From NCBI GenBank assembly GCA_052139855.1, contig JBKQVS010000045.1, positions 657 to 64,656 on the forward strand: a DNA stretch of 64,000 nt, written 5' to 3'. This document shows, piece after piece, positions 1-64,000 of this stretch. This DNA is from Desulfobaccales bacterium (GTDB lineage: Bacteria; Desulfobacterota; Desulfobaccia; Desulfobaccales; 0-14-0-80-60-11). Below the pieces are notes generated by a model. That model worked only from the letters and a program-made list of their open reading frames with translations. It was not told where the DNA came from and did not search any database. Every line of letters starts with the position of its first letter. Position 1 is the stretch's first letter. A program made the position numbers and the translations under genes.

Positions 1-408
1 GCACAAAACCACAAGGAATTCCAGTAATGAGGATAAATGAAGGAATCAAGGGTAATGCATGGGGAATTTTCGAGGGTAACACCTTGCAAGGTTCTCTGAT
101 TCCCTTATGTGAATGCAAGTTTAAACACCAATTTTGAGCGAACCCTTACCTTATCCTTCACACGCTTTTTAGGAACATTTTGAGGCATTTTAAGTGCGAT
201 TTACATTATAAAAAGGGCTTCAAAACTGATACCTCCACCCCTTGCCCAATCCACAAAAATCAACGAAACCCATTCAGAGGAATTTCTTTCCGGTATACCT
301 CTTGGTTATCCTGTTGACATACCCTCCATCTTTGTGACATAAGGGAATCATCTTGCAGTACCCAACCCCTGCCACCAGGGGAATATGATGCTTGATAAAC
401 TTGATGAC
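1..408 (-). mobile_element. Edge of a second low-GC inserted element that continues beyond the window start. It is non-coding and related, in inverted orientation, to 5680-5965.
   Basis: Composition switches at about 400-408, exactly where the YihY-like frame loses family resemblance. Positions 188-215 are the reverse complement of 5811-5838 (27/28 nt). Interrupted similarity flanks this core on both sides, for example TGCATTCACATAAGGGAATCAGAGAACCTTGCA versus TGCATTCATAGCATGGAATGAGAACTTGCA. Confidence 0.5.
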
Positions 409-747
409 CAGGATGCCGATGAGGGTGGCCGCAAGGCCGGTGCCCGGCCGGTAGGCGGCCTCGATCATCGTTCTCACGGCGCCGGCCCCTTGGGCCCCGA
501 TCAAATCCTGGGCCCGCCGCAAGATTTCCACCTGGACGGTGGTCTTGCCAAGGATAACGCCGAAGATGGCGATGACGATGATGAGGAGGGGGGCCATGGA
601 AAAAGTGGTATAGAAGGCCAGGGCGGCGCCCAGGGTTGGGGCATTGTCTCGCCGCCAGGCCCGGTAGGTCTCGGACAACAAGTCCCAGACCGGTCTCAAA
701 GGGGGCCGTCTTTTGCGGGGGGCCGGCGCCGGGGTTTCGTGAGGCAT
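400..747 (-). pseudogene. YihY/BrkB-family membrane protein, 3'-truncated, with only about 115 N-terminal codons left
   Basis: In ORF 274..747 the first ~114 aa (LGAALAFYTTFSMAPLLIIVIAIFGVILG...) look like YihY family N-termini. The rest is encoded by low-GC DNA and lacks the remaining transmembrane segments of a ~290-aa family member. Confidence 0.6.
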
Positions 748-831
748 GGCGGAGTTACCTCTGCGGCTACCAGGGGTGATGAGTCCGGTCCTGCTCCTGG
801 GAAGAAGTTGGGGCCGGCGGCAGTTTTGGCA

Positions 832-1125
832 TCAATCGCCGATGATTTTCACCAGGACGCGTTTGCGGCGGCCGCCGTCGAACTCGCCGTAAAAAATCTG
901 TTCCCACGGCCCGAAATCGAGCCGGCCGCGGGTAACGGCCACCACCACCTCCCGGCCCATGATTTGCCGCTTCAGATGGGCATCGGCGTTGTCCTCGCCG
1001 ACGTTGTGGCGATACCGGGAGACCGGGGCGTGGGGGGCCAGGCCTTCCAGCCAGACTTCGTAGTCGTGATGCAGCCCGGACTCATCGTCATTGATGAAAA
1101 CGCTGGCGGTGATGTGCATGGCGTT
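832..1125 (-). pseudogene. yjbQ: YjbQ/UPF0047 family protein, C-terminal 95 codons (distal half of a split gene)
   Basis: ORF 832..1119 ([30 protein letters not shown]...) matches the central and C-terminal part of YjbQ-type proteins. The missing N-terminus is found at 7431..7562. Confidence 0.8.
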
Positions 1126-2806
1126 CTTGATTCATATCTTCTTTAACTTTCTCCGGTGCTGCAAGGTTTGGATTTTCTTTTAAAATTGTTGTCCCAATTT
1201 TGCTTAAAATCTCTTTGTCTCCCTCTTTGTCCTCTCTAAAGCGGTCTGAAAAAGTGAATGCATCTCCACTTCTCGCAAGAAGAACTCCTTCTATTGTTCC
1301 TAACTTACCATAAGCGTTAAATTCGTATCGCTTAGGCTTGCCCTTAAGCTCTTGTATGTAAATCCCATATTTTCTTCCCATTTCATCTTTACCACCAAAA
1401 AGCAGATTGACAAGTTTTTTCTTTTCCTCAAAAGGTAATTTTTCAAAAGGGACGCCTGACCCTAAGTAGTTTATTCTCTGTAGAAATTTTACATACATAA
1501 TCCGCTTAATCTCTATATCTGTTTCAGTCGGTAATGTATTCAATCGTAATTGGATTGAATCAATTTCTTCCTTTAACCCCTTGGCATTGTTTTCTAATTC
1601 CTTCCATTTTGGTTTAATTCTTTCAAAGATTTTGTCACAATCATTATCATCTTTACACTTGTCTATCAGCGAAATGAAAGTATTGATTCTTTTCTGCGTA
1701 GCCTTAAGTTCGTCTTGTTTAGATTCCAGCTTTATCCTAAGGTCTTCGGCCACCTTCCCAAGTGGGTTTCCATTAAAAACAGACTCCCTCAAACTATCTT
1801 TGTTGCCAAGCACCAAAAATAATTCATCTAAAACAGCCTTTTCCAGTGCATCTGCATTTATTTGGTATCTACGTTTACGTCCTTGATATGGCTTATAATA
1901 TCTCGTTCCCCTCTGATTCTTTGTTCCCGTTAATGCATAGCCAGTATCTTTATCAAATATCAAACGTGAGAAAAGATATTGATATTTTTGCGTCTTATGG
2001 TCATAGGTTCTTCGAGCTTCACATTTTCTCCTAATTGCGATAATTGTCTCATTAGAAAGAAGGGGAGGAATGTTTAATGTATGTGTTTCATCAAGCTTAA
2101 AGTTTTTATCTTTAAAATGAATAGACCATTTGTCACCGCAACGATAGCACATTGTTTTATGGAGATTAGTACCATTCATTCCAAATCGTTCACCAAGCTG
2201 TTTCCATGAGTAATCTTCTTCAAGGTAGAGTCTGGCAGCTTCATTTATTATGGCTTGCTTCTTTTCGTCAATTTTCCAAGTCAGGGTAACCTTATTCCAA
2301 ATCCGGCCATAGGGCTTCTTTCCACAAGACGGGCGACCATCTTTAGCCCGTTTAATCCTGTTAATGGCCGACTTATATTTTTGCTGTTTTGCAAAGAGTT
2401 CTTGAATTTCAACACCCATACCAAGGATAAAGCAGTGGTCCGGATTATATAAGTTCATCTCCATAGTTCCATTAAAAAACCTTATCTCTAACTTCTGCAA
2501 AGTCTCTATATACTGTTTTGATTTCGAATTATCCCGTGACCATCTTGATAAATCAGCAACCATGATTGCTTCAAAATTCTTTTGTTCAGCGTCCTGCATT
2601 AGCTTGTCTAATATTTTTCGCTCATAGTCTTGTGTGGCATGTTCTTGTCCCTCATACCATTTGTAAATTTTGCCATTAAGACTTTGTATCGCCTGGGAAA
2701 GTTGCTCCTTTTGAGTTCGCAAGCTTTCACCTTGTTTGGCCTGTTGCTCTGTTGATACACGAATTAGGGGGGCAAACACCAAGCCTGTATTATCTTCCTG
2801 TTTCAT
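1088..2806 (-). CDS. Large serine recombinase (integrase)
   Basis: 572-aa ORF with an N-terminal resolvase catalytic motif (LIRVSTEQQ), a recombinase/zinc-ribbon-like region (CYRCGDKW) and a long K/E-rich coiled-coil-like stretch. The last 8 codons and the stop lie in host DNA beyond the junction repeat. Confidence 0.85.
1115..1125. repeat. attL core (TGCATGGCGTT)
   Basis: Identical 11-mer at 7429-7439, located at the host/island composition boundary. Confidence 0.8.
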
Positions 2807-2850
2807 TGAGTTATCCCCTTAAATTGGTCAATTGTTGACATAGCTTAAGG

Positions 2851-3183
2851 TTATTTTGATTCGCCATCTTTCAGAGGAAACCTCTTTGCATTAGTAAGAT
2901 ACTCTTTCAAATCATCTTCATCTACCAAAATCTTTTTACCTAACTTTATGATAGGGAAGGGAACCAGCTTGCGATTTATCCAACTTCTGAAAGTGCCTTG
3001 AGTTATTCTCAAGACTTTAGAGACTTCTTCTACTGTCAAATATCTTTTATTTAGGATGGAATCATCATTCACAGCTTTTGCCAAATCCTTTAGAGGGGTT
3101 TCACGGTCTGATTTTCCAATCTTATCGCCTAACATATCTATAAGCTCGCCATTAGAATGTTTCTTATACTTGTTGGATACCAT
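2851..3183 (-). CDS. Excisionase/MerR-superfamily HTH DNA-binding protein (possible recombination directionality factor)
   Basis: 110-aa ORF. The segment LTVEEVSKVLRITQGTFRSWINRKLVPFPIIKLGKKILV resembles excisionase-family HTH domains. It overlaps 3138..3815 by 46 nt. An alternative ATG at 3135 lies 3 nt after the upstream stop. Confidence 0.6.
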   Translation of the reverse strand: MVSNKYKKHSNGELIDMLGDKIGKSDRETPLKDLAKAVNDDSILNKRYLTVEEVSKVLRITQGTFRSWINRKLVPFPIIKLGKKILVDEDDLKEYLTNAKRFPLKDGESK

Positions 3184-3815
3184 TTGACCAATCCCCGTTT
3201 GGTTTTAACCCCACGACTCTTAAATTCTTCGGCAATGGCTTGAAGCGTATACCCCCTGTCCCTCAATTCCTTGGCTAATCTGATAACCTCTTGTTCTGGC
3301 AAGAAGGGGGTCAATTGGGTACCTTCTACCTTGTAGCCGAACGGAATATGGCCTACGTGTTCACCTTTCTCAATTTTCCTTTGCAAAGCATCACTTGTTC
3401 TCTCTCCTATCATACCCCGTTCCATCTCCGCAATTCCGGCAATGAGGGTGAAGAAGAATTTTCCCAATGGGGATTTGGTATCCAAACGCTCATTGATGCT
3501 ATGGAATCCAATCCCATAATTATCAAGCTCCTTCGTGACCTCTAAGGCGTCTATGGTAGAGCGGAAAGCTCTATCAAGCTTATATACCACCAGGGCTTCT
3601 ATTTCCTTATTCCGAGCCATGTCAAGAATCTTCTTTATCCCTGGCCGATTCAGGTTTTTTGCCGACAAACCTTCATCTGCCACAATCTCTATAAGCACAA
3701 AATCGTTTAGTTCACAGTAAGCTTTAATCTTGGCTCCTTGGTTTTCCAGGCTAACCCCTTCCCTGGCCTGTTCTTCTGTGCTCACCCTAACATACCCCAC
3801 AGCTTTTTTCATCAA
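3138..3815 (-). CDS. Small serine recombinase (resolvase/invertase type)
   Basis: 225-aa ORF with the VGYVRVSTEEQ catalytic-serine motif, a resolvase N-terminal domain pattern and a C-terminal HTH-like tail. Confidence 0.85.
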   Translation of the reverse strand: MMKKAVGYVRVSTEEQAREGVSLENQGAKIKAYCELNDFVLIEIVADEGLSAKNLNRPGIKKILDMARNKEIEALVVYKLDRAFRSTIDALEVTKELDNYGIGFHSINERLDTKSPLGKFFFTLIAGIAEMERGMIGERTSDALQRKIEKGEHVGHIPFGYKVEGTQLTPFLPEQEVIRLAKELRDRGYTLQAIAEEFKSRGVKTKRGLVKWYPTSIRNILMASL

Positions 3816-3853
3816 ATTACTCCTTAGCTTGGTTTACCTATTTATATAGCAGT

Positions 3854-3882
3854 TTGCGTTGCATGTCAAGCTTTTTTATAAT
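3854..3882 (+). promoter_or_regulatory. Sigma70-like promoter candidate (TTGCGT-17 nt-TATAAT)
   Basis: TTGCGT at 3854-3859, a 17-nt spacer and TATAAT at 3877-3882, pointing toward 4029..4563. Confidence 0.3.
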
Positions 3883-4028
3883 TAAGGAACGTTTATTATA
3901 AATGACCTTGTTAATGAGGCGTATGCTGAACTGAAAATGTCAGTTTTAGTATCGGATTTAGTTAACTTTTTATGCTATAAGGGGATTATGCGGCTTCCCT
4001 TGTCAAACTAAACATTTGGCTTAAAAAA

Positions 4029-4256
4029 ATGACAGACCCTTTCAAGCCCTATATCCAATCCCTGCAAGCTGATTTGGCGCGGTGCAACGCCTCAGAGCAT
4101 ACCCACAGGCCCGACCTCAAGATTCTCCTGGAATCCTGGGGGCAACGCCTCTCGGCCACCAATGAACCCCGGCAGGTTACCGATTGTGGTAACCCCGATA
4201 TTTTCTATTGGATGGTTCCATTTTTGACAATGGCAAAGAATTTGGGATTTTCTTGA
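4029..4256 (+). pseudogene. Remnant of the N-terminus of a type IIG/N6-adenine DNA methyltransferase-like gene
   Basis: 75-aa ORF. The stretch CNASEHTHRPDLKILLESWGQRLSATNEPRQVTDCGNPDI resembles, from memory, the conserved N-terminal block (ATEHTYRPAL...NEPKR..CGAPDF) of large methyltransferase/restriction fusions. It is truncated after ~60 aa and locally higher in GC than the rest of the island. Confidence 0.35.
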
Positions 4257-4302
4257 CATTACCCATAGGCTCATGGTGAATTAGGAATGATAAGGAAGAA
4301 TT

Positions 4303-4563
4303 ATGGGGGAGTTACTTGAGTGGTTGTTCAAAGTCGAAAACAAAAAAACTTGCCGTTTCATTGGCGTTATTTTGGTCTTGACGCCACTTTTATTCTTTTT
4401 CGGTGGAGGATTTCAAGGAGCTACTCTTGAAGGACCTATCTTTACTACTGGTGGACTTAGAGCGGTCTTCATTACAATTATGTCGGTTATGTTCATCATG
4501 GGGATTATGCTTATTTTGGTTGGATTTAGTAGACGTGAAAAAAATGGGGCCTTCAAGAAGTAG
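4303..4563 (+). CDS. Small membrane protein, unknown function
   Basis: 86-aa ORF with two clear hydrophobic segments (FIGVILVLTPLLFFFGGG and AVFITIMSVMFIMGIMLILVGF). Confidence 0.5.
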   Translation: MGELLEWLFKVENKKTCRFIGVILVLTPLLFFFGGGFQGATLEGPIFTTGGLRAVFITIMSVMFIMGIMLILVGFSRREKNGAFKK

Positions 4564-4600
4564 CGTGGGTAGATACTAAGTCCCCTTGCTCAGGTTCCTT

Positions 4601-4644
4601 GCCACTTGCTCGATGGGTATGTCTTAGAGCTGCTATTTTATGTC
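4601..4644. repeat. 44-bp imperfect direct repeat, copy A (partner at 5009-5052)
   Basis: 37/44 identical by hand alignment. The minus strand reads a decayed mini-ORF (MKRDIK*). Confidence 0.6.
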
Positions 4645-4720
4645 TCGCTTCATGTTTTTATCATTCTGCTATCCGAGAATGTTATGAGCAACGATTCGCA
4701 GCCTGGTTTTACTTGATATC

Positions 4721-4957
4721 CTAACATCTTATATACAATGATATAACCACTAATAATCCAGTAAGTAGGGCTAATACCCAAGTTGCCATTGCAAGAGTCC
4801 ATGTTTTATTTACAAGTTGTTCAGTATATCTTAATTTTAAGATATCATTAGCCACCATATAACCGATATGGTTCGGTGCTTCCATTCTCAACATAAATTC
4901 CATTATTTCTTGTACTGAACTTGTTAATAACATTTTCCTATCTTCTTCCTTAAACAT
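4721..4957 (-). CDS. Small tail-anchored membrane protein, unknown function
   Basis: 78-aa ORF with a C-terminal hydrophobic helix (WTLAMATWVLALLTGLLVVISLYI). Confidence 0.45.
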   Translation of the reverse strand: MFKEEDRKMLLTSSVQEIMEFMLRMEAPNHIGYMVANDILKLRYTEQLVNKTWTLAMATWVLALLTGLLVVISLYIRC

Positions 4958-5008
4958 TTTTAGCCTCCTAAATCTGGATAAACGGCTCAGCCCAGGCCCA
5001 GCCGCTCG

Positions 5009-5052
5009 GCCACCTGGTCAATGGGTATGTTTTTGAGCTGGTCTTTTATGTC
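5009..5052. repeat. 44-bp imperfect direct repeat, copy B
   Basis: Partner of 4601-4644. It lies within a minus-strand mini-ORF at 4987..5055 (MDIKDQLKNIPIDQVAERLGLG*). Confidence 0.6.
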
Positions 5053-5065
5053 CATATGTCACCAC

Positions 5066-5572
5066 TTATTCCTTTTTCTGTTCTTGTTCTTTCATCATTT
5101 TATGATAGGCAAAAGTGGCTATCATTCCCCTAAAAATTGAAAAATTTATGAATAATGCCACAATCACAACACTTAGATAACCAAAACGGAAACCTTGATA
5201 ATTCTTATTTAATCCTAAAATTATATTGGCAATACCTTCAAAAAAAACATGCACAAACATAATTGTGATACAAGTTCTACTCTTTTTATAAATGCCAAAT
5301 GTCAATAATGATAATATGACTATATCTACTATATCCACTGTACTTGCCATATTACTAACTAACTTGTAATATACTTCACGGCCATTTAGAAACAAAACAA
5401 ATAATGCAACACAAAATGCACCAGTTATAGGGTTGATAGTGATATGATTGGTATCAGTTAAGTGGATTGATTTTTTACAATGAGGACACCAATAACCATG
5501 AACTGTTTTCAATTTGTAACCATCATAATTACCACAGTCTGGACATTTGATATTGTTGTCAGCTTTTTTCAT
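5066..5572 (-). CDS. Zinc-ribbon membrane protein, unknown function
   Basis: 168-aa ORF with N-terminal CPDC...17 aa...CPHC and about four hydrophobic helices. Confidence 0.55.
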   Translation of the reverse strand: MKKADNNIKCPDCGNYDGYKLKTVHGYWCPHCKKSIHLTDTNHITINPITGAFCVALFVLFLNGREVYYKLVSNMASTVDIVDIVILSLLTFGIYKKSRTCITIMFVHVFFEGIANIILGLNKNYQGFRFGYLSVVIVALFINFSIFRGMIATFAYHKMMKEQEQKKE

Positions 5573-5679
5573 TTATACCGCTCTCCTTAAAACTGCATAA
5601 ACCTTTCAGCAGCCGCCGGGAGGTGGTTAAGGTTGCGGGGACAAAAAAACCGAACTGCACCCTCAGGGCATCCCGGCTC

Positions 5680-5965
5680 TTATCATTCAATCAACATAAT
5701 CGCTCCCCTCCTGGTGAGTGGGGCAGCTTTTAGAATAATTCCCTTATGGCATAAAGTGAGATGGTCTGTCAATAAGTTTACAAGAGGCATGGAGGTGAGA
5801 AATCCAGTCGCTTTTTACAATGTAAATCGCACTTAAAACCACTCAGAACGGCTTTTTCGGTTTAGGGAAGGGTAAGGGTAAGGGTAGAGGGAAAACGTTT
5901 AAAATCAGCCCCTCAAACGTGCATTCATAGCATGGAATGAGAACTTGCATTTTAATTGTGAGAAT
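5680..5965 (+). repeat. Non-coding module homologous, in inverted orientation, to 1-408
   Basis: Positions 5811-5838 (CTTTTTACAATGTAAATCGCACTTAAAA) match the reverse complement of 188-215 at 27/28 nt. The flanks match with indels. It contains the GGTAAG tandem tract at 5865-5890. Confidence 0.55.
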
Positions 5966-6157
5966 TCGAAAAAGGCTCATTTGTTTCTATGGGAATTGTG
6001 ACAATTGGATAGAGTTAAATGCTTAACTTATTTGAATCATTGGGGTATTCCCCCCCCCTATGGCAGAACGATGGCAAGATATAAATTGCCATTAAATTAT
6101 GACAATTGTTTATAGCATGGCGCACAGTCTAAAGCTGTAATGCCAATTGTGACAATA
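5954..6157. promoter_or_regulatory. Four copies of a 13-bp near-palindrome AATTGTGACAATT (iteron or operator candidates)
   Basis: Copies at 5954-5966 (AATTGTGAGAATT), 5994-6006 (AATTGTGACAATT), 6095-6107 (AATTATGACAATT) and 6145-6157 (AATTGTGACAATA), with start-to-start spacings of 40, 101 and 50 bp. Confidence 0.5.
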
Positions 6158-6242
6158 AAAATCATTTCAGTTAGCTACAACTAATTGAAATAACCCCTTT
6201 TTATGGGGAGGGGAGGCGTTCAACCACATTATCAACTTGTAA

Positions 6243-7241
6243 TCACAATGAATCAGGCATGATATATTCTTTACCAGTGGTAGGAATAAACGATGTCTTT
6301 GATAGCTTATGCATAAATGCATTTGTAAGTAGTTCATGTTCGACAATAAATCGCCCATAATTAGGCACTCCCCTATCTTTGTCTTTTAGTGATTCAATCT
6401 GCTTGATAAATTCGGATTCATATTCTCTATGAGTAATACCCCTAACCCACTGGTGAATAGTTTGTTTGATTATATTTCCATACCCTGGCCTCCTCTGGTT
6501 AACACGTTTAATTTCCTGTTTGTTCTTTCTTACAATGTAGTTTGTCAGCATGTTTGAATCAATATAGGCAAATATGAAGAATTGCTTTAAATTCAGTGCA
6601 TCTATATTACTTAAAGGCAGTGACAAACCTAACCGTTTGATTACCCTACGGCTTAGCACAAGCTCCATTCTGACAAACTCAGGATTATCTTCTGGTTTAA
6701 GATAAGTTCTTGTTCCTTTAGTAGCTGTTCTTATATCAGTTGTATAAAATGTATCTTCAATGTTGAATGACTTTTGTTTCTGGTATCTGAGGTACAATTT
6801 GTTGTCAAGAAATTCCTGAAAGTCTTCAAGATTTTCTGTGTAAAAATCAAAGGTAAGCTCTACTTGACTTAATTTGTGAAAGATGGAAAACTTGCTGAAA
6901 TAGCTATGGAATAAGTGTAATATCTCTTTGCTTGGGTCATGAATCTCTATTCTTGTTGTTGGTATCAACTCACCTTTAAATCTCATGTCATAGAACAGTT
7001 GAATGCTAATATCATTGTCACAATACGTCTTAGTGCGATTAAATTTACCTTTTGACAGAGGATTCTTTTTTGTCCGTTTAAACCCATTGGCACTTAATAG
7101 GTCACAAATTGGGTTTAGAAACCTAAGGTGAATATATGAAAGGGAAAGCCAATCAATACTTGCCCTAAGGGTAAAATCAGGAATGTAAGAATCGTCTGCA
7201 TTATTATAGGAGGTAAGTGGACTAAAGACTTCAAGGGTCAT
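6243..7241 (-). CDS. Putative Rep_trans/MOB_T-like replication initiator or relaxase
   Basis: 332-aa ORF. The motif pattern SIDWLSLSY ... VELTFDFY ... RTYLKPEDNPEFVRMELVLSRR resembles the blocks of rolling-circle Rep_trans proteins (iDwL, RiDlaiD, iY.K....R.El). This is recognised by eye only. Confidence 0.35.
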   Translation of the reverse strand: MTLEVFSPLTSYNNADDSYIPDFTLRASIDWLSLSYIHLRFLNPICDLLSANGFKRTKKNPLSKGKFNRTKTYCDNDISIQLFYDMRFKGELIPTTRIEIHDPSKEILHLFHSYFSKFSIFHKLSQVELTFDFYTENLEDFQEFLDNKLYLRYQKQKSFNIEDTFYTTDIRTATKGTRTYLKPEDNPEFVRMELVLSRRVIKRLGLSLPLSNIDALNLKQFFIFAYIDSNMLTNYIVRKNKQEIKRVNQRRPGYGNIIKQTIHQWVRGITHREYESEFIKQIESLKDKDRGVPNYGRFIVEHELLTNAFMHKLSKTSFIPTTGKEYIMPDSL

Positions 7242-7428
7242 AAGGTCTTAAATCTCCTTCAAATTTTAGATTGAATGAATGTTAACGGAAAAAGGCCAAA
7301 GTGTACATAATTTTTCTGGATAGGGAATGGGTGCAAGGATTATCTTTGCTCTATCTGCCAAAAGGCTGTCTTGCGTATACTTCCCCGTTCAGAATAAAGG
7401 GGATTGGTTTTGAAGGTGTAAGAATATT

Positions 7429-7439
7429 TGCATGGCGTT
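7429..7439. repeat. attR core (TGCATGGCGTT)
   Basis: Identical to 1115-1125. Confidence 0.8.
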
Positions 7440-7562
7440 GACCAGGACCAGGCCTTCGGTGACGCCGCTATCGGCGAGGCATTGCTCCACCTGGGGGGTG
7501 ATATTGATGAAGGCCCGGCGGCCGGGGACTTGAAACCAGAGTTCCTGGCGAAAGCTTTTCAT
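7429..7562 (-). pseudogene. yjbQ: YjbQ/UPF0047 family protein, N-terminal 44 codons (proximal half of the split gene)
   Basis: Minus-strand ATG at 7562. The translation [44 protein letters not shown] ends at the ATG inside the junction repeat and then runs into island DNA. Confidence 0.8.
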
Positions 7563-7745
7563 AGGTTTGGGGGTGGCTCCCGGTTTTGTTCAAAGGTGCC
7601 ACAGGACCGCGCCGGTGTCAAGGGGAAGGCAGGGGAAGGGCAGGGCAAAGCCCACAGGGGAAGCGGCGCTGATGAGGGGCCGAGTCAGGGAAACCCGACC
7701 CCGGGGCCGGATACTGGGAGCAGCAACAGATTACCTCCGCTCCGG

Positions 7746-7767
7746 CCCTCCCCCCCGAGGGGGAGGG
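7746..7767. repeat. C-tract/G-tract hairpin (REP-like)
   Basis: CCCTCCCCC-CCGA-GGGGGAGGG, a 9-bp perfect stem. Confidence 0.5.
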
Positions 7768-7828
7768 GGCAGAGGGAAGAATCTGCTCCAACAAGGCCCT
7801 GGTGAAAGATTATTTTTCCAGGGAGGTT

Positions 7829-8104
7829 TTACTTTTTTGGCGCTCCGGCCGGGGTGGGTTCCGGGGTCACCCCTTCATCCTGCATTTTTTTCAGGTACTT
7901 TTCCGGGTCTTTCTTGAAGTCTTTATCGCAGCCCTCGCAGCAAAAATAGATGCGTTTGCCCTGGTAATCGACATAGGTGCTCTTGTCAATTTTGTCGCCC
8001 CGGACCGGGCAGACCGTCTGGGGTTTGGGGTCGGCGGCCCAGAGGCTCCCGGCGGCAAAGGCAGCCAGGGCCAGGGCCAGGATTACGGCTTGGAATTTTC
8101 TCAC
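7829..8104 (-). CDS. Secreted YHS/TRASH-type metal-binding domain protein
   Basis: 91-aa ORF with a signal peptide followed by CPVRG...YFCCEGC, as in YHS domains. Confidence 0.7.
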   Translation of the reverse strand: MRKFQAVILALALAAFAAGSLWAADPKPQTVCPVRGDKIDKSTYVDYQGKRIYFCCEGCDKDFKKDPEKYLKKMQDEGVTPEPTPAGAPKK

Positions 8105-8191
8105 ACGACTCTCCTTATGGGGGTTTTCACAGGTTCACATTGTCTAGATAAAATATTGTTCATGGATGGCCTGATTGTCAAGGGCATGATG

Positions 8192-8674
8192 CTAAGGCCC
8201 GGTCTCGCCGATTTTCTGGATGACCCATTTGCCGCCTTCCTGCCTCCAGGTGACATAGGTGTTGCCGGAATCGCTCTGGGGGCAGACAAAGGTATTGGGG
8301 CCTTTCTGCTTCCACATTTCGCCTTGGCGGAAATTGATCCGGAAGGTGTAGCCGTTGGGTTCATTAAAGAAAAAACCGTACCAGCCCTTCTGGGCGGCAA
8401 AATCTTTGGCCATCACCTCGTATTTGACCATCCGGTTGGTGACAACCTTCCCGGTGCCAATCTCATAACCCAGGTATTGCCAGGGGGAGGTTGTCGAGAA
8501 GCTGGCGAGGATGGCCGATTTATCTTTTCGGACTACGGCGTCAATGAATGAGCGCATGGCCTGGTCAGGGCCCTGGTCAGCCGCGGCGGCGCTATAATTC
8601 CAGGCGCAAACGGACAGGGTTAGGATCAGCGCCGATAGTATTCCCCATTGAACCATCCGGTTTTTTCCGAGCAT
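8192..8674 (-). CDS. Secreted hypothetical protein
   Basis: Track ORF 8192..8905 overlaps the upstream gene. The internal ATG at 8674 gives 160 aa with an N-terminal signal-like segment (WGILSALILTLSVCAW). Confidence 0.55.
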   Translation of the reverse strand: MLGKNRMVQWGILSALILTLSVCAWNYSAAAADQGPDQAMRSFIDAVVRKDKSAILASFSTTSPWQYLGYEIGTGKVVTNRMVKYEVMAKDFAAQKGWYGFFFNEPNGYTFRINFRQGEMWKQKGPNTFVCPQSDSGNTYVTWRQEGGKWVIQKIGETGP

Positions 8675-8720
8675 GTCTCGTACCTCCGTGATTTTGGTGA
8701 GTGGTTGGCGATTGGCAAAA

Positions 8721-10469
8721 TTAGTCTTTGGGCGGTTCCTCCGAATCCTTGAGGTCCAGGGCGCCGGATTTTTTGAGGGCGGCGAGGCCGCCCTGGAGGT
8801 TGACGGCGTTACAGAGGCCGGCGGTTTCGAGTTGGCGCAGGGCCTCGTAGGAGCGGACGCCGGAGTTGCAGACCACCAGAAGGCGCTTATCCGGGGGGAT
8901 TTCATTGAGGCGGTGGTTCAGGGTCTCCTGGGGGATATTGAGCCAGCGCGGCCCAAAGAGGTCGACGTAGGGGGCGGCGTTGGCCGCGCCCCGGACGTCC
9001 AGGCAGATGGCGTCGCCGGCCTTATCGGTCAAGAAGCACTGTTCGAAGTCGGCGACCTCGATGGTGCGGTTGTAGCCGTCCAGGATGTTTTCCAGGGTGT
9101 TGGCCACGGCGTTGACGATATCGAGGGCGGCGGCAAAGGGCGGGGCGTAGGCCACTTCCAGGTTGGACAGGTCTTGTAAGCTGGCCTTGAAGGGGAGCAG
9201 GGCGGCGATGCTGTTGATGCGGCCCACCAGGGCGTCGCCGTTGTGGCTGAGGCCCTGGGCCCCGAGAAGGCGCCGGGTGGCTTTATCCGCCACCAGGTGG
9301 AGATACATGAGGTCCTGGGTGGGGTAGAAGTGGGCCCGGTCGGCCTGGATCACCAGGGCGCCGGCGGCATCAAAGCCGGCGGCCGCGGCCTGGGCCAGGC
9401 TTAAGCCGGCGCCGGCGATGGCCAGGTCAAAGGTCTTCAGGGTGAAGGAGCCGACGATGCCGTTGAAGGTGGCGGCGCCTCCGGCCAGGTTGGTGCCGAT
9501 GACCCGGCCCTGGCGGTTGGCCAAGGAGCCGGAGGGAAAATAAACGGGTTGGCCGGTGATGAGGTGCAGGTTGTCGATGCAGTCGCCACCGGCGTAAATG
9601 CGGGGGTCGGAGGTCTGGAAGCGCGGGTTGACCGTGATGCCGCCGGTGGGAGAGACCAGCAGGCCGGCCTGGCGGGCCAACTCAGTATTGGGGACGGCGC
9701 CCACCGCGGTAATGACCAGGTCGGCGGGTAAGATTTCTTGTCCGGTGACTACTTCCAGGGCATGATCGTCTCCGGCGTGAGGCCGGATTTCCCGGACGGT
9801 TGCCGACAGGTGGAGGGTGACGCCCTGGTCCCGGAGATGTTTGGCGACCATGCGGGCCAGACCGAGCTCCAGGACGCCGGGAAGGACCTGGGGGGTGACT
9901 TCCACTAAGGCGGTCTCCAGGCCCCAGAGGTCGCTGACGGCCTCGGCCATTTCGACGCCGATGGCGCCGGCGCCGATGATGACGACGCGGCCCACCTCAC
10001 CTTTGGCGATGGCTTCCCGGACGGCCATGGCGGCGGGGAGATTCGAGACGTTCAGGACGCCGGGGAGGCCGGCCCCGGGGACGGGCAGGGGGCGGGGACG
10101 GCTGCCGGTGGCCAGGACCAGGTGGTCATAAGGGAGATTTTCCTCCCGGCCGGTGACCAGATCAAGGACCCGCACCTGTTGGTGGGGGCGATCAATGGCC
10201 AGGGCCCGGGTGCGGATTTTGACCCGGACGTCCTTGGCGTTTTCAAAAAATTCGGGAGTGCGGAGCATGTGGAAGCTGGTGCTCATCAACTCCTTGATAT
10301 CGCTGAGATCGCCGGAGATATAGTAGGGGATGCCGCAGCCGCCGTAGGAGATGTATTCGCCCTGATCCACCATGGTGACCTCAAAGTCGGGGCGGAGACG
10401 TTTGAGGCGGCAGGCCACCTTGGGACCCAGGGCTACGGCCCCGATGATGATGACGCGTTTCGGTTTCAT
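8721..10469 (-). CDS. FAD-dependent pyridine nucleotide-disulfide oxidoreductase (CoA-disulfide reductase/NADH oxidase-like) fused to a C-terminal rhodanese domain
   Basis: 582 aa with GxGxxG at the N-terminus (IIIGAVALG), a redox Cys context (YGGCGIPYY), a second dinucleotide fold (VVIIGAGAIGVE) and a rhodanese active-site loop (VVCNSGVRS). Confidence 0.8.
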   Translation of the reverse strand: MKPKRVIIIGAVALGPKVACRLKRLRPDFEVTMVDQGEYISYGGCGIPYYISGDLSDIKELMSTSFHMLRTPEFFENAKDVRVKIRTRALAIDRPHQQVRVLDLVTGREENLPYDHLVLATGSRPRPLPVPGAGLPGVLNVSNLPAAMAVREAIAKGEVGRVVIIGAGAIGVEMAEAVSDLWGLETALVEVTPQVLPGVLELGLARMVAKHLRDQGVTLHLSATVREIRPHAGDDHALEVVTGQEILPADLVITAVGAVPNTELARQAGLLVSPTGGITVNPRFQTSDPRIYAGGDCIDNLHLITGQPVYFPSGSLANRQGRVIGTNLAGGAATFNGIVGSFTLKTFDLAIAGAGLSLAQAAAAGFDAAGALVIQADRAHFYPTQDLMYLHLVADKATRRLLGAQGLSHNGDALVGRINSIAALLPFKASLQDLSNLEVAYAPPFAAALDIVNAVANTLENILDGYNRTIEVADFEQCFLTDKAGDAICLDVRGAANAAPYVDLFGPRWLNIPQETLNHRLNEIPPDKRLLVVCNSGVRSYEALRQLETAGLCNAVNLQGGLAALKKSGALDLKDSEEPPKD

Positions 10470-10538
10470 GCGTTTCCTCTGGAGAGCTGAGTTTGGGGCG
10501 TAAGTGGGGCGCAGGGCGCACCCGAGAAAATATTGTCA

Positions 10539-10570
10539 CGCCAAGGCGCAAAGGCGCCAAGGTGCAAAGA
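10539..10570. repeat. Tandem octamers (CGCCAAGG CGCAAAGG CGCCAAGG TGCAAAGA)
   Basis: Four consecutive 8-mers read directly, in the spacer between the CDF gene stop and the oxidoreductase start. Confidence 0.7.
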
Positions 10571-10584
10571 AGTCATAAATCAGA

Positions 10585-11610
10585 TTATTTCTCCGGGGCA
10601 TCGGGCTGGTCCGGGGTTTTATGGGGGCCGTCGCAGGTCAGGGTGTCGGTGCGCCAGAGGCGCTGCATGATCGTGCCGGCGAGGCGATGCTCACAGGGCT
10701 CGTGGCCGCAGATGGGGCACTCCGGGTCCATGCAGGGGTCGGCATGGATGAGGATGTCCGCCTGGCCCTCATAGTGATCGTTGAGGATTTTTTCCAGTTG
10801 TTTGACCTCGGCGTGGCTGGCTTCCAGCAAGAGATCCCGGGGCAGAATGAGGTGGAAGTCGATGAAGACGCGGGTGCCGGCCCGGCGGGCCCGGAGCTGA
10901 TGGATGTCAATCCACATGGGGCGGCGGTTATCGGAGATAACCCGACAGATTTCTTCCAGGAGTTGGGGGTCGGAGGTGTCCATGAGGCCGGAGGCGGCCT
11001 GCCATACCAGCCGACCCCCGGTGACCAGGATATTGAGGCCCACCAGGATGGCGACGGCGCCGTCCAGCCAGTTCCAGCCGGTGAAATAAACGCCCACCAG
11101 GCCCAGGACGACCCCAACGGTGGTGATGACGTCGGTGAGGACGTGTTTGCCGTCGGCGATGAGGACGATGGATTTGGTGCGCCGGCCGACGATGACCAGG
11201 ATGGCGCCCAGGATGAGGTTCACCACAGCGGCGGCCAGGATAAGGAGCATGCCCTTTTCCAGTGCGGGGATGGCCTGGGGGTGGAAGAGACGGGGCCAGG
11301 CCTCGTAGAAGATCCCCAGGGCCGCCAGGACGATAAGGGCGCCTTCAAAACCGGCGGAGAAATACTCGACCTTGCCGTGGCCGTAAGGGTGGGTGGGATC
11401 GGGGCGCTTGGCGGCGATGATGATGCTGCCCAGGGCGAAGCCGGCCGCCACCACGTTGATGATGGATTCCAGGGCATCGGAGAGGATGGCGGCGGAATCG
11501 GTGAGATAGAAGGCGATAAATTTTACGGCCATCAAGCCCGCGCCGATGAGCAGGGAGGCGGAGATGGCCAGGAGGTGATTTTTGAGGTTAGGGTTTTTTG
11601 GGGAGTGCAT
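10585..11610 (-). CDS. Cation diffusion facilitator (CDF) family transporter with a Cys/His-rich C-terminal tail
   Basis: 341 aa with six hydrophobic helices, the HGHGKVEY and DxxxD-type CDF motifs, and the tail CMDPECPICGHEPCEH. Confidence 0.85.
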   Translation of the reverse strand: MHSPKNPNLKNHLLAISASLLIGAGLMAVKFIAFYLTDSAAILSDALESIINVVAAGFALGSIIIAAKRPDPTHPYGHGKVEYFSAGFEGALIVLAALGIFYEAWPRLFHPQAIPALEKGMLLILAAAVVNLILGAILVIVGRRTKSIVLIADGKHVLTDVITTVGVVLGLVGVYFTGWNWLDGAVAILVGLNILVTGGRLVWQAASGLMDTSDPQLLEEICRVISDNRRPMWIDIHQLRARRAGTRVFIDFHLILPRDLLLEASHAEVKQLEKILNDHYEGQADILIHADPCMDPECPICGHEPCEHRLAGTIMQRLWRTDTLTCDGPHKTPDQPDAPEK

Positions 11611-11803
11611 GGATTGGCAATAGACCTGATTTTATAAGTCCGACTATTTCATGAATATACTTTTCCTTCATGGCAATCAAGGCCAATATGCTTATTCTCC
11701 GAGGAAAAGAATGGGTATGTTGACTCTCGGCCATCTGGTGGATAAAGTTAAATATATTGCCTGGATGATAAATTGATCGGATCAATGCGACGGGGTGGGG
11801 CTG

Positions 11804-11998
11804 ATGAAAATATCGATAGAGTTGTCCCAGGAGCAGGCCAGAATTTTTCAAAGCACGGCGGAACGGCTGGGTTTAAACCCTGAAGAATTGGCCCGGGCTG
11901 GCCTGGCGGATATGTTGGGAGTCCTGCAGGATGATTTCCAGAAAGCCGCAACCTATGTCCTGAATAAAAACCAGGAACTCTATCGGCGGCTTAGTTGA
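11804..11998 (+). CDS. Putative antitoxin of the Doc toxin
   Basis: 64 aa from the ATG at 11804 (the track ORF starts at GTG 11795). Its stop overlaps the start of the Fic/Doc gene. Confidence 0.55.
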   Translation: MKISIELSQEQARIFQSTAERLGLNPEELARAGLADMLGVLQDDFQKAATYVLNKNQELYRRLS

Positions 11999-12387
11999 TG
12001 CGATACTTGACCCTTGGAGAGGTCATAGAGTTGCACCGCCGAATTATCCAGCAGACGGGCGGTGCATCCGGAGTGCGCAACCTTGCCGCGTTGGAGTCGG
12101 CCGTGGCGCAGCCTCGCATGACCTTTGAGGGACAAGACCTTTATCCGACTATCGAGGATAAAGCCGCGGCGCTGGCATTCTTTATTGTCCAGAACCATCC
12201 GTATCTAGATGGAAACAAGCGTTGCGGTCATGCCGCGATGGAAACTTTTTTGGTGCTGAATGGCAAGGAAATAGATGCCCTGGTGGACGAAGTCGAGGAG
12301 ATTATTCTGGAAATAGCCTCGGGAAAATTCTCTCTGAAGAATTTTGGAAACTGGTTAGCAGGACATGTCCGCAGTTTAATATCTTGA
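11998..12387 (+). CDS. doc: Fic/Doc family toxin (death-on-curing)
   Basis: Contains the Fic motif HPYLDGNKRCG. About 129 aa, typical of Doc toxins, with an ATGA-type overlap with the upstream small ORF. Confidence 0.85.
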   Translation: MRYLTLGEVIELHRRIIQQTGGASGVRNLAALESAVAQPRMTFEGQDLYPTIEDKAAALAFFIVQNHPYLDGNKRCGHAAMETFLVLNGKEIDALVDEVEEIILEIASGKFSLKNFGNWLAGHVRSLIS

Positions 12388-12426
12388 GGCTGGCAGAATG
12401 TTACGGTGACGCCTCAAGGTAAGCAG

Positions 12427-12750
12427 CTATTTGTGGAAATGGATGAAGATATTCTCCCGTTCAAAGGTTCCCTTCAAGAAGATTTCCTGGTGGTCCTGGG
12501 AAGAGAAGGTCTGCAGGTCGAAGTCCTCGTCAGGAAACCAATCCGTCTGAAAGACTAAACCGGAATCGTCTTGCCGGATGGTGACGTGGCCTTCATCGGC
12601 GACCTCAAGGGGCCAGGCGAGATAGAGGCTGAAGCTCAAGGAGGTGGGGGTGCGGCTGATACTGGCCTTCTTGGCCTCCCAGATTTCATACTTGGGGTCG
12701 CCGAACCCGGAGAGCCAATAGAGGGTGATGTAGTTGAGGCCGTCAAACAT
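12427..12750 (-). CDS. Hypothetical protein
   Basis: 107-aa ORF 34 nt downstream of sdhB on the same strand. No motif recognised, and GC is lower than in its neighbours. Confidence 0.35.
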   Translation of the reverse strand: MFDGLNYITLYWLSGFGDPKYEIWEAKKASISRTPTSLSFSLYLAWPLEVADEGHVTIRQDDSGLVFQTDWFPDEDFDLQTFSSQDHQEIFLKGTFERENIFIHFHK

Positions 12751-12783
12751 GTGGGGCTAAGAGGAGGCGCGCCTTGTCGGCCA

Positions 12784-13536
12784 TTACTTACAAAAACACT
12801 TACTGCCGCTACACTTGAGGGCCATTTGAGCCATTTTGCGGCGGACGAAGGCCAGCTGGCCCTGGAGGGGAATCTCCATGGGGCAGAGGTCGTCGCAGGC
12901 CATGAGGCCGATGCAGCCGAAGACGCCCTCGTCAGTGCCCACCACGTCAAAATATTTGGCGGTGGGGCGCTCATCCCGGGGGTCGATCATGAAGCGGGCG
13001 ATGCGGTTCAGAAAGGCGGCGCCCATGAAGTCGGCCCGCATATTGGCGGTGGCGCAGGCGCCGATACAGCAGCCGCACTCGATGCAGCGCTCGGCATCGT
13101 AAATGGCCTGGGCGGTGGGGTTGTCCATGCGCGCTTCGATGGACTTGGGGTTGAAGACCTTGTCGGTGTGAATCCAGGCCTCGGTGCGCACGTTGAGATG
13201 GCGGAACCAGACGCCGGTGTCCACGGAGAGGTCGCCCACCAGTTTAAAGACCGGCAGGGGCATGACCGTGATCTTATCCGGCATATCCTGGGTCAGGGTT
13301 TTGCAGGCCAACCCCGGCCGGCCGTTGATGAGCATGGCGCAGGAGCCGCAGATGGCCGCCCGGCAGACGAAGTCGAACATCAGGGAGGGATCCAGTTCCT
13401 CCCGGAGGCGATTCAGGGCGATGAAGAGGCTCATGCCCATGGTTTCCTCCAACTGATACTCCTGCATCCGGGGAGGAATCTCGGGGGTGGCGGGATTGTA
13501 GCGAAAGACGGAAAAGGTGAGAAGCCGTTCAGCCAT
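12784..13536 (-). CDS. sdhB: Succinate dehydrogenase/fumarate reductase iron-sulfur subunit
   Basis: 250 aa with 2Fe-2S (CRAAICGSC), 4Fe-4S (CIECGCCIGAC) and 3Fe-4S (CIGLMACDDLCP) cysteine clusters. Confidence 0.9.
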   Translation of the reverse strand: MAERLLTFSVFRYNPATPEIPPRMQEYQLEETMGMSLFIALNRLREELDPSLMFDFVCRAAICGSCAMLINGRPGLACKTLTQDMPDKITVMPLPVFKLVGDLSVDTGVWFRHLNVRTEAWIHTDKVFNPKSIEARMDNPTAQAIYDAERCIECGCCIGACATANMRADFMGAAFLNRIARFMIDPRDERPTAKYFDVVGTDEGVFGCIGLMACDDLCPMEIPLQGQLAFVRRKMAQMALKCSGSKCFCK

Positions 13537-13619
13537 TTTAGAAATCCTTTGGTGTTATGGAAATTGGGTGAGGGGGCTAAGGGCTGTTTCGTAAGTGCCC
13601 TTACCTCCTCCCCCAAAAA

Positions 13620-15437
13620 CTAATCGCCTTTTTCGATGGGCATTTCACCGTAGCCCCGGGAGCCCGGCGGCAGTTCGGTGATGTTCACGGGCTCGTACTG
13701 GAGTTCGGGCATGGCGGCGCCGGGTTTCCAGAAGGCCAGGGTGCGTTTCAGCCAGTTGTCGTCGTCCCGGCGGGGGAAGTCCTCGCGGTAGTGGCTGCCC
13801 CGGGATTCGGTGCGCTGCAGGGCGCCGTAGGAGATGCACAGGGCCAGGCGGAGCATGCCGGGGAGGCGGAGGGCGGCCAGCAGCTCGGGATTGGGCCCCA
13901 GGCCGCTGGAACGCAGCCGGACGTTTTGGGCCCGCTGGTAGAGGTCCTGTAAGGTGGTAACGGCTTCCTGGAGGGCGTCACTATTTCGGAAGATGCCCAC
14001 GTTTTGGGTGAGGGTTTCTTCCATGCGGCGGCGCAGAACGTAGGCGTCTTCGGAGCCGTTCTTGCGGCTGCGGAGGTCGGCCAGGCGGCTCGCCTGGGCG
14101 CCCATGGCGTCTTCCACCAGGGAGAAGGGGAAGGTCAGGGACTGTTCCTTAACAAATTCAGTGACCCGCTCCCCCACCACCATGCCGGCGACGATGGTTT
14201 CGGCCAGGGAGTTGCCGCCCAGGCGGTTGAAGCCGTGCAGGTCCCAGCAGGCGGCTTCGCCGGCGGCAAAGAGGGCTTTTAAGCCATAGACCTCGCCGTT
14301 CTTGTTGGTGCGGACGCCGCCCATGGAGTAGTGCTGGGTGGGCCGGACCGGGATGAGGGCTTCGACGCAGTCGAGGCCCAGGAAATTCTGGCAGATGGTG
14401 TGGACTTCCCGGAGGTTGGTGCAGATGTGCTCCGGGCCCAGATGGCGGATGTCGAGCCAGAGGTGGGGGCCGTAGGGGCTGTCCACCCCGAAGCCCTGGC
14501 GGATGTGGTGCAGCATCCAGCGGCTGACCACGTCCCGGGAGGCGATTTCCTTTTTCACCGGCTCATAATCGGGCATAAAGCGGTGGAGATTCTTATCGAG
14601 GAGGATGCCGCCGTCGCCTCGGCAGCCTTCGGTGACCAAGATGGCGGCAGGGACGATGCCGGTGGGGTGGAACTGCACCGCCTCCATGTTGCCCAGGGGC
14701 ACGAGGCCGGTATCCTGGGCGATGGCCATGCCGGTGCCCTCATTGATGACGGCGTTGGTGGAGACGCCGTAGATGCGGCCGTAGCCACCGGTGGCGATGA
14801 CCGTGGCCTTGGCCAGGTAGGGGCGAAGCTCGCCGGTGCGCAGGTCCATGACCACGGCGCCGCAGCAGGTGTCGCCGTTGTGGATGAGGCTGATGGCTTC
14901 GCAGCGATCGTGGACGGTGACCCCCAGCTTGATGACCACGGAATCCATGGCGTACTGGAGGACGTGGCCGGTGCCGTCGGCGGCGAAGCAGGTGCGCCAC
15001 TTGGCGGTGCCGCCGAACTGGCGCTGGGCGATGAGACCGGCCTTGTCCTGGAGATCTTCGATCTCGACGCCATCGGGCAGGGTGCGCTTGCCGGGGACCA
15101 CCCGGGACCAGGGCACGCCCCAATGGGACAACTGGCGCACGGCCACCGGGGCCAGTTCGCAGAAGAGCCGGGCCACTTCCTGGTCGCAGCCCCAGTCGGA
15201 GCCCTTGACCGTATCTTCAAAGTGGATATTGGGGTTGTCGCCGTAGCCCATGGCGACGTTTCCCAGGGATGCCTGCATGCCCCCCTGGGCGGCGGTGCTG
15301 TGGGAGCGGCGGGGCGGCACCAGGCTCAGGATGGTGACCTGGTGGCCCTGCATGGCGGCTTCGATGGCCACGCGTTCGCCGGCCAGGCCGGCCCCGATGA
15401 CCAGGACGTCAGAGATATGTGCGTCGGACCAGTTCAT
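13620..15437 (-). CDS. sdhA: Succinate dehydrogenase/fumarate reductase flavoprotein subunit
   Basis: 605 aa with an FAD fold (VLVIGAGLAGERVA), a covalent-FAD His context (RSHSTAAQGG) and the active-site HPTG and RGSHYRED motifs. Confidence 0.95.
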   Translation of the reverse strand: MNWSDAHISDVLVIGAGLAGERVAIEAAMQGHQVTILSLVPPRRSHSTAAQGGMQASLGNVAMGYGDNPNIHFEDTVKGSDWGCDQEVARLFCELAPVAVRQLSHWGVPWSRVVPGKRTLPDGVEIEDLQDKAGLIAQRQFGGTAKWRTCFAADGTGHVLQYAMDSVVIKLGVTVHDRCEAISLIHNGDTCCGAVVMDLRTGELRPYLAKATVIATGGYGRIYGVSTNAVINEGTGMAIAQDTGLVPLGNMEAVQFHPTGIVPAAILVTEGCRGDGGILLDKNLHRFMPDYEPVKKEIASRDVVSRWMLHHIRQGFGVDSPYGPHLWLDIRHLGPEHICTNLREVHTICQNFLGLDCVEALIPVRPTQHYSMGGVRTNKNGEVYGLKALFAAGEAACWDLHGFNRLGGNSLAETIVAGMVVGERVTEFVKEQSLTFPFSLVEDAMGAQASRLADLRSRKNGSEDAYVLRRRMEETLTQNVGIFRNSDALQEAVTTLQDLYQRAQNVRLRSSGLGPNPELLAALRLPGMLRLALCISYGALQRTESRGSHYREDFPRRDDDNWLKRTLAFWKPGAAMPELQYEPVNITELPPGSRGYGEMPIEKGD

Positions 15438-16081
15438 GACAGACCTTTAGGAACGTTGCGGAAATAGAAGACCAGGAGGGTCAGGAACCCCAACCCGACG
15501 AAGCCGATGGTGGCATAGACCAGATAGGAGGTGAATTTTTTCCGGTGAATCCAGCTCCACTTCACCAGGATACGGTAGAGGCCCACCATGGCGTGGATTT
15601 CGGCGGCCAGGATCAGGAGCACGAAGTTGGAGAAGTAGCCTCCCTGAATCCGGGCGGCGCTGGTGGCGGCGGCGATGGGCCAGGTGACCAGCACGCTCCA
15701 GATATGGGTGGCGGCCAGGACCAGGACGATGAGGCCGGTGAGGATCTGGACGCCCCAGGCCCAGGTGTCCAGGTGGGCCAGGCGGCGGGAATGCTGCACG
15801 AAGACCCGCATTTCCTGGAACTTCCAGGGGGCCTTGCGCATGGCCACGAGGCCGTGGACGAGGATGGCCAGGAGGATGAGGGGGATGCCGATGTAGGAGA
15901 GATAGTACTCATCCATGCGGGCGGAATCCCGGTTGAAGGCGTCCACGCCGAGAATAATGCTGGAGACCGCGAACATGTGGAACTGGAGAAAACCGAAGAG
16001 CATCAGGCCGGTGGCCAGCTCCAGGAGTTCCATGCGGGCTTCCAGCCGGGGACTTTTGGCCAGAAGTTTTTGTAAGATCAC
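15434..16081 (-). CDS. sdhC: Succinate dehydrogenase/fumarate reductase cytochrome b subunit (five-helix type)
   Basis: 215 aa, multi-helix with conserved His residues, first gene of a C-A-B operon with a 4-nt overlap into sdhA. GTG start with AGGTGA upstream. Confidence 0.7.
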   Translation of the reverse strand: MILQKLLAKSPRLEARMELLELATGLMLFGFLQFHMFAVSSIILGVDAFNRDSARMDEYYLSYIGIPLILLAILVHGLVAMRKAPWKFQEMRVFVQHSRRLAHLDTWAWGVQILTGLIVLVLAATHIWSVLVTWPIAAATSAARIQGGYFSNFVLLILAAEIHAMVGLYRILVKWSWIHRKKFTSYLVYATIGFVGLGFLTLLVFYFRNVPKGLS

Positions 16082-16101
16082 CGGGTCACCTGTCTAGAAA
16101 A

Positions 16102-16130
16102 GTTCAAAGTTTAAGGTTCAAAGTTCAAAG
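16102..16130. repeat. Tandem GTTCAAAG-type repeats in the sdhC leader
   Basis: GTTCAAAG TTTAAG GTTCAAAG TTCAAAG read directly, 21-49 nt upstream of the sdhC start. Confidence 0.65.
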
Positions 16131-16325
16131 TCAGGAGTGTGCCCCTGAGGCATTTTAAGCAGTTACGGGTGGGCCAAAGCCCCATGAATGGCTGCTCGGA
16201 AAATGTGAAATTTTACGCAAACTCAGTTTTTATATATATTTCAAGAAGAAGTGGTTGTCAAAGATTTTATGGGGCGCCGCGTCGCCGTGGTCGCTCATGA
16301 AATTCTAGCAGACCGGGAGGGTTCT

Positions 16326-16350
16326 GAAAATCAGATGAATTCTGATATTC
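16326..16350. promoter_or_regulatory. Inverted repeat GAAAATCAGA-TGAAT-TCTGATATTC (operator candidate)
   Basis: 10-bp arms with one mismatch and a 5-nt spacer, about 245-270 nt upstream of sdhC. Confidence 0.3.
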
Positions 16351-16536
16351 ATGTAAAAAGTTTTCTGACAAGGGGGTTGGGGGAGATGAAGGGGGCGTAG
16401 GGGGTTGGGGTCAAAGAGATATTTTTACCCGGAGGGGTGGTTCCCGAACCGCCCCCACAAGGAATTTTAGGAGTGGGGGGGACCGGAAAGGGGCATGAGG
16501 TTTAGCCTGGGCCACCGGTTTGATGGCGATGCGGTA

Positions 16537-17364
16537 TCAGCCCGCGGGGTGGTAGAAGACGGAGGCCAGGATCACCGCGGCCAGGAGGACGCGGTAGACC
16601 GCGAAGGGGATGAAGGTGTGGCGCTGGAGAAAGCGCATGAAATACTTGATGGTGAGGTAGCTGGAGACCGCCGCGGCTAAAAAGCCGAGGGTGGCGGGCA
16701 ACAGGGGGAGGGTCCCGGCGGGCTCGTGGAGCCACTTGGGGATGTGGTGGAGGCCGGCGCCGGCAATGATGGGGGTGCACATCAAAAAGGAGAAGTGGGC
16801 CGCGGAGCGGCGGTTGAAGCCCAAAAAGAGGCCGGTGGTCATGGTGATGCCGCTACGGGAAACTCCGGGCATGATGGCGAAGGCCTGGGAGAGGCCAATG
16901 AGGACGGCGTCCTTTAGGGTGATCTGGTCCAGGGGGCGCTTATGCCGGGCCAGGATTTCCCCGAGGATGAGGAGCAACCCCACGGCGCCCAGGAGAATGG
17001 CGATACGGGCCGGTTCTCGGAAGATGGTTTCGGCTTTCTTTTCCAGCAGCACCCCGGCCAGGCCCCCGGGAATGGTGGCGACGATGAGAAAGAAGAGCAT
17101 CTTGCGCTCCGGGCGGTTGTACCGGGAGGGGGAGATGAAGGCGTGGGCCATGTCCAGCCAGTCCTGGTAGAAGTAGGCCACCAGGGCGACCAGGGAGCCG
17201 ACATGGAGGAGGATGTCAAAACCCAGGCCAGCATAGGACACATGAAGATAGTGCTCCAGAAGGGCCAGGTGAGCGGAGCTGGAGATGGGCAGGAACTCGG
17301 TAATACCCTGGACCACACCGAGAAAGAGAGCGATGAGCGGCTGCATAGTTGCCGAATGTATCAC
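16537..17364 (-). CDS. uppP: Undecaprenyl-diphosphate phosphatase
   Basis: 275 aa with the signature GVVQGITEFLPISSSAHL and a multi-helix BacA/UppP pattern. Confidence 0.92.
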   Translation of the reverse strand: MIHSATMQPLIALFLGVVQGITEFLPISSSAHLALLEHYLHVSYAGLGFDILLHVGSLVALVAYFYQDWLDMAHAFISPSRYNRPERKMLFFLIVATIPGGLAGVLLEKKAETIFREPARIAILLGAVGLLLILGEILARHKRPLDQITLKDAVLIGLSQAFAIMPGVSRSGITMTTGLFLGFNRRSAAHFSFLMCTPIIAGAGLHHIPKWLHEPAGTLPLLPATLGFLAAAVSSYLTIKYFMRFLQRHTFIPFAVYRVLLAAVILASVFYHPAG

Positions 17365-17394
17365 GGGAACATTGAGCCGGCAATGAGAAAATGT

Positions 17395-17436
17395 TCAGGG
17401 GTCAGGGATCAGGGGCTAGGGGTTAGGGGGGAGGGG
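17395..17436 (+). repeat. Six tandem heptamers YYAGGGG (G-quadruplex-capable tract)
   Basis: TCAGGGG TCAGGGA TCAGGGG CTAGGGG TTAGGGG GGAGGGG read directly, in the cdaR-uppP spacer. Confidence 0.7.
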
Positions 17437-17572
17437 AGGCACTTTTGGCAAGGGCTATATATGAAATTGCCTTTAGAGGGATGATCGGCGCAGGTTTTAG
17501 CCGGCCGGCGCTGGGGCGGGAAAGCCGGCGCCATCGGTGGGGTTGCGACCTGGCGGCAGGGATCGCCGGGGA

Positions 17573-18490
17573 TTATGGCGACTTGGGCACGGTGACGGTG
17601 ACGGTGGCGGGGAGGGCGCGCACCAGGCTGACGCCAACGGGCAAGTCTAGGGAGACGTTGAGACGGTGGTGGCCGGGGGACAGGTTCCGGATATCCACCC
17701 GGGGCTTGAGGTCTTCGGGCTTGAGGTTATGGACCAGGGGCCAGAGGCCTTTAAGGGTGAGGGCGATTTGGGCCGGTGAGACTTTGGCGGCCTGGGGATC
17801 GGTCAAGACGGGAATCCCGGGAAAGGTCCGGGTCAGGTCTTTGGGGCCGATCTTGATGTCGGCCAGGATGGGGACCGGATCTTTCAGGGCCAGGTGAAGG
17901 TTCTTGAAGTCCAAATCCGTGGCGATAACGGTGTTTTCCTTGAGGAAGGACAGATCAATGGGGAGGGTGGGGATAAATTTCAGGTCGGCCAGTTCCTGAT
18001 AAGGGCCCCTCACGGTCACCTGGTCTGGGCGGGTGTTGGCGCTCACGAGCTCGTAGCCCTCGGCGGGGCTATTTTCCAGGGCCGGTTTGACGGGCAGGGT
18101 CCGGGTCAGGGTGGAGGCCAGGGTCAGGGAGATGGGGTTGGGCTGGATGCGGACCACCTGAACCCCCCGGGGCAGGGAGAGGCTGTTGGGGCCGAGGGAG
18201 AAGGTGTGGCGGCCGCTTTTATAACCGCTGAGGTCCAGGGTTTGGATGAGGCGGGCCTGGGAGAGACTATTGATAATGGAGCGGGAGCCGACGACCCGAA
18301 CCTGAATGGCGGGAGGGACCTCGCTGGTGACCATGAGATTCTTGTGCAGATTGACCATTTCGAGGGTCATGTTGAGGGAGGTCTCGGTGCGCTCCTCACC
18401 GCTGACGGCAAACCAGAGGGCGAGGGCCAGCAGGAGTGAAAGGAGTTTCAGAAACCTATTGCGTTTTAAAGTGCCGAACCAGTTTGTCAA
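17573..18490 (-). CDS. cdaR: YbbR-domain protein (CdaR-like regulator of diadenylate cyclase)
   Basis: 305 aa with an N-terminal membrane anchor and repeated YbbR-like beta-rich modules. It overlaps the 3' end of cdaA. Confidence 0.75.
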   Translation of the reverse strand: MTNWFGTLKRNRFLKLLSLLLALALWFAVSGEERTETSLNMTLEMVNLHKNLMVTSEVPPAIQVRVVGSRSIINSLSQARLIQTLDLSGYKSGRHTFSLGPNSLSLPRGVQVVRIQPNPISLTLASTLTRTLPVKPALENSPAEGYELVSANTRPDQVTVRGPYQELADLKFIPTLPIDLSFLKENTVIATDLDFKNLHLALKDPVPILADIKIGPKDLTRTFPGIPVLTDPQAAKVSPAQIALTLKGLWPLVHNLKPEDLKPRVDIRNLSPGHHRLNVSLDLPVGVSLVRALPATVTVTVPKSP

Positions 18491-19259
18491 TCCAGTTTCC
18501 TCGGTTATTGGCCGGGGTCTCCAGGAGGTCCCGGAGGGCCTGACGCAATTGCAGAAGGGTAAGATCGCGTCTCAGTTTGCCCGCATGGGCCAGGGAGATC
18601 TGTCCGGAGGTCTCGGAGACCACCAGGGCCAAGGCGTCGCTTTGTTCGGTGATGCCCACCGCGGCCCGATGGCGGGTGCCCAGGGTGGGATCCAGGTTGG
18701 GGTTACGGGACAGGGGCAAGAGGCAGCCGGCGGCCACGGCCCGGTCCCCTTGAAGAATAACGGCGCCGTCATGGGTGGGGTTGTGGGGCCAGAAGAGCGT
18801 AATCAGCAGCTCTTTGGTGACCAGGGCGTCCAACCGGATGGCCCCTTCGAGAAAATCCGACAGGCCGATATAGCGCTCCATGACAATGAGGGCGCCGACG
18901 GAGCGACCGGCCATAGTGTCGACGGCCTCGCAGACTTCCTCAACGGTGACCGGGGCGTCGATGCCGCCCGGGGCCAGGGCCTTTTTGCCCATGCGACTGA
19001 GAACCCGGCGGATGTCGGCCTGGAAGAGAATGATGATAATCAGCACAAAGCTTTTGACGATGATATCCAGGAGCCATTCGAGGGTAAAGAATCCCAATTG
19101 CCGGGCCACCAGATAAGCGAGAAACAGGAGGAAGAGCCCGGCCAGGACCGGGATGGCCTGGGTGCCGCGCAGGATCAGCACCACCTGGTAAATGATGATG
19201 GCGACCAGGATGATGTCGACACCATCCTGCCAGCGCAGATTGCTTAGAAATTGCAGCAT
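18456..19259 (-). CDS. cdaA: Diadenylate cyclase (membrane-anchored, CdaA type)
   Basis: 267 aa with three N-terminal helices and DAC-domain motifs (DGAVIL, LGTRHRAAVGITEQSDALALVVSETSGQISLA). Confidence 0.9.
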   Translation of the reverse strand: MLQFLSNLRWQDGVDIILVAIIIYQVVLILRGTQAIPVLAGLFLLFLAYLVARQLGFFTLEWLLDIIVKSFVLIIIILFQADIRRVLSRMGKKALAPGGIDAPVTVEEVCEAVDTMAGRSVGALIVMERYIGLSDFLEGAIRLDALVTKELLITLFWPHNPTHDGAVILQGDRAVAAGCLLPLSRNPNLDPTLGTRHRAAVGITEQSDALALVVSETSGQISLAHAGKLRRDLTLLQLRQALRDLLETPANNRGNWIDKLVRHFKTQ

Positions 19260-19538
19260 GGCGGGGGCGAGGGCGCATCCTTTCCGGAGCTGTCAGATAA
19301 TCCGGAGGCGAAGGGTTTTATACTGACCGAATCGCAATCAAACGAGTGGCTCAGGCTGAGACCTGAGGCCGCCAATAAGAACTTGTGGCCGGCACATCCG
19401 TTTGGGGCCCCGTTGGTCTTCTCCAACCTTAGGCTTAGAAGGGGCCAGGCCAGGAAACGTTAAGCGCGTCAGTTAAAAAATGCAACGGCTGCCTGCTGGC
19501 GTGGAGCCGGAAGTTTAAGTATTTAAACAGGTTAGTTA

Positions 19539-19568
19539 AAATCCCCCCTACCCCCCTTTTTCAAAGGG
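19539..19568. repeat. REP-like element sharing a 30-nt identical core with 40939-40968
   Basis: AAATCCCCCCTACCCCCCTTTTTCAAAGGG is identical at both sites and contains the hairpin CCCCCCTTT-TTC-AAAGGG. Confidence 0.7.
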
Positions 19569-19654
19569 CGGAGTGACTGCGAAAGCTTATGTTGCGGTGC
19601 CTCTGAGATCCTTCGCTTGGCTCAGGATGACCCAAAAAACCGTTTTTCAGCGGC

Positions 19655-20551
19655 CTAACCGGGAACCGCTCCCGCCGGGGCAGGGCTAATGGCCTGCAGC
19701 ACGGCCAGAAACTGGCGGGCATAGGCGACGTTGTGGGTGCGGATGATACGCGCCCCGCGCAGGACCGCCACGGCCATGGCCGCCAGGGTGCCGATATCCC
19801 GTTCTTCGCCGGCGGGGAGGTCCAGGATATGCCCAATGAAGGCTTTCCGGGAGGGCCCCAGCATCAGGGGACAGCCCAAATCCAGAAAGACGTCCAGATG
19901 GTTCAAGACCTCGAGGTTGTGTTGGCCGGTTTTGCCGAAACCGATACCGGGGTCCAGGACCAGGGACTCAGGCGCGAGGCCCCGGGAGGCGGCGAAATCC
20001 AGCCGTTCCCGGAAAAAATCCCTGATTTCTCCCAGCAGGTCGTGGTAGTGAGGCCGGTGCTGCATATCCCTGGGGGTGCCCTGCATGTGCATCAGGACCA
20101 CTGGGGCCTTAAGCTCGGCGGCCAGGGGGGCCATATCCGGGTCGAAGCGCAGAGCGCTGATATCATTGATGATGGCGGCGCCGGCTTCGAGGGCGGCCCG
20201 GGCTACCTTCGCCTTGTAGGTATCGATGGAGATGGGGACGGTGATTTCCGGGGCAATGGCCTCGATGACCGGCAAGACGCGGCGCAGTTCCTCATCGAGA
20301 GAAACGGGATCGGCAAAGGGGCGGGTGGATTCGCCGCCGATGTCCAGGATGTCGGCGCCGGCCACCACCAGGGCCCGGGCCTGGGCCAGGGCGGCGTCAG
20401 GGTCGAAAAAGCGGCCGCCGTCGGCAAAAGAATCGGGGGTGACGTTGAGCACCCCCATGACCAGAGGGCGAGGCAGCGTGAGAAGCGCCGCCCAGATATG
20501 GCGGCGCTCCGGAGTCTCCACCAGGCCGGAGGGATGGGTCAGGCCCGGCAT
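19655..20551 (-). CDS. folP: Dihydropteroate synthase
   Basis: 298 aa with the motifs VMGVLNVTPDSFADGG and DIGGESTRP. Confidence 0.92.
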   Translation of the reverse strand: MPGLTHPSGLVETPERRHIWAALLTLPRPLVMGVLNVTPDSFADGGRFFDPDAALAQARALVVAGADILDIGGESTRPFADPVSLDEELRRVLPVIEAIAPEITVPISIDTYKAKVARAALEAGAAIINDISALRFDPDMAPLAAELKAPVVLMHMQGTPRDMQHRPHYHDLLGEIRDFFRERLDFAASRGLAPESLVLDPGIGFGKTGQHNLEVLNHLDVFLDLGCPLMLGPSRKAFIGHILDLPAGEERDIGTLAAMAVAVLRGARIIRTHNVAYARQFLAVLQAISPAPAGAVPG

Positions 20552-20553
20552 GG

Positions 20554-22419
20554 TTACGCCTGTTGGAGGCCAAGCGGCAGTTGGGGCGAGATGGGCGCGG
20601 GTTCTTCGAGATCCTGGAAAGAGTTCAATATCCGGTCGATTTCGGCGCTGTCCAGGGTTTCCTTTTCCAGGAGGGCCTGGGCCAGGGCTTCCAGTTGGGC
20701 CCGATGCGTGGTCAGCAGATTCTTGGCTTGATCGTGAGCGTTGAGGACCAGATTCTTGATGGCATGGTCGATGACCCGGGCGGTTTCATCACTGAAATCT
20801 TTGGCCTGGGAGATCTCGCGGCCCAAAAAGATGTGTTCATCCCGCTTGCCGAAGGTAACGGGGCCCAACTCGTCGCTCATGCCCCAATTGCACACCATCT
20901 TGCGGGCCAGGTCGGTGGCCCGTTCCAGGTCGTTGCCGGCGCCGGTGGTGAAATGCTGGAAGACCAATTCTTCGGCAGCCCGGCCCCCCAACAAGACCGT
21001 CAGGACATCGACGAGATACTCTTTGGGGTAGGTGTGCCGTTCATCCAGGGGTAGTTGCTGGGTGAGCCCCAAGGCCCGGCCCCGGGGAATGATGGTGACC
21101 TTGTGGATGGGGTCGGCGCCCGGGGTGCATTTGGCCACCAGGGTATGACCGGCCTCGTGATAGGCGGTGTTGAGGCGTTCGCGCTCAGTCAAAATGAGAC
21201 TGCGGCGCTCGGTGCCCATGAGGACCTTATCTTTGGCCTCCTCGAAGTCGGGCATGGTGAGGGAGTCACTGCCGCGCCGGGCCGCGAAGAGGGCGGCTTC
21301 GTTGGCCAGGTTCTCGAGGTCGGCGCCGGAAAATCCGGGGGTGCCCCGGGCCAGGATGGAGAGGTCGACGGAGTCGGCCAGGGGAGTGCGGCGGGTATGG
21401 ACCTTGAGGATGGCTTCCCGCCCCTTAAGGTCGGGGATGGGGACGACCACCTGACGGTCGAAGCGGCCGGGCCGCAGCAGGGCCGGGTCCAGGACGTCCG
21501 GGCGGTTGGTGGCGGCGATGAGGATAACGCCTTCATTGGCCTCAAAGCCGTCCATCTCGACCAGGAGCTGGTTCAAGGTCTGCTCGCGCTCATCGTGGCC
21601 GCCACCCAGGCCGGCGCCGCGGTGACGGCCCACGGCGTCAATTTCATCGATGAAGATGATACACGGGGCGCTCTTTTTGCCCTGGATGAACAGGTCGCGC
21701 ACCCGGGCGGCGCCGACACCCACGAACATCTCGACGAAATCGGAGCCGCTGATACTGAAGAAGGGCACCCCGGCTTCGCCGGCGATGGCCCGGGCCAGGA
21801 GGGTTTTACCGGTGCCCGGGGCGCCCACCAGGAGAACGCCTTTGGGGATGCGGCCGCCGAGCCGGGTGAACTTCTTGGGATCCTTGAGGAAATCGATGAT
21901 TTCCGACACTTCTTCTTTAGCTTCCTCGATGCCGGCCACGTCACTGAAGGTGATCTTAACGGTGGATTCGGTCATGAGGCGGGCCCGGCTCTTGCCGAAG
22001 GACATGGCTTTACCGCCGCCGGATTGCATCTGGCGCATGAAGAAGATCCAGATGCCCACCAGGACCAGCATGGGCAGCCAGGAGACCAGCAGGGTGGTGT
22101 ACCAGGGAGAATCATCCTTGGGCTTGGCGGTGATCTCCACCTTTTTGGACTGGAGGAGCTTGATCAGATCCGGGTCAGTGGGGGCGTAGCTCTTGAAGGC
22201 CTTGCCTTCTTCCATTTCGCCGGTGATTTCATCGCCCTGGAGCGTGACCTTCTGGACTTTGTCGGCTTTGACCAGTTCGATGAATTTGCTGTAATTGATG
22301 GTGGCCTTGCCCCGGGCGTGTTCGACGCTGTTGAAGTAGTTAAACAGGAAGATCATTACCAGGGTAATGAGCAGCCACAGGGCGATGTTCTTGTAAAATG
22401 GGCTCAAACGGTTATTCAT
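20554..22419 (-). CDS. ftsH: ATP-dependent zinc metalloprotease FtsH
   Basis: Walker A GAPGTGKT, the SRH region, and the HEAGH zinc site. The track ORF extends to 22458, but the ATG at 22419 ([17 protein letters not shown]) is the more typical start. Confidence 0.95.
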
Positions 22420-22765
22420 AGGGTCCTTAGAGGCAGTCAAACGCCATAGATATATCAATTATATCGATTTCACCATGCAATAGTTTACGTCTCATGAGGG
22501 AAAAATGCAAGGTGAATTGTGCGGTTGGCTTAATTCCGGCGGGAGAGGCGGAAACGGGGCCTTAGATCCGGCGCTCTCCCCTTCCGGGGGCAATGGCCGG
22601 GCTGAGGGCGTGGGGGCGCGGTGAGGACGGGAGCAAAAAAGGGGTTCCGCCCTATCCCCCCTTGGGCAGAGGGGAGATAGGGGGAATTTTCTCAGGGTTC
22701 AGGCTCAAAAAGTAATCTCTTTCCTGCTCCGATTCATCATGAAGCAGGCGGTGGTGCCGGCGGGG

Positions 22766-22951
22766 CTAAAACTTCTCGCCCGGCAGCAGACTGGCCAGGC
22801 TCTCCCGGGGGATGCGCCAGGGGCCGCAGCCCCACTTGATGCCGGGAATCCGGCCGTCACGGATCATCCGGTAAACGGTGCGGCGGGAGACAACCAGGAT
22901 CGCCGCGGCCTCATCGGGCCGAAAAAAGCGCTTTTTGTGTAATAATTCCAT
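22766..22951 (-). CDS. Excisionase-family (AlpA/MerR-like) HTH protein
   Basis: 61 aa. RPDEAAAILVVSRRTVYRMIRDGRIPGIKWG is an HTH of the excisionase family pattern. Confidence 0.6.
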   Translation of the reverse strand: MELLHKKRFFRPDEAAAILVVSRRTVYRMIRDGRIPGIKWGCGPWRIPRESLASLLPGEKF

Positions 22952-23644
22952 GTTTTAGCCTCCCTGCGGTTGCAGATTTCCCTTCCTTGAGGGTCTGGTA
23001 AATTTGAATGCAAGGGGCAAGCCAGATTTTCATAAGGGCAAGTTTTTCGCTGGGTGCGCCTCACGCACCAATTTCACCAAGGTATAGGCGGACCGTCCTC
23101 ACCCGACACCTTTCTCCATGGTTGTGCGCGGGCCGACGGCTCAGGCGCGACTGGTCCCACCCGTTCAGATAAAAGTGTGCATGCACACCCTCCCTGCAAT
23201 CCCAAGTTGTCAAAGGCAGCAGCCGGCCAGGTCTTATCCACCCCTAAATTAAGGGGGCTTTGGGTTAATTGCCCTAGAGATTGCCGAATCCCTCTAGACT
23301 GATTGCCCTGCACCTGCCGTGCTTCGTCCGCCCGGGCCGGAAAGCCGGCCGGGGCGGTTGCGGCCCGCGTCCGGCGTGATTGTTTCCTGGTCATGCTACA
23401 GAACCCGAGATTTGCCGCCTGCCCCCGCGCAGGGGGAAGGCCGCTAAGTTAAGCAGGGCTTACCTCAGCGGCCCGGAGCCCCGGGGAACTGTTGCTTCAG
23501 TCTTATTTTTCCGGTAAAGGGCTTGGGGCGTTTCCGGCGGCAGGCCGAAGCAAGATATGGGACAGGAGCGGACAGGTGTCTTCCGGGTTGCACGAATCTT
23601 GAATTGGGACAGAGCAACTGCGTCAGAGAAGGGAGGGAACAGCA

Positions 23645-23818
23645 ATGGCCCAAGAACGCCTGATGAGGCCCAGGGAAGTGGCCCACCGCCTGGCGGTGTC
23701 CCGCTCCACGGTGTACCGCTGGTTTTGGGAAGGCAAGCTCAAGGGGATCAAGATCACCGGAGGCACGGTCAGAATCCTGGAGAGCGCGGTCCGGGATAAG
23801 ATGGCCGAGGTTTATTAA
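23645..23818 (+). CDS. Excisionase-family HTH protein, paralogue of 22766..22951 (below the ORF-track length cutoff)
   Basis: Hand translation gives MAQERLMRPREVAHRLAVSRSTVYRWFWEGKLKGIKITGGTVRILESAVRDKMAEVY, with GGAGGGAA upstream of the ATG. Confidence 0.55.
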   Translation: MAQERLMRPREVAHRLAVSRSTVYRWFWEGKLKGIKITGGTVRILESAVRDKMAEVY

Positions 23819-24060
23819 GGGGAACCGGAAATTTTCGGCCCGGGCCAGGCCCGAGTGAGGCAAAGAAAAGGCGGCGGCGCCGCCGGGACAGAGGGAGTCC
23901 ACGATAGAGGTCAAAACGACCCGGCAAGACGTTGTCAAGGTGAGGTCAGACGCGGGGGCAGGAATAGTTGACACCGGCTGAGAGGAGGGATCGGGGCTGA
24001 GTGACAACCGTTCCAGGCGTGCTGGAGACTGAATGGATTATTGCGTATATCCAGGCAAAC

Positions 24061-24531
24061 ATGGCGGGGATAACCAAAAGGACTAAGAAAGGAAAACGCG
24101 ATCTTTATGGAGAGGATGCCCAATCACTCTACCTGGCCGGCAAGGACTTAGAAGAGATTCAGGAGTTGCTGCCGGTGGCCCTGGCCACTTTGAAGCGGTG
24201 GCACCGGGAAGAGAGATGGGAAGAAAAACGGCGGCAGGTAACGGTATGCTCCCGGTGGCTGGGAGAGGCCTTGAAGGGGGTCCTGAGGGAGAAGGCCGGG
24301 CGGCTCATTGTCAGGGGCGACCTGAAACCGCAGGAGCTGGATGAAATCACCAAGATTGTGACGCTCCTGGACCGCCTGTGCAGCCAGGGATGGGATATGC
24401 GGGCTGCGGCCCTGGAAGTGATGGACCGATTCATTCAGTATTTACGGGGGTGGGTGCAGGACCCGGAGGAACTGAAGCAGATTTCGTACCGGGTGCAGGA
24501 GTTTTTCCGGCAATTGGAGGAGGAGTCCTGA
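24061..24531 (+). CDS. Terminase small subunit, Mu gp27-like
   Basis: HTH-like N-terminus (LYLAGKDLEEIQELLPVALATLKRWHREERW), sited directly upstream of the large terminase. The track ORF starts at GTG 24001. Confidence 0.6.
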   Translation: MAGITKRTKKGKRDLYGEDAQSLYLAGKDLEEIQELLPVALATLKRWHREERWEEKRRQVTVCSRWLGEALKGVLREKAGRLIVRGDLKPQELDEITKIVTLLDRLCSQGWDMRAAALEVMDRFIQYLRGWVQDPEELKQISYRVQEFFRQLEEES

Positions 24532-24645
24532 GCCCGGATACCGCGAGGGCGGGGCGCATGGCGCCCACCAGCACGTCACGGTGAAACACGGATGGTTTTT
24601 TGACGGCGGGCAGAGAGGCCCGCCCCACCGGCACAAGGACGTACC

Positions 24646-26172
24646 ATGAACTTGAACAAGAAGTTGACCAAGAGCGAGTTTCGCCAGCGGGCCGATAAGA
24701 TCCTGATGCGTCTGTCGCTAGAAGTGATGCCCTTCTGGGACGACAGTGCAGAAAAGCACCAACAACGGCTGGAGCGGGCCGCAGGTGATCCCCTGTATTT
24801 CTGCCGCACCTATCTGCCGCACTACTTCGCCCACGGCCCGGCGCCCTTTCACCATGAGCTGGTGCGGCTGCTGGAGGAGCGGCACGAAGAGGTGGTGACG
24901 CCCACGGCGGTGGCCGCCCCCCGGGAGTTCGCCAAAACCACAGTGTGCTCCTTCGGCTACGTCCTCCATCAGATTTGTTTCCGGCGGCGGCATTTCATCC
25001 TGATCGGCAGCGACACCGAAGACCTGGCCTCGGATCTCACCGGCTACATCTACCTGGAGCTGCTCTATAACGAGCGGCTGCACCAGGATTTCGGGGAACT
25101 GGCCAAAGGCAATAAGTCGGTGAACGATTTTGTGACCTTGAACGACATCCGGGTTAAGGCCCGGGGCCGGGGGCAGCGCCTCCGGGGCCTCAAGCACAAG
25201 CAGTGGCGGCCGGACCTGGTCATCCTGGACGACCTGGAGAATGACGCCAACGTGCGGAATCCGGAAATCGTCCAATCCATCCTGGACTGGGTGAAATCGG
25301 CAGTCTATCCCGCGGTGGATGCCCGGGGCACCCTGATGGTCATCGGCACCATTCTGCGGTGGCACAGCGCCCTGCACGTGATGCTGACCAGCCTGGATGA
25401 ACCCTACTGCAATTTCCAGCGGCGGATTTACCGGGCCTACCAGGATGACGGGTCGTCATTGTGGGAGGCCCGGCACCCGGTGAGCCGGCTGAAGCTGCAA
25501 AAGCAGCTGATGGGCACCGTGGCCTTCAACCGGGAGAAGATGAATGAACCGGCGCCGGACGGCGGCTTTTTCCAGGAGGACTGGATTCACTACTACCATC
25601 CCGACAGTTTGAAAGACCGGGACCTGGTGGTAACGGGTTTTTTCGATCCCTCCCTGGAGACCGGGGCCACCGCGGATTACAAGGCTTTTGTGACGGTGGG
25701 CTGGGACCGCAGGGAAATGGTGTTTTACGTGATGGACGCGGTCATCCAGAAGACCACTTTGGATCAGATTATGCGCACCATTTTCAACCGGCACCGGCAA
25801 TTCGGCTATCAAGTGGTGGGGGTGGAAGACAACCTGTTTCAGCGTCTCCTGCTCAAGGAGTTCGACCGGATCGGGGTGGAGCGCAGCCAAGTGCTGCCCC
25901 TTAAAGGGGTGACCCACCGCATCGCCAAGGAGACCCGGGTAGCCGGGCTGTCACCGCTGTTGGAGCGGGGCAAGATTCGCTTTATCCGGGGGCATTCGGA
26001 CCAGGAACTCCTGGTGGAGCAGTTGCTCTTCTTCCCGTCGCGGACCCTGCACGACGATGGCCCGGACGCCCTGGAAGGGGCGGTCGGTCTGGCGCGGGGC
26101 CTGCCGACGGGAGAGGCGCCGCGCTATATCCCGGTGAAGCCGCGCCTGTTCCAGAGCCGGGGAGCATTTTAG
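24646..26172 (+). CDS. Terminase large subunit
   Basis: 508 aa with a Walker-A-like PREFAKTT, Walker B LVILDDLEND and a C-terminal nuclease motif (HDDGPDALEGAV). Confidence 0.85.
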   Translation: MNLNKKLTKSEFRQRADKILMRLSLEVMPFWDDSAEKHQQRLERAAGDPLYFCRTYLPHYFAHGPAPFHHELVRLLEERHEEVVTPTAVAAPREFAKTTVCSFGYVLHQICFRRRHFILIGSDTEDLASDLTGYIYLELLYNERLHQDFGELAKGNKSVNDFVTLNDIRVKARGRGQRLRGLKHKQWRPDLVILDDLENDANVRNPEIVQSILDWVKSAVYPAVDARGTLMVIGTILRWHSALHVMLTSLDEPYCNFQRRIYRAYQDDGSSLWEARHPVSRLKLQKQLMGTVAFNREKMNEPAPDGGFFQEDWIHYYHPDSLKDRDLVVTGFFDPSLETGATADYKAFVTVGWDRREMVFYVMDAVIQKTTLDQIMRTIFNRHRQFGYQVVGVEDNLFQRLLLKEFDRIGVERSQVLPLKGVTHRIAKETRVAGLSPLLERGKIRFIRGHSDQELLVEQLLFFPSRTLHDDGPDALEGAVGLARGLPTGEAPRYIPVKPRLFQSRGAF

Positions 26173-26177
26173 GTGGA

Positions 26178-26226
26178 GTGAGCGGTGAGCAGTGAGCGGT
26201 AAGCAGTGAGCAGTAAGCGGTGAGCA
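26178..26226 (+). repeat. Seven tandem heptamers GT[G/A]AGC[G/A]
   Basis: GTGAGCG GTGAGCA GTGAGCG GTAAGCA GTGAGCA GTAAGCG GTGAGCA, starting 6 nt after the terminase stop. Confidence 0.8.
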
Positions 26227-26295
26227 GAAAGACAAAATTGACCAACCGTTGTCTGGACACCGCGCCCAGCTCGCGGCGAATGGTTAGGAGAGACT

Positions 26296-27531
26296 ATGGG
26301 GCTGAAAGATTTATTCGGGAGGATGTTTAAAGAGACGGTGCGGCCGGAGACCCGGGAGTTGTCGGCGGTGAGCCTGGCAGAACGCTGGAGCAGCTACCCC
26401 AGTGCGGGGCTGACTCCGCACCGCCTGGCGGGAATCTTCCGGGAGGCGGACCAAGGCAATGTTTATCGCCAGATGGAGCTGTTCGAGGAAATGGAGGAGA
26501 AGGACGCGCACCTGACGGCGATTCTCCAGACCCGGAAAATGGCGGTATTGGGCAAGGACTATGAGGTGATGCCCTATGCCAATACCCCGGAAGATGCAGA
26601 GATTGCGGCGCGGGTGGGGGAGATGGTCTACGGCATCCCCGGACTGGAGGAGGCCCTCCTGGACCTGCTGGACGCCATCGGCAAAGGGTTTGCCCTGTGC
26701 GAGATCCTCTGGGAGGTGACGGGTGGCCAGGCCCGGGTTTCGGAGTTGCGGTGGATTCCCCAGAAGAAAGTGACCTTCGGGGAAGACTGGAAGCCCCGCC
26801 TGCTGACTCCCGAGGCCAGTTGGCAAGGGATTCTGCCCCCGGTCTGGAAGGCGATCTACCACCGCTACCGGGCCAGAAGCGGCCATGCGACGCGGGCGGG
26901 AGTGCTCAGGGTGGTGGGCTGGATGTATTTGCTGAAGAATTTTGCCTTGAAGGATTGGGCGGCGTTCAACGAGGTGTTCGGGATGCCGCTCAGGCTGGGG
27001 AAGTATGACAGCACCGCCTCGCCGGCGGACCGGGAGGCCCTGGTGCAGGCCATCCGGAACCTGGGCTCCGACGCCGCAGGGGTGATCAGCAAGTCCACAG
27101 AGATCGAATTTGTGGAGGCCACCTCCCGGTCGGGGGGCGCCAACCCGTACCAGCTCATGGCGGATTTTTGCAACCGGGAGATGTCCAAGGCGGTTTTGGG
27201 CCAGACCCTGACGACGGATACCACGGGGTCCACGGGGACGTTTGCCGCGGCCAGCGTGCACGCCGAGGTGCGCCGGGACCTGGTGGAAGCCGACGCCCAG
27301 GCCCTGGCGGCCACCTTGCGGGAACAACTGCTGCGGCCCCTGGTGGGATTCAACTTCGGCTGGGACAAGCCGGTGCCCTGGTTCCGCTTCAGGTTTGAAG
27401 CGGAAGAGGACCTCAAGACCTTGTCCATGGTTTACCGGAACCTGGCGGCCATGGGCGTGCCCCTGGACATGGAGCACGTGGCGGAGCGTTTCGGCATCCC
27501 CCTGGCGGGGGCCGGCGGGAAGGGGAGCTGA
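26296..27531 (+). CDS. Portal protein, Mu gp29-like (DUF935 type)
   Basis: 411 aa. The N-terminal block LAGIFREADQGNVYRQMELFEEMEEKDAHLTAILQTRK is characteristic of Mu-type portals, and the gene lies after the terminase. Confidence 0.8.
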   Translation: MGLKDLFGRMFKETVRPETRELSAVSLAERWSSYPSAGLTPHRLAGIFREADQGNVYRQMELFEEMEEKDAHLTAILQTRKMAVLGKDYEVMPYANTPEDAEIAARVGEMVYGIPGLEEALLDLLDAIGKGFALCEILWEVTGGQARVSELRWIPQKKVTFGEDWKPRLLTPEASWQGILPPVWKAIYHRYRARSGHATRAGVLRVVGWMYLLKNFALKDWAAFNEVFGMPLRLGKYDSTASPADREALVQAIRNLGSDAAGVISKSTEIEFVEATSRSGGANPYQLMADFCNREMSKAVLGQTLTTDTTGSTGTFAAASVHAEVRRDLVEADAQALAATLREQLLRPLVGFNFGWDKPVPWFRFRFEAEEDLKTLSMVYRNLAAMGVPLDMEHVAERFGIPLAGAGGKGS

Positions 27532-27584
27532 CTGAGGTGGTGAGGGACACGAGGCATCGAATCATATTAAGGAGGAAGGGGCTG

Positions 27585-27929
27585 ATGCGGATCGGGAAGA
27601 AACTGGTGATCGCCGGAGTCATTATGGGGTTGTTGATGGGCACCATCATGGGATGCCAAACCTTGAAGAGCGCTTTCTGTTCCCCCACGGCGCAGGAGAT
27701 TGCGGATGCCACCGACTTCGTGGCCAATGCCGACTCATTATTGGCCTTCCTGAACACCCTGGCCCCCGACGCCGAGGTGACCGCGGTGATAGCCGCCCTG
27801 AAGATTGCCAAAGCCGTGTTCGATCAAATCAAGTCCGGCATCTGCGTGTCGTCGGAGCAGCAGGCCGCGGCCCAGGCCGCCATCAACGCGGGCCAAACGA
27901 TGGCCATGAAGCTGGGGTATAAGCCGTGA
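27585..27929 (+). CDS. Small lipoprotein, unknown function
   Basis: The ATG at 27585 is preceded by AGGAGGA. A signal peptide with lipobox (LLMGTIMGC) is followed by an Ala-rich helical body. The 3' end overlaps the next gene start (GTG 27926). Confidence 0.55.
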   Translation: MRIGKKLVIAGVIMGLLMGTIMGCQTLKSAFCSPTAQEIADATDFVANADSLLAFLNTLAPDAEVTAVIAALKIAKAVFDQIKSGICVSSEQQAAAQAAINAGQTMAMKLGYKP

Positions 27930-28723
27930 AAGGGTTTGGGTGGCGCAAGGAACATGCCGACCCCCGGGATTTTACCCACGGGGATATCCCCGAAGTATCG
28001 GACCGGGTTCAGGCAACGGCAGAAAGCCCGGAGGTGGATTTCTTTAAATGGATCGGTCCCATCAAGGACCAGGGGAATCTTGGTTCCTGCGTTGCCAATA
28101 GTATCGCCGGCGCCTATGAGTTCGACGGCATCAAGACCACGGGCACGTATACCTCCGTGTCCCGCCTTTACCTCTATAAGGCGGCCCGGCGATTGGGAGG
28201 CTTTAGCGGGGATTCCGGGGCCTATATCCGGGACGGGATGCGGGCTCTGGTGAGACTGGGGGCGCCTCCGGAAGCCCTCTGGCCCTATCAGGTGGAAACC
28301 TTTGATGCGCCGCCTGATTTCGTGGCCTCCGGATATGCCCAGAACTTTGCGGCCCTGCGTTATGTCAGGCTCAAAAATCTGGCTGAGATCAAGGCGTATA
28401 TCCGGGGCGGCTTCCCGGTGGTCTTTGGGTTCACGGCGTTTCCCTCCATTGATGAGGTGAAAGAAGACGGCTGGGTGCCAGTGCCAAAATCGGGGGACCG
28501 GCCGGCGGGGGGGCACGCGGTCTATGCCTGCGCCTATTCCAACCTGAGGCAGTCGAAGTATTGGCACGAGCCAGCCGGCGCCATCGGGTTCATAAACAGC
28601 TGGGGAGATTGGGGGGATAAGGGCAAAGGCTGGCTGCCCTATGCATATTTTCAACAGGGTTTCTGTGATGACTTCTGGGCTTTGATTTCGGCGAAACACC
28701 CGGATGAGAACGACTTCGACTGA
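27926..28723 (+). CDS. Papain-family (C1) cysteine peptidase
   Basis: 265 aa with the catalytic triad contexts DQGNLGSCVANS (Cys), GGHAVYACAY (His) and INSWGDWGDKGKGW (Asn-Ser-Trp). Confidence 0.8.
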   Translation: MKGFGWRKEHADPRDFTHGDIPEVSDRVQATAESPEVDFFKWIGPIKDQGNLGSCVANSIAGAYEFDGIKTTGTYTSVSRLYLYKAARRLGGFSGDSGAYIRDGMRALVRLGAPPEALWPYQVETFDAPPDFVASGYAQNFAALRYVRLKNLAEIKAYIRGGFPVVFGFTAFPSIDEVKEDGWVPVPKSGDRPAGGHAVYACAYSNLRQSKYWHEPAGAIGFINSWGDWGDKGKGWLPYAYFQQGFCDDFWALISAKHPDENDFD

Positions 28724-28985
28724 TGCCCCCGTGATCATTGATGAGGGGAAGCAATGGCGTTGGTCCAAATGGATCATGAACAGTATGTTCGCGGTCCTCC
28801 TGGTCCTGGTGGGGATCGTCCGAGACTGCGGGAACGGCGAGGGATTTTGAAGGGTCAGAACCAGGGGGACAGGGTCCGGGCCTGAGGCCGGGTGACGGCC
28901 GGTCGCGGGCGCGGCGACGAGCCGAGCCGCAGCATGGGGATAGGTTGGGAGCAAGGCCTCAAATAAGACCATGGAGTGAGGAGAG

Positions 28986-30026
28986 ATGACGATGACGTCG
29001 AAGGCGGTAAGCCAGGACCAGACTCCTGCCCTGCCCGAATGGATCAGAGTGCTGCCCCTGGGCACCGTGGAGTTGTCGGACCACCGGGAACCGTTTCTGG
29101 TGGACGAAGCGTCGCTTCGGTCCATGACGGCGGATTTCCGCACCCGGGGAGTAGATCTGGTCATCGATTACGAGCACCAATCCCTGCAGGGGGAGCGGGC
29201 CCCGGCAGCGGGCTGGATCAAGGACCTGGAGGCCCGGGGCGACGGGCTGTGGGCCCGGGTGGATTGGACCCAACAAGCCCGGGATTATCTGGAGAAGAAG
29301 GAGTATCGGTACTTCTCGCCGGTGCTGCGGCTGGACCCCGAAACCCGCAAGCCGGTGGCCCTGATGCACGTGGGCTTAACCAACGTGCCGGCGATCAAGC
29401 ACCTGCCGCCCCTGGTGGCCAGGTGGGGCGGGAAAACTGCGGCCCCGGGAGGGCCGCGGCCGGCGAAACCGGCGGTCAGGGCCCGGGCGGGAGACATGGA
29501 CTCAATAAAGGAGAAGGGGATGATGGTGGAACAGCTCAAACGCCTGATGGGTTTGGAGCCCGAGATGGCAGAGGAGGCGGTATGCGGCAAGGCGCTGGAG
29601 GCGTTCCGGGACCTGGCCGGGGCCTTGAATCTGCCGGGTGAAGTATCCGTGGCGCAACTGAAGGGGGCGGTGGAAGCTTTGAAAGCCGGGGCATCGCGCC
29701 TGCTCAAGGCCGAGGAGGCCCTGGAGGCTCTCAAAGTCCGCCTGTCGAGTGAGACGGCCGACCGGCTGGTGGAAGAAGCCCTGAAGGCCGGCAAGGTCAG
29801 CCCGGCCCAACGCGGTTGGGCGCTGGAATATTGTCGACGGGACCCGGAAGGTTTCCAGACCTATGCGAACCGGGCCCCGAAACTGGTGCCCACCGGGGAG
29901 GAACTGCAACTCCTCCGGGAGGATCACCAGGATGAGAGCGGCTTGCTCCCGGAGGAGATGGCCGTGTGCCGCTCCCTGAATGTTGCTCCGGAAGCCTACC
30001 TGAAGGCCAAGGCCCAAACGGGGTAG
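28986..30026 (+). CDS. Prohead protease/scaffold, Mu gpI-like
   Basis: 346 aa. The N-terminal block WIRVLPLGTVE...VDLVIDYEHQS...AAGWI...YRYFSPV follows the Mu I-protein pattern. The C-terminal half is helical and Ala/Glu-rich, like a scaffold. Confidence 0.75.
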   Translation: MTMTSKAVSQDQTPALPEWIRVLPLGTVELSDHREPFLVDEASLRSMTADFRTRGVDLVIDYEHQSLQGERAPAAGWIKDLEARGDGLWARVDWTQQARDYLEKKEYRYFSPVLRLDPETRKPVALMHVGLTNVPAIKHLPPLVARWGGKTAAPGGPRPAKPAVRARAGDMDSIKEKGMMVEQLKRLMGLEPEMAEEAVCGKALEAFRDLAGALNLPGEVSVAQLKGAVEALKAGASRLLKAEEALEALKVRLSSETADRLVEEALKAGKVSPAQRGWALEYCRRDPEGFQTYANRAPKLVPTGEELQLLREDHQDESGLLPEEMAVCRSLNVAPEAYLKAKAQTG

Positions 30027-30112
30027 CTGCCGCAGGGAGAGTCTTGGGGGAAGAGCAGCAGGAAGGTTTTCGGCTGGATGAGATTAACCAATACAAGCGG
30101 AGGTAGAAGGAT

Positions 30113-30511
30113 ATGTCAGGATTAACCCGTGACCGGGCTACGCCATACCGGGAAGGTATTGAGATTGAATACCCGGTGGCAGCCAACACGAAAATCTACG
30201 CCGGCTCCCTGGTATGCATCAGTGCCGCGGGATATGCGGTACCGGCGGCGGACACCAGCGGTTATCGGTTCGCCGGGGTGGCCTTGGAACAGGTGGACAA
30301 CAGCGAGGGCGGCAAGAGTGTGAGGCTGCGACGGGCCGGGGTCTTCGAGTTCGACGCGGTGTCCATTAGCCAGGACATGGTGGGAGCGGCCATGTACGCC
30401 GCGGATGACCACACCTTTGATGACGCCGCCGGTCCCACCAATGACATCAAAGTGGGCCTGTTGGTCAAATACGTCTCGGCCACGAAAGGCTGGATCGATA
30501 TCGCCAGGTAA
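30113..30511 (+). CDS. Head decoration/cement-like protein (DUF2190-like)
   Basis: 132 aa, beta-rich, positioned between the protease and the major capsid gene as in many Mu-like and HK97-like head modules. Confidence 0.5.
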   Translation: MSGLTRDRATPYREGIEIEYPVAANTKIYAGSLVCISAAGYAVPAADTSGYRFAGVALEQVDNSEGGKSVRLRRAGVFEFDAVSISQDMVGAAMYAADDHTFDDAAGPTNDIKVGLLVKYVSATKGWIDIAR

Positions 30512-30525
30512 CGGAGGAATCTCTC

Positions 30526-31422
30526 ATGATCATCAATATGGAAAGTTTAGCCCGACTGTACACGGGATTCACTGCGGTGTTCAACGCCGCCTTCCAGGAC
30601 ACCCTGACCTGGTATGAGCGGGCGGCCATGACGGTGCCGGCCACCACCCGGATCATGGATTACAAGTTTCTCCTGGATTTTCCCATGGTGCGGGAATGGA
30701 TCGGTGACCGGCAGATCAGCTCTCTGGAACCCCAGGCCTTCCAGGTGGAAACCAAGGACTGGGAAGCCACCATCGAGGTGGACCGGAATGACATCGAAGA
30801 CGACCAGTTGGGGTTCTACAATCCCATCATAGCGGCCCTGGCCCAGGAAGCGCGGAAACACCCGGAGAGATTGATTGCGGACCTGATGCTGGGGGGATTC
30901 GCCACGGCCTGCTACGACGGCCAAAACTTCTTTGCCACCACGCATCCGGTGGGTGCGGGGACCGTCTCCAATTTCGGCGGCGGCTCCGGCACCGCCTGGT
31001 ATCTCCTGGATACCAGCCGGGCGGTGAAGCCGTTCATTTTTCAGTTGCGGCGGGACGTCCAACTGGTGCGCATGGACCGGCAGGATGACGAGCACGCCTT
31101 CATGCGGAAGAAGCTGCGCTACGGGGTGGATTACCGGGGGGCGGCGGCCTATGGGCTGTGGCAACTGGCCTATGCCTGCAAAGAGACGTTAAACGACACC
31201 AACTACGCCGCGGCCCGGGCCGCGATGATGTCGGTGGCCAATGCCGAGGGGCGGCCCCTGGGCATGAAGCCCAACCTGCTGCTGGTGCCCCCGTCCCTGG
31301 AGGCGCAGGCCCGGGAGATCTTGCAGGCGCAGTTTATCATCGGGGACCCCCTCACCGGCGGGGCCCGCACCAATGTCTGGCAGGGTACGGCCGATCTCCT
31401 GGTGGTGCCGGAGCTGAGTTAA
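30526..31422 (+). CDS. Major capsid protein, Mu gpT-like
   Basis: 298 aa. The N-terminal LYTGFTAVFNAAFQ...MDYKFLLDFPMVREWIGDRQ pattern is that of Mu-like major head subunits. Confidence 0.8.
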   Translation: MIINMESLARLYTGFTAVFNAAFQDTLTWYERAAMTVPATTRIMDYKFLLDFPMVREWIGDRQISSLEPQAFQVETKDWEATIEVDRNDIEDDQLGFYNPIIAALAQEARKHPERLIADLMLGGFATACYDGQNFFATTHPVGAGTVSNFGGGSGTAWYLLDTSRAVKPFIFQLRRDVQLVRMDRQDDEHAFMRKKLRYGVDYRGAAAYGLWQLAYACKETLNDTNYAAARAAMMSVANAEGRPLGMKPNLLLVPPSLEAQAREILQAQFIIGDPLTGGARTNVWQGTADLLVVPELS

Positions 31423-31426
31423 AGGT

Positions 31427-31517
31427 GCGCAGGCGGGACGCCTGCGCCACTGGGCGGGACGCCTGCGCTACGGGGCGGGGATGCCCGCCCTACCGGGAAG
31501 GCGGCGGCACCGCCGCC
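31427..31517 (+). terminator. Array of GC-rich stem-loops after the capsid gene
   Basis: Three hairpins: GCGCAGGCG-GGA-CGCCTGCGC (31427-31447), GGGCGGG-GATG-CCCGCCC (31473-31490) and GGCGGCG-GCAC-CGCCGCC (31500-31517). The 16-mer GGCGGGACGCCTGCGC is repeated at 31432 and 31453. No U-tract follows. Confidence 0.4.
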
Positions 31518-31548
31518 CTCCCAGGATTTTGCGACAAGAGGAGCGATT

Positions 31549-31887
31549 ATGGCCTGGTTTGGTGGCTTTACCTTAGAGACGTATAACCGGATTCCGGGCG
31601 ATTACGAAGAGATTACTGTGGGCGTCAGCGTGGTGGGATGTTCGAGTTCGAAGATCATGCCGACCACGGGACCCTATGCGCGCATGGCCGCCCGGGCGGC
31701 CCTGGTGTCCTCGGAAAATGGCGACATCCGGTTTCGCATTGACGGAGGGCTGCCCAGCGCCAGCAGCGGGCACTATCTGACCAGCGGCGACACCCTGGTG
31801 CTCACCGGCACCCAGGCGATCCAGCAATTCCGGGGCATCAGGAGCGGCGATACGGACGCGGAGTTGAGGGTGACGTATTTCTATTAA
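31549..31887 (+). CDS. Phage structural protein, unknown
   Basis: 112-aa beta-rich ORF in the head module. Confidence 0.45.
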   Translation: MAWFGGFTLETYNRIPGDYEEITVGVSVVGCSSSKIMPTTGPYARMAARAALVSSENGDIRFRIDGGLPSASSGHYLTSGDTLVLTGTQAIQQFRGIRSGDTDAELRVTYFY

Positions 31888-31990
31888 GAATGGGCCCGGT
31901 TGCCCCGGTGACTCTGAACCTCCATTCGCCCCGGCCACTGTGCTTCCGGACAGGGGAAGACCGACAATAACGGCATAAGGTGGGAATTAC

Positions 31991-33187
31991 ATGCCTGAAT
32001 ATCTCGACAGCACCTACGATGTGGCGGCCAACACCCACACTGCCAAGGAACAGTCCTTTGCCGTAGTGGAGGTTGGGGACGCCAAACAGCCGGAGGTGTT
32101 CCACCCGCAAGTCAAGATTATGCGCTGGGATAATGAGTGCAATTTCTCGGCCCGGTTGGTGCATAAGGAAGCCAGCCCTAAAGTCGCGCTGGTGGCTGAC
32201 AAAATTCAATGGGTAGGTGATGCAGTTGAGGCTCACTTCTACGAGATCGGAGAGGGGAAGGAAGGCGGCGGTTATGAATTTGAAATTATCCTGAAGAAGG
32301 CACCCAAGAGCAACGTCATCAGCATGACCCTCCAGACAAAGGGCCTGGACTTTTTTTACCAGCCCGAATTGACCCAGGAGGAGATTGACCATGGGGAAAT
32401 TCGGCCCGACAAGGTAATTGGTTCCTACGCCGTCTATCACCAGACGATGGCTGGCGATCATACCGGGCTGGGCGGCAAGAACTATCTTGCGGGTAAGGCG
32501 TTTCACATCTTCCGCCCCAGGATTGAGGATGCTGAGGGGAATTGGGTTTGGGGCGATCTTAATATTGATGATAAGCAGGGGTTGCTCACCGTCACTATTC
32601 CCCAGGACTTTCTAGATAAAGCCGTCTATCCGGTGCGTCACGCAGCGGGATTGGAGTTTGGGTATCATGTGGTGGGAGGCTCTCAAAATAGCACTGGAAA
32701 TCAGACTTGTTTATTCAAAGCAACGGCAGGTGGTTCAGCACCAGGAACCCCGGCTTCATCGGGGATTATAACCAAACTCACCTTATACTGTAAAATATCC
32801 CAAAACAATCCTGTTTTTAATCCAGGTGTTTATAATAATTCAAGTGATCTTCCGTCAACAAAGGTTGCGGGAATAGACTCTGGTGGCAGTCAAATTCCAG
32901 TTAATTACGCATGGCTGGATTCCCCCATATCGGCAACAATAATAGCTGGAACCCAATACTGGTTGGGGTTTTCAAATCATACTGGCAATCTTTATTATAC
33001 TTTCGATACTATTACCAATATACAACAATATGCGAATGGACTTGCCGCTTGGCCCGATACTTGGACTGGAAACGCCTGGAATAATCTCGCAAGCCTCTAT
33101 GCCACCTATACAGAATCAGGCGGAAGCGCCGCCAAGGTTCCTTTTTGGCTGTTTAATCAAGCTGCATTAGGACAAGGAGTAGCATGA
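31991..33187 (+). CDS. Phage structural protein with a compositionally foreign C-terminal domain
   Basis: 398-aa ORF. The 3' third (about 32690-33120) drops to 19/60 and 24/60 GC in hand-counted lines. Confidence 0.5.
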   Translation: MPEYLDSTYDVAANTHTAKEQSFAVVEVGDAKQPEVFHPQVKIMRWDNECNFSARLVHKEASPKVALVADKIQWVGDAVEAHFYEIGEGKEGGGYEFEIILKKAPKSNVISMTLQTKGLDFFYQPELTQEEIDHGEIRPDKVIGSYAVYHQTMAGDHTGLGGKNYLAGKAFHIFRPRIEDAEGNWVWGDLNIDDKQGLLTVTIPQDFLDKAVYPVRHAAGLEFGYHVVGGSQNSTGNQTCLFKATAGGSAPGTPASSGIITKLTLYCKISQNNPVFNPGVYNNSSDLPSTKVAGIDSGGSQIPVNYAWLDSPISATIIAGTQYWLGFSNHTGNLYYTFDTITNIQQYANGLAAWPDTWTGNAWNNLASLYATYTESGGSAAKVPFWLFNQAALGQGVA

Positions 33188-33188
33188 C

Positions 33189-34379
33189 ATGGCTTTGAAA
33201 GGCGTGGCGATCACGATTCAATATACCGCCTGGGATACTTCGGCCAATGCCCCCAAGACCGGTGATGCGGCTAACCATACCCTCAAGGTAATCAAGGACG
33301 GGACTGCGGCTACCCCCACCAATAGTCCGTCGGAAGTGGACGCGACGAATTGCCCCGGGGTTTACAAACTGGCTTTGACGGGGGCGGAAATGGGGTACAA
33401 CACTGTTTCTGTGGCTGGTAAAAGTTCAACTGCCAGCGTCGCTATCATCCCAATCCACATCACCACGGAAGGGGGCAACCTGGATGCGGCGGTGAGCAGC
33501 CGGGCCCCGGAATCCGGCGGCAATGTTGCCGCGGTCAAAGCCAAGACAGATAACTTACCGGCCTCGCCAGCGGCCGTGGGTTCGGCCATGACTCTCACCA
33601 GCGCCTATGATGCAGCCAAAACCGCCGCGCCGGAATCCGGGGGCAACGTGGCGGCGATCAAGGCCAAGACGGACAACTTGCCATCCGACCCGGCCAGCAA
33701 TACCCAGGTCAATACGCGGTTGGCCACCTCAGGCTATACGGCTCCCGACAACACCGACATTGTGGCCATCAAGGCTAGGACCGATAACCTCCCCGCTTCT
33801 CCGGCGGCTACCGGGGATATACCTGCTGCCGCCACCATTGCCGCGGCAGTTTGGGGCAACGCCAGCCGGACCTTGACTTCCTTCGGCAGCCTCGTAGCCG
33901 ACATCTGGGCTTATGCCACCAGAACGCTTTCTTCTTTCGGGGCCCTGGCAGCCGATGTTTGGAGCGTGGGTACCCGGTCTCTCACCGACAAGACCGGATT
34001 CACGATCTCGGGGACAAAGCAGACCCTGGATGCCTTACAAGATCTCTCCCAGGCCGGGGCCCAGGCAGGGGCGACCGCGGCTCTCAATGCCTATGATCCG
34101 CCCACCAAAGCCGAAATGGACGCGGCCCTGGCCGCCCTGCACGACATCAGCGTGGGAGAACTGTTGGCCGGGGATCTGTCGGACAGCCTGAGTTTTCCGG
34201 CCAACTCCCTGGCGGACCGGCTCCGCAAGCTCTTCTGGATCCTCTGCAACCGCATGGCCATCGTGGATGCGACCGGGGCTTTCACGGCATACAAGGGCGA
34301 CGGGGCGACTCCCGGGGCCACCGGGACCATCACGGATAACGGCACGAACACGGTAAGGAGTGCACCGACATGGCCATAA
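33189..34379 (+). CDS. Fibre-like structural protein with internal repeats
   Basis: 396 aa with three copies of ESGGNVAA[VI]KA[KR]TDNLP[AS].PA and three copies of W....R[ST]L[TS]. Confidence 0.5.
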   Translation: MALKGVAITIQYTAWDTSANAPKTGDAANHTLKVIKDGTAATPTNSPSEVDATNCPGVYKLALTGAEMGYNTVSVAGKSSTASVAIIPIHITTEGGNLDAAVSSRAPESGGNVAAVKAKTDNLPASPAAVGSAMTLTSAYDAAKTAAPESGGNVAAIKAKTDNLPSDPASNTQVNTRLATSGYTAPDNTDIVAIKARTDNLPASPAATGDIPAAATIAAAVWGNASRTLTSFGSLVADIWAYATRTLSSFGALAADVWSVGTRSLTDKTGFTISGTKQTLDALQDLSQAGAQAGATAALNAYDPPTKAEMDAALAALHDISVGELLAGDLSDSLSFPANSLADRLRKLFWILCNRMAIVDATGAFTAYKGDGATPGATGTITDNGTNTVRSAPTWP

Positions 34380-34516
34380 ATCCCGAAAGTATTGCCTCCT
34401 GGGGCCTCCTGGGCGGCAGCGGCGAAGGGGGGGAGGGGGGGAGGCAGGCCCAACCCAAATTCTGGCGGAACCCATTCAAGTCTTCCTTGCGGCCGATAGC
34501 CTTACCGTGGAGATAG

Positions 34517-34855
34517 ATGATGACTAATAAGCTGGCGATCAAGCAGGGGGAGGCAAAGACCATCACCTTTACGGTGAGAGACGCCCTGGGGGTTGGGGTG
34601 GATCTCTCCGGGGCGGCCTTGCTCCTGGGAGTGAAGAAAGATAAGTCGGATACGGATTACGCCGTGGCCAAGGCCGACCAGGAGTTCGACAAGAGCCAGG
34701 CGGTGGACGGCATTGTGTCGGTAAATCTGAGCGCCGCGGACACCAACCAGCCGGAGGCGACCTACATCGGGGAGCTCAAGTGCGCCTGGGCCGGGCCGGT
34801 GGTCAAGAAGAGCGACGATTTCTTCTTGCAGATCAAGCGGGCGGTGACGGCGTGA
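34517..34855 (+). CDS. Small beta-rich phage protein (Ig-like by pattern)
   Basis: 112-aa ORF in the morphogenesis cluster. Confidence 0.4.
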   Translation: MMTNKLAIKQGEAKTITFTVRDALGVGVDLSGAALLLGVKKDKSDTDYAVAKADQEFDKSQAVDGIVSVNLSAADTNQPEATYIGELKCAWAGPVVKKSDDFFLQIKRAVTA

Positions 34856-34862
34856 AGATTTG

Positions 34863-34917
34863 GGGGAAAAGGGGAAAAGGCGAAAAGGGGAAGAGGGATA
34901 AAAGCGGAAAGGATAAA
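34863..34917 (+). repeat. About seven tandem purine-rich octamers (GGGGAAAA type)
   Basis: GGGGAAAA GGGGAAAA GGCGAAAA GGGGAAGA GGGATAAAA GCGGAAA GGATAAA, starting 8 nt after the stop at 34855. Confidence 0.7.
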
Positions 34918-35012
34918 GCCAGGTTCCCTTTGATATACAACCAGCTTATGCGCTTAATTTACTGAAAAACCACATTTAAAAGGAAAAACGGAAAACCAGA
35001 AAAGAGGGAATT

Positions 35013-35435
35013 ATGGCTTACTGTTCCGAAGACGACCTTCTGAAGATGATTCCTCAGGCAGACCTGGCCGATTTGACGGTGGAGTCCGGGGAGGTCCCCG
35101 ACAGTCTCATCATCAATGAGGCCATCAGCAAGGCCGAAGCCGAGATCGACTCCTACCTGGGGGTCAGGTACGTGGTGCCGCTGTCCGCCCCGCCGGACCA
35201 GGTCAAGGCCCTGGCCGTGGAGCTGGCCATCTATCACCTTTTTTCCCGGCGCAGCGTGGTACCGCCGGTGCGGCAGCAGAAGTACGAGGCGGCGGTGGCC
35301 TTCCTGAAGCAGGTGGCGGCGGGACAGATAGTGATCGTCGGGCCTCAAGGAGAGCCGCCCTCGGTGGCTAAAGAGGTGGCCGACGCCACCGGCGCCAAGC
35401 GGGTCTTCTCCCGGAATATCCTGGCGGATTGGTAA
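35013..35435 (+). CDS. Head-tail adaptor, Mu gp36-like (DUF1320 type)
   Basis: 140 aa. The pattern YCSEDDL...EAISKAEAEIDSYLGVRYVVPL is characteristic of gp36-like proteins. Confidence 0.65.
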   Translation: MAYCSEDDLLKMIPQADLADLTVESGEVPDSLIINEAISKAEAEIDSYLGVRYVVPLSAPPDQVKALAVELAIYHLFSRRSVVPPVRQQKYEAAVAFLKQVAAGQIVIVGPQGEPPSVAKEVADATGAKRVFSRNILADW

Positions 35436-35448
35436 GAGGGGGTAAGCC

Positions 35449-35880
35449 ATGGCCAACTATCTGTGGACCACGGTGGAGGATGCGGTGGTGGCGGCTCTGC
35501 AAAAGGCATTAGACTCCCAGGTCAACACTCTGGCTACCTACCAGGGTGACTGGCTGACTGATCTGCACCGGGAGTACTGGCGCCTGCCCGCGGTTTTGGT
35601 GCAGTTTCGCCAGAGCCGGGGGGAACAGGTTACCCTGTCGTCCTATGACCTGAGCCTGGAGTTTACCGTCCTGGTAATGGTTCGGGGCAATACCGCCAAA
35701 CGGCGCGAGGCCGACGGCGTCTACCAGATACTGGCGGGGGTGCGCCAGGCCTTGTGGCACCAGGATCTGGGCCTGGAGTTAGAGCCCCTGAACCTCATCA
35801 GGGAAGAGCCCCTGTTGAGCGACCAGGAATTCGCGGTGTACGCGGCCCACTATGGCACCGCTTTGGTGCAGGATTTTTGA
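35449..35880 (+). CDS. Mu gp37-like head-tail joining protein (DUF1834 type)
   Basis: 143 aa, positioned after the gp36-like gene, with the pattern LPAVLVQF... Confidence 0.5.
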   Translation: MANYLWTTVEDAVVAALQKALDSQVNTLATYQGDWLTDLHREYWRLPAVLVQFRQSRGEQVTLSSYDLSLEFTVLVMVRGNTAKRREADGVYQILAGVRQALWHQDLGLELEPLNLIREEPLLSDQEFAVYAAHYGTALVQDF

Positions 35881-35901
35881 AGCTGACGAGGAGAGAGGAT
35901 C

Positions 35902-37197
35902 ATGACCCGGTCCATCCGGAATTTTTTGGCCACCCATAATCTGCTGGCGGTATCGGCCAGACAGCAGGAGGCGGCCATGAACACCGAACAGGCATTGGAC
36001 ACCACGCTGCTGGTGGATCTGAACACGGTGCTGAACTACCAGGCGGTGAAAAGCCCCAACCGGGAGGAACTCACCGGCAAAGAAGAGGCCGACCGGCTCC
36101 ATGATTTCGGCGGCAAAGTGGTGGGCACCCTGACCTTTTCCCGGGCCCAGCCGCAGCATGTCGCCTTTCTGCTGGGCTACGGCCTGGGCCAGGTGGCGAC
36201 GACCCCGGCCGGGAGCACCGGCTTTCGGCATACGATCCTGCCGCGGTCCGGGGAGGTGGACGTGGCCCGGTCCAACCCGTCTTTTACCGCGGCCATGCGC
36301 TTCGGGCGCCAGGTGATGAAACGGCGGTTCGCCTCCTGCTTCATCGATCAGATCAGGATGGATTTCGCCCGGGACGGCTGGGCCAAGATTAGCGGGACGG
36401 TGAAAGGCAGTGGCAAGGTGGTGGACAACACCCAGGTGGAGGAGGTGGCCGCGGCCGACAATGCCACCAGCCTGAGCCTGGCGGCCCACGGGGTGGCCGG
36501 GGAAACTGCGGCGGAGCGCTGGAGCAACGTTCAGGCCGTCAAGGTGCTGAATCCCGCCACGTCCGCCTGGGAGGAAGTGGCATACCAGGCCGTGTCCGGG
36601 GCGGTTCCGGCCGTCATTGACATAACTTCGCCGGGGGGAAGCGGGACGCCGACCACCTACCGGGTCTATTACCTGCCCGGGGAGAGCGGTTGGATGGACC
36701 TGCCGCCCCGGGTGGAGGAGCCCCCCCTGAAGGTGAGCCAGTTGGAAGTGACCCTGGGGGGGCGCTGGGACGGCACCGCGTTCAGCGGCGGGTATCAACT
36801 GGCCACGGAACTGAGAAGCGTTACCTGGACCATGAAAAACAACCTGACGCCGGAATCCACCCCCGGGGCCGGGGGCAATTACGCCAACCGCGCCTTCAGG
36901 ACCGGGCGGGACCAGAGCCTGAAATTCGACCGGGATTTCCGGGACTTCCTCCTGGCCCAAAACCTGAAAGACAACGATACGCTGGGGGTGCGCCTGAAGG
37001 CGACGGGGCCGGAATTCGAGCCGGGGGTCAGCTACCAGGTGGATCTGGTTTTTCCCCGGGTGTCGGTGCTGGCCACCACGGTCAAGGTGTATCAGCGGCG
37101 GTTAGGGGAAGAGGTGGAATTCGCGGTCCTGGAGGACGACACCTACGGCTCGGTGGTGGCTTACGTCCAGAACCAGGTGAGCGGCTACGCGGCTTAA
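35902..37197 (+). CDS. Putative major tail (tube) protein
   Basis: 431-aa ORF with a good RBS. The call rests only on position, upstream of the chaperone pair and tape measure. Confidence 0.35.
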   Translation: MTRSIRNFLATHNLLAVSARQQEAAMNTEQALDTTLLVDLNTVLNYQAVKSPNREELTGKEEADRLHDFGGKVVGTLTFSRAQPQHVAFLLGYGLGQVATTPAGSTGFRHTILPRSGEVDVARSNPSFTAAMRFGRQVMKRRFASCFIDQIRMDFARDGWAKISGTVKGSGKVVDNTQVEEVAAADNATSLSLAAHGVAGETAAERWSNVQAVKVLNPATSAWEEVAYQAVSGAVPAVIDITSPGGSGTPTTYRVYYLPGESGWMDLPPRVEEPPLKVSQLEVTLGGRWDGTAFSGGYQLATELRSVTWTMKNNLTPESTPGAGGNYANRAFRTGRDQSLKFDRDFRDFLLAQNLKDNDTLGVRLKATGPEFEPGVSYQVDLVFPRVSVLATTVKVYQRRLGEEVEFAVLEDDTYGSVVAYVQNQVSGYAA

Positions 37198-37203
37198 GAG
37201 CTC

Positions 37204-37227
37204 ACGCAAAGGCGCAAAGGCGCAAAG
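37204..37227 (+). repeat. Three tandem octamers (ACGCAAAG GCGCAAAG GCGCAAAG)
   Basis: Read directly, starting 7 nt after the stop at 37197. Same octamer family as 10539-10570. Confidence 0.7.
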
Positions 37228-37238
37228 TGGGAGATACC

Positions 37239-37622
37239 ATGGCCAGAATTTTGGGAGAATCACGCCATACCCTGGCGATCCAGGACCCGGTCTCCGGTTC
37301 GGTGGTCACCCTGCACTACCGGGGACCGACCTCGGAGGAGCGGGTGGCCTACCAGCTCGCGGCTTTCCGCCTGGAAGGCGGCGAACGGCGGTTTTGCCTG
37401 GGGGAGACCCGCCTCAAGTTCGGGCTGGAGATCCTCACCGGGTTTGAGGCCGGGGATTTTGTCATGGCGGCGGAGGGCGGACAGACTCCCCTGGACCCGG
37501 CCCAGCATCCGGATTGGAAGGAGCGTCTCGGCATCGAGGCCCCGGATCTGGTGTCGTATCTGGCCCAACAGGTGTTTGAAGGCATGCGGGTGGCTTCCCG
37601 GGGGGAGCCGGAGTGGGACTGA
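37239..37622 (+). CDS. Tail assembly chaperone (G-like)
   Basis: 127 aa from the ATG at 37239, immediately upstream of an overlapping -1-frame ORF and the tape measure. Confidence 0.45.
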   Translation: MARILGESRHTLAIQDPVSGSVVTLHYRGPTSEERVAYQLAAFRLEGGERRFCLGETRLKFGLEILTGFEAGDFVMAAEGGQTPLDPAQHPDWKERLGIEAPDLVSYLAQQVFEGMRVASRGEPEWD

Positions 37623-37951
37623 AGGAGGGGCCCGGGGCAGGACGGCCGGGCTGGCCCCTGGATCGAGAACTGCAGGCGCTGGCCGGCGGACGGCTCTGCG
37701 GCCCGGAGGAACGGCGCCGGTGCCGGGCCGAGAGCGGCGCTTTCGCCGACTGGGCTTGCGGGGCCTGTGGCGAGCGGGTGCGCCCGGAAGCCATCTCCCC
37801 CTGGACCTGGCACCTGGTCTTTCTGTACCAGTTGAGCCGGGCCGGCTATCCCTTCAAGGCCAACGATCTCAGTTTGGAAACCTGGCTCCTCATGGGGACG
37901 GTGCGCCGGGTTTTGGAAGGAACCCAGCGAGGACAATATGGCCACGAGTAG
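37613..37951 (+). CDS. Overlapping -1-frame ORF (possible T-like extension of the chaperone, or an independent small protein)
   Basis: 112 aa, GTG start, with a 10-nt overlap into the chaperone and a 14-nt overlap into the tape measure. Contains CGPEE...CGAC. Confidence 0.35.
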   Translation: MGLKEGPGAGRPGWPLDRELQALAGGRLCGPEERRRCRAESGAFADWACGACGERVRPEAISPWTWHLVFLYQLSRAGYPFKANDLSLETWLLMGTVRRVLEGTQRGQYGHE

Positions 37952-38699
37952 AGTGAAAAGCAGCACAAATCAGAAAAAACTGGAGGATTATCGCGCCTAC
38001 CAGGAAGAGCTGCTCCAGATTAGCCGGGAATACAGCCAGGCCCGCCTGGCGGTATGGACGGACGAGACCCGGGCCCTCCACGACACCTGGAGCAGCTTCG
38101 CCCAGGAGTGGCAAGCCGATCTGGAGCAGATGACGGCCCTGGCCGGTAGTGATTTCGAGGGGATGGCGGCCCGGGGCGAGGCCGCGGCCGGGGTCCTGGC
38201 CCAGAGCTGGCAGAAGAACCTGTCGGACGTTTCCGGGGCGGTTTCCCAGTGGGGCGCCAACTTCCTGCAGACCCTGGGGCAGGTGGCTTCGGCCTGGGCG
38301 GGCGCCTTGGGGAGCGGCAGCAGTTCCCAAGGCTGGTCCTCGCTGTTGGGCGGGGTCCTGGATATCGGCGGCGTCTTTCACCAGGGGGGGATTGTGGAGG
38401 CTCACCAGGGGATGGTGATTTCTCCGGGGACCTTGATGGGGGACGAACAGCTGATTATGGCCCAGGCCGGCGAGGGGGTCCTGCCCCGGGAGAGCATGGC
38501 CCGTTTGGGGGAGAAAAACTTCGAGGCCCTGAGAACCGGCCGGTTCGAGGCCTCCGGCGGCAAGGCCGCGCCCCGCTATGACGTGACCATCCAGGTCCAG
38601 ACTTTGGATGCCTCCGGGGTGGCGGGCCTGGACTGGGACCGGCTGGTGCAGCGGCACCTGGTGCCGGCTCTCAGACAAGAAGCGGACCGGCGCTGGTAA
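37938..38699 (+). CDS. Tape measure protein (unusually short)
   Basis: 253 aa, a helical Ala/Gln/Trp-rich N-terminal half, and position after the chaperone pair. Confidence 0.55.
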   Translation: MATSRVKSSTNQKKLEDYRAYQEELLQISREYSQARLAVWTDETRALHDTWSSFAQEWQADLEQMTALAGSDFEGMAARGEAAAGVLAQSWQKNLSDVSGAVSQWGANFLQTLGQVASAWAGALGSGSSSQGWSSLLGGVLDIGGVFHQGGIVEAHQGMVISPGTLMGDEQLIMAQAGEGVLPRESMARLGEKNFEALRTGRFEASGGKAAPRYDVTIQVQTLDASGVAGLDWDRLVQRHLVPALRQEADRRW

Positions 38700-38708
38700 G
38701 GAGGGGAG

Positions 38709-39074
38709 ATGGCAAACGCCCGGTTGGAATGGACCCCCCCGGGGGGCAGCGGCCAGAGCTACACCTTGCCGGTCAACTTCACCTGGGATTATCAGGAACT
38801 GGCCCAGGATGAGACCGACCGGGAGCGGGCCGCGGACGGCACCTTGAGGAGTTATCTGAGGCGGCTGAAGCAGCGATGGGAGTTGCGGTTCCAGTTCATT
38901 TCCACGGTTCAGAAAGATGTCCTGGCGGGCATCAAGCAGGCCCAGGCGGATATTGATTTTTTCCGGGACGGGACCGGGGTCAAGACCTTCACCGGGGTGT
39001 GGACCAATGACCTGGATTTCCGGGAGGTGGCTCCCGGGTTATGGTCCGGGAGCATGATGCTGGAAGAAGTGTAG
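38709..39074 (+). CDS. Minor tail protein
   Basis: 121-aa ORF directly after the tape measure. Confidence 0.35.
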   Translation: MANARLEWTPPGGSGQSYTLPVNFTWDYQELAQDETDRERAADGTLRSYLRRLKQRWELRFQFISTVQKDVLAGIKQAQADIDFFRDGTGVKTFTGVWTNDLDFREVAPGLWSGSMMLEEV

Positions 39075-39080
39075 GGTTGA

Positions 39081-39101
39081 GTGAGCAGTGAGCGGTGAGT
39101 A
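39081..39101 (+). repeat. Three tandem heptamers GTGAGCA GTGAGCG GTGAGTA
   Basis: Same heptamer family as 26178-26226, starting 7 nt after the stop at 39074. Confidence 0.7.
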
Positions 39102-39135
39102 ATTATTAAGTTTGTCTATCGAATAGAGAGAAACC

Positions 39136-40812
39136 ATGCGGCAAGCCGGAGCGGATTATCTGCGGGAAGAAGGGCGGTGCCGGGGGGCCAGGCCCCGGGT
39201 GAAGGCGGTGCTCTTCCCCTATGAGCTGGATTACGGGCTGGCCCCGGGCTCCGGAGAGTTTATCCGGACCGCTTATGGCGGCGAACCGGGGAAACTGGCG
39301 ATGGGTGACGGCTATCTGACGTCCGGTGCCTGGACCTCCCCGGTGGTGCAAACATTTTCACCTTACCTGGACGAGGCGGCGGCAGCCTGGGAGGAGCCGG
39401 CAGGACACATGGACGTGGAGATCCGGCTCCGCACCGGGGAGACGCCGGCCGGGGTGGCCCAGGCGGCTTACGCGCTGCTTACGTCGGGGCAGGACGTTTC
39501 CCTGGGCCCGTACTTCCAGGTGAAAGTTGACTTCAGCGAAACCATCCGGGCCTGGGGGATAGATGATCCCGGAGAGGCGGATGGGTTTGCGGCCTATGCC
39601 GCGGACCAGAGCCCGGACGGCGGTTTTGAGAGTTACGCCTCGGACGGGCCAGGGTGTCTGACCGCTTTCAGCCTGGCCGGGCGGCTCACCCTGCCGGAGC
39701 GGGAAATCATTGATGCGGGCGGGGTGCGGGTGGAGTTGGCCCGGGATTTCAGCGAACTCAGGACCGGCGACCACGTCCTGGTCCTGGACAACCGGCTGGG
39801 GCAATGGCTGAACCGGGCCGAAAACGCCTATCTTCAGGATCCGGACTGGACCCGGAAGCAACTGGCGCTGTGGCACGGCTGGGAGCTGCCCAACGGCACG
39901 GTGGCCTGGCAGTTGCTTTACCAGGGAGTGGTGCAGCGCCTGGCGGGGATGGCCCACGGCTGGCGCCAGCAGCATCGGGTCCGCCTGGAAAGCCAGGATG
40001 GGGTAGCGGCGGGGCTCAAGCAGAAGATCGGCGCGCCGGCCGACACGGGGGAGCGGCGGCCGTTTATGCGGGGCACCTACCTGGCCCGGGGAGAGCTGAT
40101 CCGGGTGGTGGAGGCCAGTCTTGGCGAGATCACCCGGACCGGCAGTGGCAGCGCCGGCCTGGACCTCCTGGGGACCTACCGGGGGGACTATCGCAAGGAT
40201 TATCTCCTGGAAGCGGAGACCAGCGGCGAGGTGGGGAGCGCCACCTTCCGCTGGTCCCTGGATCAGGGCCAGAGCTGGCAGAAGGCGGGGCTGGCGGCGG
40301 TCGGGGCGGATAAGCCGGTGGGTTTGGATGAGGGCCTGTCGGTCTCCTGGGAACCGGGGCTGGGGCCGGACCTAGTGGCGGGGGACCGCTGGAGCTTTAC
40401 GGCGTTTCCCCCGATCTACCACTACCAGGTCTTTGGGGCTCCTTTTGAGGCCATCACCGCGGTCTATCTCGCCGGGGAAGAAGACGACGACCGGGTGACC
40501 AAGGACGCCTCCACCGGCCTGATTCAGGTCAGCGGCAAGAACACCTCGGTTTCGGCCCGGGTGGTCAAGGACCACACCACCCACCCGGTGGACATGGTGG
40601 CCGACATTTTAGCGGAAGTGGGCCTGGCGGCGGCCATCCACCAGGATTCCTTTGCCCTGGCCAAGAGCCTCACCCCGGAGTACGCCATCGGGGCGAGTTT
40701 TGAGAATCTCACCGCAGCCCAGGCCATTCGGGAGATCGTCCGGCGCTGCCTCTTTGATCTCTGGATCGATTTTGGGGAGATAAAGATCAGGGCGTATTTG
40801 GGGGAGGATTGA
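39136..40812 (+). CDS. Tail tip/hub-like protein
   Basis: 558 aa. It shares a ~90-aa domain (TSGEVGSATFRWSLDQGQSW...DLVAGDRW) with the next large protein. Confidence 0.4.
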   Translation: MRQAGADYLREEGRCRGARPRVKAVLFPYELDYGLAPGSGEFIRTAYGGEPGKLAMGDGYLTSGAWTSPVVQTFSPYLDEAAAAWEEPAGHMDVEIRLRTGETPAGVAQAAYALLTSGQDVSLGPYFQVKVDFSETIRAWGIDDPGEADGFAAYAADQSPDGGFESYASDGPGCLTAFSLAGRLTLPEREIIDAGGVRVELARDFSELRTGDHVLVLDNRLGQWLNRAENAYLQDPDWTRKQLALWHGWELPNGTVAWQLLYQGVVQRLAGMAHGWRQQHRVRLESQDGVAAGLKQKIGAPADTGERRPFMRGTYLARGELIRVVEASLGEITRTGSGSAGLDLLGTYRGDYRKDYLLEAETSGEVGSATFRWSLDQGQSWQKAGLAAVGADKPVGLDEGLSVSWEPGLGPDLVAGDRWSFTAFPPIYHYQVFGAPFEAITAVYLAGEEDDDRVTKDASTGLIQVSGKNTSVSARVVKDHTTHPVDMVADILAEVGLAAAIHQDSFALAKSLTPEYAIGASFENLTAAQAIREIVRRCLFDLWIDFGEIKIRAYLGED

Positions 40813-40822
40813 GGGGGCGTGC

Positions 40823-40843
40823 GGGCGGGTTTTAAACCCGCCC
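40823..40843. repeat. Palindromic REP-like hairpin GGGCGGGTTT-T-AAACCCGCCC
   Basis: 10-bp perfect arms read directly. Confidence 0.6.
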
Positions 40844-40938
40844 CTACATCGGCTCTATCCATAAAAGCTGGTTTAATGCGCCCATTCATAGAGCGATTGC
40901 CAAAAGTTTTTCCGTTATGGCACATGCTCCAAGAAGCT

Positions 40939-41016
40939 AAATCCCCCCTACCCCCCTTTTTCAAAGGGGGGAACTGAGCGGAACTCCTTCGGAAGTCCCC
41001 CTGTGAAAAAGGGGGA
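40939..41016. repeat. REP-like element (30-nt core identical to 19539-19568) plus a second C/G hairpin
   Basis: AAATCCCCCCTACCCCCCTTTTTCAAAGGG, followed by CCCCCT-GTGAAAA-AGGGGG. Confidence 0.7.
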
Positions 41017-41108
41017 TTCAGGAGGATTTAAGAATCAACAATGGGAAGGAATTGTTGGAAAGCGCCATAAATGCTGAACCATAGCCTTTTTGCCTAAAAG
41101 GAATCACC

Positions 41109-44100
41109 ATGGGACGGATTCAATGGACCCGGGCCGCACAGTTTAATTGGGTCTTCGACAATATGGGCGGGACCCCGCTCCAGGAGGCGGCGGCGGGCAA
41201 CTGGCATCAGGCCGTGGCCACGGTGGCGGAGGATGGCGGCGTGGCGATCACCGCCCCTAACCCCGGGGGCGGCCAAGTCTGCTGGGTGCGGGGGGTATGG
41301 CCGGCGGACACCACGTTCCCCTGGGAAGGTTTTTGGGCCGAGCCCATGGCCGGGGACCTCACCAACTATTACCCGGGGGGGGCCTTTGCCAATGAGGCGG
41401 ACCGGACCAGCATCACCCTGGGGACGGCGCTGCCGGCCGGGACCGCGGTGCAGCTCTACTATATTTACTACACCGGGGAGCAGGCTCTCAAGTATGAGCC
41501 GCTGAACAACTATCCCTGTATCCGCCGGGCCTACCGGGCCCGGGACGATTACACTTATGATTTTGCGGTGGACCGGATGCTGGACCTGATAGCCTTGCTG
41601 CACCTGGCAGGGCGGGAGCGGGGCCGGGACTATGGCCCGCTGATCCGTTTCCTCTGGGATGCCTTTATTAAGCGGGAGGAGTCTTGTACGCCGCCCCTGA
41701 TGCACGACGACTTTGAGCGCCAGCAGTGGGACCGGGGGGCGCACCTGCTCTATCGCGACGCCACGGGTGGGGAGACGGCTTTTCAGATTTTCCAGAGCGA
41801 GGCGGCCGCGGATATGGGCGGCCGGGCGCTCCACGTCAAGGCGGCGCTGGCCACCACCAGGGATGCGGCCTGGTTCGGCTACGGGCTGGACTGGTCCCTG
41901 GCCGCCGCCCCCTTTAAGTCCATGGACCGTCTCACCTTCATCTTGCAGGGGGTGGGCGGCACCAGCCACCTGCACAATCTCACCAAGATCGGCAGCGGCA
42001 GCGCCACCCTGGTGCTCCTGGGGGACTATGCCCAGCAGGAGAAGCGGCGGTTTGTGGTGGAGATGGAGACCACGGGGGAGGTGGGCGCGGCCACCTTCCG
42101 GTGGTCCAAAGACGGCGGGCTCACCTGGGTGACCGGGGGTCTGGTGAGCGGGGACCGGCAGCACCCGGTGACCCTGGAAGACGACCTGGCCGTGGCCTGG
42201 GAGGGGGGGGACGGCACCGACCTGGTGGCGGGGGATTTCTGGATGTTTTGGGGCGGCGAGCCGGCCATCCACCCCCGGCGCCTCCTGGTGACCCTGAACG
42301 ACTCCAGCCAGGAGGATGCGGACCCCTGGGGGACCGAACACACATACGTCCACGCCATTCCGGACCGCTTTACCGGGGCCACCGCCTTTGAGGTGCCGTT
42401 TAGCCAGTTCTGGCGCCGGGACAATATCATTGATGACGGCGACCGGGTTCAGGCCATGTGGGGCAGCTGGTACTCCGCCAGCCAGCCGGGCGACATCGAC
42501 ATCACCATCGGCACCCGGGAAGAGACCGAAATTCTCCTGGGAGAGACCTTTTATACCCAGCGGCAGATTACCTGGGACCTGTCCCCTTATGCCACCGCGT
42601 TCGGGGTGTGGGCCGGAATTGATACTTCGAACTGCAACTCCGCCGGGCATGCCACCGTCAACTTTCTCATCAAGCCGGTGGTGAGCGGCCTCAGCTCCCT
42701 CACCCTCCGGATCAAGGTGAAAGACGCCCAGGGCAGCTATTTCACCCGGGATGAGACGGTCCAGGTCAACACCTGGCAGCGGGTGAGCGTTACCCTGGGG
42801 GAGATGACGCTGGAATCGGGGACGTCCCCCCTCACCCATCCCCTGCAGGTGGTGGATGTGGGGTGCCCGAGTTCTCCTCCCAGCAACGGCACGTTTTATC
42901 TGACCGACCTCAAGTTCGATGAGCACGTGACCTTTGCCGCGGCCGACCGCCTCCGGGTGTTGGAATTCAAGATGGAGCAGCAGGGCCTGGTGGAGCACGA
43001 GTGGTGGCTGGACGATGTGGCGCTGAACCTGAACGCCTCGGACCCCTACCCGTCGGCGCCGCGGCTGGCCATTTCCCTGACCCCTTACGGCCAGAACCCC
43101 TGGCGGGGTCCCACCCCGGTGCATTACGCGCACCCCCTGGCGCCTTACCTGGTGGGGGCCCTGGACCTCAGCCAGACCTATCTCACGCTGCACCGGGACG
43201 CCCAGGAGGAATTTACCCGGCGTTACGGCGGGGCGCCGGGCCCCATCATCCCGGTCCATACCCGCAATGACGTGGAGAATATCGCCTTGTGCGGCGAGGA
43301 GGATTTTCTCCGGTTCTCCTGGTGGCGGCGGTACCGGGATTTCGGCATGGTGGCGGGATTCTGGCATTTTAACGGGGGGCTCACCGATGCCTCCGGGAAA
43401 GACCATAGCCTCACCTGGCAGGGGGGCGGCGTGCCGGGCTATGCCGAGGGTGTTTGCCAGCCGGGGGCCACCGCGGTGGACCTGGACGGCAGCCACTATC
43501 TATCTCTATACGAGGCCGATCTGAATCTGGGGACGGAGGATTTTACCCTCGAGATGGTCCTCAAACCCGGGGCCCTGGCCGACGGGGTGCGGCTGATCAG
43601 CAAGGTGGACCCGGGGGGGACGGGCTTTGAGGTGTGTCTGGTTCCCGGGGGGGCAGTGGCGGTGGTCCTGGCGGACGCCAGCGGCGCTTCCACCCTTGCC
43701 CCCAGCCCCGGGCTCAGCCTGGATACCGCGGCGTACCACTATTTGGCCGTGGCCGGCGACCGGGACGGACAAGTCACCTTCTGCGTGGACGGGAGCCTGG
43801 GAACGTGTGCGGCGGCCCGGCCCGGCAGTCTGGACAACGATCAGGCGTTTACGGTGGGGCGCCGGTCCGGGTCGGGGGCGGATTTTTTCCAGGGGCGGAT
43901 CGACCTGATCCGGGTGCACCGGGGCCGGGCGTTGAGCGGGACCGAACTTAAGGACACCTGGGGGATCATCCAGGGGCAGGAGAACGGCTCGGCCTATCCG
44001 GAAGTGGGCAGCGGCCTGGGCCAATACTGGGCCTTCCTGCGCCTGGCGGAATTTTTTTTCCTGAGCAATGACGCCGGCGCGGAAGCCATTTTGCTCAACT

Positions 44101-45260
44101 GGCTCGCCTGGATCGACGGCGCCGGCGCGGCCGACGGCCCCGGCTGGAAGGTCCCGAGCCAATTCTCGGAGTTCGGTTTCACCTACGGGAGCTACGATCC
44201 GGGGCAGACTGCGGCCATCGCCCTGGGCTGTCTCTTCATCCACCTCAGGAACGGCCATGAGGTGGCGGCCACCTGGGCCCGGCGGCTCCTGGACGATCTG
44301 AGGGAAAACCGCCTGGACCCGGCCTTCGGCGGTTACCAGAGCGACTACCATTACGCCTGGCTGAACGGCCTGGTGCTCAGGGCCTTTGGCCTGGCGGTTA
44401 ACGGCGCGGCCGGCCAGGCGTTCGTCTTTCCGGCCGGTCCTGATGACCGGGACCATTTCGACGCCCTGATGGCCTGGGTGTTCGCTCATGCCGGGGACGG
44501 GAAGCCCAACGTCCTCAACGCCGATTGGATGCCGTTTGCCTACAGCGAGGCCGCGGATGTCTGGGAATACGTGCCGAACTATCTCATCATGAGTCAGCTG
44601 GGGACCCTGGAGGCGGTGGCGGCCATGCTGGGTGCGGCCCTGGAGTATGGCAAGGCAACGGCGGAGTGGACCTGGTGGCAGCGGCTGCTGGACTTTGTCC
44701 TGTTGGATAACCTGGTGGGGTTGTCCCCGGCCCAGATCTGCTCGCTCACCCTGAGCTATGAGCAGACCGGCCCCAAGAACCTGGTGCGGGTGCTCTACGC
44801 CGACTACGACCAGGACAACGATAAGTATGCCGAGGCCCGGGCGGAGGCGGCCATCAGCACCTGGGGGGAGGCGGCCCTGGACCTGGATTGCCGTTACGGC
44901 TCCCCCGTGGTTCTGGAAGACCCGGGGGTGGCCCAGCTCCTGGCTTCCCGGCTGCTGGCGCGGCTGGCGGCGCCCCGGGAACTGGCGGAAGTTTCGACCT
45001 GGCTGGAAGGGGTGCGCCTGGAACTGGGCGACACGGTGGCGCTTTCTTCGGACTTTCACGGGTTGGACCAGGAAGAATTTACCGTGAGCGGCAAGGACCT
45101 GGACCTGGGGGGGCGCTCGGTCAGCCTGAGTCTGGACCGGCCTCTGAACACCTCCTGGTCCTGGGCCGTGGACGCCCCGGGGAGCGCAAATGACGGCTGG
45201 GCCATCGAGGTGGCCAGTTCCTATGATGTCAACTGGGCCTTTCGGGCTGAGGCCGGATAA
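41109..45260 (+). CDS. Large tail-tip/host-specificity protein with a LamG/ConA-like lectin domain
   Basis: 1383 aa. It contains the TTGEVGAATFRWSKDGGLTW domain, a central laminin-G-like block (FWHFNG...DFTLEMVLKP...YHYLAVAGDRDGQVTFCVDG...FFQGRIDLIRVHRGRAL) and a C-terminal gpJ-like tail. Confidence 0.6.
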   Translation: MGRIQWTRAAQFNWVFDNMGGTPLQEAAAGNWHQAVATVAEDGGVAITAPNPGGGQVCWVRGVWPADTTFPWEGFWAEPMAGDLTNYYPGGAFANEADRTSITLGTALPAGTAVQLYYIYYTGEQALKYEPLNNYPCIRRAYRARDDYTYDFAVDRMLDLIALLHLAGRERGRDYGPLIRFLWDAFIKREESCTPPLMHDDFERQQWDRGAHLLYRDATGGETAFQIFQSEAAADMGGRALHVKAALATTRDAAWFGYGLDWSLAAAPFKSMDRLTFILQGVGGTSHLHNLTKIGSGSATLVLLGDYAQQEKRRFVVEMETTGEVGAATFRWSKDGGLTWVTGGLVSGDRQHPVTLEDDLAVAWEGGDGTDLVAGDFWMFWGGEPAIHPRRLLVTLNDSSQEDADPWGTEHTYVHAIPDRFTGATAFEVPFSQFWRRDNIIDDGDRVQAMWGSWYSASQPGDIDITIGTREETEILLGETFYTQRQITWDLSPYATAFGVWAGIDTSNCNSAGHATVNFLIKPVVSGLSSLTLRIKVKDAQGSYFTRDETVQVNTWQRVSVTLGEMTLESGTSPLTHPLQVVDVGCPSSPPSNGTFYLTDLKFDEHVTFAAADRLRVLEFKMEQQGLVEHEWWLDDVALNLNASDPYPSAPRLAISLTPYGQNPWRGPTPVHYAHPLAPYLVGALDLSQTYLTLHRDAQEEFTRRYGGAPGPIIPVHTRNDVENIALCGEEDFLRFSWWRRYRDFGMVAGFWHFNGGLTDASGKDHSLTWQGGGVPGYAEGVCQPGATAVDLDGSHYLSLYEADLNLGTEDFTLEMVLKPGALADGVRLISKVDPGGTGFEVCLVPGGAVAVVLADASGASTLAPSPGLSLDTAAYHYLAVAGDRDGQVTFCVDGSLGTCAAARPGSLDNDQAFTVGRRSGSGADFFQGRIDLIRVHRGRALSGTELKDTWGIIQGQENGSAYPEVGSGLGQYWAFLRLAEFFFLSNDAGAEAILLNWLAWIDGAGAADGPGWKVPSQFSEFGFTYGSYDPGQTAAIALGCLFIHLRNGHEVAATWARRLLDDLRENRLDPAFGGYQSDYHYAWLNGLVLRAFGLAVNGAAGQAFVFPAGPDDRDHFDALMAWVFAHAGDGKPNVLNADWMPFAYSEAADVWEYVPNYLIMSQLGTLEAVAAMLGAALEYGKATAEWTWWQRLLDFVLLDNLVGLSPAQICSLTLSYEQTGPKNLVRVLYADYDQDNDKYAEARAEAAISTWGEAALDLDCRYGSPVVLEDPGVAQLLASRLLARLAAPRELAEVSTWLEGVRLELGDTVALSSDFHGLDQEEFTVSGKDLDLGGRSVSLSLDRPLNTSWSWAVDAPGSANDGWAIEVASSYDVNWAFRAEAG

Positions 45261-45321
45261 TTTCGGGGAGAGCCAGCGCCGTTCCCCGCCATATTTCAAA
45301 CAGGCAAAGCGAGGTTAATCC

Positions 45322-46377
45322 ATGTCTCTGATAGACCTTCCCCAGACGAAATGGGGCAGCGGCACCGGCCGCCAGGTGATTTTGAAAGGCGATTTCGCCA
45401 AGATCGAGGAGGCGGTGACGGAGGCCTTCGAAGTCACCCGGGGTCCCGGGCTGGAATACGTGGACAGCGCCACCCTGCGGGTCAACGCCACGGCCGATTG
45501 TAAGGCCCGGGCGATGCTGTGCGGTTTTCCCTCCCCCCTGGCCCGGGGCCACTGGGTGGACGGGGGCCTGAGCGACGGCCGCTACCGGGAAAACGCCGCG
45601 CCGGTGAGCCTCAATCTGGCCACCGCCGGTCATCTCTGGGGCACCGAGAAGTCCGACCAGTGGTATGCGGTCTATGCCCTGGCGGGAGCCAACGACGCCA
45701 TCTTCTCCCTGAAAGCCATGCCGGTCATCCGGGTGGCTTCCCAGGACAGCCAGGTGATTACCCTGAGGAACAACGCCAATGGGGCCAACATCGGGTATGG
45801 CTTTACCGCCAACGAACTGGCGGGGGCCGGCCTCCTGATCCTCAGCGGGGCTTCCCGGGGGCTGCTCCGGGCAATCACCGCCAACAATAACGACAACGCC
45901 ACCGGGGGCACCATCACCTATAGCGGCGCGGCCCTGAGCCTGGCCCAAGGGGATTGGGGCGTGGTCCTGCCCAGCACCAACTTCCGGTACCTGGGCATGG
46001 GGTTTAACGATACCTCCGGCAACCTGGCGCCCTTTTACCAGGAGGCCGGCCGCACCACTTACCGCAGCCCCCGGCAGTTGTGCAGCGGGGCCATTAACGG
46101 CTACACCCTGATGGACCTGGGTCTGATGGCCCCGCCCACGGCGTCCGGGCTGACGGGGTATGCCGCGGCTGCGGCGGGCTACGACGTGAAGCTGGCCGTG
46201 TCATACGACGGCAGCACCCCGGCCCTGGTGGTGCACGGCAGCCCGCCGTCGGGCGACTTCCAGGGAGCGCGGGGGGCCATCCCCTTTGCCTGCCAGGTGT
46301 TGGACGGCGGCCGGGTCTATCTGAACAACGACAACACCGCCAATCAGGCGGTCAAGGTCACGGGTTGGAGGGAATAA
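45322..46377 (+). CDS. Tail fibre/receptor-binding-like protein
   Basis: 351-aa Gly/Ala/Asn-rich beta-type sequence after the host-specificity gene. Confidence 0.4.
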   Translation: MSLIDLPQTKWGSGTGRQVILKGDFAKIEEAVTEAFEVTRGPGLEYVDSATLRVNATADCKARAMLCGFPSPLARGHWVDGGLSDGRYRENAAPVSLNLATAGHLWGTEKSDQWYAVYALAGANDAIFSLKAMPVIRVASQDSQVITLRNNANGANIGYGFTANELAGAGLLILSGASRGLLRAITANNNDNATGGTITYSGAALSLAQGDWGVVLPSTNFRYLGMGFNDTSGNLAPFYQEAGRTTYRSPRQLCSGAINGYTLMDLGLMAPPTASGLTGYAAAAAGYDVKLAVSYDGSTPALVVHGSPPSGDFQGARGAIPFACQVLDGGRVYLNNDNTANQAVKVTGWRE

Positions 46378-46637
46378 TGACCCTGGATGGCAAAAAAACC
46401 TATATCACCGCGGTAGCGGCGGCCTTGGCCAGTTTTGCCCTGGCCATGGGGTGGCTGACCAAAGAACAGTACCAGGTGGTCCTGGGCCTGTTGGGGTCCC
46501 TGGGGCTGGCGGCGCTGCGGTCCGGGGTGGCCAGGGGCGCCACGGATAAGGCCGCGGCCGGCGAACCGGACGAGGCGGGGGCCGGGCCCGGAGGGTCCCA
46601 GTCCGCGGCCGGGTGCGGCGCCGGCGGTAACGGCTAG
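46377..46637 (+). CDS. Holin-like membrane protein
   Basis: 86 aa from an ATG that overlaps the upstream stop (TAATG), with GGAGGG upstream, two hydrophobic helices and a charged Ala/Gly tail. Confidence 0.45.
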   Translation: MTLDGKKTYITAVAAALASFALAMGWLTKEQYQVVLGLLGSLGLAALRSGVARGATDKAAAGEPDEAGAGPGGSQSAAGCGAGGNG

Positions 46638-46686
46638 GGGATGAGGGGTGCGGGGGACCGCCGCCTCAGAGGATTCTTGAAAAACT

Positions 46687-46953
46687 ATGATGAATTATCA
46701 AGACTTAAGTGAGCACGTGGGGGCTTTGGTCACGCTGCTGGGCCTGTTTGCCGGGGTGAGCGGCCTCCTGGTGTGGCGTATGCTGGTGCGCATGGAGAAG
46801 AAGGTGGACGAGCTGTCGCAGCATTTCTGCATCTGCCGTGAGGAGCTGGGGGACCGCTTCGTCCCCCGCTTCGAGCATGAGGTGGAACACCACGGCATGT
46901 GGGAGGCCCTCAATTACCACAGCCACGATATGCGGGGGAGGGTGGTGCGATGA
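46687..46953 (+). CDS. Membrane-anchored phage protein
   Basis: 88 aa with an N-terminal helix (VGALVTLLGLFAGVSGLLVW). Confidence 0.4.
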   Translation: MMNYQDLSEHVGALVTLLGLFAGVSGLLVWRMLVRMEKKVDELSQHFCICREELGDRFVPRFEHEVEHHGMWEALNYHSHDMRGRVVR

Positions 46954-47165
46954 GCGAAGATCGGGTGGATTGCCTGGTCAACCGTCTCCACGTGACCTGC
47001 CTCACCCTCATCCGGCTGAAGCGAGAGGCGGTCTATGGCCAGGACCCGGGCTTTTTGGAACTGCTGGGAGGATATTTATTGCACAGCCGCCGGTTAATGG
47101 ACCTCATCCGGGACCGGGAGGCCATGGGAAATCCGCACCGGCGGCATGGTTCGCCTCCCTGCTGA
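46950..47165 (+). CDS. Small phage protein
   Basis: 71 aa from an ATG at 46950 that overlaps the upstream stop (ATGA). Confidence 0.3.
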   Translation: MSEDRVDCLVNRLHVTCLTLIRLKREAVYGQDPGFLELLGGYLLHSRRLMDLIRDREAMGNPHRRHGSPPC

Positions 47166-47207
47166 GGTGATGAGCCGGGGCAGATCTCCCGGAGGGGGAG
47201 TTGGAGC

Positions 47208-47636
47208 ATGATCGAATATCCATGGATGGCGATTGCCAGAAGGAAACTTGGAATCCACGAAATCCCCGGCCCGGAGGCGAACGCCTTTATCGTGGAATGC
47301 CTGGAATCCACGACCCTGGGGTATCCTGAAAATCAATCGGATGAGACGGCCTGGTGTTCCGCCTTTGCCAACCGGGTCATGCAACTGGCCGGGTATGATG
47401 GCACCAATAACGCCTGGGCGAGATCGTGGCTCGATTGGGGCCGGGAGCCGACCGATGGAGAGTTCGGCGCAGGGGTAATAGTGATCCTGGAGCGGGGGGC
47501 AAACTCCGGCCACATCGGGTTTCTGGAGGATTGGGAGGATAACCGGGTAAAGCTCCTGGGCGGCAACCAGGGGAATGCCGTAAGTGAAGCCTGGTTCCCC
47601 ATGAGCCGGGTTTTGGGGTATCGGGTGCCTGCCTGA
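47208..47636 (+). CDS. Endolysin, NlpC/P60-CHAP-like (TIGR02594-type pattern)
   Basis: 142 aa with a Cys context ETAWCSAFANRVM and a His context GHIGF, at the end of the phage cluster after holin-like genes. Confidence 0.65.
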   Translation: MIEYPWMAIARRKLGIHEIPGPEANAFIVECLESTTLGYPENQSDETAWCSAFANRVMQLAGYDGTNNAWARSWLDWGREPTDGEFGAGVIVILERGANSGHIGFLEDWEDNRVKLLGGNQGNAVSEAWFPMSRVLGYRVPA

Positions 47637-47870
47637 AAAGCAATTTCCGCAAACGCCACGATTTGGTGGAGACCATCTCCGATCCAAGGAGCCCGCAACT
47701 CTCCATGAGGCGCGATTAAGCCTGGGTCAAGCCGCCGTCCGGGCTGCACGCGGCAAGCTGACGGCTGACCGCGCGGTTCCGGTCAGGCCGGATAAGACGG
47801 CAAACCGGCTCCGGTCCTTGACGGGCAGCGGTTTTTCTGATAGGGCTGTGCATCAGAGGGACGGCCGGGC

Positions 47871-48482
47871 ATGAACCTGTTGGATCTGGGCATCATTGTG
47901 CTTCTGGGCTTGATCACCCTGAGAGGCTATTACCGGGGCCTGTTTCAGGAGTTGGCGGTCCTGGTGGGGGTGGTGGGGGGCGTGGTGGTGGCGGCCCACA
48001 CCTACCTCCGCCTGGCGGTGATGTTGAAACCCTGGGTCACCGACCCCCAGCATGCCCGGTGGATCGCCTTTGCCGTGCTGTTCGTGGCCGTCTATTGGCT
48101 CACCCGGCTGGTGGCCCATTTTATCCAGCGCCTGCTCTACCATCTCTACCTGGATTTTTTTGACCGCCTCCTGGGCGGCACCTTTGCCCTGGCCAAAGGG
48201 GCGCTCCTGGTGGGATTCGCGCTGATGTTGCTGGGGGGAGTTCTGCCCAAGGATTCCCACCTGTTGAAAGGCTCCGTCGCCGCGCCCCATCTCATTTCTT
48301 TCGCCCGCCAATCTTTGGAATTGCTGCCACCGGACTTTAGGCAACGTCTGAACGATTACCTGAAGGAATGGCGCAAGCCCCGGGAAAATCGCCAGGTCGA
48401 GGAACCCCGGCCTCAGGAGGATCAGGAGCCCCGGACTCCGGCCGGGCCCAGCCGAAATTTGGGCAAGGGGCCCGGGGCCTGA
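47871..48482 (+). CDS. cvpA: CvpA family membrane protein
   Basis: 203 aa with an N-terminal MNLLDLGIIVLLGLITLRGYYRGLFQEL pattern and four helices. Confidence 0.8.
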   Translation: MNLLDLGIIVLLGLITLRGYYRGLFQELAVLVGVVGGVVVAAHTYLRLAVMLKPWVTDPQHARWIAFAVLFVAVYWLTRLVAHFIQRLLYHLYLDFFDRLLGGTFALAKGALLVGFALMLLGGVLPKDSHLLKGSVAAPHLISFARQSLELLPPDFRQRLNDYLKEWRKPRENRQVEEPRPQEDQEPRTPAGPSRNLGKGPGA

Positions 48483-48615
48483 AGCGGCGGGCTTATCCCA
48501 GACTCGTTTCTCCAAGGGCTATCTTCTTCATCCTTCACCCCGACCTCTCCCCTCAAGGGGAGGGGGCATAACGGCAAGAACTTTTGGCAATTGACCTCTG
48601 CTGGAGCTTGGCAAC

Positions 48616-49422
48616 ATGACCGGTAAAAACGGCAATCCGGGTGCGGCGCTGCAGGAATTTATGGCCATTGTGAGGCGCCTGCGGGGTCCGGGGGGGTGCC
48701 CCTGGGACGCGCAACAGACCCCGGAGACTTTGAAGACATATGTGCTGGAAGAAGCGTATGAACTGGTGGAGGCCCTGGACAGCGGCGATCCCGGCAAGAT
48801 CAAAGAGGAACTGGGGGACCTGCTGCTGCACCTGGTGTTTCTGAGCGACCTCTATGAGGAGCGGGGGAATTTTTCTCTGGCGGAAGTGATTGCGGGGATC
48901 GCGGCCAAGATGATCCACCGGCATCCGCATGTATTTGGGGACGCCCAGGCCGAGACCCAGGAAGAACTGCGCCGTCTCTGGCAGCAGGCCAAAGCCCAGG
49001 AGGGGAAGAGCCCGGCGGCCCCGGCCCTGGGCAAGGTCTCCCCGGCCCTGCCGGCCCTGGTTCAGGCCCAGCGTCTGGGGGAGGCCGCGGCCCGCATGGG
49101 TTTCGATTGGCCCAACCTCAAAGGCGCCCTGGACAAAGTCGAGGAGGAATGGCGGGAACTGCGTGAGGCCCTGTGCCAGCCCGCCAACCCGGCCTGGGAG
49201 GAGGAACTGGGGGACCTGCTCTTCTCCCTGGTCAACGTGGCCCGTTTCCTCAAGATCGATTCCGAAGGGGCGTTGCGGGGCACCATCTACAAGTTCATCA
49301 AGCGGTTTAACGTGGTGGAACGCACCCTGGCCAAGGAGGGCAAGACCCCGGAGACTGCCAGCCTGGAAGAGATGGACGCCATTTGGGAGGCCTGCAAAAA
49401 GGAGAAAGCCCCTGCCCCATGA
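48616..49422 (+). CDS. mazG: Nucleoside triphosphate pyrophosphohydrolase MazG
   Basis: 268 aa with tandem MazG domains (CPWDAQQTPETLKTYVLEEAYE, EELGDLLLHLV, EELGDLLFSLVNVAR). Confidence 0.9.
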   Translation: MTGKNGNPGAALQEFMAIVRRLRGPGGCPWDAQQTPETLKTYVLEEAYELVEALDSGDPGKIKEELGDLLLHLVFLSDLYEERGNFSLAEVIAGIAAKMIHRHPHVFGDAQAETQEELRRLWQQAKAQEGKSPAAPALGKVSPALPALVQAQRLGEAAARMGFDWPNLKGALDKVEEEWRELREALCQPANPAWEEELGDLLFSLVNVARFLKIDSEGALRGTIYKFIKRFNVVERTLAKEGKTPETASLEEMDAIWEACKKEKAPAP

Positions 49423-49533
49423 GGGCGCGGCCGCGGCGGGAGTCTATCCGGGGAGGGATTTTTTCCCGGGAAGAATCCTTGTCAAGGCCGGGGAAAGGTG
49501 ATAGATTTAACAAATTTAAGGGGTTAATGCGAT

Positions 49534-51366
49534 ATGCCAGCCGGCCGGTCCCGGGGAACTTTCCGCCTGAGCTTGATCATCGTCATCATCGTAACCGGGG
49601 CCACCCTGTTATCAATCCTCTTCTTTGCGTTCTGGCAGCGACTCAACCGCCAGGTTGAGGTCATCCTTCAAGAACAGTTCAATCAGCAGCAGTTGTTCCT
49701 CTCCCGGAAAATCGCCGACAACGTCGAGTCCTACTTCGACTTTCTGGAAAACGCGCTCATGGGTTATGCCGGGCTGTTCCAGACGACCTCCCCCGAGGAC
49801 CGGGAGATGGGCGCCGCCATGGAAGAGAGGTTTACCCGGCACCAGCGGTTCGGGATTCTTGAAATCCGCCGTTATAATGCGGCCGGGGTGGGCGTGCAGG
49901 TCTTCAGCACTTCCCCTACTCCCCCCGCGCCCGGCAGCCTTACCCTGGCGCCCGCCTTTCTTGACTGGGCCCAAAATCCGGCGCACCAGGGCCGGCTGTT
50001 CTTGAGCGAGACGTTCGTTTACCCTGATGCTCCCTGGAAGGGCCGGCGACTCATGCGGTTCCTGTCTCCACTTTACTGGCCGGGAGCCAACTCAAAATTG
50101 GCGGGGGTGGTGGAGTTTCTCATCGACCCCTTCTTTATCTGCCAGAGAGTCACGGCGGAGGTGCGGTCCGGTCAGACCGGCTATGCCTGGATCATCGATC
50201 AGGACGGCGTCTTCCTGGCCCACTATGAGAAAGAGTTTGTCGGCCAGGATGCCCTCCAAGTCAGGATAGAACGCAATCCCAACATCAGGTTCACGGGTCT
50301 CCGGGAGATCCAGGCCAACATCCTGTCGGGGAAGGAAGGCACGGGACAATACACCTCCGGCTGGCACCGTCAGCACCTGGGAGAGACCCCCAAGCTGGTG
50401 GCCTATACCCCCATCAGGTTTAATAAAGGATTGATCACCGGGGTCACGGAGGTCCAGGACCCGGCCCACAATCTCTGGGGGGTGGCGGTGGTGGCCCCGG
50501 TGGCGGAAGTGTCCGGCACGGTGGGGCAGGTGCTGCATCAGGAATTGTTCCTGGTGGGCCTGTTTTTTATCGTGGTGTTGGGGGCCGCGGGGGCGTTCAT
50601 CGGCGCCGCCTTTTTCTGGAACAAGAGTCTGAGCCGCCAGGTGGAGTTGAAGACCGAGGAACTCCTGGAGTCCCAGGAGCGCCTGCTGCGTTCGGAGCGG
50701 TTCGCGGCGGTGGGGGAAGCGGCCGCTTACGTCAGCCATGAAATCAAGAATCCCCTGATGGTCATCGGCGGCCTGGCCAGCCAGGTGGAGCGGCGCCTGC
50801 CGGATGACCCGGCGGCCCAGGAGAAACTGCGGATTATCCAGAATGAAGTGAAGCGTCTGGAGTCTTTCCTGGGGGAACTGCGGGATTTCCTGCGCCCCGT
50901 CCTGCCCAGCAAACAGGAAATCGACCTGAACCGGGTGATCCGGGACGTGAAAGCCTTGATGGGAGACGCCGTCGAGGAAAGGGGGATTCATCTGGAGACC
51001 CGCCTGGACCCGAACCTGCCTCCCCTAGAGGCCGACCCCAACCAGCTCGAGCAGGTCCTGCTGAATCTGGTCAAGAATGCCTTGGAGGCCACGGAGGAGA
51101 AGGGCACTATCGTGGTGAGCTCCGGGGCCAAGGACGGCCAGGTATGGTTTTCGGTCCAGGATACGGGCCGGGGGATGGCCGAGGACGTGCAGGAAAAGAT
51201 CTTTCATCCCTTTTACACCACCAAGGATAAGGGCACCGGCCTGGGGCTGGCGGTGATCAACAAGATTGTCACGGATCACCACGGCACCATTATGGTGGAC
51301 AGCGTCGCCGGAAGCGGCAGTACCTTCACGGTGAGATTACCGAGAAATAGCGTTGAAGCTGCGTAA
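49534..51366 (+). CDS. Sensor histidine kinase with a periplasmic Cache-like domain
   Basis: 610 aa with two transmembrane segments flanking a ~300-aa sensor region, an H-box (SHEIKNPL), and N and G boxes (NLVKNALEA, DTGRGM, GTGLGLA). Confidence 0.85.
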   Translation: MPAGRSRGTFRLSLIIVIIVTGATLLSILFFAFWQRLNRQVEVILQEQFNQQQLFLSRKIADNVESYFDFLENALMGYAGLFQTTSPEDREMGAAMEERFTRHQRFGILEIRRYNAAGVGVQVFSTSPTPPAPGSLTLAPAFLDWAQNPAHQGRLFLSETFVYPDAPWKGRRLMRFLSPLYWPGANSKLAGVVEFLIDPFFICQRVTAEVRSGQTGYAWIIDQDGVFLAHYEKEFVGQDALQVRIERNPNIRFTGLREIQANILSGKEGTGQYTSGWHRQHLGETPKLVAYTPIRFNKGLITGVTEVQDPAHNLWGVAVVAPVAEVSGTVGQVLHQELFLVGLFFIVVLGAAGAFIGAAFFWNKSLSRQVELKTEELLESQERLLRSERFAAVGEAAAYVSHEIKNPLMVIGGLASQVERRLPDDPAAQEKLRIIQNEVKRLESFLGELRDFLRPVLPSKQEIDLNRVIRDVKALMGDAVEERGIHLETRLDPNLPPLEADPNQLEQVLLNLVKNALEATEEKGTIVVSSGAKDGQVWFSVQDTGRGMAEDVQEKIFHPFYTTKDKGTGLGLAVINKIVTDHHGTIMVDSVAGSGSTFTVRLPRNSVEAA

Positions 51367-53605
51367 GCGCTTGCCTCCCAGCGCACCCCTGCCCCTGGAA
51401 CATCAAAAACGCCGCCGGGAACGCGTCCTCATCGCCATATCGCTGGTCCTGGTGGTGGGCATCACCTCCCTGGAAGTCCACCTGGTGCATCGGGGCGGCC
51501 AGCCGGTGACCGGCAGTCTCCTGGCCTTCGGTCTCCTGAATATCAATACCTTTCTCCTGCTCCTGTTCACCTTTCTGATTTTTCGCCACCTGTCCAAGCT
51601 CTTTTTCGAGAGGCGCCGCAAAGTATTCGGCTCGCGCCTGCGGACCCGGCTGGTCATGGCCTTCACTACCCTGACCCTAATGCCCACCCTCTTTCTCTTC
51701 GTTATGGCCTGGCAGCTGATGTCCAGCCGGGTGGATTACTCCTGGGACCGCCAGGTGGAGCAGTCCCTGGATCAGGCCCTGACCGTGAGCCGCACCATTT
51801 CCCAGGAGCTGAGCAGCAAGCTCAGGGCCTGCGGCCAACTGGTGAGCCTGGAGTTGGCCAAAAGAGAGGGCTGGCGCCAGGAAGAGCGGGGTTCCCTGGC
51901 AGCCTTCCTCAACCCGCGGCGGGAGGAATTTCAGCTGACCGGGCTGTCGGTCCTGGACACCCGGGGGACTATGGTGGCTGAGAGCGTGGCGCCGCAGGCG
52001 CCGGCGTTCCCGGCGATTGCCTGGCCAGAGGTCCAAGCCACCGCCGCGGCCCAGGACAAGATCATCCGGCAGCCCCTGCCGCACGGAGAACTCCTGACCC
52101 TGCCGGTGCCCCTCCGGGACGCGGCGGGCGCCCCGGCAGGTTATGTGATGGTGCGGGAACTCATCCCCCAGGCCCAACTCCTGCAGATCGCGGCCGCGGC
52201 CAAGAGTCTTCAGGACCTGCGCCGACGGCACCTGCTCTTCAGCCCGGTCAGGGTCAGCCATTACCTGACCCTGATCATCGTCACCCTCATCGCGATCATG
52301 GCCGCCATCTGGCTGGCCTTTTACCTGGCCCGGGAGATCACCACCCCCATCCGCCAACTGGCCGAAGGCACCGTGAAGGTGGCGGGGGGGAATTATGATA
52401 TCCACATTGATGAGGAAGGCCGGGATGAAATCGGCTTCCTGGTGCAATCCTTCAACAAGATGACCCACGATTTGCAGCAGAGCCAGGCGCAACTGGCTGC
52501 GACGTACCGTCAGTTGAGCGACAGCCATACCCTGATTTCGGCCCAGAAGCGGGACATGGAAATCCTGCTCAAGAACGTGGCGGCCGGGGTGATCGGCATC
52601 GACGCGGCCGGGCGGGTGACCAATATCAACGATTCCGCCGCCCAGATGCTGCGTCTGAAGCGGGAAGAGGTCATGGGGCAGGACTGCCGGATGCTTTTGC
52701 CTCCCGGGGAGTTTAACCGCATGGCCGAGGTGGTGGCCGCGGCCCGGAAATCTTCCCGGGGCGCGGTGGAGAAACCCCTGCATCTGGTTTTGCCGGATAA
52801 GACGCTGTATCTCCTGGTAAAGACCACGGCGCTGAGAGATGACGCGGGCCAGTACCTGGGAGTGGTGCTGGTATTCGAGGACTTGACGGAATTGGAAAGG
52901 GCTCAGCGGCTGGCGGCCTGGCGGGAGGTGGCCCGGCGGATCGCCCACGAAGTGAAGAATCCCCTGACGCCCATCAAGCTGGCGGCCCAGCGCCTGCAGC
53001 GCCGCTTTATCGGCCGCCTGGGCGAGGATGGACCCATCTTTGACGAATGCACCCAAGTCATCATCAAACAGGCGGATGAGATCAAGAACCTGGTGAATGA
53101 ATTTTCCCGGTTTTCGCGGCTGCCCCAGTTGACCCTGGCCCCCCAGGACCTCAACCAACTGGTCCAGGAAACCTTGCTGCTCTACCAGGAGGTCCAGCCC
53201 CGCATCACCCTGGCGTTTCATCCCGATAAGGCCCTGCCGCCCCTGCTCCTGGACGGGGAGCAGGTCAAGCGGCTGCTCCTGAACCTGCTGGATAACGCCC
53301 TGGCCTCCATCAAAGGCACGGGAACCATCACGGTCTCTCTGCGGAGAAGTCCGGCTGACGGCCGGGTGGAACTCACCGTGGCCGATACCGGCGTCGGGGT
53401 GCCGGACCGGGACAAGATCCGCATCTTCGAACCTTACTTCTCCACCAAGCGGGGCGGCACCGGCCTGGGGCTGGCCATTGTCAACTCCATCGTGGCGGAG
53501 CACCAGGGGTTTATCCGGGTGGAAGACAACGTGCCCCGGGGCGCCCGGTTTATCATCGACCTTCCTATGCATAGGGGCGAATATGCCGACTCTGCTGGTA
53601 GTTGA
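51353..53605 (+). CDS. ntrY: NtrY-like sensor histidine kinase (TM-HAMP-PAS-HisKA-HATPase)
   Basis: 750 aa with an H-box IAHEVKNPLTPIKLAAQRL typical of NtrY, plus HAMP and PAS segments. TTG start. Confidence 0.75.
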   Translation: MKLRKRLPPSAPLPLEHQKRRRERVLIAISLVLVVGITSLEVHLVHRGGQPVTGSLLAFGLLNINTFLLLLFTFLIFRHLSKLFFERRRKVFGSRLRTRLVMAFTTLTLMPTLFLFVMAWQLMSSRVDYSWDRQVEQSLDQALTVSRTISQELSSKLRACGQLVSLELAKREGWRQEERGSLAAFLNPRREEFQLTGLSVLDTRGTMVAESVAPQAPAFPAIAWPEVQATAAAQDKIIRQPLPHGELLTLPVPLRDAAGAPAGYVMVRELIPQAQLLQIAAAAKSLQDLRRRHLLFSPVRVSHYLTLIIVTLIAIMAAIWLAFYLAREITTPIRQLAEGTVKVAGGNYDIHIDEEGRDEIGFLVQSFNKMTHDLQQSQAQLAATYRQLSDSHTLISAQKRDMEILLKNVAAGVIGIDAAGRVTNINDSAAQMLRLKREEVMGQDCRMLLPPGEFNRMAEVVAAARKSSRGAVEKPLHLVLPDKTLYLLVKTTALRDDAGQYLGVVLVFEDLTELERAQRLAAWREVARRIAHEVKNPLTPIKLAAQRLQRRFIGRLGEDGPIFDECTQVIIKQADEIKNLVNEFSRFSRLPQLTLAPQDLNQLVQETLLLYQEVQPRITLAFHPDKALPPLLLDGEQVKRLLLNLLDNALASIKGTGTITVSLRRSPADGRVELTVADTGVGVPDRDKIRIFEPYFSTKRGGTGLGLAIVNSIVAEHQGFIRVEDNVPRGARFIIDLPMHRGEYADSAGS

Positions 53606-54962
53606 CGACGAGCCCCAGATCCTGCAGGTGATCTCGGGTATCCTGCAGGACGAAGGCTTCGAGGTGATCACCGCCCCGGACGGGGAGGCCGCCCTCAAGC
53701 TGGTGGGGGAGGAGGCCCCGGACCTGGTGCTCCTGGACATCGCCCTGCCGGGGATGGACGGCCTGGAGGTGCTCCAGGAGTTGAAGCGCCTCTACCCCTT
53801 CCTGCCGGTGGTGATAATTTCGGCCTATGGCTCGGTGGAAAACGCCGTAAAAGCCACCCGCCTGGGCGCCTATGACTTTATCGAAAAGCCGCCCAACGCC
53901 GACAAGATTCTCCTGACGGCGCGCAACGGCCTGGAGCTGGCCCGCCTGTCCGAGGAGAACCGGCGGCTGCGCCAGCAGGCGGCGCCGGTGCGGGAGATTA
54001 TCGGCAAGAGCGAGGCCATCCGCAAGCTGAGGGAGTCGCTGAACCTGGTGGCGCCCACCAACGCCTCGGTGCTCATCACCGGGGAAAACGGCACCGGCAA
54101 GGAGCTGGTGGCCAGGGCCCTCCATGCCTACAGCCGCCGGGCGCCACGCCCCTTCGTGGAGGTCAACTGCGCCGCAATTCCGGAAGACCTTATCGAAAGC
54201 GAGCTCTTCGGTCATGAGAAGGGGGCCTTTACCGGGGCCACGGACCGCCACCGGGGCAAATTCGACCTGGCCCATGAAGGCACCCTCTTCCTGGACGAAA
54301 TCGGGGATATGAGCCTGAAGACCCAGGCCAAGATCCTGCGCATCCTGGAAGAGCAGCGCTTCGAGCGGGTAGGGGGCCACCGGCCCATCCAGGTGGACGT
54401 GCGCATCGTGGCCGCCACCAACAAGAACCTGGAAGAAGAGATCGCCAAAGGGACTTTCCGGGAAGACCTCTATCACCGGATCAATGTCATTCCCCTTATC
54501 GTCCCGTCCCTGAAGGAGCGCCGGGAGGACATCCCCCTGTTGGCGGCGCACTTCCTCAAGGAGCTGGCCCGGGAAAACGATGCCCCGCCCAAGACGTTCA
54601 GCCCCGAGGCCCTGGAGGTTCTGGCGGTCCAGCCCTGGCCGGGGAACGTCCGGGAGCTGAAAAACTTCGTCTGGCGCCTGGCCATCCTCACCGCGGGAAC
54701 GACCATCGAAGTGGCCGACCTGCCGCTCACCGCCCAGGGCCTTACCCCGGAAGAGAGCGGCGAGGGCGAATTCATCGACCCGTTCCTCCAGGTGCCGTCC
54801 TTCCGGGAGGCCCGGGCATTGTTTGAGAAACAGTTCCTGCGGCGCAAACTGGAGGAATACCGGGGCAACGTCAGCCTGCTGGCCGAAAAGATCGGCCTGG
54901 AACGCTCCCACCTCTACCGCAAACTCAAAACCTACGGCCTGGAACCGAAGAAGGACGGGTAG
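53583..54962 (+). CDS. ntrX: Sigma-54-dependent response regulator (NtrX/NtrC family)
   Basis: ATG at 53583 (MPTLLVVDDEP). It has a receiver domain, an AAA+ domain (GENGTGKE, ELFGHEKGAFTGA) and a C-terminal HTH. Confidence 0.85.
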   Translation: MPTLLVVDDEPQILQVISGILQDEGFEVITAPDGEAALKLVGEEAPDLVLLDIALPGMDGLEVLQELKRLYPFLPVVIISAYGSVENAVKATRLGAYDFIEKPPNADKILLTARNGLELARLSEENRRLRQQAAPVREIIGKSEAIRKLRESLNLVAPTNASVLITGENGTGKELVARALHAYSRRAPRPFVEVNCAAIPEDLIESELFGHEKGAFTGATDRHRGKFDLAHEGTLFLDEIGDMSLKTQAKILRILEEQRFERVGGHRPIQVDVRIVAATNKNLEEEIAKGTFREDLYHRINVIPLIVPSLKERREDIPLLAAHFLKELARENDAPPKTFSPEALEVLAVQPWPGNVRELKNFVWRLAILTAGTTIEVADLPLTAQGLTPEESGEGEFIDPFLQVPSFREARALFEKQFLRRKLEEYRGNVSLLAEKIGLERSHLYRKLKTYGLEPKKDG

Positions 54963-55286
54963 GGCAGGCAAGAAACGGCCGGGCGCAAGAGGCGGGACTA
55001 GCACGCCGGCCCCCCCCTCACACACCATCCATCGAGACCTGATTAGACTTGATATGTTGGGGTAGACTTTAGCGCGCCGGCAGGGTCTCCAATACAACTC
55101 TGATAATCATAGAGAATGTTTTTGATTCGGATTTAAGGCGTTGATAGATAGCAGTAATCGGCACCCCTCTTGACCTCATCCGCTGAACTTTGCCTGGTTT
55201 AATCCGGTTCCCGCCTTTTGCTCTCCGGGCTTTCTGCAGTATCTCGGGCTGATACCTGTCTGGGCCGAGCTGCGTATGAACCTAAC

Positions 55287-55322
55287 CTCAGAGGCCGCCC
55301 GGACTGATGAGCGGCCTCTGAG
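55287..55322. terminator. 12-bp perfect stem-loop downstream of the aldo/keto reductase gene
   Basis: CTCAGAGGCCGC-12 nt-GCGGCCTCTGAG, 26 nt beyond the stop at 55348. No clear U-tract. Confidence 0.4.
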
Positions 55323-55347
55323 AAATTGCCTCATATGATTAATAGTT

Positions 55348-56583
55348 CTAGCCTAACATTGCCTCGGCTTGGCGCATGAGGGTGGCGATGGCCAAACCTT
55401 GGGGGCAGGCTTGCTCAGCCTGGGAAAAGTCCACCTTGGTCAACCGCTGCCGAATTTCCGGGGGCAGCCCGGCGAAGGTCTGCCGGGCCAGCTCCGGATC
55501 GCCATAGTACTGGTGGTACATGAGACAGCGCATAACGTCGTTCACGGGCACGGCGCCGCCCACGGCCTCCTGGCAGATTTTGCCGCAGCCGGCGCAGTAG
55601 TCGGACTTGGTCTCCAGGGCATATCGGCGCAAGGAGTCGAACTCCTCCCGGGCCAGTTTGGTCTGGTCCAGAGCTGCGGCTACGTTGGCCGAGAGGATGG
55701 TCAAGTTGGGCATCTGGGAGCAGATGCTGGCGATGTGAGGGTTTTCCCAGATGACTTTGAGCTTGGCCTGCTTGTCGGTGAAGCCCCGTTTCAGGAAGCG
55801 ATCGACCATTTCCAGCTTGGTTTCGCTGGCCATCTTCGGCGGCGCCGGCCTGCCGGCCTGGGACTTCATGGCCACCAAACCGATGCCGGCCTTGGCGCAA
55901 GCGTTTATGGCCTCCTGCATCTTGGGGTTGTTCATGATCTGGAAGTTATACGTGGTCATCACCGCGTCGATCCAGTCCAGCTTGGCTGCGCCCAGCAGAC
56001 AGTCATCCATGTTGGTATGGGTGCTGAAGCCGAAGGCTTTAATCTTGCCGGCCTTCTTCATCTCCGCGGCCCAATCCTTGAAGGGGGTCATTTCATCGAT
56101 GCCGGTGAGGGCGGGGACAAAGAAAAGATCCAGATAGCTTGTGTGCATCCTTTTCAGACATTTGTCCAACCGCTCGGTGTAGTTGCCGCCCTTGGCCTGC
56201 AGCTTGGTGACCAGGAAGAGCTCCTTACGAACCTCGGGGTTGCGGGCGATAAAGCGGCCGATCCCTTCCTCGCTCAGGGTATTGCCGTAGTGCTCGGCCG
56301 CATCCCAGAAGGTGACCCCCCATTTCACGGCCTGCTTGAGGAGCAGTTGATTGTTGATGGTGTCGAACATGCAGCCCAGGTTAAGGATGGAGACGTCCAC
56401 CCCGGTCTTGCCCAGGGGGCGTTTGGGCACGATCGTGGCCTTGGGCGCGGCCGGCGCCTCCGGGGCGGCCATGGCCCCAGTCACTCCGGCCCCGGCCACT
56501 GCGAGTCCGGCGAGTCCCACGGTCTTCACAAAATCCCGGCGCGTAAAGCCTTTACCTTCAGTCGTCCTGCTCATGGTAGTCAC
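55348..56583 (-). CDS. Tat-exported aldo/keto reductase with a C-terminal Cys cluster
   Basis: 411 aa with a twin-arginine signal (TRRDFVKTVGLAGLAVAGAG), an AKR fold pattern, and C-terminal CAGCGKIC...C...C. Confidence 0.8.
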   Translation of the reverse strand: MTTMSRTTEGKGFTRRDFVKTVGLAGLAVAGAGVTGAMAAPEAPAAPKATIVPKRPLGKTGVDVSILNLGCMFDTINNQLLLKQAVKWGVTFWDAAEHYGNTLSEEGIGRFIARNPEVRKELFLVTKLQAKGGNYTERLDKCLKRMHTSYLDLFFVPALTGIDEMTPFKDWAAEMKKAGKIKAFGFSTHTNMDDCLLGAAKLDWIDAVMTTYNFQIMNNPKMQEAINACAKAGIGLVAMKSQAGRPAPPKMASETKLEMVDRFLKRGFTDKQAKLKVIWENPHIASICSQMPNLTILSANVAAALDQTKLAREEFDSLRRYALETKSDYCAGCGKICQEAVGGAVPVNDVMRCLMYHQYYGDPELARQTFAGLPPEIRQRLTKVDFSQAEQACPQGLAIATLMRQAEAMLG

Positions 56584-56698
56584 CTCATAGGCTTATGATT
56601 CGCGGATTGTGCAAGACTAATTAGACCAAACCACGATTTGGCTGGGCGTGGCCTCCCTTAGCCTTTCCCCGTGCCATATATCTTCTACAGCGGCCAGC

Positions 56699-57313
56699 TT
56701 ACTTGGGAATTTTTTTCTGCCGGTTCAGATCATAGATCGGGACAAACTTGAGATCCGCCCGCAGAACTTCTTCCGGAGATTTGGCCACGAGTTCCCCGTC
56801 CTGCTGGATGAAGCGCAATTCGGCGCCTACCCCGCAACCCGCCGTACAGGCTGTATCCAGTTTGGATTTGGCCTCGGAATACTCAGGGTCCGCCTTGCTC
56901 TTCCCGTGGAATTTTTCCCGCCACGCGATCCATTGCTGGGGGGTCAAGCCGCTCTGGTCAATGAAGACATAGTAGACCACCTTATCCTGGCAGTCCTCCT
57001 CCAGGAAGAGGCTATACTCTGCGGGCGTATCGGGGCTGCCCAACCCCGCCGGGCGATTTTGGGCGCCCGCTTCGATGAGCCAGGCCGTGGGGCATTTGCG
57101 GGAGGCGGCGAAGTCTTTTACCGGACCGAAGATGAACCCGGGGTTCATCTCGTCGGCCACGAAATTTCCGGCCAAAAATTTCTCGGGCGGATGGTAAGCG
57201 GTCAGCCCGTTGGCTTGCCGCAGGGCTGTGGCCTTGGCGCTTGCGGCCCAGGCTGTGGTGCCGTTGCACACCAGGAGCAAAAATCCCAAGAATATCGGCA
57301 ATAGGCGTGTCAT
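56699..57313 (-). CDS. Secreted hypothetical protein
   Basis: The ATG at 57313 has AGGAGGG upstream and is followed by a signal peptide (MTRLLPIFLGFLLLVCNGTTAWA). The track ORF extends to 57418. Confidence 0.5.
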   Translation of the reverse strand: MTRLLPIFLGFLLLVCNGTTAWAASAKATALRQANGLTAYHPPEKFLAGNFVADEMNPGFIFGPVKDFAASRKCPTAWLIEAGAQNRPAGLGSPDTPAEYSLFLEEDCQDKVVYYVFIDQSGLTPQQWIAWREKFHGKSKADPEYSEAKSKLDTACTAGCGVGAELRFIQQDGELVAKSPEEVLRADLKFVPIYDLNRQKKIPK

Positions 57314-57420
57314 AAGCCCTCCTATCATCATCATGGACCTTTGTACATTCTTCTTACCAGAAGCGATGGAAAAAACAAGATAAGGAGCCAGCCGGCAATC
57401 GTCTCTCGGCGAGCCCACGC

Positions 57421-59112
57421 TTACAGCATTGATTCCGGGGTTAACCAGGAAAGGCAGCGCAGGCTGAGGCGCTGGAAGAACCGGCTCATGGGCTCCTGGT
57501 AATACCGCACCTCCTGTCCCTTCTCTTCGGTTACCCAGACCAGATCATAATCTCCCAGGAGCGTCACCCGGTAGGTGCGAGCCGGTGAGGCACCCTCGGC
57601 AAAGAGCCAGGCCGTCTGGTTAGCGAGTTCGGGGCTGTGGATAGCGATGCCATTCTGGGTGTCGAGCCGCATGGAGCGCGGGTCAAAGTTGAAGGAGCCC
57701 ACAAAAACCGTGCGGCGATCCAGGATGAAGGTCTTGGCGTGCAAGGCGGCCCGGGACGAGCCGCCGAATTGCAGGGACGAGCCGCCGATCTGGATGAGGG
57801 AGGCGCTGCGCTGGACGACGGAGCTGCCGCCCTGGATGAAGGAGTTGAAGAACCGCAGGACGTCGCCGCCCACCTGGCCGCGCTGCCGCTCAAGGTGCAC
57901 CAGCGTCGGTTTGATCTCATAGAGTTCCACCCCCAGGCGGAGGAGGTCCTGGCGGTAGTGCATATAGCCGATCTGGGCCACGGGTACGTCGGTGGAGACG
58001 AAAGAGTTGGTAATGATCTTGATGGTGACGCCGCGGTCGCGCAGTTGCTGGACAAATCGCACCCCAGCCTCGCCGGGCACCAGGTATGGCGAGACCATGA
58101 GCACCTCGCTCCGGGCTTTGCCAAGGATTCCCTTAAGCTCCTGCAGCATTTTGGTTAATCGTTTGGGGTCATCGGCGTTGACGCACTTTAACGGATCATC
58201 GGCGAGGACTTGGGCCTGCCCCCAGACAATGGGGACCGTGCCGGCGTCGATCCGTTTCAGGAGATCGCTTCCTTGGACCTTGAGCCAGTAGGTCGATTTT
58301 TGTAGGCGTTCTCTCTGAGTTTCGAGGTCGCGGTGAGCGCTCTCAAGGTCATCGGCGGTGGGCCGGAACGATATGAGGGCGTTAATGGGCACTGCGAGCA
58401 CGCAGTTCCAGTAGTCGTCGAAGACCGCGCTCACCTGGCGGGTAATGGGTCCCAGGACGATGATATCCATATCGTAGAAGTTGGCTTCACTGCTGGCCCC
58501 GAAGTACTCATCGCCGATATTGCGCCCCCCCACGATGGCCACACTGTTGTCGACGATAAAGGCCTTGTTGTGCATCCGCCCTCTCAGCCTTTCGGGTCCA
58601 AAGGCCATCTTGAGCGAGCGGACCGGCAAACTTGACCAATGGGTCCCGAAGGGATTGAAGAGCCTCACCTCGATATTGGGGTGGAGTGCCAGCGCGGCTA
58701 TCAAGAAATCCGTCTTTTTCGTCAGGTTCCAGTCGTCGAGCAGCAGACGCACTCTCACCCCCCGATCAGCCGCAGCGAGGATGCGGTCGAACAGGAACTT
58801 ACCCGTGAGGTCGTCGTGAAAGATATAGTACTGCAGGTCGAGGGTTTTTTCCGCCTGGTCGAGCAAGCGGGCCCGGGCGGCAAAGGCGTCGATCCCGGTT
58901 GGCAGGAGGTAGAATCCCGAGGCCCCCGGATGATCAACGGCCCGGGCCTGAATCTTCTTCCCCAGGGCGGTCCCTTCAGGCCGGTAAAGGGCGCTGGAGA
59001 CGGGGCGCGGGTAATCATACGGGATCGTGGCGCAGCCGTTCAGGAGATAAAGGAGCAGCAAGAGAAGCGGCGGGAGGGCGGCTTGCGCCCCGGGGCGACG
59101 TTGCATCAGCAT
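57421..59112 (-). CDS. Phospholipase D/cardiolipin-synthase family lipoprotein
   Basis: 563 aa with a lipobox (LLYLLNGC) and two HKD motifs (HNKAFIVDNSVAIVGGRNIGDEY and HAKTFILDRRTVFVGSFNFDPRS). Confidence 0.88.
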   Translation of the reverse strand: MLMQRRPGAQAALPPLLLLLLYLLNGCATIPYDYPRPVSSALYRPEGTALGKKIQARAVDHPGASGFYLLPTGIDAFAARARLLDQAEKTLDLQYYIFHDDLTGKFLFDRILAAADRGVRVRLLLDDWNLTKKTDFLIAALALHPNIEVRLFNPFGTHWSSLPVRSLKMAFGPERLRGRMHNKAFIVDNSVAIVGGRNIGDEYFGASSEANFYDMDIIVLGPITRQVSAVFDDYWNCVLAVPINALISFRPTADDLESAHRDLETQRERLQKSTYWLKVQGSDLLKRIDAGTVPIVWGQAQVLADDPLKCVNADDPKRLTKMLQELKGILGKARSEVLMVSPYLVPGEAGVRFVQQLRDRGVTIKIITNSFVSTDVPVAQIGYMHYRQDLLRLGVELYEIKPTLVHLERQRGQVGGDVLRFFNSFIQGGSSVVQRSASLIQIGGSSLQFGGSSRAALHAKTFILDRRTVFVGSFNFDPRSMRLDTQNGIAIHSPELANQTAWLFAEGASPARTYRVTLLGDYDLVWVTEEKGQEVRYYQEPMSRFFQRLSLRCLSWLTPESML

Positions 59113-59222
59113 TGCTTCGGAGTCCGCTTCTGCCGCTTCATTATGGCGCTAAACCTCACGGCGGCAATTTCCTCTCCGGGCTCCGGTGAGCCGGGAATCG
59201 GTGATCAGCGCTGGTTAATGGT

Positions 59223-59852
59223 TTAATTTGCCTTTTCCGGGAGGCTCTTAATACCTGCCTGCCTTCTGATAGCGTCGATATTTAATTTCCCGATCCACCG
59301 GGGCAGATTGCTCCAGGCCTGGTGAACCCCGAAGCCGCCCTGGGTCATCTCCCGGATGGCCTCGGCTTTGCTCCACCCTTGCACCGCGATGCGATAAACG
59401 GCGATCACGGTGCCGGTGCGGTCGGCGCCATACTGGCAGTGAACCATAACCGGGGCGCGCTTCGGGTCGGTGACAATTTTGAGGAAACGGACCACATCAT
59501 CCGCCTCGGGGTGCCAGGGTTTCATGTAGATATGTTCGGTGGCCAGTCCAGTGCCGGCGATTTCGTCGCGATCCGAGTGAAAAGAACGCAGGTTGATGAT
59601 GGTTTTGATACCCAATTGCTTTAAGTTTTGCATGCCTTGGGGGCTGGGTTGGTCGCCCCGATAGAGTGCCTCGGAGATCCGGTAGAGGTTCGGCACCCCC
59701 TCCAACTTGACCGGTTGGGCCCAGGTTTTGGGCCGATCGGCCGGCAAGGGGTCGGCCCAGGCAACCCAGGCAAGCAGGAAGACGCTGGCGGCAGCGATGA
59801 CCGCAGTTCCCCTGATCCCAACCCGGGCACGAACGGTGAGGTGGCAAGGCAC
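59223..59852 (-). CDS. Secreted CX5R (tyrosine/dual-specificity type) phosphatase
   Basis: 209 aa with a signal-like N-terminus and the active-site loop VHCQYGADRTG. Confidence 0.8.
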   Translation of the reverse strand: MPCHLTVRARVGIRGTAVIAAASVFLLAWVAWADPLPADRPKTWAQPVKLEGVPNLYRISEALYRGDQPSPQGMQNLKQLGIKTIINLRSFHSDRDEIAGTGLATEHIYMKPWHPEADDVVRFLKIVTDPKRAPVMVHCQYGADRTGTVIAVYRIAVQGWSKAEAIREMTQGGFGVHQAWSNLPRWIGKLNIDAIRRQAGIKSLPEKAN

Positions 59853-59930
59853 GTTAGCGGTCCCCGCCGCCGCGGCAGGTCATGGCCAAAACCGAAACGT
59901 CATGCATGTCCTGTCCTCCCGGCGGCTCAA

Positions 59931-61046
59931 TCAAAGAAAGGCGGCAAAATCCTGGAATTTAACTTTTTTTTGCGCCACGGTCCGGCCGATCTGCTGCAGG
60001 TCATCAATATGCTTGACGGAATCGATTTTCTGGACCTCTTCCGGCCGGATATGCGGCAGGCCTAACTCATCCAGACCCGTCAAGGTCAGTTCAGCGTTAT
60101 AGCGCAGGTAGGTGAAGAGTTTGGGTTGCACCGGCCCCTGCTTGCCGATGAGATCGCCGATTTCCTGGTCCAGGGGATCGCCCGCCAGACATTGGCCAAA
60201 AACCCGGCAGAGAAAATCCTGCTCGTTCAGGGCAGCGAACATCAGGGCCAAGGGCAGGGAGGCGGAGTTGTATAAGATATTCATGTCAAAAGGTTGGAGG
60301 TTGGCATCGGCTTTGGGATTGGTGCCGGTGCCGATGGAAACCAACAAGATCTTGTCCTCTCCCGCGGGCCAGTTGAGGTTGTAGGGTTCAACCGTGGCCA
60401 TGAGAAAGGCCTGGAAGGCAGGGTTGTTGTAGGTCGTGAGGGCCCCATCGATGAAAATGAATTCTTCGGCACCGACCCGGACGACTTCGGGAGGGAAGAA
60501 ACATGGCGCCGCGGTGCTGGCCCGGACCAACTGCCAGAGAGGGATATTCAGATTGCAGCCGGGGAGCTCTCTTTGATTAAACTTGGCAAAGGGATTATTG
60601 GTGACCGGCCAGGGCGAATCCGTGGTGGCATTGCGCATAACCATCATCAGTAAGGTCTTGAGACGGTCACTGCCGAGAGTCGTGTCGGCCCCGAACATCT
60701 CGTGGAGCTTTTGGGAGAGTTTCGTGTCTTCGTATTTGTAGCGGAACCGCCGTAAGACGCTGGCCTCCTCGAACATCTCCCTCCCGGTTTCAAGATAGAA
60801 ACTGCGGATGTCGGTCACCGACATACCCAGGGAGAGGGCGGTGCCGATAATCGCTCCGGTACTGGTTCCGGCGATAAAGTCAAAATAATCCGCCAGGACG
60901 AAATCATTTTGACGTCCTGATTGCTCTCGCAGCAGGGTTTCAAGTACGGCAAGGATTTCCAAGGTTATGATACCCCGGATGCCGCCACCGTCCAACGCCA
61001 GGATGCGTTTGGGGCCTTGCGCTCTGATCCTCTCAGATAAAGTCAT
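59931..61046 (-). CDS. Patatin-like phospholipase
   Basis: 371 aa with an oxyanion loop DGGGIRG, a nucleophile elbow GTSTG and a catalytic Asp DGA. Confidence 0.9.
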   Translation of the reverse strand: MTLSERIRAQGPKRILALDGGGIRGIITLEILAVLETLLREQSGRQNDFVLADYFDFIAGTSTGAIIGTALSLGMSVTDIRSFYLETGREMFEEASVLRRFRYKYEDTKLSQKLHEMFGADTTLGSDRLKTLLMMVMRNATTDSPWPVTNNPFAKFNQRELPGCNLNIPLWQLVRASTAAPCFFPPEVVRVGAEEFIFIDGALTTYNNPAFQAFLMATVEPYNLNWPAGEDKILLVSIGTGTNPKADANLQPFDMNILYNSASLPLALMFAALNEQDFLCRVFGQCLAGDPLDQEIGDLIGKQGPVQPKLFTYLRYNAELTLTGLDELGLPHIRPEEVQKIDSVKHIDDLQQIGRTVAQKKVKFQDFAAFL

Positions 61047-61640
61047 GAGCCCCTCCTTTCCCCAAAAAGCTGATTGGCGGCGCGTCCAGACCGGCGATTA
61101 TGCTGCAGCCGGCGGGGTGGCGGTCTAGAATTGCGCCCGCAAGCTCCGGTCCCGAGATGCACCGCGCCACGATCCTTGCAACGCAAGCGCTCTTTCTCCC
61201 GCGGCTCAAGATAGCACTAATTTTCTTAAGAAATCAATACCGATCCATGGGGCGCGCCTGGCGGGCCTGAGGTCTCAGGCCTGGGGCCCCTGAGCCCAAT
61301 TAATCCGGTGAGGCGGCAGCCTTGGCCGATCCCGGCCCCGATTGGTCCCCGGGGCCGATTCTGTGGTGCGGTATCCCGAAGATATTTGAGAATAGCAAAG
61401 ATGAAGATATGATCGCCATAGCCGTCACAGGTATGGGCGGAGGGAAAGATTTGGGGCGCCTGGGAGGCAAGCTTCTAGAATACCTGCGAAAATGGCAGGA
61501 GAGCTTCAGGTTGAACAGTGTTGCTACGTGGTAGACAGCCAATCGTTGGCCGTCTGATAAGTTTTCTCAAGATAGCGGCGATTTTCAGCGGCAATCTTTG
61601 AGAAAATCGATGCCTTAATAGCGAATCCAGAAATAAACAG

Positions 61641-61946
61641 CTAGTACTGCATCACTTCGTGCCATTTATAGATAGCAACGCCATCATAAAATCGTATCTG
61701 GGCCGCGTCGATTGCCGCTGCAGATTCTATGCAGCAGCTCTTTCCATAGGCATAATTATAGACTTTCGTTCCATTACTGAGTTTCTGTTCGGATTGCGGC
61801 GGCCCCAACATCGCGACAACATCACTTTCCGTAGTTTGGCCCAGTCCAATTCTCTCCACTGCCGCGCTGTTATATTGGCTCCCGGCTGTATGGGCACACC
61901 CCAGAAATAGACCCGCCAAGACAATGAGTAACAGGTGCTTCGCCAT
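61641..61946 (-). CDS. Small lipoprotein (SmpA/OmlA-BamE-like by pattern)
   Basis: 101 aa with a lipobox (LFLGC) and GQTTESDVVAMLGPP. It lies in a locally lower-GC patch (24/60 at 61741-61800). Confidence 0.45.
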   Translation of the reverse strand: MAKHLLLIVLAGLFLGCAHTAGSQYNSAAVERIGLGQTTESDVVAMLGPPQSEQKLSNGTKVYNYAYGKSCCIESAAAIDAAQIRFYDGVAIYKWHEVMQY

Positions 61947-62350
61947 GGTCTCCTCCTCAATAGCCCGGTAAATTTGTCGCCTTCGGACTGCCCTGAGGCT
62001 ATAATTTTAACATATTTTGGCTTTATAATCATTTTTAAAGAAAAAGCAAGGGGTATTCCCTCTGAGAACCTCAGGAGGGGCATCGGGGAGCCGTATTGCT
62101 GACCTGCATAGCAGGATTCGGCAACGCCCGGACCGCAAGTCGTGGTCCAAATCACCTCATGAAACTGCACCGATTTGGGGCGGGGGGGTGCGAAATCCAG
62201 GGGTGAAGCAGGCTTGCGCCACAGGGGAGAACCGTGAACCGTGCCCATAAAAAACCCTCCTCAAGAAGGGCTTGGGGAGGGAGTTGGAGGGGAGGGCGGG
62301 GGACCCTTACGAAATTACGAAATGGTCTCAAGCCCCCCGGCTTTGCCGGT

Positions 62351-64000
62351 TCAGACCGGCTGGCCCACCTCGGCCAGGGTCTGGAAATAGATGCGGCGGA
62401 TGCGCCCCATGCGCTTGTTAAAGCACAGGCCCAGTTCCATACAGGCATTATAGAAGGATTCCTGGCTGAATTCCAGGGCGAGCAGCCGGGCCATGGTTTC
62501 CTTGGTGAACTCATGGTGCAGGTCCTTGATCTTCTGGGCGGCTTCCCCCAGGCCCTGCCACAGGGGCAGCAGGATGATGTCCGACTGTTCCTGCAACCGG
62601 GCGATTTCGGCCCGGACCACCTGCATGGTTTGCAGGGAGCCGCTGCCGTCCTTTCCCGGGCTGGTTCCCTGAACCACCTCAACTCCCAGGCGTTCCAGGA
62701 ACTTGATGAGAAAATCCCGGGGACCCTTCTCCCAGGTGCAGAGGTTCCAGATATCTTCGGGAATTCCGACTCGGGGCAGGCGGCCTTTCTGCGGCAGCCA
62801 CTGGCGCAGCTGCTGGCCCCGGGCATAAAGCTGTTCCTGGAGCTGCTGGAAATAGTTATTTCTTTTGAAGTTTGCCTTCCACAGGATGATGCGGCCGTAA
62901 GCCTTCATTTTGGCAAAGAACAGGTCCCGGGCGATGAGGCGTTTAATCACCGAGGTCCAGCTGTAAAACTTCTTCATGGCCCGGTTGGTTTCCATCTGCA
63001 GTTCATACGGGGTGAACTGCCGGGGTTGAAACACGGTGTGGTGGCCGTCGTACTGGCTCCAATCCCGGCAGATAATCCGGTTTTGGGCTTCCATCTCCCG
63101 GTAGAAGGGCGTGCCGGGGATGGGGGTGAGGATCAGGTATTGCAGGGAGTCCAGGTCCAATTGGCGGGAAACCTTCACGGTGTCGCGAATCACCTGGTAG
63201 TGATCCTCTTCGGAACCGAAGACGAACATGCCGTGGACATTGATGCCGAAGCGGTGGAAATTGTTGACGCAGTCCTTGATGCCCTGCACGGTCTGAGACT
63301 TGTTGTAGGCCTTCAGAGTGGCGGGGTTGATGGATTCAAGCCCCACGAAGACGATGTAGCAGCCGCTCTTAGCCATGAGGGCCAGGAGTTCCGAATCCTT
63401 GGCAGATTCCACCCGCACCTGGGCGCTCCATTCGATCTTCAGACCTTCGGCGATGATGCGCTCGCACAGTTCCTTGGTGCGCTGGCGGTCGGCGGTGAAG
63501 TTGTCGTCGCAGAAAAAGATGTGGCGAGCCTGGAGGCCATTCTGACGAATCTCGGCGATGACCCGGTCGATGGAAGTGACGCGGTGCTTGCGCCCGAACA
63601 TCATGATTACCGAACAGAAGCTGCAGTTAAAGGGGCAGCCCCGGGAGGTGGCGATGGAGACCACGCCCCGCCTATTTCGGGCCTTCCAGCCGTGAATCAG
63701 GGTGTAATCGGGGATGGGCAGGGAATCCAGGTCGCCCAGGAAAGGGCGCCAGGGGTTTTGCTGGATGGTGTCGCCGTCCCGATAGCAGAGATTGTGGATG
63801 TCTGCCAGGCTGCCGCCGGTTTCCAAGGCGTTGACCAGTTCCGGCAAGGCTTCGTCACCCTCGCCGCAGACCACATAATCGGCATGTTCTAAGCCTTCCA
63901 GGGGCAGAAAACTCGAGTGGGCGCCGCCCAGGACCACCGGCAGGCCCTGCTGGCGGTAGAAGTCCGCCAGCTCGTAAGTCCGGGGGGCGGTGGAAGAGAT
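62351..64000 (-). CDS. B12-binding-domain radical SAM protein (5' end outside the window)
   Basis: Radical-SAM CxxxCxxC motif (SRGCPFNCSFCS) preceded by a cobalamin-binding-like region. The frame stays open to the window edge. Confidence 0.85.
   Translation of the reverse strand: MSSTAPRTYELADFYRQQGLPVVLGGAHSSFLPLEGLEHADYVVCGEGDEALPELVNALETGGSLADIHNLCYRDGDTIQQNPWRPFLGDLDSLPIPDYTLIHGWKARNRRGVVSIATSRGCPFNCSFCSVIMMFGRKHRVTSIDRVIAEIRQNGLQARHIFFCDDNFTADRQRTKELCERIIAEGLKIEWSAQVRVESAKDSELLALMAKSGCYIVFVGLESINPATLKAYNKSQTVQGIKDCVNNFHRFGINVHGMFVFGSEEDHYQVIRDTVKVSRQLDLDSLQYLILTPIPGTPFYREMEAQNRIICRDWSQYDGHHTVFQPRQFTPYELQMETNRAMKKFYSWTSVIKRLIARDLFFAKMKAYGRIILWKANFKRNNYFQQLQEQLYARGQQLRQWLPQKGRLPRVGIPEDIWNLCTWEKGPRDFLIKFLERLGVEVVQGTSPGKDGSGSLQTMQVVRAEIARLQEQSDIILLPLWQGLGEAAQKIKDLHHEFTKETMARLLALEFSQESFYNACMELGLCFNKRMGRIRRIYFQTLAEVGQPV

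Follow-up and report, generated by a model that had tools for sequence, protein, structure and literature searches.

What do a small lipoprotein and a papain-type cysteine peptidase do in the middle of a phage head operon? The question is raised by a Mu-like element of a Desulfobaccales bacterium, in which the genes for two such proteins lie between the portal gene and the head maturation protease gene. A sequence-only reading of this DNA had placed the pair in the slot of gpF (gp30/F of Mu, gp7 of SPP1, Pfam Phage_Mu_F, here Mu_F) and had considered a role linked to the particle.

Layout of the portal-protease stretch

The window, that is the whole stretch of 64,000 nucleotides that was analysed, holds a 25-kb Mu-like head-tail-lysis element, which belongs to a sub-lineage with a short portal and no gpF. 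All features described here are on the forward (+) strand. On the left flank of the locus, a Mu-type portal gene (26296–27531, 411 aa, Pfam Portal_Mu, E=5.1e-110) encodes the short form of the protein, without the ~120–140-aa C-terminal extension of Mu_F-carrying relatives, whose portals are 529–551 aa long. The portal stop is separated by 53 nt from the start of the pair. The first gene (27585–27929) encodes a lipoprotein precursor of 114 aa; its ATG at 27585 is preceded, at a distance of 8 nt, by an AGGAGG ribosome-binding site read from the sequence (27571–27576). The second gene (27926–28723) encodes a C1A cysteine peptidase of 265 aa, and its GTG start at 27926 overlaps the stop of the lipoprotein gene (GTGA). 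On the right flank is the Mu I-type head maturation protease/scaffold gene (28986–30026, Pfam Mu-like_Pro, E=3.3e-71; phrog_328, head maturation protease). This succession of a 114-aa protein with an IMGC lipobox, a coupled papain-type protein and the I-type protease is as the sequence-only reading had described it, and independent gene calls in public assemblies of the identical contig give the same 114-aa and 265-aa products.

The pair lies inside the head operon and is co-oriented with it. No sigma-70-type promoter was found in 26000–30200 and no terminator after 28723, with a promoter consensus that may not fit the host. The spacer between peptidase and protease contains a candidate small gene (28731–28850) for a 39-aa single-pass membrane peptide (VIIDEGKQWRWSKWIMNSMFAVLLVLVGIVRDCGNGEGF); this ORF is retained in L001, L092 and L094, where it differs by synonymous changes and one in-frame indel, and it is missing from L091 and L093. 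RNA folding of the 281-nt stretch 28715–28995, which spans the spacer, gave no signal (z=−0.97).

The candidate lysis genes of the element are at its far end, 18 kb away from the pair. They consist of a holin candidate (46365–46637), a 90-aa protein with two hydrophobic segments, recognised by its hydropathy and its position beside the CHAP gene and without Pfam or PADLOC match, and of a CHAP-domain endolysin candidate (47208–47636, Pfam CHAP, E=1.3e-5). By tblastn, the latter is 82% identical to a homologue in L004 and 77% to one in L007. The C-terminal motif LGLAALR.GV of the 90-aa protein resembles one in a small membrane protein encoded 5′ of the pair in L255.

The lipoprotein and the peptidase

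The N-terminus of the lipoprotein (MRIGKKLVIAGVIMGLLMGTIMG, followed by the lipobox Cys) combines a basic n-region with a hydrophobic core of 14 residues and an I-M-G-C lipobox, and passes a PROSITE PS51257-style rule (lipobox Cys within position 15–35). The signal peptide corresponds to 27585–27653 and the lipobox Cys to codon 27654–27656; this Cys is present in 24 of 25 diverse members of the family. The residue at +2 is Q, E or A, never D, although the +2 sorting rule is an enterobacterial one, not established for Desulfobacterota. The protein is probably anchored in the outer membrane. The mature protein, of 91 aa, is predicted to be a small, disulfide-bonded three-helix bundle: the AF2 model (pLDDT 84.7) shows a 12-residue tether followed by three confident helices (H13–33, H40–60 and H67–86), the chain has only four prolines, and two Cys (C32 and C87 of the precursor) are invariant in the family alignment.

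Zero matches to the lipoprotein were obtained in Pfam, PHROGs and PADLOC. Its model is a generic helix bundle for which Foldseek returned nothing from the PDB at E<0.7, and for this reason the fold gives no functional lead. The family is small, with 30 clusters (at 50% identity) among 1.84 billion representatives, or about 150 clusters at 90% identity, and a C1 gene is next in line for every member whose context is readable. Within the element of the window, no ORF other than this one has a lipobox, and inspection by eye of stretches of the related Mu-like phages brought no second one to notice.

The peptidase carries the motifs DQGNLGSC, GGHAV and NSWG, in which a complete papain-type catalytic set had been read. 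An alignment check upheld this: Gln49 (codon 28070–28072), Cys55 (28088–28090), His197 (28514–28516) and Asn224 (28595–28597) are in register and not misaligned. These four residues and W226 line up with xylellain and cathepsin K, and all five are invariant in an alignment of 20 sequences reaching down to 39% identity. Pfam Peptidase_C1 (PF00112) matches at E=3.9e-6 (27.5 bits vs a cut-off of 20.7), and the homologues of the peptidase in the database carry PF00112 as well. The best solved structure is xylellain of Xylella fastidiosa (PDB 3OIS, E=1.4e-28, residues 2–254, Cys/His/Asn motifs in register); 3OIS is also the top Foldseek match of the AF2 model (pLDDT 84.3; E=1.2e-20, TM 0.78), with cathepsins next. 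As in xylellain, a short N-terminal extension with a G-W...D-x-R-D motif, aligned from residue 2, is present and a signal peptide is absent; a hydrophobic N-terminal extension was found in at most 3 of 141 C1 homologues. Judged from sequence and model, the protein is a member of the C1A papain family, xylellain type, with an intact catalytic set. Unlike xylellain, it is encoded by a phage-derived element and coupled to a dedicated lipoprotein gene. The cultured-phage database gave only three weak C1 matches, none of them in a Mu-like phage, and PADLOC gave no match at E≤0.01 for the lipoprotein or the peptidase, nor any for the lysis candidates.

Inheritance of the Mu-like structural cluster in Desulfobaccales-type genomes appears to be vertical, and the host element may be gene-transfer-agent-like. 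Ratios of dN/dS within it were 0.22–0.39 for the lipoprotein gene and 0.10–0.24 for the C1 gene, vs 0.06–0.17 for gpT, portal and TerL, which indicates that both genes of the pair are under purifying selection. Of the two proteins, the lipoprotein is the faster-evolving one (dN/dS ~0.3 vs ~0.15).

Distribution of the pair and the absence of Mu_F

Lipoprotein and C1 genes overlap, by ATGA or GTGA, in every pair locus found, both in the head-slot context (the window, L001–3 and L091–93) and upstream of terminase genes (L004–11 and the P0011 contig). The most distant lipoproteins were reached by a profile search followed by three context look-ups (L255–257): these are only 22–32% identical, their C1 neighbours 31–33% identical, and the 4-nt overlap is still kept. 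The pairing is old and probably functional, because lipoproteins at this level of identity still precede an overlapping C1 gene. The two genes remain overlapping neighbours over the whole range of lipoprotein identities, from 92% to 22%, and in this respect the lipoprotein behaves like a partner dedicated to the peptidase, as had been proposed. We conclude from these comparisons that the two genes form one conserved, portable, co-inherited cassette.

A homologue of the lipoprotein was found in 0 of ~150 xylellain-type loci at or below 46% identity. Lipoprotein-like ORFs of any kind occurred at 0.081 per kb near C1 genes and at 0.047 per kb far from them when the 9 homologous-pair loci were included, and at ~0.06 per kb near C1 genes without these loci, which is no clear enrichment. 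In a neighbour-joining (NJ) tree, the lipoprotein-paired C1 genes fell into two separate clades, the branch of L255–257 being too long to place. In L094 (MFD01721.bin.1.156), the lipoprotein, C1 and protease genes have frameshifts, which are either real or assembly errors.

We then consider the slot itself. It had been stated that Mu_F normally follows the portal gene, and this holds: Mu_F lies between portal and protease in 63 of the 70 related viral loci that hold both genes. It had also been stated that a C1 peptidase in a capsid module is unusual, which was confirmed by a survey of the 80 closest viral portal loci, all related Mu-like head modules, none of which (0/80) has a C1 gene in this slot. 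As for the element of the window, Mu_F (PF04233) gave no Pfam match in the pair or in the 20 largest ORFs, and tblastn with three Mu_F queries found no match anywhere in the window. L175, a close relative with a portal 85% identical, has neither the pair nor Mu_F, portal and protease being separated by a 285-nt spacer, and is apparently an empty site for the pair; the slot is empty in six other Mu_F-less modules too. As Mu_F is also lacking in the closest relative without the pair, its loss and the arrival of the pair are two distinct events.

Conversely, the pair-bearing transposable Mu-like phages retain the order portal, Mu_F, protease. Mu_F was located 3′ of the portal in L009, the P0011 contig, L004 and L084, and four lineages of true Mu-like phages, independent of one another, have the pair upstream of the terminase genes and Mu_F in its normal place. 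The pair thus resembles gp30/F of Mu and gp7 of SPP1 in position, directly after a Mu-type portal and before the protease, and not by homology: neither of its proteins has a Mu_F domain, and relatives contain both the pair and Mu_F, in different places. We conclude that the pair does not replace gpF. What stood of the sequence-only reading is the unusual position, the intact catalytic set and the lipoprotein partnership; what found no support is the takeover of the gpF slot or a particle-linked role, the pair lying with lysis-type genes in the four Mu-like lineages that keep Mu_F and being common elsewhere without link to particle genes. A weak version of the slot idea stays alive because of L031, a second, unrelated Mu_F-less module with an unrelated lipoprotein gene and a C1 gene in the portal-protease slot.

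Both in Mu-like phages whose hosts are of the Desulfobaccales/Syntrophobacterales type and in phages less closely related, the usual home of the cassette is the late-operon leader/lysis region. There, with the late activator gene on one side and the terminase genes on the other, it adjoins genes of a CHAP endolysin and of small membrane proteins. The CHAP gene is within 1.5 kb of the pair in L004 and L007, which hold the homologues of the CHAP candidate of the window, and likewise in the P0011 contig and L256. Direct neighbours of the pair also include genes for small membrane proteins that have two hydrophobic segments, and for proteins in which an N-terminal transmembrane segment is combined with a coiled coil. 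In L082 and L065, the terminase genes are directly preceded by a C1 gene. In L084, a Mu-like phage related to L031, a C1 homologue without lipoprotein lies in the lysis cassette, between Mor and a GH108 endolysin with i-/o-spanins, and Mu_F is present. Finally, C1 domains occur inside modular endolysins, as in Alicyclobacillus phage MMB025 (Peptidase_C1, Rv2525c GH-like and PG_binding_1), and BFVD structural matches include C1 fused to peptidoglycan-binding or muramidase domains.

Altogether, five lineages out of seven have the pair in a lysis-region context. This counts for less in a Mu-like phage, where an insertion directly behind the late promoter will place any gene among the lysis genes. 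In a survey of Pfam neighbours at 73 viral loci with ~35–40% identical C1 genes, no dominant or consistent lysis neighbour emerged, and at ~72 cellular C1 loci the only recurrent neighbour was a chagasin-family (I42) inhibitor.

Possible roles of the pair

Gene positions point to the pair being an accessory lysis/envelope module, made of a cytoplasmic peptidase released by the holin and of an outer-membrane lipoprotein partner; this is the explanation that we favour, tentatively and at somewhat less than an even chance. The cassette would have been inserted into the portal-protease spacer of a gpF-less element. The peptidase would build up in the cytoplasm, and opening of the inner membrane by the holin would be its only route to the periplasm. 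There, the lipoprotein may position or restrain it at the interface of outer membrane and peptidoglycan, where it would cut envelope proteins or peptide links and so aid the CHAP endolysin in breaking down the envelope. Points against this explanation are the 18 kb that separate the pair from the candidate lysis genes in the window, the absence of a regular lysis neighbour from the viral survey, and the generic fold of the lipoprotein.

There are precedents for additional lysis factors that are restricted to particular lineages and attack a different layer of the envelope, such as corynephage LysZ or LysA/LysB of mycobacteriophages (10.1101/2025.06.24.661397). The pair is comparable to these and to modular endolysins in that its family is usually found in lysis cassettes by the endolysin, and in that Peptidase_C1 is one of the catalytic modules of the MMB025 enzyme. 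It differs in that the peptidase is stand-alone, without a wall-binding module, in having a lipoprotein partner, in an inferred diderm host and, for the window, in lying outside the lysis cassette.

The best surviving alternative, possible though we think it rather unlikely, is a protease-inhibitor (or toxin-immunity-like) pair, in which the lipoprotein would be a dedicated inhibitor of the co-encoded peptidase. It could then shield the envelope of the producer, or of sibling lysogens, from peptidase that is periplasmic or released by neighbours, and the target of the peptidase would be elsewhere, for instance in host takeover, anti-defence or competitor cells. An inhibitor rather than an anchor role is pointed to by the cellular loci, because the chagasin-type inhibitor is the only recurrent C1 neighbour there, and this counts against the anchor that we favour: I42 proteins made up 4 of the 139 neighbour ORFs of cellular xylellain-type C1 genes (5–6 loci by tblastn). 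In L152, L149, L145 and L162, the I42 neighbour carries a lipobox or signal peptide and the peptidase none; in the first three the likeness to the window is that of a gene for a small lipoprotein or secreted protein adjoining a signal-less C1A gene. A chagasin-like lipoprotein inhibitor on the outer membrane is reported from Pseudomonas (Cpi1, bioRxiv 10.64898/2026.06.02.729523), and inhibition of papain-like enzymes by an outer-membrane lipoprotein is an established concept. The higher dN/dS of the lipoprotein is also in favour of an inhibitor, and overlapping reading frames with strict co-inheritance fit a matched stoichiometry. On the other hand, the lipoprotein is modelled as all-alpha, a three-helix bundle and not an Ig-like beta sandwich, and neither Pfam nor Foldseek relates it to I42, cystatins or staphostatins. 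By prediction, lipoprotein and peptidase are not made in the same compartment, a promoter from which a lysogen could transcribe the lipoprotein gene by itself was not seen, and PADLOC was without matches.

Lysis may have a bolder form, which we regard as unlikely: the pair would carry out a step, based on proteolysis and so far not recognised, in the lysis of diderm hosts by phages, and would supplement or replace spanins. The outer-membrane lipoprotein would capture the cysteine peptidase released by the holin and aim it at protein tethers between outer membrane and peptidoglycan, or at outer-membrane proteins, and the recurrent move into Mu_F-less head operons would couple the dose of the pair to particle production.

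Also improbable, to a slightly greater degree, is a virion-associated enzyme, packaged near the portal in Mu_F-less heads and ejected into the envelope or cytoplasm of the next cell, with the resident lipoprotein providing periplasmic immunity or superinfection exclusion. In its favour is that a lipoprotein and a C1 gene lie exactly between portal and protease in two independent Mu_F-less modules (the window group and L031), a coincidence that a pure lysis role does not predict. In addition, the portal-adjacent slot is known to encode head-carried proteins, namely effectors and polymorphic toxins fused to Mu_F (PMC5576092, PMC5512222), and the pair of the window has the orientation of the head operon that contains it. 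A capsid-internal role by analogy with these fusions was nevertheless set aside as leading explanation, as no Mu_F domain is present and the pair is elsewhere in other lineages. Neither protein has a known capsid-targeting element, and the lipoprotein, predicted to be exported, could not be a head-internal protein. The pair is far from head genes in at least six other lineages, and the slot is empty in L175 and the six other modules mentioned above. The frameshifts of L094, if real, would suggest that the pair is dispensable, and gene position alone is silent on packaging.

It is quite doubtful that the pair is an ordinary accessory one (a moron), without lysis or particle role and kept for an unrelated benefit to host or lysogen. 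Xylellain-type C1A genes are indeed scattered over many viral and giant-virus contigs in heterogeneous contexts, and their repeated horizontal acquisition by tailed phages (Myoviridae and Siphoviridae) has been reported (PMC10380794). Against this stand the tight and ancient linkage to a dedicated lipoprotein family, the prevalent lysis-region context, purifying selection within a vertically inherited element, and the lack of any detected promoter or terminator of its own.

Very unlikely, finally, is the idea that the lipoprotein provides the outer-membrane half of a two-component spanin, together with a downstream transmembrane/coiled-coil protein, and that C1 is a passenger: the lipoprotein is the only lipobox ORF of its element, L004 and L009 encode a 127–132-aa protein with N-terminal transmembrane segment and coiled coil directly after C1, and in L084, where the i-/o-spanin pair is canonical, C1 stands without lipoprotein, but the constant neighbour of the lipoprotein is C1, the membrane protein is missing near the pair in the window and L255–257, and the compact helix bundle predicted for the mature lipoprotein is at odds with the short, proline-rich, unstructured chain of an o-spanin. 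A lipoprotein-first order with the lipoprotein separated from the membrane protein is, moreover, reportedly atypical for spanins. With lambda Rz/Rz1 and the Mu gp23/gp23a-type systems the pair shares a small, probably outer-membrane lipoprotein among late/lysis genes, a diderm host and conserved Cys; it departs from them in that the lipoprotein gene is not in or beside an i-spanin gene, its neighbours being portal and C1, and in having a peptidase as partner.

For annotation, the lesson is that a location behind the portal gene does not by itself make a gene product a head protein, as the same cassette occupies two different modules in related genomes. The work also defines a small lipoprotein family, devoid of Pfam, PHROGs and PADLOC matches and partnered with C1 wherever the context is readable. 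If the accessory lysis/envelope role is correct, a papain-type peptidase with a dedicated outer-membrane lipoprotein would be a new kind of component in the lysis cassettes of phages of diderm bacteria, and xylellain-type C1A peptidases, a large family that is a functional orphan, would gain their first testable role.

Gene structure and protein families of the pair

In the window, a ribosome-binding site, AGGAGG (27571-27576, + strand), lies upstream of the ATG at 27585 of a 114-aa lipoprotein gene (27585-27929, +). The N-terminus of its product, MRIGKKLVIAGVIMGLLMGTIMG followed by CQTLKSAFCSPTA, displays a basic n-region, a hydrophobic core and a lipobox. The next gene encodes a 265-aa peptidase (27926-28723, +), whose GTG start overlaps the lipoprotein stop (GTGA). 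The sequence-only reading of this gene structure was borne out in every detail. A scan with an E. coli-type consensus showed no sigma-70-type promoter across 26000-30200 and no terminator after 28723.

The 265-aa protein clearly belongs to the xylellain-type C1A peptidases. It was assigned to Peptidase_C1 by Pfam with 27.5 bits, against a curated cut-off of 20.7, and its nearest match among solved structures is Xylella fastidiosa xylellain (3OIS, E=1.4e-28, residues 2-254). The motifs DQGNLGSC, GGHAV and NSWG fall in register with the catalytic motifs of 3OIS, and residues Q49, C55, H197, N224 and W226 were invariant among 20 homologues, down to 39% identity, which confirms the complete papain-type catalytic set read earlier from the sequence. 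An AF2 model (pLDDT 84) compared to 3OIS with Foldseek gave an E-value of 1e-20 and a TM of 0.78. The peptidase family lacks a signal peptide, and a hydrophobic N-terminal extension was present in at most 3 of 141 homologues. The mature lipoprotein was modelled as a 12-residue tether followed by a three-helix bundle (pLDDT 84.7), for which a structure search returned no informative relative. A chagasin identity was rejected for the lipoprotein, and the peptidase is neither a protein with Mu_F, the Pfam domain of the Mu gpF/SPP1 gp7 head protein, nor a Mu_F-fused effector (compare PMC5576092, PMC5512222). No match to a PADLOC defence component was found for either protein.

The spacer 3′ of the peptidase gene contains an ORF (28731-28850) for a 39-aa single-pass membrane peptide. 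This ORF is kept in the related loci L001, L092 and L094, where it differs by synonymous changes and an in-frame indel; L091 and L093 lack it.

The Mu-like element and the portal-protease junction

The pair is flanked by a Mu-type portal gene (26296-27531, +) and a Mu I-type protease gene (28986-30026, +), after which come genes for a cement protein, the gpT capsid protein, Mu gp36 and gp37, the tail genes and a CHAP enzyme. These belong to a 25-kb phage-like head-tail-lysis cluster (~22.7-47.7 kb), located between ftsH-folP and cvpA-mazG, and containing two HTH_17 genes, TerS, TerL, and head, tail and lysis-type genes. The interval 22700-47700 is devoid of integrase, transposase and replication genes. 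The element also adjoins ftsH in other species-level Desulfobaccales/Syntrophobacterales-type MAGs (L001/2, L092, L094), as read on the ftsH side only, the fetched loci ending before the cvpA-mazG side. When the window was compared with L092, ftsH showed a synonymous divergence of 0.38, close to the 0.40-0.49 of the element genes, and dN/dS was 0.06-0.28 across the whole element. The element thus resembles a structural cluster that has been domesticated and passed on vertically, and is possibly gene-transfer-agent-like.

Further features of these loci were recorded. In L094 (7657-10028), several single-base indels or frameshifts affect the lipoprotein, C1 and protease I genes, while the flanking TerL, portal, cement and gpT genes are intact; this may reflect a local long-read assembly error, or pseudogenisation and decay. 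The gpT-gp36 region varies in length among related elements, being ~2.7 kb shorter in L094; it holds a gene (33189-34379) whose 396-aa product has three tandem repeats of ~40 aa (…ESGGNVAA[VI]KAKTDNLP[AS]…). A low-GC island at 1088-7241 (GC3 ~0.3, versus ~0.8 in neighbouring genes), with two serine-recombinase genes inside it (1088-2806 and 3138-3815, both on the - strand), is unrelated to the Mu-like element.

Neither Pfam, applied to the 20 largest ORFs of the element, nor tblastn with three Mu_F queries found a Mu_F domain. A survey then covered the 80 viral loci whose portals are closest to that of the window (52-85% identity). Portal and protease genes were both present in 70 of them; Mu_F lay between the two in 63, which is indeed the normal arrangement, and was absent in 7. 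A C1 or lipoprotein gene was found between portal and protease in none of the surveyed viral loci. The Mu_F-less modules include L175, L176, L195, L243, L245 and L248, and in six of the seven the protease gene starts only 137-391 nt after the portal gene. In L175, whose portal and protease are 85% and 70% identical to those of the window, the portal stop is followed by a 285-nt spacer (2310-2595) and then by the protease start, which shares the GAGTGAGGA..ATGACGATG motif with the window. The window portal is a short form of 411 aa, compared to 529-551 aa in Mu_F-carrying relatives. We therefore conclude that the absence of Mu_F is a property of the sub-lineage of the window. The idea that the pair takes over the gpF slot is thus not supported, the pair-less L175 lacking Mu_F as well; either the pair entered the portal-protease spacer as an independent event, or L175 has lost it.

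A second case was found in L031, a distantly related Mu-like module whose portal is 19% identical to that of the window. There, 2721-4746 encodes, in this order, a portal, a papain amidase resembling C92 (weak Pfam match), a lipoprotein (LLSSGC) unrelated to that of the window, a C1 peptidase and a Mu-like protease, with no Mu_F. A C1 gene has entered the portal-protease junction at least twice, each time in a Mu_F-less module and with a lipoprotein gene directly upstream, which runs against a simple non-slot reading; as both cases came from a C1 search, their frequency is not fairly comparable with the portal survey. In L084, related to L031 (TerL 57%, C1 56% identical), C1 has Mor on one side and, on the other, a GH108 endolysin accompanied by i- and o-spanins; Mu_F follows the portal. 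L031 represents a parallel relocation of C1, its relative L084 keeping C1 in the lysis cassette.

The pair in other phages

Peptidases 62-66% identical to that of the window were found in transposable Mu-like phages, namely L004, L007, L009 and the P0011 contig; L007 bears a Mu transposase C-terminal domain, a MuB-like ATPase, GemA and Gam. In these phages, a homologous lipoprotein gene of 110-115 aa overlaps the peptidase gene (ATGA), and both terminase genes, small and large, lie downstream of the pair. Next to it are encoded a CHAP enzyme that shares 77-82% identity with that of the window, proteins of 59-76 aa with two hydrophobic segments, and proteins of 127-139 aa that combine an N-terminal membrane segment with a coiled coil. 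The head order is portal, Mu_F, protease in L009 and the P0011 contig, and L004 has a portal-Mu_F fusion. The related loci are mostly metagenomic contigs.

A profile search over 1.84 billion representatives placed the lipoprotein family in only 30 clusters, all of ~107-138 aa. The lipobox is present in 24 of 25 aligned members, and two further Cys are invariant in all. Three distant lipoproteins (22-32% identity; L255-257, on low-GC contigs) are again followed by a C1 gene, of 247-249 aa, with a 4-nt overlap, and in L256 a CHAP enzyme lies 1 kb upstream of the pair. No lipoprotein homologue was found at ~150 loci with C1 genes at most 46% identical, drawn from bacteria, archaea, viral contigs and giant-virus bins. 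We conclude that the two genes form one old, co-inherited unit; a neighbour-joining tree is compatible with one or several origins. The usual home of the pair is a late-leader or lysis region.

Possible function of the pair

In five of seven lineages, the pair lies within ~1.5 kb of CHAP endolysin and/or holin-like proteins, holins and spanins being assigned by size and hydropathy alone. In L084, L082 and L065, a C1 gene without the lipoprotein opens the lysis region or directly precedes terminase. Alicyclobacillus phage MMB025 (L171, 3884-6145) encodes a 753-aa annotated endolysin with Peptidase_C1, Ig-like, Rv2525c GH-like and PG_binding_1 domains, in this order; a papain-family domain thus serves there as an endolysin module. 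Several Caudovirales C1-fold proteins in BFVD are likewise fused to peptidoglycan-binding or muramidase domains. In cellular genomes, the only recurrent neighbour of xylellain-type C1 is a chagasin-family I42 inhibitor, adjoining signal-less C1 in L152 (8936-9373), L149 (779-1282), L107 (7505-7858), L145 (8871-9317) and L100 (4510-4809); some of these inhibitors have a lipobox or signal peptide, so that the inhibitor is sometimes a lipoprotein, and others have neither.

Given this context, the domain fusions and the cellular I42 neighbours, we favour an accessory envelope or lysis role, with localisation, binding and substrate inferred. The peptidase would be set free by the holin and would then meet the lipoprotein, which would position or restrain it. 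The main alternative is that of a protease-inhibitor pair with another target, to which the recurrence of I42 inhibitors beside cellular xylellain-type C1 also points, together with the surface lipoprotein inhibitor of papain-like enzymes described in Pseudomonas (bioRxiv 10.64898/2026.06.02.729523). Packaging of the peptidase in the virion is less likely, as is an o-spanin role of the lipoprotein. Less likely too is a neutral moron; dN/dS was 0.10-0.24 for the peptidase and 0.22-0.39 for the lipoprotein, and both are under purifying selection within the element.

That tailed phages and giant viruses have acquired xylellain-type C1A peptidases was already noted (PMC10380794). What appears to be new is a family of lipoproteins acting as dedicated partners, the strict linkage of this family to the C1 peptidase in phage lysis regions, and the repeated occurrence of lipoprotein and C1 genes between portal and protease in Mu-type heads that lack Mu_F.
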